Source of the DNA: an uncultured Weeksellaceae bacterium | GTDB lineage: Bacteria; Bacteroidota; Bacteroidia; Flavobacteriales_D; CAYVSK01 | Assembly (NCBI GenBank): GCA_964582635.1 | Contig: CAZOSO010000001.1 | Span: 39,222-71,855 of the forward strand | DNA length: 32,634 nucleotides | Direction: 5' to 3' | Shown here: positions 1-32,634 of the stretch, piece after piece | Layout of the letters: every line of letters begins with the position of its first letter | Numbering within the stretch: the first letter of the stretch is position 1 | The notes under the pieces: generated by a model | What the model saw: only the letters and a program-made list of their open reading frames with translations | What the model was told of the DNA's origin: nothing | Databases searched by the model: none | Position numbers and translations under genes: made by a program

Positions 1-117
1 CTGTCCAAAAAATGGACCTTTTCCTCCTCTGCAGGGGTTTCCTTTATAGAACGGTCCTTACAAGCACTGATCAAGAACAGGAGCCCTATAAGGACCTTCA
101 AGGACAAAAGGGGAGGA

Positions 118-1896
118 TCAAGGTGTGGGGAGTTTTTCTTCACGGATCTTTTGCTCCAATTCATCGGACCCACTTCCTGCTTTGCGGGCTTTTTTCCAAT
201 ATTCAAGGGCTCGCTCCTTGTCCCCGGTCCGATAGAGGACATCTCCATAATGCTCGAGGATCGTAGCACTGTTCTGCCCCCCCCGGTCCAAGGCTTTTTT
301 CAACTTTTTGCGTGCCTCCTTGAAATCCCCCTTTTGATAAAGGATCCATCCATAAGTGTCCAGGAAAGAAGGCCGACCCGGCTCCAATGAATTGGCCTTT
401 TCACTCATCTTCAAGGCCTTGTCGAGGCTATCGCCTCGTTCGGACAGGTAATAGGCGTAGTTGTTGAGCAAGAACGGATCCTTAGAGCGGATATCCAAAG
501 CCCGATCGTAAGCTTGGTCCGAAGCTGTGTAATCCCCGATCCGGTAATGGACCTCTCCGAGCCTCTTCAAAAAGCGATATTTCAGTTGATCATCGTTAAC
601 GACCAGCGACTTCCCGAACTTCAAGGGCTCCACAGCTTCTTGATATCGCTTTTTCCCGGACAAGGCGATCCCTTCAAAGAGGTAAATTTTGGGTTGATTG
701 GGAAAATACTCTTTGGCTTTCCTGCTATCGACCAAGAGGCTATCGTAGGCCTTCTTTTGCCGATCGATGACCAGGATCTGCTGCCAAATGGGAAAGCGGT
801 CGGGATCGAGCTTAACAGCCTTTTTGAACATGCGCCGGGCTTTCATCTTTTTTCCATCCCTTGCCAGGAAGTCCCCATATATCGAATAAGATTTGGCCTC
901 CTTTGGATGCGCTTTTACTAAAAGGTCCAGAAGCTCATAAGCTTCTTTTTTCAGCTCAGCGTCTCCACGAGAGCGGGAGAAATAGCTCAGAAGAACTTTG
1001 ACCTTCCGGTCCACTCCCAAACTTTGACTTCTATAAGCCTTTTTGAGATGATGAATGGCTTTTTGTTTTTTCCCGTTCTTCCGATAAAAGCGAGATATAG
1101 AGAGATGGGCTCTCCCATTGTCGGGGTCTTGATCGAGCAAACGGTCGTAGGCTTCCCGAGCTTTTTCCGGCTCATTCATTTTCTGGTAAAGCTCGGCCAT
1201 AACCCCGTAATACTTAGCTTCATTGGGATAACGCTCGACGAGTTCCTTTACTTCCTGAAGAGCCTTCTCATGATCCCCGATCCTTTGGTAGAGGCGCTGT
1301 TTTTGAAGGTGGACCCGAGGGCGTAAACCCATCCGGCTTTCGATCGAATCGTACACGGATATGGCCTCACGGTGTTTCCCTGCCCGGATCAAAGCGTCCG
1401 CATATTGGTAAGAGAGTTTTAATTCCGGATCATCCCGATCCAAAAGGTTTCGATAAACAGCCGCGGCCTTTTCATAAGAGCCGTATTCAACATATAGCTC
1501 GGCCAGCAATTTTTGATACCATTCATTCTCGGGATCCATGGCCGCAGCCATCTTAGCATGCTTCAAAGCTTTCGAGCGCTCTTTTTTCTCCCTGAGGATC
1601 CGGGCGATCTCATAATGAGCGGAGGGGAGGGCCGAATCGATCTCAAAGGCCTTCCGGAACAAATGGAGGGCCCTATCCTTGTTCCCGATCATCTTCTCTT
1701 TGTTGGCATCGATCAGGATGCTCTTTAAACGCATGGAGTCCTTTTGGGTCAAGGATCCTTTCTGTTCGGGAATATCCACAGAAAGCTCATCCTCCCCACT
1801 ACTCCCCCCCATACCTGAAAAGACCCCACAAGAGGAAAGCAGGAAAAGAAGGGAAAGGGAGTAAAGCAATGACCGGTATGGGGAAAGACTGGACAC
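118..1896 (-). CDS. TPR-repeat lipoprotein
   Basis: 592-aa ORF. GTG start lies 3 nt after the stop of the upstream gene (TGA at 1900-1902). N-terminus MSSLSPYRSLLYSLSLLFLLSSCG reads as a signal peptide plus lipobox (LSSC). The rest is a run of degenerate 34-aa TPR-like helix pairs (e.g. AHLSISRFYRKNGKKQKAIHHLKKAY, ALEYWKKARKAG). Confidence 0.8.
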   Translation of the reverse strand: MSSLSPYRSLLYSLSLLFLLSSCGVFSGMGGSSGEDELSVDIPEQKGSLTQKDSMRLKSILIDANKEKMIGNKDRALHLFRKAFEIDSALPSAHYEIARILREKKERSKALKHAKMAAAMDPENEWYQKLLAELYVEYGSYEKAAAVYRNLLDRDDPELKLSYQYADALIRAGKHREAISVYDSIESRMGLRPRVHLQKQRLYQRIGDHEKALQEVKELVERYPNEAKYYGVMAELYQKMNEPEKAREAYDRLLDQDPDNGRAHLSISRFYRKNGKKQKAIHHLKKAYRSQSLGVDRKVKVLLSYFSRSRGDAELKKEAYELLDLLVKAHPKEAKSYSIYGDFLARDGKKMKARRMFKKAVKLDPDRFPIWQQILVIDRQKKAYDSLLVDSRKAKEYFPNQPKIYLFEGIALSGKKRYQEAVEPLKFGKSLVVNDDQLKYRFLKRLGEVHYRIGDYTASDQAYDRALDIRSKDPFLLNNYAYYLSERGDSLDKALKMSEKANSLEPGRPSFLDTYGWILYQKGDFKEARKKLKKALDRGGQNSATILEHYGDVLYRTGDKERALEYWKKARKAGSGSDELEQKIREEKLPTP

Positions 1897-1899
1897 GCG

Positions 1900-2910
1900 T
1901 CAGGACCCTTTTATCTCATTATAATCCCCTATGCTCAAGTCTTTAGGAGGGACATCGTATGCGGCATGATTTCCGATCATGGAATTCTCAATGTTGGCCC
2001 CACGTAGGCTACTATTGGCCTGAACGATGGAATTACGGATCACACTTTGCTGAACGCGGGTCCCTTCCCCGATCGAAACGTGAGGACCGACCACGCTATT
2101 TTCCAATACCACTCCCTTTCCAATGTAACAGGGTGGAACGATCACGCTGTTGGAATTCTCATGATCGGGGGAGATCAACTCTTCGTCTTTTTTGAATTCC
2201 AGAACGCGCTGATTGGTATGAACGGTGAGATCTTTCTTTCCACAATCCAGCCACTCATCGACCTGCCCGGCTTCGAAGCGCACCCCCTGATCTTTCATCC
2301 GTTCCAGGGCATTGGTAAGCTGATATTCCCCTTTCTCTTTAATGTCATTGTCCACTAAATATTGGAGTTCTCGCTTCAAATGAGCCGCATCCCGGAAATA
2401 ATAGATCCCGATGATGGCCAGGTCCGAAGGAGGGTCTTGAGGTTTTTCCACCATATCGGTTATATAACCCTCATCATCGAGGGTCACAAGGCCAAAGGAA
2501 GAGGGATCGTCCTCCACCTTCTTCACCCACACAACCCCATCCGTGTCTTCGTCCATTTTCAGATCGGATCGGAAAAGCGTATCGGCAAAAGCCACGACCA
2601 CCTTCCCATCCAAACGGTCCCCGGCACAGAGCACAGCATGAGCTGTTCCCAGGGCCTCCTCCTGATAATGGATAGAGGCTGAAGCCCCCAGACCGGAAGC
2701 GATCTCCCGCAACTTATCTTCTACTTCTTCCCCAAAATCACCGATCACATATGCGACCTCTTCGATCGGCTCTTGGCAAACAGAAGCAATGTCCTCGACC
2801 AAACGCTGCACGATAGGTTTTCCGGCGATCGGGAGCAGGGGTTTGGGAACAGTAAGGGTATGAGGACGCATCCGCTTTCCCACTCCCGCCATTGGTACAA
2901 TGATCTTCAT
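1900..2910 (-). CDS. sugar-phosphate nucleotidyltransferase (NTP_transferase fold plus C-terminal left-handed beta-helix)
   Basis: 336-aa ORF with an ATG start. N-terminal MKIIVPMAGVGKRMRPHTLTVPKPLLPIAGKPIV matches the G-x-G-x-R...K-P-L signature of glucose-1-P thymidylyl/uridylyl-type transferases. The C-terminal hexapeptide-like repeats (VVGPHVSIGEGTRVQQSVIRNSIV) fit an LbH domain. The sugar substrate cannot be assigned from sequence alone. Confidence 0.85.
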   Translation of the reverse strand: MKIIVPMAGVGKRMRPHTLTVPKPLLPIAGKPIVQRLVEDIASVCQEPIEEVAYVIGDFGEEVEDKLREIASGLGASASIHYQEEALGTAHAVLCAGDRLDGKVVVAFADTLFRSDLKMDEDTDGVVWVKKVEDDPSSFGLVTLDDEGYITDMVEKPQDPPSDLAIIGIYYFRDAAHLKRELQYLVDNDIKEKGEYQLTNALERMKDQGVRFEAGQVDEWLDCGKKDLTVHTNQRVLEFKKDEELISPDHENSNSVIVPPCYIGKGVVLENSVVGPHVSIGEGTRVQQSVIRNSIVQANSSLRGANIENSMIGNHAAYDVPPKDLSIGDYNEIKGS

Positions 2911-2949
2911 GAACGAAGCTTTGATTCCTTTCTATTTCGCAAGAAAGAG

Positions 2950-2957
2950 CAAAAATA
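2950..2957 (-). promoter_or_regulatory. candidate Bacteroidota -7 promoter box (TATTTTTG) for the nucleotidyltransferase/TPR-lipoprotein operon
   Basis: The reverse complement of caaaaata at 2950-2957 is TATTTTTG, an exact match to TAnnTTTG. It lies 40 nt upstream of the ATG at 2910. Confidence 0.5.
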
Positions 2958-3050
2958 AAGCATTGGGAGATCAAGCCTTCAGGGAAAGCTTACTCATTCA
3001 GTGCGGATCCTATGCTAGAAAAGGATGCTTTATTTCGAGTATGGAGTCCC

Positions 3051-3058
3051 TATATTTG
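3051..3058 (+). promoter_or_regulatory. candidate -7 promoter box (TATATTTG) for the TPR-SpoIIE gene
   Basis: Exact TAnnTTTG match at 3051-3058, ending 7 nt before ATG 3065. Its position implies a leaderless or near-leaderless transcript, or use of a later start. Confidence 0.4.
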
Positions 3059-3064
3059 AGAGCG

Positions 3065-5251
3065 ATGCGTTGTGCTCCTTTATCTCAATGCTCATCGATC
3101 CCTCTTATGCTCCTCTTTCTTTTGATCACAGGGGGAAAGAGCGTTCGATCCCAATCGGGTCCGGATAAAGGATCGCCAAAACTCGATTCGCTTCTCGAAA
3201 AGGCCACCCGTTTTCGTTTCTCGAAACCGGAACAGGCCAAAGAATTAAGTCATCGAGCCCTCGAGCTCGCTAAGAAAAAAGGGCAGCTCAGGGGAAGGGC
3301 AAGGGCTATCGAGCTCTTGGGCGAGCTGAACTTATTCCAGAACCATTTATCGTTAGCAAAGACCCGCTTGAAGCGAGCGGACTCCATCCGAACCCTTATG
3401 GAGGACCCCACGGGGAAGGGAAAGCAAAGGCTCGAGACCGGTTTGATCCTTCTCAATAAACACAAGTTCCTCAAGGCCGACAGCCTCTTTAAAGAGGCAG
3501 CTTCGTATTTCGAAAAAGCAGGTCGGATCGAGCAACTCGGGCGAAGCCATTATTTCCGGGCCAAGGCCTATTATCACAAAAACCTTTTTCCCAAGGCCCT
3601 AAAAGAAGCTCACCGGGCCCTCACCCTTTACGATTCGATCGCTGCTCCGGAAGGGAAAGCCTTGGCTTATCGGAACATCGGAGAGATCCATTGGGCGCAG
3701 GAGAACGAGGATAAAGCGATGGAAGCTTACCAGGAGGCGGCCAATTTCTTCGAAAAGGCTGGCAATGATGCGGGGATAGCCAGTGCAAAGGACCTTATGG
3801 GTGAATATTACCTCCATAAGAAGAAAATAGATTCCGCTCGCCAATGTTACTCACGAGCTCTGGAACTCCGGAACGAAAAGGGAAAGCAATCAGCTTATTC
3901 GCGGGCGAACCTTGCAAGAGCCCTTTTTTGGAAGGAAAAGCTCGATAGCAGCGAACAACTGGCCCGGGAAGCTCTGAAAGTCTTCGAGCGATTTCGCGAT
4001 CCGACCGGATCGATCCAGACGAACAGGATACTCGGAGATATTGCGCAAAAGCGGGGGCAGCTCGATAGTGCTCTTCACTATTACCGGAAGGCGCTCCCGA
4101 AAGCCAAAAGGATCGATGATTTTGGGGCGACTGCCGGCCTTTATCGTTCCATCGCCAAGATCTACGATCGAAAGGGGAGGGGAGGAAAAGCTTATGAAAC
4201 GTTGAAAAAAGCTTCCACCTACGAAGATTCCCTCGCCCTGAAAGAACAAAAGAAGAAGATGGCCGAGCTGACCGCTAAATACGATATGCGGGAACGGAAG
4301 AAAGAATTGAAACTGAAAGAGGCCCAACTCAAGAGGAATCGTTTACGCTTAGCCTTGGTCATGGGCGGTTTGGCCTTGGTGGTCCTTTTCTCCGGATTCC
4401 TCTATTACCAAGTCCGGCAAAAGAAAAAGGCCAACACGGCCTTGGTCCAAAAGAACCATTTGATCGAAGAGAAGAACCGGGAGATCCTTCAGTCCCTTCG
4501 CTATGCGAGCCATATCCAGAGCGCCGTCCTTCCGGAGGAAGAACGAATAAAAGAAAACATCGGCTCCGGCTTCGTCCTCTTCAAACCCAGGGATATGGTC
4601 TCTGGGGACCTTTACTGGATGGAGGAAGAGCAAGGCCTTTTCTTTTTCGCGGTGGTCGACTGTACCGGTCATGGAGTTCCCGGAGCCCTTATCAGCATCC
4701 TTGGGCACAATGCGCTCAACAAAGCCATTAAGGAAGAGCAGTTGCAAGACCCGGCCGATATCCTTTCCTTCCTCGATCAACAGTTGAAACAGACCCTGGG
4801 CAAGCAAAACCAGGGCATGGAGTTAAGGGACGGGATGGACATCGCTTTGTGCTGCTACGACCCCCAGAAGCAGGAGCTGAGCTTTGCTGGAGCGGTCGAA
4901 CCCCTTTATCTGCTCAAGAAAGATGCAGACCGGATCGAAGAGTACAAAGGGGACCGACAACCGGTAGGCGGGATCCTTTCGGAAAGTGAGGGGAAAAAGC
5001 TCTTCACTTCCCAAAAGTTCGCCCTGCAGGAAGGAGATCGTTTTTATATCTTTTCGGACGGTTATCCGGATCAATTCGGTGGGGAAAAAGGTAAAAAGCT
5101 CAAATACAGCAAATTCCGGAACATCATTTTGGAAACTGCGGATGTGTCCGACCTGAGGGAACAAAGAGATGCTTTGGACAAGCGATTCGAGAAATGGCGC
5201 GGGGAACACGAACAAGTGGACGACGTGTTGGTGATCGGAGCTAGGGTCTGA
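3065..5251 (+). CDS. membrane TPR-sensor SpoIIE/PP2C-family protein phosphatase
   Basis: Frame of ORF-track entry 2900..5251. I moved the start to ATG 3065 because the ATGs at 2900 and 2909 overlap the start codon of the divergent gene and a TAnnTTTG box sits at 3051-3058. ATG 3041 and ATG 3107 remain alternatives. Domain order: N-terminal hydrophobic segment (IPLMLLFLLITGG), about 400 aa of TPR-like repeats, a coiled coil, a TM helix (LALVMGGLALVVLFSGFLYY), then SpoIIE-type PP2C motifs (SGDLYW, AVVDCTGHGVPGA, DGMDIAL, FSDGYPDQFGG, DDVLVIG). Confidence 0.85.
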   Translation: MRCAPLSQCSSIPLMLLFLLITGGKSVRSQSGPDKGSPKLDSLLEKATRFRFSKPEQAKELSHRALELAKKKGQLRGRARAIELLGELNLFQNHLSLAKTRLKRADSIRTLMEDPTGKGKQRLETGLILLNKHKFLKADSLFKEAASYFEKAGRIEQLGRSHYFRAKAYYHKNLFPKALKEAHRALTLYDSIAAPEGKALAYRNIGEIHWAQENEDKAMEAYQEAANFFEKAGNDAGIASAKDLMGEYYLHKKKIDSARQCYSRALELRNEKGKQSAYSRANLARALFWKEKLDSSEQLAREALKVFERFRDPTGSIQTNRILGDIAQKRGQLDSALHYYRKALPKAKRIDDFGATAGLYRSIAKIYDRKGRGGKAYETLKKASTYEDSLALKEQKKKMAELTAKYDMRERKKELKLKEAQLKRNRLRLALVMGGLALVVLFSGFLYYQVRQKKKANTALVQKNHLIEEKNREILQSLRYASHIQSAVLPEEERIKENIGSGFVLFKPRDMVSGDLYWMEEEQGLFFFAVVDCTGHGVPGALISILGHNALNKAIKEEQLQDPADILSFLDQQLKQTLGKQNQGMELRDGMDIALCCYDPQKQELSFAGAVEPLYLLKKDADRIEEYKGDRQPVGGILSESEGKKLFTSQKFALQEGDRFYIFSDGYPDQFGGEKGKKLKYSKFRNIILETADVSDLREQRDALDKRFEKWRGEHEQVDDVLVIGARV

Positions 5252-5289
5252 TAGGGGATTTTGAAAACAAACGAGCTCCAAGATCTCCT

Positions 5290-5297
5290 TATATTTG
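5290..5297 (+). promoter_or_regulatory. candidate -7 promoter box (TATATTTG) for the USP gene
   Basis: Exact TAnnTTTG match 25 nt upstream of ATG 5322. The TTG at 5295 used by the ORF track lies inside this box, which favours the ATG 5322 start. Confidence 0.5.
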
Positions 5298-5321
5298 AAC
5301 CCAGTTTTAAGCCCTTTAGCG

Positions 5322-6164
5322 ATGAGCACGAAAAAGATCCTGGTACCCACTGACTTTACAAAAGCCGGAAAATGCGCTGAAAGCCACGCTTTGCGCACAG
5401 CACAGATCGTGCACGGAGAAGTTTATCTCCTTCACATCGTAAAGGAACGGGAGGATGTTGAAGAAGCACGCAAAAAGCTCGACCAAGAGGTCCAGGAGCT
5501 TAAAAAGGACCATTCCGTCGAGATCCATCCCATGGTGCGTGTGGGGACCATCTTTGAGGATATCGGGGATGCAGCTACGGAAGTGGAAGCTGACCTGATC
5601 TTCATGGGGACCCATGGCATGAAAGGCATGCAATACCTATTGGGGAGCAATGCCCTGCGCGTGATCAAACACTCTTCCGCCCCTTTCATCGTGGTCCAGG
5701 AAAAGGATATCGATCCGAAGGGTTATGATGACATCGTGGTCCCCTTGGACCTGAGCCAAGAGACCAAACAGAAACTCGATATTACGGTCAACCTGGCCAA
5801 ATACTTCGATTCCAGGATCCATTTGATCACCCCTACGGAAACGGATGAATTCCTCAAGAACCAATTGGACCGGAATCTCCATTTCGCCGAGAACTTTTTC
5901 AAGGAGAACGGCGTGGAGTATACGACCAAGATCGCGAACGAAAAAGCTTCCAACTTTGTGAGCCCCATCGTTCGTCACGCGAGTGAAAAAGATGCGGATC
6001 TGATCACCATCGTCAATCTTAAGGAGAACAGCCTCTTGGGAGCTTTTGCCAGTTCAGAAGAACAAAAGCTGATCACCAACGAAGCTCAGATCCCTGTTAT
6101 GGTGCTCAATCCCCATCAAACCACCGATCCGTCCAGCGTGAGCTTCTCCACAGAAGGAGGGTGA
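5322..6164 (+). CDS. tandem-domain universal stress protein (UspA family)
   Basis: Two Usp-like halves. The first begins MSTKKILVPTDFT and contains a near G-x2-G-x(8-9)-G-S nucleotide-binding motif (GTHGMKGMQYLLGSN). The second begins YDDIVVPLDLS and ends IPVMVLN. Start set at ATG 5322 rather than TTG 5295. Confidence 0.85.
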   Translation: MSTKKILVPTDFTKAGKCAESHALRTAQIVHGEVYLLHIVKEREDVEEARKKLDQEVQELKKDHSVEIHPMVRVGTIFEDIGDAATEVEADLIFMGTHGMKGMQYLLGSNALRVIKHSSAPFIVVQEKDIDPKGYDDIVVPLDLSQETKQKLDITVNLAKYFDSRIHLITPTETDEFLKNQLDRNLHFAENFFKENGVEYTTKIANEKASNFVSPIVRHASEKDADLITIVNLKENSLLGAFASSEEQKLITNEAQIPVMVLNPHQTTDPSSVSFSTEGG

Positions 6165-6170
6165 AAAAGC

Positions 6171-9100
6171 TTATTCTTCAGCGGGGCCTTGCTCGTTGGC
6201 CTCTGCTTCCATCTTGGCCAGACGTTCCTCGATCTCACGAAGGTGCTCCAGTTTTTTCTTACGACGGAGGTTGATGGCCGACTCCGTAAAATAATGATGC
6301 TCCCGAAGGAAGCTCACCTGTAAGCGGTCCCATTCGATCATGCTTTGGATCTTTCCTCGCTCCATCAGCTCTTTTCTCAACTTATCGGCGATCTCGTGAA
6401 AATCCTCTCTTCCCAGATAATCGAGGTCCGCATCGCAAATGATCTCTTCTAAGTGGTTCTTGGGCTTCGGCGGGACCTGGGTCGCATGGATCATGGAGGC
6501 CACCTGGTCCAATTGCTCCTCCGTATACCCGTAATTAGGCAGCATTTCTTTCGCCATTCGGGCCCCGATCCACTCGTTGTTCTCATATTGCTCCACAAAA
6601 CCAGCATCGTGGAAAAGGGCTGCGGTCTTTAAAAGGAAGAGGTCTTCGCCTTCGATCCCTTCCATGAAAGCCAACCTTTCCACTGCTTGGCACACATCTT
6701 CCGTGTGTCGAACATCATGATAATAAAGGTTCTCAGGGAGTTCTTTGCGCAACTTTTTCAGCAGGGCTTTCTCGGCTTTTCGGTAATTGATCTTGCTGAA
6801 GAAGTGAAGGTTCATATACTCCCAGAAGGCCTCGTTGGGCTCTTCACCTTTTCCATCCACCGAGAGTTCCGGTTTAATGCGGTCCACGAAGAACATGTCG
6901 ATATGCCCCTTGTTCTTGGCATGAACCTTACCCCGGTAGGTACATTCGAAAAAGGGCTCGATATAGCTATAAGTGGACCCTGAGATGTTGACCTTTCCGA
7001 CTTCTCCGTTGGATTCCATTCGAGCGGCCACGTTGACCGTATCCCCCCATATATCGTAGGCGTAACGCTTGATCCCGATAACACCTGCGATCAGTTCCCC
7101 CGTATGGATCCCGATCCGGAGTTCCCAATGATCTTCATCCTTGTTCTCGAGGCGATTCCTTTGCTTCTGCATATAGCGCTGGATCTCCATGCCAGCGAGC
7201 ACCGTATGGATCGGATTGGTCTTGTTACGGATAGGGATCCCCCCAGCGCACATATAAGCATCCCCGATGGTCTTGATCTTTTCCAGTTCCCAGCGCTCGA
7301 TGATCTGATCGAACTTGATGAAATAACTGTCGAGCCGGGCCACTAATTCCGTGGCCTTCATTTGCTCGGCGATCTTGGTGAAGCCTTTGAAATCGGTGAA
7401 CATCACTGTTGCCATCCGATAATGCCTAGCCGATGCTCTACCCCCGGTTTTGAGCTCATTAGCCGTATCCTCGGGAAGAAGGTTCACCAATAATTTATCC
7501 ACCTTGTTCTTTTCTTCTTCGAGGAGGGAACGCTGTTCCTCCACTTTTTCCTTCTCTTCCTCAAGGAGCTTGTTCTGTTCTTCGATCCGTTCTTTTTGCT
7601 GGGTCACCTCTTGCGTTCTTCGCCTTACCTCCATTTCGAGCTTCCGCTTTTGGCCCTCGATCAGATTCACCCGATAGCGATAGGCGCCAAAACCGGAGCC
7701 TGCTAAAACGAGCAATCCCAAGCCTCTGAACCACCAAGTAGCCCAATAGGGCCTTTCCACCAAGATCTCAAGTTCGGCAGGCTCTTGAGCCCAAACTCCA
7801 TCGCTGTTACAGCCCCATACTTTAAAGGTGTAAGTGCCCGGGTCGAGGTTCGTATAGTGCGCACTCCGGTCCCTTCCGGCCTCTACCGTGTCTTTATCGA
7901 AACCTTCGAGCAAATAGCGATAGCGGTTCTTCTCGGGTTGAGAATAATGAAGGGCCGCGAACTCGAGGGTGAAGTTGTTCTGATCCGGAGAAAGCACGAT
8001 CCGCTCGGTCTCTTCGATATCCTGCTCGAGCACTCCCCCTTTTTTGGGCCTTTCAGCCACATTAAAGAGTTTGAGCCGGGTGAACACCATTTCGGGGGGA
8101 TAGGGGTTTTTTTCGAGCCGGGAAGGATGAAAGGCGTTCAACCCGTTGATCCCTCCGAAAAAGATCTCCCCGGAATCGGAACGATGATAAGCTCCGATAT
8201 TGAATTCATCGCTCTGAAGGCCATCGCTTTTTTCAAAGACGGTGAACTCTTCCTTCTCCTTATCGAAACGACAGATCCCTCGATTGGTGCTCATCCACAA
8301 ATTTCCTTTCTCATCCCCGAGAACCCCATAGACGACGTTGTTAGGAAGTCCTTCTTTTTCCGTATAGTGCTCCACATGACCGCTCTCAGGGTCGAAGCGA
8401 TTCAAGCCTCCTCCATAGGTCCCTAACCATAAATACCCTTTACTGCCCTCCCATATCGACATCAAGCTGTTGGTGTTCAGACTGTTGGGCTGCTTCGGAT
8501 CCCGTTCGAAGACCTTCAGCTCATAACTTCGCTCGCCGTTCTTTTCGATCACCCGCAGCCGATTCAATCCACCCCCGTCCGTTGCGATCCAAAGATTTCC
8601 TTTGGATCCTTTGTGAATATCCCTTACCAGGGAATGCGATAACCTTGCGGTCGCGGAGCTATCGGTGCTGAACAGTTCAAGCTTTCCGCTCTGTGGATCA
8701 TAGCGTTTAAGACCGGTCCTTGTTCCGAGCCAAAGGATCCCATCTTTTCCTCGGAGGATATTGTAAACCTTGCTCCTTTGGACGCTTTCACCCTTTTTTC
8801 TCCTTTCATACGGCATTTTAATATAGCGTGCCGTGGAGGGATCGCTTCCGAGCTCTATCCGATAAAGGCCATCCACACACCCGGCCCAGATCTTTTCCCC
8901 AAGACTCAAAGACAGAACGCTCTTATCGTTAACGTCCGGGAACCTTTCGATGGGTCGATCGTAATGGTAGTAATGTCCTTGTTCCCGCTCAAACCGAGTG
9001 ATCCCTTTTCGGGTCCCCACCCATAGCTCGTTTTCCGAAGCGGTGGTGATCTCCCATACGTTCTTATCGTTCAACCCCTTTTCACTGAGGACATGGGAGG

Positions 9101-10172
9101 TGATATGTTGAAAGAACTGCTTGTTCGGATCGAATTTGCTCACCCCTCTACGGGAGCCGATCCAAATGGAGCCGGTACGGTCTTCATGGATCGTGTTGAC
9201 GATGTCGTTCGCCAAGCTTGAGGAAATATAATCCTGGTGCTGGTATTGATAGAAGCGCCTTTGACCGTCCTTTTTATAAGCACGAAGCAATCCCCCACCC
9301 GCTGTTCCGAACCAGAGTCGGCCTTTCCGGTCCAGGTGGATCGCCTTGACCACCGGATGAGGAAGTTTCCCCTTTCCTTCTCCGCCTCCGATCCGTTCGA
9401 GGATCCGGATCTTGCCTTTTTCCCGAGCCAGCTTAAAGAGCCCTTTATCGGTCCCTACCCACATTTCACTAGCCGATATGGGGTGAAGAGCATGAACAGC
9501 CCCCTCCTTGATAGGAGTCGGGAACAGCGCTCCCCGCTCGGGACAATAGAGAAAAAGGCCTTTTCCACTCGTCCCGACCCAGAGAGAATCTTTCCCTTTC
9601 CATCGGAGGGTGCGAACGGAAGTCGGAACAGAGAGGGACCCTTTATTGCTCATTCCGGGCGATCTGGCCACTCCACTATCCTTCTTCAGTACATGGATCC
9701 CATTATCCTGGGTCGCTATCCACACATTCCCTTCTCCATCCCTTTCCAGATCCTGGACGACCGGATCGAAACCTTCTTCAAAAGGGATGGAATGAAAAGA
9801 GCCGGTCCGATGTCGATACCGATCAAGGCCATTTTCCGATCCGACCAGAACATGGCCTTCAGGACCCAGGGCAAGGGAATGAATAAAATTATCGGAAATG
9901 GAACCGGAATCGAGCGGGTCCTTTTGATAGACCGTGAATTCGTAACCATTGAAACGGTTGAGCCCATCCTGGGTACCGATCCATATCATTCCCTTTGGGT
10001 CTTGTATAATGCAATTGACAGTGCTCTGGGATAGCCCGTTCTGAATGGTATAATGATCGAAGCGGATATCGGGCTTTTCTGCTGTACCTGTTCGAGGGAC
10101 CAGCAAAAAGAGAACAAAAAGGGTGTGGATCAAGAAGGATGGACCTTCTCTAGGGGATAGCATCGCGATCAT
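6171..10172 (-). CDS. periplasmic double beta-propeller/Y_Y_Y sensor fused to a class III adenylate cyclase and an HD-domain phosphohydrolase
   Basis: ORF-track frame 6171..10229. Start set at ATG 10172, which forms an ATGA overlap with the stop of the upstream gene; ATG 10163 is an alternative. Signal/anchor segment is FLIHTLFVLFLLVP. There are 14 Reg_prop-like blades (recurring W[IVL]GT..GL.R[FY], from MIWIGTQDGLNRF to EIFFGGINGLNAF), then a Y_Y_Y-like segment (RYRYLLEGFD...YTFKVWG), a TM helix (WWFRGLGLLVLAGSGFGAY) and a coiled coil. The cyclase core carries FTDFKGFT, KTIGDAYM and YDIWGDTVNVAARME. The C-terminus has the HD pattern YHDVRH ... LFHDAG ... CDADLDYLGR. Confidence 0.88.
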   Translation of the reverse strand: MIAMLSPREGPSFLIHTLFVLFLLVPRTGTAEKPDIRFDHYTIQNGLSQSTVNCIIQDPKGMIWIGTQDGLNRFNGYEFTVYQKDPLDSGSISDNFIHSLALGPEGHVLVGSENGLDRYRHRTGSFHSIPFEEGFDPVVQDLERDGEGNVWIATQDNGIHVLKKDSGVARSPGMSNKGSLSVPTSVRTLRWKGKDSLWVGTSGKGLFLYCPERGALFPTPIKEGAVHALHPISASEMWVGTDKGLFKLAREKGKIRILERIGGGEGKGKLPHPVVKAIHLDRKGRLWFGTAGGGLLRAYKKDGQRRFYQYQHQDYISSSLANDIVNTIHEDRTGSIWIGSRRGVSKFDPNKQFFQHITSHVLSEKGLNDKNVWEITTASENELWVGTRKGITRFEREQGHYYHYDRPIERFPDVNDKSVLSLSLGEKIWAGCVDGLYRIELGSDPSTARYIKMPYERRKKGESVQRSKVYNILRGKDGILWLGTRTGLKRYDPQSGKLELFSTDSSATARLSHSLVRDIHKGSKGNLWIATDGGGLNRLRVIEKNGERSYELKVFERDPKQPNSLNTNSLMSIWEGSKGYLWLGTYGGGLNRFDPESGHVEHYTEKEGLPNNVVYGVLGDEKGNLWMSTNRGICRFDKEKEEFTVFEKSDGLQSDEFNIGAYHRSDSGEIFFGGINGLNAFHPSRLEKNPYPPEMVFTRLKLFNVAERPKKGGVLEQDIEETERIVLSPDQNNFTLEFAALHYSQPEKNRYRYLLEGFDKDTVEAGRDRSAHYTNLDPGTYTFKVWGCNSDGVWAQEPAELEILVERPYWATWWFRGLGLLVLAGSGFGAYRYRVNLIEGQKRKLEMEVRRRTQEVTQQKERIEEQNKLLEEEKEKVEEQRSLLEEEKNKVDKLLVNLLPEDTANELKTGGRASARHYRMATVMFTDFKGFTKIAEQMKATELVARLDSYFIKFDQIIERWELEKIKTIGDAYMCAGGIPIRNKTNPIHTVLAGMEIQRYMQKQRNRLENKDEDHWELRIGIHTGELIAGVIGIKRYAYDIWGDTVNVAARMESNGEVGKVNISGSTYSYIEPFFECTYRGKVHAKNKGHIDMFFVDRIKPELSVDGKGEEPNEAFWEYMNLHFFSKINYRKAEKALLKKLRKELPENLYYHDVRHTEDVCQAVERLAFMEGIEGEDLFLLKTAALFHDAGFVEQYENNEWIGARMAKEMLPNYGYTEEQLDQVASMIHATQVPPKPKNHLEEIICDADLDYLGREDFHEIADKLRKELMERGKIQSMIEWDRLQVSFLREHHYFTESAINLRRKKKLEHLREIEERLAKMEAEANEQGPAEE

Positions 10173-11959
10173 TCTACTGCCACCCCGATAACCAGGATAT
10201 CGTCGATCTGTTCTAGGTCGCCTTTCCATTCCTCGATGGTCCGATCGAGCACTTCCTTCTGCTCGCTCATGGGTTTATCGCTGATGGATATCAGGAGTTC
10301 CTTGAAGGGGCGATATTTGAACTTCTTTCCCTTGGGACCGCCGAATTGATCGGGAAAGCCATCGGAGAAAACATAAAGGATATCCCCTTTTTGGACGTCG
10401 ATATCGATGGTGCTGTAATTGTGATCTTCCTGGCCACCGATCGGGTTCTTATCGGCTTTATATTCCAGAAGCTCTTCATTCCTTACGATGTAAAGGGGGT
10501 TATTAGCTCCGGCGAACTGGACCCTACGGTTCTCCTTATCGAGGGTACAAAGAGCCATATCCATCCCATCGTTCACGGATTCCCCTTCGCTCGTGCGTGT
10601 GAGCGATTTTGTCGCGGATCGATCGAGGTCGTCGAGGATCTTACCCGCATCTTCGAGCTCGTGTTCGTTCACGGCTTGGTGAAGCCCGTTATGCCCCACC
10701 AGGCTCATAAAGGCCCCTGGCACCCCGTGGCCGGTACAATCGACCGCGGCGAAGATCTGTTTCCCTTTCGTTGTCTCTTCGAACCAATAAAAATCCCCTG
10801 AAACGATATCCTTCGGCTTGAAAAGCACGAAAGAATAAGGGAGTTTATCCGCGATCCACTCGTCGGAGGGTAATATGGAGCTTTGAAGCCTTTTCGCATA
10901 GCGGATGCTATCGGTGAGGTCCTTGTAAAGGCCTTCAACCTTTTGCTTTTGCTCCACCACTTCCTGCGTCCTCTGCCGGACTTTCTCTTCGAGGATCCGC
11001 TCGTTCTCTCTAAGGTCGTCCCTCATCTTCAAAAGGGCATGCCCGAGGGTATCGTGGGGGCTCAGGGGTTCGAACTCGTAATCGAAGTTGCCGGCCCCTA
11101 CCTGCTTGGAGAAATCGGTGGTCCTTTTAAGCCCGTCCACCAGATCGTTGAGAGCCTCCGACATCTCACCGATCTCGTCATTGGTCGGCTTGATCCGATG
11201 TTCGGGAAAGATCCCTCGGCCAAGGGACAGGAGGATCCGCTTAAGGTTCTGTACCGGCTGCACGATGGAACGCACCGTGAATATGGCAATGAGGAGGCCT
11301 ACGATGATCAATCCCACTCCCACATAGCGGACCAGGAATTGAAGGGTATCGAAAGATGCGATCATGTCCCCTCTTACCTCCCTCGTAGCCTTCTTTTGCC
11401 GCTGGATCAGATCCTCCAAAAGGGTAATGAGGTTCTCGGTCTTTTGGTGGACCTCCCCCCCGCTTTCCACTTTAGGGAGGACCATGAGGCGTTTGGAAGG
11501 AACTTGATAACTATCGAACGATGAGAGGGAGCTTCGAATGGTTTCGTGGACCTCGAAAAGGCTTTTGATGTTATCGTAGATCTGATCGAGGAGTTCTTTC
11601 CGTGTTTTATCGTATTCATCCACGTTACGCTCACTCCAATGTGTGGAAAGGCTCTCCAAACTATCGCGGAGTGTGGGCCACTCCCTCTTGATCAACGTAT
11701 CGAGCTCTTGCTTCTTCTGGTTATCCCTGCGACTTTGAACCAGTCCCCAATAAGTGATGAGCATCTGAGAGCGTACGATCTTCAGCTTCAACTCCTGAAG
11801 CTTATCGATCGAAGGGCTATAGATGTTGTTGATACGCCGGTTGATCGAGCGGCTCTTATCCAGGGCATCGTTCGTGAAGAAAAGGACCAGAACGATGAAG
11901 AATATAAAGAAACCGAAACCGGTAAAGATCTTTCTCCCTATGGTGAATCGAAAGGGCAA
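10169..11959 (-). CDS. membrane sensor HAMP-domain SpoIIE/PP2C-family protein phosphatase
   Basis: 596-aa ORF. TTG start 9 nt after the upstream stop; there is no in-frame ATG for the first 65 codons. Domain order: TM1 (IFTGFGFFIFFIVLVLFF), an extracytoplasmic helical domain of about 175 aa, TM2 (VGVGLIIVGLLIAIFTV), a HAMP-like segment (IVQPVQNL...DEIGEMSEALNDLVDGL), a coiled coil, then SpoIIE motifs (SGDFYW, AAVDCTGHGVPGA, DGMDMAL, FSDGFPDQFGG, DDILVIG). Confidence 0.88.
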   Translation of the reverse strand: MPFRFTIGRKIFTGFGFFIFFIVLVLFFTNDALDKSRSINRRINNIYSPSIDKLQELKLKIVRSQMLITYWGLVQSRRDNQKKQELDTLIKREWPTLRDSLESLSTHWSERNVDEYDKTRKELLDQIYDNIKSLFEVHETIRSSLSSFDSYQVPSKRLMVLPKVESGGEVHQKTENLITLLEDLIQRQKKATREVRGDMIASFDTLQFLVRYVGVGLIIVGLLIAIFTVRSIVQPVQNLKRILLSLGRGIFPEHRIKPTNDEIGEMSEALNDLVDGLKRTTDFSKQVGAGNFDYEFEPLSPHDTLGHALLKMRDDLRENERILEEKVRQRTQEVVEQKQKVEGLYKDLTDSIRYAKRLQSSILPSDEWIADKLPYSFVLFKPKDIVSGDFYWFEETTKGKQIFAAVDCTGHGVPGAFMSLVGHNGLHQAVNEHELEDAGKILDDLDRSATKSLTRTSEGESVNDGMDMALCTLDKENRRVQFAGANNPLYIVRNEELLEYKADKNPIGGQEDHNYSTIDIDVQKGDILYVFSDGFPDQFGGPKGKKFKYRPFKELLISISDKPMSEQKEVLDRTIEEWKGDLEQIDDILVIGVAVE

Positions 11960-11968
11960 GGCCTTCTA

Positions 11969-12862
11969 TCAGTGTTTTCTTTCCTTAATGATCTTTTTCT
12001 TCAATTCCTTGTAGTGCTTGGATTTTTCGTCTTCATTCAAGCTATAGTAAATACCGGATAGGCCTTCGAGAGTCTCCAACCGCTTCGGCCTTTGCTCGTG
12101 AGCTTTCTTCATGTAAGGAAGGGCCTTTTTGAATTTTTGAGTGGAGCGCTTTTGCATCTTCTTGACCTTTTTCAGGTCCACATCCATCTGAGTCGGATCC
12201 ACCTTTTGAGCGATCTGAACGCCCCAGTTGTAATACAAAATGCCTGAATTGTAATTGGCCAAATAATTGGAACTATCCAATCTCAGGACCTCTCCAAAGG
12301 CATCGATCGCCTTTTCAAAGCTTTCCTTGTCATGTCCCCTTTGTTTTTCATAAAGGCTCATGTAGACCACTCCCAGGCTATTCTTAAATCCGATGATATC
12401 TTTCTTAAGGTCCTTCTCAGCCTTACCGGATTCCTTCATAAGGGATATATAGCGCTCGTAAAGCTGCACAGGCTTTTCGATACGGCTGGTGTCAAGCCGT
12501 TTCATGGCATCATTGTAATAAGTTTGGGCCATGTATTTCAGCCCTTTTTGGCAGGCCTTCTTGACCCTTTCTTCTGCTCCTTTCTCGATCGCTTTTTTAA
12601 AGGATCCGATGGCTTTTTTCCGGTTCTTGGAACGTTCAGGTTCTTCAGTGGCCTTGAAAAGGTCTTTATAGATGAAGCCCCTGACTTGCCAGGTATAAGC
12701 TTCTTTTTTCTCTTTCTTCAGGGTGATCGCGCTATCGATCTTTTCCTGGGCCTCCCTTAATTCCTTATTCTGATAATGCTTAAGGGCCAATTGGGTCGCG
12801 CTTTGCCCTAAGGCTCCTGCAGAGAGGAGAAGAAGGGACGATATGAGAACAACGCGCAACAT
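11969..12862 (-). CDS. secreted TPR-like helical-repeat protein, function unknown
   Basis: ORF-track frame 11969..12868, whose first codon is TTG. ATG at 12862 gives MLRVVLISSLLLLSAGALGQ, a clean signal peptide. The rest is lysine-rich and helical with TPR-like segments (AIDAFGEVLRLDSSNYLANYNSGILYYNWG). I recognise no specific family. Confidence 0.7.
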   Translation of the reverse strand: MLRVVLISSLLLLSAGALGQSATQLALKHYQNKELREAQEKIDSAITLKKEKKEAYTWQVRGFIYKDLFKATEEPERSKNRKKAIGSFKKAIEKGAEERVKKACQKGLKYMAQTYYNDAMKRLDTSRIEKPVQLYERYISLMKESGKAEKDLKKDIIGFKNSLGVVYMSLYEKQRGHDKESFEKAIDAFGEVLRLDSSNYLANYNSGILYYNWGVQIAQKVDPTQMDVDLKKVKKMQKRSTQKFKKALPYMKKAHEQRPKRLETLEGLSGIYYSLNEDEKSKHYKELKKKIIKERKH

Positions 12863-12864
12863 GG

Positions 12865-13428
12865 TCAATGGACCTTATAGGCCAATTCTTGTAGCTGATT
12901 CCCGACCGTAAGCCCGTACTTCTTTGCGTTACCCCGACTCAGCTCGTATTCGAGTTGATTGTTCTTGATGACGAAATTGATCACCGCTCCCCGCCGTAAC
13001 GCTCCTTGCCTTTCGGACACCAAAAGAGTGCTCCGATCTTCGCTTTTGAGTTGGCTCAAAGAAGAGGTCTCCTCCTTTCCTATAAATAGGATGTTGCAAC
13101 GGGAACCCACATCATCCGCGCTACTGTATTTTTTGATATCGATGGTCTGATTCCCGATCCGCTTGTCCTGATACTTCTTGCGGAGCTCTTTATAGAGGTT
13201 GTCGGAGTCCCCGTCGACCAAAAGGCCGATCGTGAAATCACCTTGTTTATAGGCTCTCGGCCAATCGACAAGCTTGGTGAAACTAAAAAGGTAGGCGGCC
13301 TTATAGATCGATTTCGTGTCCTCCTCCTGGTTCTGAGCATAGAGGCTGATACTTCCCAGCAAGAGGGAACAAAGAAATATGGGAAGTAATTTTCTCAAAA
13401 CCACGTTCAGAGGACCTAATGATCGCAA
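12865..13428 (-). CDS. YfiR-like periplasmic protein (DUF4154 family)
   Basis: Signal peptide (LLPIFLCSLLLGSISLYAQ) followed by the DUF4154/YfiR hallmark K-A-A-[YF]-L-x-x-F-x-K-[FL]-V-[DE]-W-P (here KAAYLFSFTKLVDWP). Later conserved-looking blocks are CNILFIG, LLVSE, GAVINFV and YELSRGNAKKYGLTVGNQL. The start is uncertain: TTG 13428 is the ORF-track start, and GTG 13404 or TTG 13398 (giving MRKLLPIF...) are alternatives. Confidence 0.75.
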   Translation of the reverse strand: MRSLGPLNVVLRKLLPIFLCSLLLGSISLYAQNQEEDTKSIYKAAYLFSFTKLVDWPRAYKQGDFTIGLLVDGDSDNLYKELRKKYQDKRIGNQTIDIKKYSSADDVGSRCNILFIGKEETSSLSQLKSEDRSTLLVSERQGALRRGAVINFVIKNNQLEYELSRGNAKKYGLTVGNQLQELAYKVH

Positions 13429-13430
13429 TT

Positions 13431-13458
13431 TAAGAAAACTCCGTCCATCGGACGGAGC
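13431..13458 (-). terminator. rho-independent terminator of the ferritin gene
   Basis: The minus-strand RNA reads CUCCGUCC-GAU-GGACGGAG followed by UUUUCUUAAAUU. The stem is 13439-13446 paired with 13450-13457 (8 bp). It lies about 80 nt downstream of the ferritin stop. Confidence 0.7.
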
Positions 13459-13534
13459 CTTTCTCCTCCCAACTTCATACCGATCGTATAAGACCTATTG
13501 AAGTTCGGAGCGATAACGAGAAAGCTGCAGGGAC

Positions 13535-14056
13535 TTACTCGTTACCCCCGTTGCCCCCTTCATCTCCGTGTTTGAAGTTCTCCAGATCGCGGTCGAACAG
13601 GTAAAGACCTGCTTTATCGTTCCCGATCATATTAAGCTTATCCAGGATGTCCCGAGCCAGGGATTCTTCTTCGATCTGCTCGGAAACGTACCATTGCATG
13701 AAATTGTGGGTGGTATAGTCTTTCTCATCAAGACATTTCTCGACGATGTCATTGATATGCTCCGTGACTTGGATCTCATGGTCCAAGACCTTTTGAAAGA
13801 TCTTGCCAAGGGAGGTGAACGTAGCATCCGGCTTTTCCAACTGGGGAACGATCGCATGCCCTCCTCTTTCATTGATGAAATGAATAAGCTTCAGCATGTG
13901 CTGCCGCTCTTCATCGGAGTGTTGGAAAAGGAATTTCGCCGTCCCGCTATAACCTTGTGTTTCTGCCCATGAGGCCATCGAAAGGTAGAACTGTGAGGAT
14001 TCAGCCTCAATGGCGACCTGAGCGTTGAGAAGTTTTTCGATCTTTTTGGAAAGCAT
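13535..14056 (-). CDS. ftnA: non-haem bacterial ferritin
   Basis: 173 aa with an ATG start. LNAQVAIEAESSQFYLSMASWAE ... QHSDEERQHMLKL ... VLDHEIQVTEHIN ... MQWYVSEQIEEE matches the ferritin four-helix bundle and its ferroxidase Glu/His ligands. Confidence 0.9.
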   Translation of the reverse strand: MLSKKIEKLLNAQVAIEAESSQFYLSMASWAETQGYSGTAKFLFQHSDEERQHMLKLIHFINERGGHAIVPQLEKPDATFTSLGKIFQKVLDHEIQVTEHINDIVEKCLDEKDYTTHNFMQWYVSEQIEEESLARDILDKLNMIGNDKAGLYLFDRDLENFKHGDEGGNGGNE

Positions 14057-14183
14057 AGGATCCTAGGTTTTGATTCTTTGGATCGAAATTACACTTCTTT
14101 TGCTGCAAGGGGCAATTTGATTCCCCTAATGATCCGCCTTTTCCTTAACGAAAAAGCAATAAAAAAGCCTCCTTCCACTTCCG

Positions 14184-14191
14184 TACCTTTA
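14184..14191 (+). promoter_or_regulatory. near-consensus -7 box (TACCTTTA) upstream of rnr
   Basis: One mismatch to TAnnTTTG (final G to A). It ends 17 nt before ATG 14209. Confidence 0.3.
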
Positions 14192-14208
14192 CAACACACA
14201 ATTCGAAT

Positions 14209-16353
14209 ATGAGCAATAAACATAAAGGAAAAGGGCAGGGGAAATTCAAGCAACAGCTTCGCGATCAAGTAGAAAAGATCTTATCCGAACAACCCAAGCG
14301 GACCTTCAATCCTAAACAACTAGCATCCCACCTCCAATTAAAGACCAAGGACCAACGGAAGGCGCTCGAAAAGGTTCTGGAGCGCATGGTCCGGAAAGAA
14401 GAGATCGTCAAGAAAGGAAGGGCCGGATATAAAGCCTCTCCCAAGGTCGCTTATGTGGAGGGAAAGGTGGATATGACCCGAAGGGGATCCGCCTACGTTA
14501 TTTCGGATGAACTCGAGAGCGATGTTTTCATCGCCCCTAAAGACCTTTCAACCGCTCTCGACGATGACCGGGTGAAAGTGCATCTTTTTGCACGGAGCAA
14601 AGGAAAGAACCCTGAAGGAGAGGTCGTGGAGATCCTTAAAAGGGCACGTGAGTCTTATGTGGGAACCTTAGAAGTGAAAAAAGATTTCGCTTTCCTCATC
14701 CCGGACCACGAGAAAATGCACGTGGACATCTACATTCCCCTTGATCGGCTTAATAAAGGGAAAGATGGGGAAAAGGCGATCGCAGAGATCACGGATTGGC
14801 CCCCCGAAGCATCAAGTCCCTTTGGACGAGTGATGCAGATCTTAGGAGCTCCTGGCGATCATGAGGTCGAAATGCATTCCATCCTCGCCGAATACGAGCT
14901 TCCCTCGGACTTTCCGGATGAGGTCAAGAACAGTGCTGAAAAGATCCCGGATGAGATCCCTGAAGAAGAGCTCCAAAAAAGAAGGGATATCCGGGAAACA
15001 CCCACATTTACCATCGATCCGTATGATGCCAAGGATTTCGACGATGCGATCAGTTATCGCCGGACCGAGGAAGGGCTCCATGAAGTAGGGGTCCATATCG
15101 CTGATGTTTCCCATTATGTGAGACCGGGATCCACCGTTGATCAGGAAGCATACAAGCGAGCCACCTCCGTTTATTTGGTCGACCGGGTGGTTCCGATGCT
15201 CCCTGAACACCTTTCCAACGGTGTTTGCTCTTTGCGCCCGGAAGAAGATAAGCTCACTTTTTCAGCCATCTTTCACCTTAACGACGCCGGGAAGATCGAA
15301 AAGGAATGGTTCGGTAAGACCGTTTCCCGTTCGGATCGACGTTTCACCTACGATGAAGCTCAGGAGATCCTCGATGGAAAGGTGCAAGGGCCCTTGAAAG
15401 AGGAACTCCAACGAGTGAACGAGCTCGCAAAAACTCTTCGCAAAGAACGAGTGGAACATGGCTCCCTGGAGATCGAGAGCGAGGAGGTGAAATTCGAACT
15501 CGATGAGGAAGGGCGACCTGTAAGCATCGTTCCCAAGGTCATCAGAGAGGCCAATCAGCTCATCGAGGATATGATGTTATTGGCCAATCGTCGGGTAGCT
15601 GCTCATATAGGAGCTAGGGAAAAACCCAAACCCTTTATTTATCGAGTCCATGATACCCCGGACGAGGAGAAACTAAAAGTCCTCAAAGAGTTCGTGGGCA
15701 AATTCGGCTATAAGCTCCATTTCAAACCCGGAAAATCAGCTTCTTACGCGATCAACAAACTGCTCCACGACATTAAAGGGTCCTCAGAGGAAAGCGTGAT
15801 CTCCTATATGGCCATTCGATCCATGGCCAAGGCGGTCTATAGTACGGACAACATAGGACATTACGGACTCGCTTTCGAATACTATACCCATTTTACCTCG
15901 CCCATCCGTCGATATCCCGACCTTGAGGTCCATAGAGACCTCCATCGGTTCCTCCAAGAAGGAAAGACCGCCGAAAAGGACGACCTGGAAGAAATATGTC
16001 TTCATGCTTCCGAAAGGGAGGGCAAGGCGACCGAAGCCGAAAGGGATTCGATCAAGTATAAACAGGTGGAGTACCTGAAGGACAAAGTGGGGGAAAGCTT
16101 TCCTGGGATCGTTAGCGGGATCACCGATTGGGGACTCTTCGTAGAATTAAAGGAAAGCAAGTGCGAAGGGTTGATCCGCTTGCGCGATATCGACGATGAC
16201 CTCTATTATTTCGACCAAAAGAACTACCGGATCATCGGAAATCGAACAGGCCGGCAATTCGATATAGGGGATGAAATAGAAGTCCAGGTGACAGCTGTGG
16301 ACCTGAAGAGGAAAGAGCTGGACCTGAAACTATTGAGTGAAGAGGGGGAATAA
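14209..16353 (+). CDS. rnr: ribonuclease R (3'-5' exoribonuclease)
   Basis: 714 aa. Basic N-terminal region and cold-shock-like domains, then RNB catalytic motifs (FTIDPYDAKDFDDAIS, VHIADVSHYV, SVYLVDRVVPMLP, HYGLAFEYYTHFTSPIRRYPDL), then a C-terminal S1 domain (FPGIVSGITDWGLFVEL). Confidence 0.93.
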   Translation: MSNKHKGKGQGKFKQQLRDQVEKILSEQPKRTFNPKQLASHLQLKTKDQRKALEKVLERMVRKEEIVKKGRAGYKASPKVAYVEGKVDMTRRGSAYVISDELESDVFIAPKDLSTALDDDRVKVHLFARSKGKNPEGEVVEILKRARESYVGTLEVKKDFAFLIPDHEKMHVDIYIPLDRLNKGKDGEKAIAEITDWPPEASSPFGRVMQILGAPGDHEVEMHSILAEYELPSDFPDEVKNSAEKIPDEIPEEELQKRRDIRETPTFTIDPYDAKDFDDAISYRRTEEGLHEVGVHIADVSHYVRPGSTVDQEAYKRATSVYLVDRVVPMLPEHLSNGVCSLRPEEDKLTFSAIFHLNDAGKIEKEWFGKTVSRSDRRFTYDEAQEILDGKVQGPLKEELQRVNELAKTLRKERVEHGSLEIESEEVKFELDEEGRPVSIVPKVIREANQLIEDMMLLANRRVAAHIGAREKPKPFIYRVHDTPDEEKLKVLKEFVGKFGYKLHFKPGKSASYAINKLLHDIKGSSEESVISYMAIRSMAKAVYSTDNIGHYGLAFEYYTHFTSPIRRYPDLEVHRDLHRFLQEGKTAEKDDLEEICLHASEREGKATEAERDSIKYKQVEYLKDKVGESFPGIVSGITDWGLFVELKESKCEGLIRLRDIDDDLYYFDQKNYRIIGNRTGRQFDIGDEIEVQVTAVDLKRKELDLKLLSEEGE

Positions 16354-16361
16354 GGAAGCGA

Positions 16362-17114
16362 TCAGATCAGATTGATCCGTTCCTGGAGGGAATCCTTGTA
16401 AGCTCCTCCGACGGGGATCGTTTTCTTATCCTCCTGGAGGATCACGTGGTTTTGTTCGATCCGATCGATCTTATCGAGGTTAACGATATAGGACCGGTGA
16501 ACCCGTAAAAAACGATCGGTAGGGATCTTCTTTTCGATATCCTTCATCGTGGAATGCACGGTATATCGGGTTTCCTTGGTATTGATCACCACATAATCCT
16601 TCAGGGCTTCGATGAAATAGACTTCATCGGCATGGAGCTTGACCAAGCCGTGCTTGGATTTAACGAAGATCCGGTCACCGGGATCCCGACTGTCCATGAT
16701 CTGATAAAGGAGGTCCCGTTCTTTTCGTACTTCGCTTTCCCTACCGTGCTTATAGAGGGCCATCTCGATGGTGGTATGGAGGTCGACCTCTTTAAAAGGT
16801 TTGATGATGTACCCATAAGGTTCCGTGACCTTGGCTTTGGAAAGCGTATTCTCATCCGCGTAGGCCGTCAAATAAATGACCGGTATATCGAGCTTGGAGC
16901 GGATCTCTTCGGCAGCTTCAACACCGGTCTTCTCCCCCTTGAGCATGATGTCCATAAGGACCACATCCGGATGCTGCTCCAGGGATAAGGTGACAGCATT
17001 CTCACCCGTTGGAGCTGTTCCGAGTACTTGGTAACCGAGTTTTTCCAGGCTTTGCTGGATATCCTTAGCTACGATGCTCTCATCTTCTACAATGAGTACC
17101 TTGGTCCTTGACAT
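16362..17114 (-). CDS. LytTR-family response regulator (receiver plus LytTR DNA-binding domain)
   Basis: 250 aa. CheY-like receiver (VLIVEDES...VVLMDIML...IYLTAY...KP) followed by LytTR-type motifs (IFVKSKHGLVKLHADEVYFIEALKDYV, FLRVHRSYIVNLDKI). Confidence 0.9.
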   Translation of the reverse strand: MSRTKVLIVEDESIVAKDIQQSLEKLGYQVLGTAPTGENAVTLSLEQHPDVVLMDIMLKGEKTGVEAAEEIRSKLDIPVIYLTAYADENTLSKAKVTEPYGYIIKPFKEVDLHTTIEMALYKHGRESEVRKERDLLYQIMDSRDPGDRIFVKSKHGLVKLHADEVYFIEALKDYVVINTKETRYTVHSTMKDIEKKIPTDRFLRVHRSYIVNLDKIDRIEQNHVILQEDKKTIPVGGAYKDSLQERINLI

Positions 17115-17131
17115 TCAGAACAGTCTTAGGG

Positions 17132-20100
17132 TCAGTGTTTATCAAAGGTAATCAAATACTCGGTGCCATTATCCCGTTTTAAACTGATTTCACCCCCTAA
17201 TTGGTCCAATAAAGAGGACACTAATTGAAGGCCTAAACTATCGGATTCCCCTACCTTATAACCTTCGGGAAGACCGATGCCGTTATCAAAGATCCGTAAA
17301 CGGACCTCTTCTCCTCCATCCTCCTTTTCCTCGCAATGAACCCCGATATGGACCTTCCCTTCATTCCTTCCGGAGAAAGCGTATTTTAGAGCGTTCGATA
17401 CAAGTTCGTTGATGATAAGCCCACAGGGGATCGCTTGATCCAAGTTCAGTTCCACATTCTCCATGTCGTGCTCGAGTTCAATGTGGGTATCCTTTTGTTG
17501 GTATGAATGGAGCAGATTCCTGCTCAGCTCTTTGATGTATGGGGCCATATCGATCGAATCGAACTCATCGGTTCTATAAAGGCTTTCGTGGATAAAGGAC
17601 ATCGAGCTGATCCGATTCTGGCTCTCCCTGAGGATCTGGATGGTATTGGGGTCTTCTACGAAATTGGATTGAAGGTTCAAAATGCTGGAAATGACCTGGA
17701 GGTTGTTCTTGACACGATGGTGAACCTCCCGAAGAAGCACCTCTTTTTCTTTCAGGGAACGCATCAATTCTTCCTCGTTCTTCTTGCGCTCCGTGATGTC
17801 CTCGAAAACGGTCACAAAGTAGGCGGGATCCCCGCTTTTATCCTTGACCAGAGCGACGGTCACGTTCAGATCGATCAAGGAACCGTCCTTGTGATAATAT
17901 TGCTTTTCAAAAGAGACCCGTTCCTCTTCCCCATCGAGCAGCTTTCGCCTGAAATCTTCGCTCTTGGCCTTATCCGAAGGGACCGTTAAGTCCTGGAAAT
18001 GCATGTTTTGGAATTCCGCTTCGGAATAACCGGTGATGGAACAGAGCTGTTGATTCGCATTGATGAAGTGCCCTTCGAGATCCACCTGGGCGATCCCGAT
18101 ATAAGCTTGGTCGTAAATAGCCCGGTATTTTTCTTCGCTCTTTCGGAGTTCTTCTTCAGCTTCTTTGGTCTCGGTAATATCCCTCGATATTCCCATCGAT
18201 CCGATGGTCTCTCCACTGTGATCCTTTAGAGCTGTAGCCGCTAAATAGGACAAAAAACTGTTCCCTTCATTGTCCACGTTCCATATTTCCCCTGTGAATC
18301 CCCCTTCTTCTTCGATCTCCTCGATCACCTTTTGACGGTCCGATCGGTCGAAGAAAAGCCTTTCGATCTCAAGGCCGATGACCTCTTCACGGGAGTAGCC
18401 GAATTCTGTCTCCGCTGCATCATTGAACACGGTGATATACCCATCTTTATCGGCTGCGATGATCATGTCCAATGAACTATCGATGATATTCCGGGTGAAT
18501 TCTTGGGAATCCTGAAGCTTTTGATGGGTTTGTTTGTGTTCTTCGATCTCTTTTTCCAGCTGTTTGTTATACTCCTCGGCCACTTCTGCCCTTAAGCGCT
18601 GTCTTTCAAGCTGTTTTTCGCGTGTAATATCCCGAAATGCCGCATAGAACACCTTTTCTCCCTGATATTCCACCAGATCCAATTTCGTTTCCAGTTCGAT
18701 CTTTCCTCCTTCTTTGGGAAGCTCTCCAGTAATCTCGATGAAGGGAAGATCCTCCCCGTTCATCACCCGTTCCATTCGTTCACGGATGAGCTCGTGATGC
18801 TCGGGATCCACGTAATCGAGGACATTCTGCGAGTGAAGCTCCTCTACGCTTTCGATATTGAAAAATTGGCGAGCTCTTTCGTTCAAATAGAGCACTTCAT
18901 CCTTTTTAAAAAGGAGCGCTCCATAGGGGGAATTCTCGAATAGATCGCGGTAACGGGATTGGCTGAGTTCCAAACGTTCCTCGTATTCCACCCGCTTACT
19001 GATATCGGTGATGAAGCCTTCCAGTATAGTAATACCGGTATTTTCATCGACACCCACCGCTTCGCCCCGTTCCCACAATGTTTTGATGGATCCATCCATC
19101 GCTTTCACCCTGTATTGAACGTCGAAGCGTTCTCCTTTCGCTATGGCCTTTTGGACCTCTTCCCATACCTGTTGCTGATCCTCTTCATGGATCAATTTTC
19201 CATAGCTGTATACTCGATTATAGATAAGCTGCGCAGGAGCGATCCCAAGGATCTCTTGGCATCCTTGGCTGATGAACTCCATCGTCCAGTCCGGATCGTT
19301 GTAACAGCGATAAGCGATGCCCGGCAGATTCCCTAAAAGGGTGGACATAGCCCTTTCCCGTTCCCGAAGTTCCTCTTCGATCCGCTTCCTTTCGGTGATG
19401 TCATGGACGACCGTTACACGCACCTGCTCTCCATGATAGGGGAGGAACTCCCCCTGTGCCTCCACATGGATCTCCGAACCATCCCGTCGAAGCCCTTTGG
19501 CTTCCACCAATTCGTTCCCTGCCTCTCCGGATACTCGCTCTTGGACCAACTTTTGATGTTCAGGAGGTACCAAGCTTTTAAGATCCTTACCGATCAATTC
19601 TTCCCTTCTGGTATAATCGAAGATCTTGAGGAACTGATCGTTGATATCGATGATCCGCCCATCTTTGCTCATCACGATCCCTTCTACTGTGAATTGGGAA
19701 AGGAGCCGGAAACGTTCTTCGCTGTCCTGTAACTCCTTCTGGGATTCGATCCATTTGGATATATCCCGGAAAAGCCCGACCACATAATGTTCACCCCTTA
19801 GTTCGAAAGCCCTGGCGTTAACTTCAACAGGGATCCGTTCTCCCTCCGCGTCGATCAAAGCGGAGTCTTCGTTGATGAGAGAAGGTTGGGAAGCTGTTTC
19901 GCTCCTATGGAGCAATTCCTTCAAAGGGTCTTCTTTTCCTGCAGGAAAGAATGATTGGAGCGGCTGATCCAGTAGCTCGTCTTCTTCTTTTTTCAAAAGC
20001 TCCTTGGCACTCCGGTTCACATTCACGATATTCCCGCTTTCCCACTCCCAAACAAAGATGGCATCGACCGCAGCATCGATCAAGGTCCGGTAGCGTTCTT

Positions 20101-21277
20101 CGCTATCCTTAAGGGCTAAATTGAGCTCTTTAAGCTCTGTTATATCGATGATCGTTCCATCGATGTACTGCAACTCTCCATCCTCCCCCCATAGAGGGGA
20201 AACGTTCTCAATGAAATACTTGGTCCTTCCATCCTTTAGGGTCACTCTACTTTCATGGCCTGTAAGACCTTGATTCTCTTCGACCATCTTGACGAACTTC
20301 CCCTCATCCGTTGAGCTTTCGTAAGTTTCATTTACACGCTTTCCGAGGAGTTCTTCCTGATTATCGTAGCCGAGCATTCGGACAAAAGCACTATTACAGG
20401 AAAGGATCGTCCGATCCGGGGTGGTTCGGAAAACCCCTGCAAGATTGTTCTCGAAAAGGTTCCTGAAGTGCTTTTCCCGTTGAATAAGCCTCCGCTCCAC
20501 CACTTTTTGTTCAGTAACATCGCGGAAGATCCCCATATTCTCCACGTGCTTCCCTTGCTGGTCGAATAGAGGATAGATCTTCTCTTCAACCCATTTTTGC
20601 TGAACCTTCCCCTTAGGGGTGATGCGATAGCTTAAAGAGGTCGCTTTTTTCTCTTCTTGTAGAAGTTTATGGGCTCGATCAACTTTGGAGCGATCCTCGG
20701 GATGGATAAAGGGGGATAAACCTCCGTTTTTGCTCAGCTCGAGAAATTCACTGGAATCGATCCCGAAAAATTCCTCGATGCGGGGACTTACATAGATCGG
20801 GTGCCAGTTTCCGTCCGGTGAAATGCCGGTATGATAAACGACCTCGTCCAGCCGCTCCAGAACTTGGACGTTGTTCCTCGCATCACTGCTCGTTCCTTCT
20901 AAATTTTTTGGAGCCTCAGGAATGGCTTCCTGCTCGGGCTTCTGAACGTGAACTGCGAAAAAAAGCTCATCTTTCCCGATGAAAAGAGGATGAATGTTCA
21001 AGAACAGCTTTTGCTCGAACCCTTTTAAGAGAACAGGATCGGTTCGATAGCATCCGTTCTCCAGGATCAGCTCATAGATCTCCTTCCAGGATCGCTCCGA
21101 GCTAAAGCAGTCATCGAAGAGTTCGTTCCGAAAATGCTCCGTGGAAATACCGAAGCTTTCCTCCATCGAGCGATTAAGATCCTCTATGCGCCCTTCCTCA
21201 GCTTCTATTAATAAAATAGGGCCCTTGCTGGTCTTGAGATAGGATGGAAGCTCAGGAAAAGTCCCTTCCTCTTTCAT
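17132..21277 (-). CDS. soluble multi-PAS sensor histidine kinase (HisKA_2 plus HATPase_c)
   Basis: 1381 aa with no obvious TM segment. About nine PAS-like modules are delimited by recurring [FY]R.L[FI] N-caps and DIT[EK].K ends. The phospho-acceptor region EVHHRVKNNLQVISSILNLQS is typical of HisKA_2. ATPase motifs are INELVSNALKYAF, DNGIGLP and SLGLQLV. The ATG at 21277 overlaps the upstream stop (ATGA). Confidence 0.9.
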   Translation of the reverse strand: MKEEGTFPELPSYLKTSKGPILLIEAEEGRIEDLNRSMEESFGISTEHFRNELFDDCFSSERSWKEIYELILENGCYRTDPVLLKGFEQKLFLNIHPLFIGKDELFFAVHVQKPEQEAIPEAPKNLEGTSSDARNNVQVLERLDEVVYHTGISPDGNWHPIYVSPRIEEFFGIDSSEFLELSKNGGLSPFIHPEDRSKVDRAHKLLQEEKKATSLSYRITPKGKVQQKWVEEKIYPLFDQQGKHVENMGIFRDVTEQKVVERRLIQREKHFRNLFENNLAGVFRTTPDRTILSCNSAFVRMLGYDNQEELLGKRVNETYESSTDEGKFVKMVEENQGLTGHESRVTLKDGRTKYFIENVSPLWGEDGELQYIDGTIIDITELKELNLALKDSEERYRTLIDAAVDAIFVWEWESGNIVNVNRSAKELLKKEEDELLDQPLQSFFPAGKEDPLKELLHRSETASQPSLINEDSALIDAEGERIPVEVNARAFELRGEHYVVGLFRDISKWIESQKELQDSEERFRLLSQFTVEGIVMSKDGRIIDINDQFLKIFDYTRREELIGKDLKSLVPPEHQKLVQERVSGEAGNELVEAKGLRRDGSEIHVEAQGEFLPYHGEQVRVTVVHDITERKRIEEELRERERAMSTLLGNLPGIAYRCYNDPDWTMEFISQGCQEILGIAPAQLIYNRVYSYGKLIHEEDQQQVWEEVQKAIAKGERFDVQYRVKAMDGSIKTLWERGEAVGVDENTGITILEGFITDISKRVEYEERLELSQSRYRDLFENSPYGALLFKKDEVLYLNERARQFFNIESVEELHSQNVLDYVDPEHHELIRERMERVMNGEDLPFIEITGELPKEGGKIELETKLDLVEYQGEKVFYAAFRDITREKQLERQRLRAEVAEEYNKQLEKEIEEHKQTHQKLQDSQEFTRNIIDSSLDMIIAADKDGYITVFNDAAETEFGYSREEVIGLEIERLFFDRSDRQKVIEEIEEEGGFTGEIWNVDNEGNSFLSYLAATALKDHSGETIGSMGISRDITETKEAEEELRKSEEKYRAIYDQAYIGIAQVDLEGHFINANQQLCSITGYSEAEFQNMHFQDLTVPSDKAKSEDFRRKLLDGEEERVSFEKQYYHKDGSLIDLNVTVALVKDKSGDPAYFVTVFEDITERKKNEEELMRSLKEKEVLLREVHHRVKNNLQVISSILNLQSNFVEDPNTIQILRESQNRISSMSFIHESLYRTDEFDSIDMAPYIKELSRNLLHSYQQKDTHIELEHDMENVELNLDQAIPCGLIINELVSNALKYAFSGRNEGKVHIGVHCEEKEDGGEEVRLRIFDNGIGLPEGYKVGESDSLGLQLVSSLLDQLGGEISLKRDNGTEYLITFDKH

Positions 21278-22857
21278 GGGCTACTGTTCGTGATAGAAGG
21301 AAGATCGAGCTCCGGTTCGATCTTCTGGCCATCGATCCGTTTTTCGACGCCTTGCTCGTATTCGATCGTCAAAGCTACTTGACCGTTCTTATGGTAACGT
21401 TTCCACTTTCCATGCCTCATTCCCATTTCATAGGTCCCGACCAACATCTTGCTCCCATCGGGATAGAACCAAACGTGTTTCCCTTTAGGGGTCCCATCCA
21501 AGTATTTTCCCTTAAAGCTCAATTCACCGGTCCGTTTGTGATAATGTTTCCAAACACCATCCTTTCTTCCGTCCACATATTCCCCCTTCTCGATATGATC
21601 ACCGACCTCGAAGGTCCATTTTCCGTTCTTTTTTCCCTCAATGTACATCCCCTTAGAGATCACTTCCCCGTTTGAAGCATATTCAACGGACTCTCCATCT
21701 TCTTGACCGTCCTCGTAATTTTCCTTCCGATGAAGGTCCCCATTCTTGTAAAACCACTTCCAAACGCCTTCTTGTTCCCCCTTATCATAGGACCCTACCT
21801 GTTCCTTTTGACCGGATCGATAATAGTAGGTCCATTCCCCCTCCTTTTTCCCATCGACGTATTTGCCTTCTGCTCTTTTCCCCCCTTTTGGATAATAATG
21901 GATCCACTTTCCCTGGTAATAACCTTGATCATCGATACGTCCAACACCGGTCAGGTTCCCATTGACGAACACCTTGGTCTTGTCGATCTCTCCGTTCTCC
22001 TTGTAGAACTTATGGATGCCGTGTTTGGACCCATCCGGTTTATAAGTTCCTTCTCGTTTCAAGCTCCCATCCGAGTAGAATTCTTTTTTGGTCTCCAATA
22101 CCAGCAGGTCCTCTGAGTTCTCAAGGCGTTTTCCATTGTTGAATTTGCGTACTTCCTGCACCTTCCCTTTCTTGGTGTAATACTTGAAGATCCCGTGTTT
22201 TTTGCCGTTCTGGTAAAAACCTTCCCATTTCACCTGTCCGTTGGGATAAAATGCTTTCCAAGGCCCCGTCTTTTGAGCACTATCGTTCATGCGGTTGATA
22301 GGCTTTTTCCCCCTTAAGTGGCCTTCTCGATATTCCAAAAGCGTAACCACCCGACCCTTTTCATTGTACCGAAAAGCGGTCCCCTCCTTTTTCCCTTCTT
22401 GGTAGGGGATCCGCTTTTTCTTGCTTCCATCCGGAAAGTAGTGATAAGCTATTCCAACCTTGCTCCCATCTTCATAGGGGATCTTTTTAATAAGGAACCC
22501 TTCTTTAGCGTATCTTTTCGTAACGCTATCTTTTTTTCCGTTCTGATACCAGATCTCCGCCTTCAGAACCCCGCTTTTTCTATAAAAACGCCATAGGCTA
22601 TCGAGTTCGCTTCCTTTCCTCAAACCTTCCGATCGCAGTGTTCCATTCGGATAGTAATTCTTCCAATGGCCAACAGGCTTCCCATCCTTCATACGACCCT
22701 CGCTAGCCAGTTCCCCGTTCTCATGATAAAAGCGGTTATACCCATTGGGATCGATCTCTTTGTCCCCGTTTTGAGCGGAAACCCCGGATGTACAAAAGAA
22801 AGAGATGAGGAGAAGGGAAATGAAGGAAGACGAAGCTTTCTTTTTCAACCGAACCAT
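21274..22857 (-). CDS. secreted MORN-variant (YwqK-like) repeat protein
   Basis: 527 aa. Signal peptide (SSSFISLLLISFFCTSGVSAQ) followed by about 20 tandem units of roughly 23 aa of the type G.W..[YF]Y.NG......Y..G...G (e.g. GEWTYYYRSGQKEQVGSYDKGEQEGVWKWFYKNG). Confidence 0.85.
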   Translation of the reverse strand: MVRLKKKASSSFISLLLISFFCTSGVSAQNGDKEIDPNGYNRFYHENGELASEGRMKDGKPVGHWKNYYPNGTLRSEGLRKGSELDSLWRFYRKSGVLKAEIWYQNGKKDSVTKRYAKEGFLIKKIPYEDGSKVGIAYHYFPDGSKKKRIPYQEGKKEGTAFRYNEKGRVVTLLEYREGHLRGKKPINRMNDSAQKTGPWKAFYPNGQVKWEGFYQNGKKHGIFKYYTKKGKVQEVRKFNNGKRLENSEDLLVLETKKEFYSDGSLKREGTYKPDGSKHGIHKFYKENGEIDKTKVFVNGNLTGVGRIDDQGYYQGKWIHYYPKGGKRAEGKYVDGKKEGEWTYYYRSGQKEQVGSYDKGEQEGVWKWFYKNGDLHRKENYEDGQEDGESVEYASNGEVISKGMYIEGKKNGKWTFEVGDHIEKGEYVDGRKDGVWKHYHKRTGELSFKGKYLDGTPKGKHVWFYPDGSKMLVGTYEMGMRHGKWKRYHKNGQVALTIEYEQGVEKRIDGQKIEPELDLPSITNSSP

Positions 22858-22900
22858 TATTTAAATGTAAATCTCTTGAGAAAAATGGGCTACCAATATT

Positions 22901-22913
22901 AGATCGTTGATCG
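22901..22913. repeat. 13-nt exact direct repeat AGATCGTTGATCG, copy 1
   Basis: Read directly from the sequence. An identical 13-mer occurs at 23086-23098. Each copy holds two GATC sites. Confidence 0.9.
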
Positions 22914-22920
22914 TGTTAAA

Positions 22921-23000
22921 GATCCTTCCGTTTTTATTGTGGAACGGATCTATTTTAAAAGAGATCGACGATCCTTCAACGATCGAGGAGGATCTATTTT
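22921..23000. repeat. imperfect tandem duplication, each unit bounded by GATCCTTC and GGATCTATTTT
   Basis: Unit A is 22921-22956 and unit B is 22970-23000. Both begin with GATCCTTC (22921, 22970) and end with GGATCTATTTT (22946-22956, 22990-23000). The internal segments differ. Confidence 0.85.
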
Positions 23001-23085
23001 CCGATGTATCACGGATCCCGTAACCTTTTTAACGATCGGTGGAGGCTTGTTGTTGTTGAAGCTTTGATCAGAGGAGTGGAGCTCA

Positions 23086-23098
23086 AGATCGTTGATCG
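23086..23098. repeat. 13-nt exact direct repeat AGATCGTTGATCG, copy 2
   Basis: Identical to 22901-22913, 185 nt away in the same orientation. Confidence 0.9.
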
Positions 23099-23324
23099 GC
23101 TAGCTGAAAAACGGTCAAAGATCCGGGCTATTTCGATCGGGATCGTTCCAAAGCTTTTCTTATCCGATCTTTTGTAATGGAATGTCATAGCTATCTTTTC
23201 CCAAGAAATGAACGATCTTTCGATAAGCTTTTCACGATCCCTCGGTACTGGATGTCCGTAAAACAACTGCGATTAAGGGGTTTTGGCTTTTTAAAGGAAC
23301 TCCATCGCGCCGATCCAGGATCCT

Positions 23325-23332
23325 TATCTTTG
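23325..23332 (+). promoter_or_regulatory. candidate -7 promoter box (TATCTTTG) for the rpiB operon
   Basis: Exact TAnnTTTG match ending 20 nt before ATG 23353. Confidence 0.5.
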
Positions 23333-23352
23333 TCATACTGAAGGCCGTTGGT

Positions 23353-23811
23353 ATGAAAAAGCCCTATCGGATCGCTATCGGAAGTGACCATGCCGGATAT
23401 GACCTCAAAGAGTCCTTGAAGGCTTATTTGGCCGAACAGGGCTTTGAAGTCCAGGATGAAGGATGTTATTCGGAAGAAAGGGCTGATTATCCCGATCACG
23501 CCCACGCTGTAGCTAAAGCTATAAAGGACGGCACTGCGGATATAGGTTGTATTATGTGTGGAAGTGGGAATGGGATCAACATGTCGGCCAATAAATTCGA
23601 AGGCGTCCGATCGGCTCTTTGCTGGTGTGAAGAGATCGCTAGATTAGCGAGGCAGCATAACGATGCCAATATCCTTGCTCTTCCGGCTCGTTTCATCCAT
23701 GCTCACCATGCGCGCTTGATCCTGGAGGCCTTTTTGGGTACCGATTTTGAAGGCGGTCGTCATAAAGATCGGGTGGAAAAGATCGATCCGAGCACCGAGA
23801 ACGTTGGATGA
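23353..23811 (+). CDS. rpiB: ribose-5-phosphate isomerase B
   Basis: 152 aa. IAIGSDHAGYDLKE ... GCIMCGSGNGINMSANK ... VRSALCW ... ARQHNDANILALPARF is the RpiB/LacAB family pattern. Confidence 0.92.
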   Translation: MKKPYRIAIGSDHAGYDLKESLKAYLAEQGFEVQDEGCYSEERADYPDHAHAVAKAIKDGTADIGCIMCGSGNGINMSANKFEGVRSALCWCEEIARLARQHNDANILALPARFIHAHHARLILEAFLGTDFEGGRHKDRVEKIDPSTENVG

Positions 23812-26800
23812 AGTTCCCCTTTCATTTGAAAGCACCTAGTTTTACCCTTCTCTTTCTTTTACTGTCCCTCCTTTCCCGAGCCCAGATCGATAGCGGTGAT
23901 CTCGGAGGGATGGAGCCCAGGGCCATCGGTCCCGCGGGAATGAGTGGAAGGGTGACGAGCATCGATGCACGACCTGAGGATCACGACCGTATTTGGATCG
24001 GTACAGCTTCCGGTGGTGTTTGGCGAACGAAAAACGGTGGCACCGATTGGACCCCGGTCTTCGATGATGAAAAGCACCTTTCCATCGGGGCCGTAAGCTT
24101 GGATCCGGAGAATCCCGATGTGATATGGGTAGGAACGGGGGAAGGCAATCCCCGGAATAGCGTTGCGACCGGTGGCGGTATTTATAAAAGCCTAGATGGT
24201 GGAACTACTTGGAAATGCATGGGCTTGGAGCGGACTCAGAACATTCATCGGATCCTCGTTCATCCTCAAGACCCGGATGTGGTGATGGTAGCCGCTATTG
24301 GATCCCCTTGGAAAGGTCATGAGGAACGAGGGGTGTATCGAACAGAGAACGGAGGGAAGACTTGGGAAAAAGTCCTTTATAAGGGACCCCATACAGGTTG
24401 TGCCGATCTGGTGATGGACCCTGAAAATCCGGATAAGTTCTTCGCTGCGATGTGGGAACATCAGCGTTGGCCTTGGTTCTTCCGTTCCGGGGGAAAGAAT
24501 TCCGGGCTGTTCGTGACCCATGATAAGGGAGACGAATGGAAAGAGATCGGCCCCGATCAAGGATTGCCTGAAGGCAAGCTCGGGCGGATCGGCCTTGCGA
24601 TCGCACCCAGCGATCCGGATCGGGTCTATGCCCTTGTGGAAGCTAAAAAGAACGCCCTTTATCGTTCGGATAATGGGGGAGAAAGCTTTAAAAAGATCAA
24701 CAGCGATGACATAGGGGGGCGTCCCTTTTATTATGCGGACCTCTATGTGGACCCTAAGAATAAGGATCGTCTCTATAACCTTTACTCCATGGTCTCTAAG
24801 AGCATCAATGGAGGAAAGGACTTCGAACTTCTTTTGCCCTATTCCAAAGTGCATCCCGATCATCATGCCTTCTGGATCGATCCGCAGGATCCATCGTTCT
24901 TGATCGATGGGAACGATGGAGGTTTGGCCATATCAAGGGATTACGGAGAGAATTGGCGTTTTGTGGAGAATTTGCCCCTCGCTCAGTACTATCATATCAA
25001 TGTCGATAAGCAGCGCCCTTACAATGTCTATGGAGGAATGCAGGACAACGGTTCCTGGAAAGGGCCCGCGTATACTTGGCGTAGGGGAGGGATCCGTAAT
25101 TCCTCCTGGGAAGAACTCTATTTCGGGGATGGCTTTGATGTGGTGCCGGACCGTTCGAATGAACGCTACGGATTTGCGATGTCCCAAGGAGGGAACCTGG
25201 CCCTATACGATCTAAGAACAGGACATACCGAACGTATTAAGCCTCCCGGCCCTGATTCAGTGGAGCTCAGGTTCAATTGGAACGCCGCCATCGCCCAGGA
25301 CCCACATGAACCCGGGACCATTTATTATGGGAGCCAGTTCGTTCACAAAAGCAGCGATAAAGGCTCCTCTTGGGACACCATTTCCCCCGATCTGACCACC
25401 GATGTACCCAGCAAGCAAAAACAGGAGAAGAGTGGGGGGTTGACCCTCGATGTGACCGAAGCCGAGAACCATACGACCATTCGGTCCATCGCTCTGAGCC
25501 CCGTAAAGGAAGGCATCATATGGGTGGGTACCGACGACGGGAATCTGCAGCTCAGTACCGACGATGGGAAGGGCTGGAAGGAGTTGTCGGGTTCTTTGCC
25601 AGGGGCTCCTGACAGTGCTTATATCGCTCAGGTCAAGGCCTCAGAACACGACCCTTCCACTGCTTTTGTGGTGATGAACGACTACCGACGCGGGGATAGA
25701 AGCCCTTATGTTTATAAGACCACCGACATGGGGAAAAGTTGGTCGAGGCTTACGGATGGGAAAAGCGTCGATGTTCCGGTCCGTTCGATCGTTCAGGATC
25801 CCGAAGAGCCCTCTCTTCTTTTCCTTGGAGCTGATGATGGCCTCTATTTCAGTTTGAACGGGGGAGCGGAATGGCAAAAATGGACGAGCGGTTATCCCAA
25901 CGTTCAAACCCGCGATCTGGTGATCCATCCCCGAGAACACGACTTGGTGATCGGAACCTTCGGCCGTTCAGCCTATATCCTCGATGATATTCGGCCTTTA
26001 AGAACGCTGGCCAGGAAGGGACCCGCTCTTCTGGAAGACACTTTGAAGCTCTACGATCCCCCGCCCGCTTATATGGTCCAATACAAGCAACCCTCGGGTA
26101 TGCGCTTTACGGCCGATGCGGTCTTTGAAGGGGAGAACCGCCCCTACGGAGCTCGCCTCACCTATTCGCTTCCCTCGATCGATACCACGCCCCAAGGGAA
26201 GCCCAAGAAAAAGGCGATGGTCCATATCCTGACGGAAAAGGGGGATACGATCAGAAGTTTCCGTCAAAAGATCGATAGTGGCATGAACCGCTTCCAATGG
26301 CGCTTCAGAGAGGACGGGGTACGCTATCCCAACCGAAGCGAACCGAAAAAAGAACGCTATCCGGCAGGGCAAAAGGTGCTTCCGGGAACATATCGCGTGC
26401 TGCTGTGCTACCAAGGGGCCAAGGATTCCACCCTTCTGGAAGTCCATTCCGATCCCCGAAAAAGCTTTTCACTAGAGGATGTTAAGGCTCGGAGAGCTCT
26501 TTACCGAGAACATAAAGACTATGTTGAACGTTCCACTGAAGCGGTGGATAAGCTAAGAGAAACGCGTAAAACGATCGAAAAGATCAAGGGGTTCGCTGAC
26601 CGGATCGAGAAGGACAGCCTCAAAAAGCACTTTCTAGCAAAAAGTGATTCATTGGTGAAAGGGATCGATACCCTTATGAAAGAGGTCGAACGGGAAGATC
26701 GGGAAGGGATCCTCCGGAAGGACGAGCTCCTTATCGCCCATCTTCGCCGCGCAGCGTATTATTTGCGTTCTTCGGAAGGGGCTCCGGGAGGAACGCAACG

Positions 26801-26972
26801 AAAAGTGCATCGAAGGGCCAAGGAAGAAGTCAGGGCATTCCTGGTCGAAGTGAATGCCTTTTTCAAAGGGCCCTGGAACGAATACAAAGAGCTCGTTCAG
26901 AACTCCGGCCTTTCCTTTTTCGGAAAGGACTCAAAAAAGATCGAGGTACCGGAGGGAGTGGACGACGAATGA
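23808..26972 (+). CDS. secreted BNR/Asp-box (sortilin/VPS10-like) beta-propeller protein with a helical C-terminal extension
   Basis: 1054 aa. ATGA overlap with the rpiB stop. Signal peptide (FTLLFLLLSLLSRAQ). At least 11 Asp-box motifs of the type S.D.G.[ST]W (e.g. KSLDGGTTWKCM, RTENGGKTWEKV, KSSDKGSSWDTI, KTTDMGKSWSRL). The last 250 aa or so are charged and helical. Confidence 0.85.
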   Translation: MKFPFHLKAPSFTLLFLLLSLLSRAQIDSGDLGGMEPRAIGPAGMSGRVTSIDARPEDHDRIWIGTASGGVWRTKNGGTDWTPVFDDEKHLSIGAVSLDPENPDVIWVGTGEGNPRNSVATGGGIYKSLDGGTTWKCMGLERTQNIHRILVHPQDPDVVMVAAIGSPWKGHEERGVYRTENGGKTWEKVLYKGPHTGCADLVMDPENPDKFFAAMWEHQRWPWFFRSGGKNSGLFVTHDKGDEWKEIGPDQGLPEGKLGRIGLAIAPSDPDRVYALVEAKKNALYRSDNGGESFKKINSDDIGGRPFYYADLYVDPKNKDRLYNLYSMVSKSINGGKDFELLLPYSKVHPDHHAFWIDPQDPSFLIDGNDGGLAISRDYGENWRFVENLPLAQYYHINVDKQRPYNVYGGMQDNGSWKGPAYTWRRGGIRNSSWEELYFGDGFDVVPDRSNERYGFAMSQGGNLALYDLRTGHTERIKPPGPDSVELRFNWNAAIAQDPHEPGTIYYGSQFVHKSSDKGSSWDTISPDLTTDVPSKQKQEKSGGLTLDVTEAENHTTIRSIALSPVKEGIIWVGTDDGNLQLSTDDGKGWKELSGSLPGAPDSAYIAQVKASEHDPSTAFVVMNDYRRGDRSPYVYKTTDMGKSWSRLTDGKSVDVPVRSIVQDPEEPSLLFLGADDGLYFSLNGGAEWQKWTSGYPNVQTRDLVIHPREHDLVIGTFGRSAYILDDIRPLRTLARKGPALLEDTLKLYDPPPAYMVQYKQPSGMRFTADAVFEGENRPYGARLTYSLPSIDTTPQGKPKKKAMVHILTEKGDTIRSFRQKIDSGMNRFQWRFREDGVRYPNRSEPKKERYPAGQKVLPGTYRVLLCYQGAKDSTLLEVHSDPRKSFSLEDVKARRALYREHKDYVERSTEAVDKLRETRKTIEKIKGFADRIEKDSLKKHFLAKSDSLVKGIDTLMKEVEREDREGILRKDELLIAHLRRAAYYLRSSEGAPGGTQRKVHRRAKEEVRAFLVEVNAFFKGPWNEYKELVQNSGLSFFGKDSKKIEVPEGVDDE

Positions 26973-27496
26973 CCAAAAACCAGCAATCCATGGATGTAGC
27001 CGATCAACGGATCGTTTCCGTCTCCTACCAACTTCATGCAGGGGACCAAGAAGGCCAGCTCGTAGAAGAGGTGAGCAAAGAAGAACCGCTTCGCTTCCTA
27101 TACGGGGGCGGAAATCTCCTTCAATCTTTTGAAAAGAATGTAGAGGGATTGAACGAAGGGGATTCCTTTGATTTCACCATTTCCAGTGAAGATGCCTACG
27201 GTCCTTACCGCGAAGATGCCGTCATCGAACTACCTTATGATGCCTTCCGTGTGGAAGGAGAATTAAGGGAAGACCTCCTCAAAGAAGGGACGCGGGTCCC
27301 TATGCAGGATAGTGAAGGCAACTCCCTCGAAGGAAGGATCAAACAGCTGAAGGACGAGAGTGTGGAAATGGATTTCAACCATCCTCTCGCAGGCCAAGAC
27401 CTTCACTTTTCAGGTGAGGTAGTGAATGTACGAGAAGCGACCGAGAGCGAAAAAGAAGCAGGTTCCCCTCAAGATCAAGATCAAGGGAACAGCTAA
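26969..27496 (+). CDS. slyD: SlyD-like FKBP-type peptidyl-prolyl cis-trans isomerase
   Basis: 175 aa. ATGA overlap with the upstream stop; ATG 26990 is an alternative start. It is collinear with the SlyD pattern (VSVSYQL..., GGGNLLQSFEKNVEGLNEGDSFDFTISSEDAYGPY, an IF-domain insert, DFNHPLAGQDLHFSGEVVNVREAT). It lacks a His-rich tail. Confidence 0.85.
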   Translation: MTKNQQSMDVADQRIVSVSYQLHAGDQEGQLVEEVSKEEPLRFLYGGGNLLQSFEKNVEGLNEGDSFDFTISSEDAYGPYREDAVIELPYDAFRVEGELREDLLKEGTRVPMQDSEGNSLEGRIKQLKDESVEMDFNHPLAGQDLHFSGEVVNVREATESEKEAGSPQDQDQGNS

Positions 27497-27510
27497 GTTT
27501 CAGCCTCTCT

Positions 27511-27550
27511 AAAAAAAGAAAGCTCCCCCAAACGGGGGAGCTTTTCTTTT
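27511..27550. terminator. bidirectional rho-independent terminator between the convergent slyD-like and csp genes
   Basis: 11-bp stem AAAGCTCCCCC (27519-27529) paired with GGGGGAGCTTT (27534-27544), with a 4-nt loop. It is flanked by an A-tract (27511-27517) and a T-rich tract (27545-27550), so a U-tail follows the hairpin on either strand. Confidence 0.8.
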
Positions 27551-27613
27551 ATATTCCAAGAAGTAATTAAGGAAAGGGTCCTCGATCGGAGAACCCTAAA
27601 GGATACATAGGGA

Positions 27614-27805
27614 TCAATCCACCCGACGTACGTCGACGGCGTTCATCCCTTTGCGTCCTTCGCGGAGTTCGAAACTAACGTCGTCCTCGTCGCGGATCTC
27701 GTCAATGAGACCCGTAGCGTGTACGAAGTATTCCTCTCCACTTTCCTTTTCACGAATGAAGCCATAACCTTTGGCTTCGTTGAAGAATTTGACTTTGCCT
27801 TCCAT
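27614..27805 (-). CDS. cold-shock protein (CspA family, 63 aa)
   Basis: MEGKVKFFNEAKGYGFIREKESGEEYFVHATG carries the RNP1 (KGYGFI) and RNP2-like (VFVH-type, here YFVHA) motifs. The ORF-track N-terminal extension to 27940 has no family support and would run into the dxr promoter region. Confidence 0.9.
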   Translation of the reverse strand: MEGKVKFFNEAKGYGFIREKESGEEYFVHATGLIDEIRDEDDVSFELREGRKGMNAVDVRRVD

Positions 27806-27850
27806 TGTTGAATGCTGATCTGTGATCGAATCGATTGTTTTAACGAATGG

Positions 27851-27858
27851 TAAAAATA
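27851..27858 (-). promoter_or_regulatory. near-consensus -7 box (TATTTTTA) upstream of csp
   Basis: The reverse complement of taaaaata at 27851-27858 has one mismatch to TAnnTTTG. It lies 46 nt upstream of ATG 27805, which would give a 5' UTR of about 40 nt. Confidence 0.3.
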
Positions 27859-27939
27859 GGGAAAATTCCGATCCCTGCGCTTTTTTAAAGCGATCGACTT
27901 TCCGGCGACTTAAAAAATGGAGGCCTGCAAGGGATCCCA

Positions 27940-27947
27940 TACCTTTG
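27940..27947 (+). promoter_or_regulatory. candidate -7 promoter box (TACCTTTG) for the dxr-rseP operon
   Basis: Exact TAnnTTTG match ending 16 nt before ATG 27964. This argues against the TTG 27955 start in the ORF track. Confidence 0.5.
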
Positions 27948-27963
27948 TAGCGCTTTGGATAGG

Positions 27964-29139
27964 ATGAGAAAAAAAGGGATAGCGATACTCGGTTCCACTG
28001 GCTCGATCGGTTCTCAAGCCCTCGAGGTGATCGAAGAGCATCCTGAAGCGTTCAGTTTGGAAGTGCTCACCGCACACTCCAATGCCGAGCGCCTTATCGA
28101 GCAATCCCTCCGTCATCAACCCGATACGGTTGTTATTAGCAGAGAAGACAAGTATCAGAAAGTAGCGAAAGCGCTTCAGGATAAAGGGATCAAGGTCTTT
28201 GCGGGATCCGATGCCCTCGATCAAGTGGTGGAGAAAGATGGCATCGATACCGTTCTTACAGCATTGGTCGGATATGCGGGCTTGAAGCCCACATTGGCCG
28301 CCATCGAAGCTGGAAAGGATATCGCTCTTTCCAATAAGGAGACTTTGGTCGTGGCCGGTGAGCTCGTTACCCGTAGAGCGCACCAAAAAGGGGTGGATCT
28401 TTATCCCGTCGATTCGGAACATTCCGCTATTTTCCAATGCCTGCAGGGAGAGGATGGCAATCCTGTGGACCGGCTTTATCTGACCGCTTCGGGTGGTCCT
28501 TTCAGAGGAATGGGCCCGGATGATCTTAAAAAAGTCACGAGAGCGGAGGCATTGGACCATCCCAATTGGGATATGGGCGCTAAGATCACCATCGATTCAG
28601 CGACCATGATGAACAAGGGACTGGAAGTGATCGAAGCCCATTGGCTTTTCGGCATTCCTCAGGAACGGATCGAGGTGGTAGTTCATCCCCAGTCCGTCAT
28701 CCACTCGATGGTCCGATTTTCGGATGGCATTATAAAGGCAGAATTGGGGGAACCGGATATGAAACGCCCCATTCGCTTTGCTTTGGGTTTCCCTTATCGC
28801 CTTTCCACCCAAGAGAAGGGGCTGGACCCCTTTGATTTCCCCGCGCTGAGCTTTGAGCGTGCTGATACAGGAACTTTTCGGAATCTCGGCTTCGCTTTCG
28901 AAGCGTTGAGAAAAGGCGGGAATCGACCTTGCATTTTGAACGCGGCGAACGAAGTGGCTGTGGATGCTTTTTTAAAGGACGAGATCGCTTTTCCGGAAAT
29001 ATCGGATCTGATCGGAGAATGCTTGGAAAAGGTGGGAACGGTCGCTCAACCCGGATATGAGGATCTGGTAGAGAGCGATCGGGAAGCCCGTGAACTTGCC
29101 ATGGATCTTTTGAAAAAAGGACAAGGGCTTCGATCCTGA
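27964..29139 (+). CDS. dxr: 1-deoxy-D-xylulose-5-phosphate reductoisomerase
   Basis: MRKKGIAILGSTGSIGSQAL is the NADPH-binding motif. Also present are LSNKETLV, PVDSEHSAIFQC, LTASGGPF, HPNWDMGAKITIDSATMMNKGLEVIEA and HPQSVIHSMV. Confidence 0.95.
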   Translation: MRKKGIAILGSTGSIGSQALEVIEEHPEAFSLEVLTAHSNAERLIEQSLRHQPDTVVISREDKYQKVAKALQDKGIKVFAGSDALDQVVEKDGIDTVLTALVGYAGLKPTLAAIEAGKDIALSNKETLVVAGELVTRRAHQKGVDLYPVDSEHSAIFQCLQGEDGNPVDRLYLTASGGPFRGMGPDDLKKVTRAEALDHPNWDMGAKITIDSATMMNKGLEVIEAHWLFGIPQERIEVVVHPQSVIHSMVRFSDGIIKAELGEPDMKRPIRFALGFPYRLSTQEKGLDPFDFPALSFERADTGTFRNLGFAFEALRKGGNRPCILNAANEVAVDAFLKDEIAFPEISDLIGECLEKVGTVAQPGYEDLVESDREARELAMDLLKKGQGLRS

Positions 29140-29174
29140 AGCCTTATCATTGCCCCTTCAAAACCCCTTTTTGA

Positions 29175-30527
29175 ATGGATATCCTGATCAAAGTGCTCCA
29201 GCTCCTCTTGAGCTTGTCGATCCTTGTGGTGCTCCACGAGCTAGGCCACTTTATTCCCGCTAAGCTTTTCGGGACCAGGGTGGAAAAGTTCTTCCTTTTT
29301 TTCGATGCGGGTTTCTCCTTATTTAAGGTCAAGCGCGGCGACACCACTTACGGGATCGGATGGATCCCCCTCGGAGGGTATGTGAAGCTTTCGGGGATGG
29401 TCGATGAATCCATGGACACGGAGCAGTTGGATAAGGAGCCGGAACCCCATGAATTTCGAGCGAAGCCTGCTTGGCAACGGCTGATCATCATGGTCGGAGG
29501 AGTGACCGTCAATGTCCTCCTCGGCTTCTTCATCTATGCCATGATCTTGAATTTTCACGGAGAGCGCTATTTGCCGAACGATTCGTTGAAGGATGGTATT
29601 TGGGTACCGAGCGATATCGGTAAAGAAGTGGGATTTCGGACCGGTGATAAGATCCTTACGATCAATGGGGATAGTGTCGAGCGCTTTGGAACGGATCTGC
29701 AAAGCCGTATGGCAAGTGAAGGGGGAACGGTCACAGTTCGTCGTGATGGCTCCGTTGAACGCATCGAGCTTCCCAAGAACTTGATGGGGATGATGTCCGA
29801 AGCACGGGGAGAGCCCCTTTTTATGTACCGTATGCCCTTCTTTGTGGGAGGGGTTCCCGATACATCCATCAACAGTGACCAAGACCTTAAGAAAGGGGAC
29901 CGTATCGTTTCCCTAGGAGAGAGGGGTATTCGCTACTTCGATCAGGCCCGACCCGTTTTGAAAGAAAATGCGGGGAAGCAGATCGATACTAAAGTAGTGA
30001 GAGATGAAGATACCTTGATGAAGGAATTGACCGTGAATGACAGTGGGAAGATCGAGGTTCTGGTCGGAAAAGCTTCTCCCAAGCAATTGGAGAAGCTAGG
30101 GGTTTATGAGCTTAAGACGAAGCATTATAGCTTCTTCGGATCCTTCCCTGCAGGATGGGATAAGACCGTCAAGGAACTTTCCCGCTACGCTAAAATGTTC
30201 GGCTCGATCTTCATCCCCCAAACTGGTGCCTATAAAGGAGTGGGAGGTTTCGGCACCATCGGCAGTATTTTTCCGGCTAGCTGGGATTGGTTGGTATTTT
30301 GGCGTATCACAGCGCTATTGTCGTTGGTCCTGGCGTTTATGAACATTCTCCCCATTCCTGCATTGGACGGAGGACATGTGATGTTCCTGATCTACGAAAT
30401 GGTCTCAGGAAGGCCCCCGGGACGTAAATTCATGGAGGTGGCCCAAATGGTGGGGATGTTGATCTTGCTAGCGCTTCTCTTGTACGCGAACGGAATGGAT
30501 CTTGTCAGAGCTTTTGGGGGAGAATGA
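29175..30527 (+). CDS. rseP: RIP (site-2) zinc metalloprotease, M50 family
   Basis: 450 aa. HELGH zinc motif at the N-terminus inside a TM helix, central PDZ-like segments (GDKILTINGD, GDRIVSLGE) and the C-terminal NILPIPALDGGH motif. It sits immediately downstream of dxr, the widely conserved arrangement. Confidence 0.92.
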   Translation: MDILIKVLQLLLSLSILVVLHELGHFIPAKLFGTRVEKFFLFFDAGFSLFKVKRGDTTYGIGWIPLGGYVKLSGMVDESMDTEQLDKEPEPHEFRAKPAWQRLIIMVGGVTVNVLLGFFIYAMILNFHGERYLPNDSLKDGIWVPSDIGKEVGFRTGDKILTINGDSVERFGTDLQSRMASEGGTVTVRRDGSVERIELPKNLMGMMSEARGEPLFMYRMPFFVGGVPDTSINSDQDLKKGDRIVSLGERGIRYFDQARPVLKENAGKQIDTKVVRDEDTLMKELTVNDSGKIEVLVGKASPKQLEKLGVYELKTKHYSFFGSFPAGWDKTVKELSRYAKMFGSIFIPQTGAYKGVGGFGTIGSIFPASWDWLVFWRITALLSLVLAFMNILPIPALDGGHVMFLIYEMVSGRPPGRKFMEVAQMVGMLILLALLLYANGMDLVRAFGGE

Positions 30528-31417
30528 TACTCGATCAGCTACAAATAAGGATCTCGGCCGCTTTTTTGCTCTTTTTCATGACTTCGTTCGCTGCAGCCCA
30601 AACGGAAACCCGTGATAGGAGCGATGAGTCGGAAGAAGAGCGTTACACGGTGCCCGATTCTTTGGCAAAAGAACCGGATCCAGGAAAGGTCCTCTTGATC
30701 CCCTATGAGCCGAACCGGTACAACAATGAATTGGAAAAGGAGATGAAGGAGGAAACAGGGCTTCGGCTCCGTCAGATCCGAAAAAGGATCCGTTTCGGCC
30801 TTGATAATGCCTTTTTAGACCGTCTTCGGGAAGAGCATGAGACCGTTTCCTATATGAGGGAGAACGATCCCGATCGGAACTTCGAGTTAAAGCACCTGTA
30901 CCGAAGCCTTGCTTATAAATACCGCCCAGTACCTGAGGAAGATATCAAAGGCGGGAAGGAGGATGAGGAGGATAAAGGCCCTCTTGAGCGCTTGTTCGGG
31001 GGTTCGGAAGAGGAGAGCGAAAAAGACACCGGGGCGGGAAGAGATGTGATGGAAGAAGGGCAGATCAAAGACCGCCCGGACCAACGCATCCGATATATGG
31101 ATGCGATGTTCCGTCGAGGAGAAGTCCTCGAATACTTGAGCCGCAAGTATGGGGTCGGTTATCTCCTCTTTATCAATCACTTGGATATAAGACCCAGGAA
31201 GGACGAGCCAGGTGAATTGGCAGCTGGTCAACATCAGAACCTCATCAAGGTCCACTATACCATTATGGACCATCAGGGACAAAGGGTCGATGGAGGAGCT
31301 TCCTTTGTCAGTTTCCCTTCGGAAGTGAAGGACCTCAACGGCTTGATCAAAGCGTATTTTCCCCAAGCCGCCGATCCGGTTGTATCCGAACTCGAAGTTC
31401 ACCGAGAAGGTGGCTGA
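30524..31417 (+). CDS. hypothetical secreted acidic protein
   Basis: 297 aa. ATGA overlap with the rseP stop. Signal peptide (ISAAFLLFFMTSFAAAQ). The middle is very acidic and charged (KGGKEDEEDKGPLERLFGGSEEESEKD). I recognise no family. Coding status rests on ORF length, operon context and the signal peptide. Confidence 0.6.
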   Translation: MILDQLQIRISAAFLLFFMTSFAAAQTETRDRSDESEEERYTVPDSLAKEPDPGKVLLIPYEPNRYNNELEKEMKEETGLRLRQIRKRIRFGLDNAFLDRLREEHETVSYMRENDPDRNFELKHLYRSLAYKYRPVPEEDIKGGKEDEEDKGPLERLFGGSEEESEKDTGAGRDVMEEGQIKDRPDQRIRYMDAMFRRGEVLEYLSRKYGVGYLLFINHLDIRPRKDEPGELAAGQHQNLIKVHYTIMDHQGQRVDGGASFVSFPSEVKDLNGLIKAYFPQAADPVVSELEVHREGG

Positions 31418-31425
31418 CCCTTTCC

Positions 31426-32634
31426 ATGCCCTATTTGGACCCTAATATCACTGTCATCCTTCTGGCCGGTGTGCTGATCGTGTCCTATTTGCTGGACATG
31501 TTGGCTAAACGGACGAACGTTCCGAACGTTCTGATGCTGATCCTTTTCGGGATCCTGATCCATCAAGGGCTCGAATGGTTCGATACGGATAATCCGGATT
31601 TTTCGACGGTCCTGGAAGTATTGGGGATCGTCGGGTTGATCATGATCGTCTTGGAAGCGGCGCTCGATCTGGAGCTGAGCAAGGAAAAAAGATTGTTGAT
31701 CCTGAGCTCCCTGGGAGTGTCTTTCTTTTCTCTTATCATAACCTCCGGCGCTATCGCTGCCCTCCTTCATTTCCTTCTGATCGATGAGCTCCTTTCCTCC
31801 TTGGTCTATGCCATCCCTCTTTCGATCCTGAGCAGTGCGATCATTATCCCCAGCGTGGGTGGGATGGCCAAGAAAGAAAGGGAGTTCCTCGTCTATGACG
31901 GGACTTTTTCCGATATCCTGGGGATCATGTTCTTCTATTTCCTGCTGGAGCATGCCGGGAAAAGCGATTATGCTTCTGTAGCCTTTAGCATTTCCAGCAA
32001 TATTCTGATCACGATAGGCCTTTCCATCCTGCTCAGTTTCACGCTCATTTATTTTTTCCAAAAAATGAAGAGCCATCTGAAGCTCTTTTTGATGGTGGCC
32101 GTGCTATGGCTCTTTTATTCGGTAGGGAAGCTTTTCCACCTTTCCTCGCTTTTGATCATTCTGGTCTTCGGGCTCATCCTGAACAACCATCGCCTTTTCT
32201 TCAGGGGCTTTCTTTCCCGTTTGCGCGAAAAGAAAGCGACGGATCGCACCCTTAAAGACTTGCGTTTGGTGACCGTGGAGTCCGCCTTCGTGGTCAGGAC
32301 CTTCTTTTTCGTCATTTTCGGTATGACGATCCCCCTTTCAAGCTTGGTCGATCTTGAAGTTGCCTTGGTGAGTTTTTTGATCGTCCTGGCCATTTACTCG
32401 ATCCGCTATCTCATGTTGAAGATCTTTCGGAGGGGGAAGAGTTTGCCGGAGCTTTTTATAGCTCCGAGAGGGTTGATCACGATCCTTCTTTTCAATGTGA
32501 TCCCTGAGGAATTTCGAAGTGAGGCTTTTAATGAAGGCATCCTCCTTTATCCGATCCTGATCACGAGCATTATCATGGCCGTTGCACTCGTTCGGAACGG
32601 TAACAAGCTCGAAACGGTTCCCGGTATGACGGTC
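31426..32634 (+). CDS. cation:proton antiporter (Na+/H+ exchanger family), 5' partial, continues past the window end
   Basis: Absent from the ORF track because no stop occurs before the window edge. I translated ATG 31426 through 32634 and found 403 codons with no stop. The product is polytopic (MPYLDPNITVILLAGVLIVSYLLDMLAKRTNVPNVLMLILFGILI...GIVGLIMIVLEAALDLEL...FSDILGIMFFYF...APRGLITILLF), typical of CPA-type exchangers. Confidence 0.8.
   Translation, partial: MPYLDPNITVILLAGVLIVSYLLDMLAKRTNVPNVLMLILFGILIHQGLEWFDTDNPDFSTVLEVLGIVGLIMIVLEAALDLELSKEKRLLILSSLGVSFFSLIITSGAIAALLHFLLIDELLSSLVYAIPLSILSSAIIIPSVGGMAKKEREFLVYDGTFSDILGIMFFYFLLEHAGKSDYASVAFSISSNILITIGLSILLSFTLIYFFQKMKSHLKLFLMVAVLWLFYSVGKLFHLSSLLIILVFGLILNNHRLFFRGFLSRLREKKATDRTLKDLRLVTVESAFVVRTFFFVIFGMTIPLSSLVDLEVALVSFLIVLAIYSIRYLMLKIFRRGKSLPELFIAPRGLITILLFNVIPEEFRSEAFNEGILLYPILITSIIMAVALVRNGNKLETVPGMTV

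Follow-up and report, generated by a model that had tools for sequence, protein, structure and literature searches.

The closest described relatives of the locus analysed here are the YfiBNR (TpbB) and SiaABCD systems of Pseudomonas aeruginosa, the HmsCDE system of Yersinia and the hybrid two-component systems of Bacteroides. HmsC represses its cyclase, and YfiN senses through a CHASE8 domain. SiaA acts on the partner-switch protein SiaC and is the closest characterised relative of the phosphatase encoded here (gene 3); to our knowledge, it has neither YfiR-like nor TPR-like partners. Ectodomains built from propellers and Y_Y_Y are used by the Bacteroides hybrid two-component systems for binding periplasmic glycans, and we know of no characterised enzyme that joins a propeller ectodomain to a class III cyclase and a C-terminal HD domain. 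YfiR is a repressor of its cyclase and is among the only characterised members of its family (PMC4655355), while the SiaA phosphatase ultimately controls the nucleotide cyclase SiaD (PMC7647112). A literature search revealed no published description of a system combining DUF4154 and SpoIIE, in line with the statement of the initial annotation that no characterised pathway combining these two with a class III cyclase was known.

The window (the whole stretch of 32,634 nucleotides analysed, from an uncultured Weeksellaceae bacterium) carries four neighbouring genes (Table 1). The best explanation for these is a combination of two modules, namely a phosphatase system (genes 1-3, module A) and a sensor adenylate cyclase (gene 4, module B), probably expressed as one transcription unit; a probability of about 0.6 is assigned to this reading. 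Genes 1-3 constitute a phosphatase module that senses the periplasm and is widely conserved in Flavobacteriales, though uncharacterised; the cyclase, added as a fourth gene in roughly a quarter of related genomes, is an accessory that the system may have or lack.

Table 1. Features of the four-gene locus and its flanks (positions in the window; cut-offs are those of Pfam)
Feature	Position	Strand	Basis
Tandem universal-stress-protein (Usp) gene	5295..6164	+	Pfam Usp 98 bits
Gene 4, sensor adenylate cyclase, 1333 aa	6171..10172	-	Pfam; alignment of 27 orthologues
Gene 4, C-terminal HD-superfamily hydrolase domain	6426..6707	-	Pfam HD 21.5 bits (cut-off 22)
Gene 4, class III cyclase catalytic domain	6885..7427	-	Guanylate_cyc 165.7 bits (cut-off 21.9)
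Gene 4, periplasmic Reg_prop propellers and Y_Y_Y	7764..10037	-	Reg_prop 133.5 bits (cut-off 20.4), Y_Y_Y 68.1 bits (cut-off 26.6)
Gene 3, inner-membrane sensor phosphatase, 596 aa	10169..11959	-	Pfam, NCBIfam, AlphaFold2, Foldseek
Gene 3, PP2C (SpoIIE-type), residues 399-594	10178..10765	-	Pfam SpoIIE 70.9 bits (cut-off 25)
Gene 3, HAMP, residues 227-278	11126..11281	-	Pfam HAMP 32.4 bits (cut-off 25)
Gene 3, periplasmic four-helix-bundle sensor, ~residues 30-214	11318..11872	-	AlphaFold2 model
Gene 2, secreted all-alpha TPR-like protein, 297 aa	11969..12862	-	Family profile
Gene 1, secreted YfiR-fold (DUF4154) periplasmic protein	12865..13428	-	Maximal ORF, start TTG 13428
Hairpin CTCCGTCC-GAT-GGACGGAG, then TTTTCTT	13432..13457	-	Sequence; palindrome reported on the + strand by the scan
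Ferritin gene, upstream on the same strand	13535..14056	-	Pfam Ferritin 130 bits

The tight packing described in the initial annotation is confirmed on reading the sequence, the three spacers being 2 nt, 9 nt and -4 nt. The stop of gene 1 (TGA 12867-12865) precedes the ATG of gene 2 (12862-12860) by 2 nt; the stop of gene 2 (TGA 11971-11969) is separated from the TTG of gene 3 by the 9-nt spacer TAGAAGGCC, which opens with a second in-frame stop; and the stop of gene 3 (TGA 10171-10169) overlaps the ATG of gene 4 at 10172 in an ATGA overlap. Such packing is compatible with a single operon. The annotation had also allowed for terminators between the genes, and a hairpin scan found no terminator-like hairpin in any of the three junctions; across the region, 14 such hairpins were found against 12.0 ± 2.9 expected, which is the chance level. 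Only ~28 nt before the likely start of gene 1 stands a terminator-like hairpin, and no promoter was located; this hairpin, placed between the ferritin gene and gene 1, is likely the ferritin terminator and the upstream boundary of the unit. At the other end, the Usp gene converges on the cyclase gene with 6 nt between the two stops. Signal-peptide-like or hydrophobic segments were found in all four products, in agreement with the proposed periplasmic exposure of each. With regard to the proposed domains, DUF4154, HAMP, SpoIIE, Reg_prop, Y_Y_Y and Guanylate_cyc exceed their Pfam thresholds, while HD and TPR are borderline in single sequences and gain support from family profiles.

Gene 1 matches DUF4154 at 96.4 bits (Pfam cut-off 24.9) and the NCBIfam TOL_0243-family YfiR-like model at 90.2 bits, which is under the cut-off of 125. 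Its AlphaFold2 model (pLDDT 82.9) retrieves YfiR in all 15 best PDB matches (Foldseek; TM 0.68-0.77, identity 14-17%), and the family profile matches YfiR in the PDB at E = 0.4 only. The N-terminus carries a signal-peptide-like hydrophobic segment with no lipobox cysteine, and GTG 13404 or TTG 13398 appears a more likely start than TTG 13428. In an alignment with 17 orthologues, the two cysteine pairs of YfiR are absent from gene 1; the mature protein holds a single cysteine (C111 in the numbering of the maximal ORF), which is not conserved across these orthologues. Gene 2 likewise begins with a signal-peptide-like hydrophobic segment and is devoid of a lipobox. As a single sequence, it yields only sub-threshold matches to Pfam TPR models (20-24 bits), and a profile of the 21-sequence family matches designed consensus TPR proteins over one canonical repeat (profile positions 184-216). 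An alternative TTG start for gene 2 at 12868 would overlap the gene 1 stop.

Gene 3 is composed, in order, of TM1, a periplasmic four-helix bundle, TM2, HAMP, a coiled coil and a SiaA-type PP2C domain, and its TTG start is supported by orthologues (100% coverage at ~596 aa). The two transmembrane segments (residues 11-29 and 215-233) flank ~185 periplasmic residues, and the AlphaFold2 model displays long helices at residues 7-73, 81-105, 120-144, 148-164 and 169-247 with pLDDT of 84-95. The sensor domain has 867 representative homologues at E <= 0.001; in a 67-member sample of these, the outputs comprise GAF, PAS, MCPsignal, HisKA/HATPase, SpoIIE, REC and one cyclase, and one homologue matches 4HB_MCP_1. 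No CHASE8 or GGDEF match was obtained for gene 3 in Pfam. On the cytoplasmic side, 29 orthologues all retain D389, D407, D467, D533, D586 and D587, and these aspartates are taken by us to be the PP2C metal ligands. The top Foldseek match is the PP2C domain of SiaA (6K4E; identity 33%, TM 0.88), and the best NCBIfam match is the SiaA equivalog model (NF038263), which scores 250.3 bits against a cut-off of 700 and covers residues 276-594 only.

Conservation of genes 1-3 was assessed in an orthologous set of 27 loci, i.e., 26 genome-derived loci and the window. Family clustering of this set placed PP2C in 23/27, YfiR-like in 21/27 and TPR-like in 21/27 loci, with all other families at 11 or fewer, and a partner gene is missing only in loci too short upstream, with the exception of L019. 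Apart from this one, the triad is thus intact wherever the flanks of a related locus are long enough. It is found across Flavobacteriales, Cytophagales and Sphingobacteriaceae MAGs, and both YfiR-like and TPR-like genes are present in each of the 16 metagenome loci of PP2C type that extend far enough upstream. Throughout the orthologous and metagenome loci, the TPR-like gene occurs only together with the PP2C-type sensor. Furthermore, the triad persists to ~38% phosphatase identity and where all flanking genes differ (for example, in L083, L023 and many metagenome loci). By comparison, 57 paralogous SpoIIE loci (0.93 Mb) contain neither a free-standing YfiR-like gene nor an orthologue of the TPR-like gene; the sole YfiR-like match among them is a fusion (L034), and three matches to the TPR profile are generic TPR proteins. 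The surroundings of the triad are conserved in part: ferritin lies upstream in 11/27 orthologous loci and in 9/9 cyclase-linked loci, Usp is a convergent neighbour in 10/27 and also in L110, and an RNase R gene is nearby in 3/27. A kinase (SiaB/RsbW-like) and a phospho-acceptor (SiaC/STAS) are absent from the 32.6-kb window and are not conserved across the 27 orthologous loci, near which no OmpA-family gene is conserved either. The synteny in relatives expected in the initial annotation is therefore borne out, and since the genes recur together in related loci, the proposal is not overturned on this point.

YfiR-like proteins are paired with other sensors as well. One MAG encodes a natural DUF4154::PP2C fusion of 680 aa (L034), which consists of a signal peptide, DUF4154, a coiled coil, a TM segment and PP2C. 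In eight loci, a YfiR-like gene lies 9-25 nt upstream of a gene for a homologous sensor with HAMP-GAF(-PAS), and these are without a TPR-like gene. In L087, a YfiR-like gene is followed by a CHASE8-HAMP histidine kinase gene, the sole true CHASE8 partner seen. All three arrangements connect the YfiR-like protein with the periplasmic input side of the sensor encoded next to it. No YfiR-like gene lies upstream in six loci that carry the closest GAF-type sensors, which makes the pairing a property of certain subfamilies.

In the two-module reading, the domains, folds, topology, packing, synteny and relatives with fused or swapped outputs are observed, and binding, sign of regulation, substrate and co-transcription are inferred. 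By analogy with YfiR and YfiN, and with indirect support from the conserved adjacency, the L034 fusion and the pairings with related sensors, the YfiR-like protein would bind the periplasmic bundle of gene 3 and set its signalling state; the analogy crosses sensor types, since the periplasmic domain of gene 3 is not homologous to CHASE8. The TPR-like protein would be the third periplasmic component, modulating or titrating the contact between the YfiR-like protein and the bundle, a YfiB-like role for a protein unrelated to YfiB. Through TM2, HAMP and the coiled coil, the bundle would be wired to the PP2C Ser/Thr phosphatase, which may dephosphorylate a cytoplasmic phosphoprotein encoded elsewhere, as SiaA does with SiaC. 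Module B would be self-contained, its periplasmic double propeller and Y_Y_Y driving the class III adenylate cyclase. As the two modules are translationally coupled via the ATGA overlap, they would be co-expressed in this lineage.

A different reading of the same periplasmic parts, held to be somewhat unlikely, takes the YfiR-like protein as a ligand-loaded activating co-receptor of the LuxP/LuxQ or TorT/TorS kind and the TPR-like protein as a scaffold or chaperone. It draws on the next-best structures after YfiR for the gene 1 model, which are substrate-binding proteins, namely one from Rhodothermus and the ABC-type binding domain 3LFT, solved with L-Trp, on the missing redox cysteines of YfiR, and on the L034 fusion, where DUF4154 is the only ectodomain and sensing fits better than pure inhibition. 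Nevertheless, the only characterised family members, YfiR (PMC4655355) and HmsC, are repressors of their cyclases, and the co-receptor model agrees with the two-module explanation in all but what triggers regulation and which sign it has.

Gene 4 comprises a signal/anchor segment, two beta-propellers (Reg_prop), Y_Y_Y, a TM helix, a coiled coil, a class III cyclase domain and HD, and a public gene call (P0121), 1333 aa in length, backs its ATG. The propeller and Y_Y_Y region is bracketed by hydrophobic segments (residues 12-26 and ~811-833), and the coiled coil before the catalytic domain matches the C-terminal end of the HNOBA model. Residues D927, D971, K967, D1040, N1047 and R1051 do not vary among 27 orthologues; from the motifs FTD, KTIGD, YDIWG and TVN..ARME, they are presumably the metal Asp pair, the substrate-specifying Lys/Asp pair and the transition-state Asn/Arg. 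Judged from these residues, the cyclase domain is predicted to be catalytically complete and adenylate-specific. Guanylate_cyc and HD are the only Pfam matches in the C-terminal part. Although the HD score is borderline, H1152, H1156, H1188, D1189, D1247, D1249 and D1251 (H..HD..D) are invariant in the 27 orthologues, many of which carry precomputed PF01966 matches, and a search with the family profile reaches E = 1.6e-4 for 2PQ7, an HD hydrolase, with class I phosphodiesterases no better than E > 0.2. Orthologues of full length occur widely among Flavobacteriales, and their JGI annotations name the domains only.

Whether this enzyme belongs with the triad is the point on which the two-module explanation parts from the view of the initial annotation, in which all four proteins form one sensing unit with phosphatase activity and cAMP as its outputs. 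Spelled out, this would put the cyclase under the control of the triad as well, e.g., through a PP2C that dephosphorylates or contacts the membrane-anchored cyclase-HD enzyme, so that a single input feeds both outputs. Of ~33 triad loci, nine carry a same-strand cyclase-HD gene downstream, and in seven of those nine it is immediately next; apart from L001, the linked loci are distributed over two separate branches of the phosphatase tree. Phosphatase and cyclase share an ATGA overlap in L081, as in the window. In three of the seven directly adjacent cases (L115, L116 and L119), a short cyclase without the propeller sensor, and hence without an extracytoplasmic sensor of its own, still stands behind the phosphatase gene, with a gap of 2 nt in L116 and 6 nt in L119. 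Recurrence in two branches, short form included, suggests more than accidental co-expression and keeps a functional link between triad and cyclase open, for which the control of SiaD by SiaA (PMC7647112) provides a precedent. Against single-unit control, ~24 of the 33 triad loci lack a downstream cyclase, a convergent Usp gene sits directly behind the phosphatase gene in five loci, and two unrelated genes (in L083) or ~6.6 kb (in L001) intervene between phosphatase and cyclase. Moreover, cyclase orthologues of 40-45% identity occur in unrelated contexts with no triad nearby (L084, L085), no phospho-acceptor or adaptor protein was found, and the long-form cyclase needs no outside input, since it has a large ligand-binding ectodomain of its own. 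The single-unit view is therefore regarded as unlikely: its packing and periplasmic exposure stand, while obligate membership of the cyclase does not. The term "envelope-sensing" is likewise too specific for the cyclase, as its ectodomain is of the glycan-binding type of Bacteroides hybrid two-component systems.

A joint reading, considered quite improbable, would make the cyclase-HD enzyme the direct target of the triad in gene 4 lineages and DUF4154 proteins modular periplasmic co-receptors. If true, cAMP levels would be set by a YfiR-like/TPR-like/PP2C system that acts on a class III adenylate cyclase through dephosphorylation or docking, the triad would be the only source of input for the short cyclases that have no sensor (L115, L116 and L119), and DUF4154 would plug into at least three Bacteroidota sensor classes, i.e., CHASE8 kinases, four-helix-bundle GAF-PAS proteins and PP2C phosphatases, including fused ones. 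Finally, the view that adjacency is merely inherited gene order among related Flavobacteriales, without functional meaning, can point to the partly conserved ferritin (11/27), Usp (10/27) and RNase R (3/27) neighbours, but is already disfavoured and highly improbable given a triad that outlasts its flanks (L083, L023 and metagenome loci) down to ~38% phosphatase identity, the missing partner genes in the 57 paralogous loci, the natural fusion of both domain types (L034) and the pairing of YfiR-like genes with further sensors from the family to which that of gene 3 belongs.

Returning to the two-module reading, the locus resembles YfiBNR and HmsCDE in that the gene of a secreted DUF4154 protein adjoins that of a TM-periplasmic-TM-HAMP enzyme (PMC4655355), within a three-gene unit that has a third extracytoplasmic protein. 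Unlike in YfiBNR, the sensor is a four-helix bundle of ~185 residues instead of CHASE8, the output is a PP2C phosphatase instead of a GGDEF cyclase, and the third protein is a soluble TPR-like one without lipobox, whereas YfiB is an OmpA/Pal-like outer-membrane lipoprotein; gene 1 also lacks the cysteine pairs associated with redox-sensitive folding in YfiR, to which its identity is only ~15%. With SiaA, gene 3 shares the TM-periplasmic-TM-HAMP-PP2C architecture, and SiaA provides the closest solved PP2C structure (6K4E), but gene 3 falls far under the equivalog cut-off, the SiaA match leaves the periplasmic region uncovered, and no siaB, siaC or siaD homologues occur in the locus or are conserved nearby. 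LuxP-LuxQ and TorT-TorS also set a small secreted alpha/beta protein, presumably docking, beside a membrane sensor; this is a functional analogy only, and the locus differs in the YfiR fold, which is half a type I binding-protein fold, and in the phosphatase output.

As for gene 4, the double propeller and Y_Y_Y followed by a single TM helix are those of Bacteroides hybrid two-component systems (BT4663-type), whereas a coiled coil, cyclase and HD replace the histidine kinase, receiver and AraC parts of the latter. Its six catalytic residues, ATP-specifying Lys/Asp and coiled coil agree with membrane-bound class III (IIIa-type) cyclases having a signalling helix/cyclase-transducer element, from which it differs in the propeller ectodomain and the C-terminal HD fusion. 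Taken by analogy, the locus is thus read as a YfiR/YfiN-like system in which the sensor has been swapped and the output is a PP2C phosphatase, with a cAMP module facultatively co-expressed.

The initial annotation had described four tightly packed minus-strand genes, and all four ORFs were recovered within 6171-13428 with matching junctions. The TGA of the YfiR-like gene (12867-12865) and the ATG of the TPR-like gene (12862) are separated by a spacer of 2 nt. The TGA of the latter (11971-11969) is followed by a 9-nt spacer, opening with a second in-frame stop, and then by the TTG start of the PP2C phosphatase gene (11959), while the ATG of the cyclase gene (10172), at which its public gene call also begins, overlaps the phosphatase TGA (10171-10169) as ATGA. 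The phosphatase start is backed by orthologues of ~596 aa at full coverage; the public call (protein record P0001), of 531 aa, starts at an internal Met, which would remove the first TM segment. For the YfiR-like gene, GTG 13404 or TTG 13398 is a more likely start than TTG 13428, and the public call (P0241, 179 aa) begins at GTG 13404. The extracytoplasmic exposure proposed for all four products agrees with their topology: the YfiR-like and TPR-like proteins carry signal-peptide-like N-terminal segments and lack a lipobox, two TM segments (residues 11-29 and 215-233) lie in the phosphatase, and the cyclase has hydrophobic segments on both sides of its propeller and Y_Y_Y region. As for the domain assignments, DUF4154, HAMP, SpoIIE, Reg_prop, Y_Y_Y and Guanylate_cyc scored well over the Pfam cut-offs, whereas HD (21.5 bits; cut-off 22) and the TPR of the second gene fell below threshold as single sequences and gained support at the family level. 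A 21-sequence profile of the second gene matches consensus TPR proteins via one canonical repeat, and the HD family profile reaches the HD hydrolase 2PQ7 (E = 1.6e-4); a single-sequence PDB search with the HD region gave nothing useful, and the H..HD..D residues are invariant across 27 orthologues.

Coordinates of the four genes, their surroundings and informative loci in relatives (L-numbers denote genomic or metagenomic loci)
Feature	Location	Strand	Remark
YfiR-like gene (DUF4154)	window 12865-13428	-	
TPR-like gene	window 11969-12862	-	
Sensor-HAMP-PP2C phosphatase gene	window 10169-11959	-	
Propeller-cyclase-HD gene	window 6171-10172	-	
Hairpin CTCCGTCC-GAT-GGACGGAG + TTTTCTT	window 13432-13457	-	directly 3' of ferritin gene
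Second SiaA-like PP2C phosphatase	window 2900-5251	+	208 bits, SiaA model
Tandem Usp gene	window 5295-6164	+	after second SiaA-like PP2C gene
PAS-rich kinase and LytTR response regulator	window 16362-22857	-	kinase first, then regulator
ORF, 297 aa	window 30524-31417	+	no Pfam match at E <= 0.001
ORF, 225 aa	window 31399-32076	-	no Pfam match at E <= 0.001
Two tandem TPR-like paralogues	L011 8135-9992	+	between YfiR-like and phosphatase genes
DUF4154::PP2C fusion, 680 aa	L034 4005-6047	+	single ORF, Flavobacteriales MAG
RNase R and cyclase genes, each in two calls	L081 5598-7745, 11788-15772		closest relative
YfiR-like, CHASE8 kinase, two single-domain receivers, PAS hybrid kinase	L087 8903-14110	+	
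Short cyclase, 514 aa, class III domain	L116 8761-10305	+	after complete ferritin-YfiR-TPR-PP2C locus

The proposal that these genes form one four-gene unit was borne out for the first three, which are conserved together (hereafter the triad), but not for the cyclase, which is facultative. Alignment of phosphatase orthologues yielded 80 loci from species-representative genomes, 23 with a full-length or near-full-length orthologue and 57 with paralogues sharing the PP2C domain only. ORF clustering over 27 orthologous loci (26 loci and the window) confirmed synteny in relatives, recovering the phosphatase family at 23, the YfiR-like and TPR-like families at 21 each, ferritin at 11, Usp at 10 and the cyclase at 5, and no further conserved gene family. 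Loci devoid of the small genes have too short an upstream sequence, except L019, in which the YfiR-like gene sits on the opposite strand. Another 16 PP2C-type loci with sufficient sequence upstream came from scanning metagenomes with the sensor domain as seed, and all 16 carry both small genes directly upstream. Profile searches of the 57 paralogous loci (0.93 Mb) found neither a separate YfiR-like gene nor an orthologous TPR-like gene; TPR-profile matches at two of them (L057 and L075) were rejected as generic TPR proteins. Since the triad is kept in orthologous loci even where every flanking gene differs, and its partners are not found in paralogous loci, the three genes constitute a conserved unit. 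At one locus, two tandem TPR-like paralogues occupy the middle position. The closest relatives of the window locus are Flavobacteriales MAGs (identity up to 86%).

Upstream of the triad lies a same-strand ferritin gene followed by a GC-rich hairpin and T-run, which is only ~28 nt from the likely YfiR-like start and thus leaves hardly any room for a promoter. Terminator-like hairpins were not found in the three gene junctions, the regional count being at chance level, and a sigma-70 scan gave 3 matches against 8.0 by chance with a model that does not represent Bacteroidota promoters and is uninformative on internal ones. Downstream, the tandem Usp gene is convergent with the cyclase gene, with 6 nt between both stops. 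Usp is the commonest downstream, convergent neighbour of the triad among relatives; as a functional partner it is a weak candidate, being convergent, missing at many triad loci and having no tie to the phosphatase. Neither the Rfam nor the tRNA scan gave a match in the window, which also contains no gene for a STAS, SiaC-like or anti-sigma kinase protein. In the second SiaA-like phosphatase of the window, a large TPR region replaces the four-helix-bundle sensor and HAMP. The PAS-rich kinase (1381 aa, at least 6 PAS domains, HisKA_2/HWE-type core) is preceded, with a 4-nt overlap, by a gene for a MORN-repeat protein, an arrangement also present in L081.

The YfiR-like protein lies under the cut-off of the NCBIfam 'TOL_0243 family YfiR-like' model. 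A phmmer search of the PDB with the single sequence gave no match and a 17-member family profile reached YfiR at only E = 0.4, so that fold comparison was needed. The best 15 PDB matches of its AlphaFold2 model (pLDDT 82.9) are all YfiR (TM 0.68-0.77, identity 14-17%), followed by substrate-binding proteins; the protein is a distant member of the YfiR family. It is devoid of the cysteine pairs carried by Pseudomonas YfiR (PMC4655355). A word-indexed homologue search with this protein returned 14 close relatives only and is unsuited to distant DUF4154 contexts. The phosphatase model (pLDDT 79) comprises a periplasmic four-helix bundle, a second TM helix continuous with HAMP, a coiled coil and a PP2C domain, whose best PDB match is the SiaA domain 6K4E (identity 33%, TM 0.88). 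Its metal-binding aspartates are invariant in the orthologue alignment, and it scores 250 bits in the NCBIfam SiaA model against an equivalog cut-off of 700. SiaA itself dephosphorylates the partner-switch protein SiaC (PMC7647112).

Several arrangements tie the YfiR-like protein to the sensor input. A search with the first 289 residues of the phosphatase gave 867 representative homologues, and the outputs in a sample of 67 include GAF, PAS, MCP signalling, HisKA/HATPase, receiver, SpoIIE and one cyclase; with so many output types, the sensor is a swappable input module. At eight metagenome loci (L098-L100 and L102-L106), a YfiR-like gene lies 9-25 nt upstream of a homologous sensor-HAMP-GAF gene (579-649 aa) in a two-gene unit without a TPR-like gene. 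These sensor proteins have no recognised enzymatic output, three of the four checked against Pfam have a C-terminal PAS domain, and in L099, L104 and L106 both flanks of the pair are oppositely oriented. L087 has a YfiR-like gene and, 15 nt after it, a CHASE8-HAMP-HisKA-HATPase kinase gene, CHASE8 being the sensor domain of YfiN; two tandem four-helix-bundle HAMP-GAF sensors are encoded just upstream. Furthermore, the single ORF of L034 is a natural fusion of the YfiR-like and phosphatase partners, in the order signal peptide, DUF4154 (64.8 bits), coiled coil of ~190 aa, one TM helix and SpoIIE (76.3 bits), and its PP2C domain belongs to the same subfamily as the triad phosphatase. As a counter-example, no YfiR-like gene precedes the sensor gene at six loci whose GAF-type sensors are nearest to the scan query; the pairing is therefore limited to some subfamilies.

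The cyclase is a facultative neighbour: of the ~33 triad loci whose downstream sequence is usable, 9 have a same-strand downstream cyclase-HD gene. It directly follows the phosphatase gene in the window and in L081 (phosphatase 86% identity, 4-nt overlap), L082 (62%, 56-nt gap) and L012 (gap of at least 118 nt), is separated from it by two unrelated genes in L083 (58%) and lies ~6.6 kb away in L001. The split RNase R and cyclase genes of L081 are probably frameshifts or MAG assembly errors, the cyclase probably a frameshift. In L115, L116 and L119, the product of the next gene is 514 aa long and combines TM segments and a coiled coil with cyclase and HD domains, but has no propeller or Y_Y_Y ectodomain; the gap before this gene is 2 nt in L116 and 6 nt in L119. 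Five loci have a convergent Usp gene directly after the phosphatase gene, and many others have unrelated genes. Flavobacteriales commonly encode full-length orthologues of the cyclase, and the two examined (40-45% identity) stand in unrelated neighbourhoods. An upstream ferritin gene is present at all nine cyclase-linked loci, which in a neighbour-joining phosphatase tree (indicative only, and too crude to choose between losses and gains) are distributed over two separate branches and L001. This distribution fits either an old ferritin-triad-cyclase order with repeated losses or repeated gains.

The six canonical class III residues are all present in the cyclase, among them the ATP-specifying Lys/Asp pair. 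Ectodomains of the propeller and Y_Y_Y type serve Bacteroides hybrid two-component systems for periplasmic glycans, and the enzyme is probably a self-contained sensor with its own ectodomain, predicted to be co-expressed with the triad in the window's lineage. It is attractive to see the HD domain as a cAMP phosphodiesterase, but the profile evidence does not suffice for such a claim. No record was obtained for the cyclase of Parvicella tangerina (P0191), and literature searches found nothing specific on class III cyclases in Bacteroidetes.

The best-supported reading, by analogy, is a YfiR/YfiN-like arrangement with another sensor and another output. The secreted YfiR-fold protein would dock on the periplasmic four-helix bundle and set the HAMP-transmitted state of the SiaA-type phosphatase, in a direction we can only infer. 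The TPR-like protein, found only with phosphatase-type sensors, would be the third component in the periplasm, probably modulating or titrating the YfiR-like protein. The phosphatase presumably acts on a phosphoprotein encoded elsewhere; no conserved nearby kinase or phospho-acceptor occurs across the 27 orthologous loci.

To our knowledge, YfiR is known almost solely for restraining a single proteobacterial diguanylate cyclase from the periplasm, and we know of no inputs or substrates for the many SpoIIE-type phosphatases of Flavobacteriales. In dozens of species-level genomes, the Bacteroidota YfiR-fold family goes with another sensor, a SiaA-type phosphatase output and an additional TPR-like protein; its members also pair with GAF-PAS sensors and a CHASE8 kinase, and one is directly fused. 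This recasts DUF4154 as an input module of the periplasm that is general and swappable, and the triad offers an experimentally tractable way into Ser/Thr-phosphatase signalling in Flavobacteriales. Apart from this, the recurring association with a propeller-cyclase-HD enzyme points towards a so far unexplored cAMP pathway of Bacteroidota, for which the long and short cyclases provide a natural comparison with and without a sensor.

The suggestion that the system is undescribed agrees with the literature searches, which found no description of DUF4154 together with a PP2C phosphatase. In comparison with YfiBNR, three of the four testable defining features (a YfiN-type partner, YfiB and the cysteine pairs) are absent, and the TPR-like protein resembles YfiB by functional analogy and not by homology. 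In comparison with SiaA/SiaBCD, the phosphatase scores below the SiaA equivalog threshold and the SiaBCD gene context is missing. Therefore, the likeness to both systems lies in the probable mode of working, and the triad is a member of neither.
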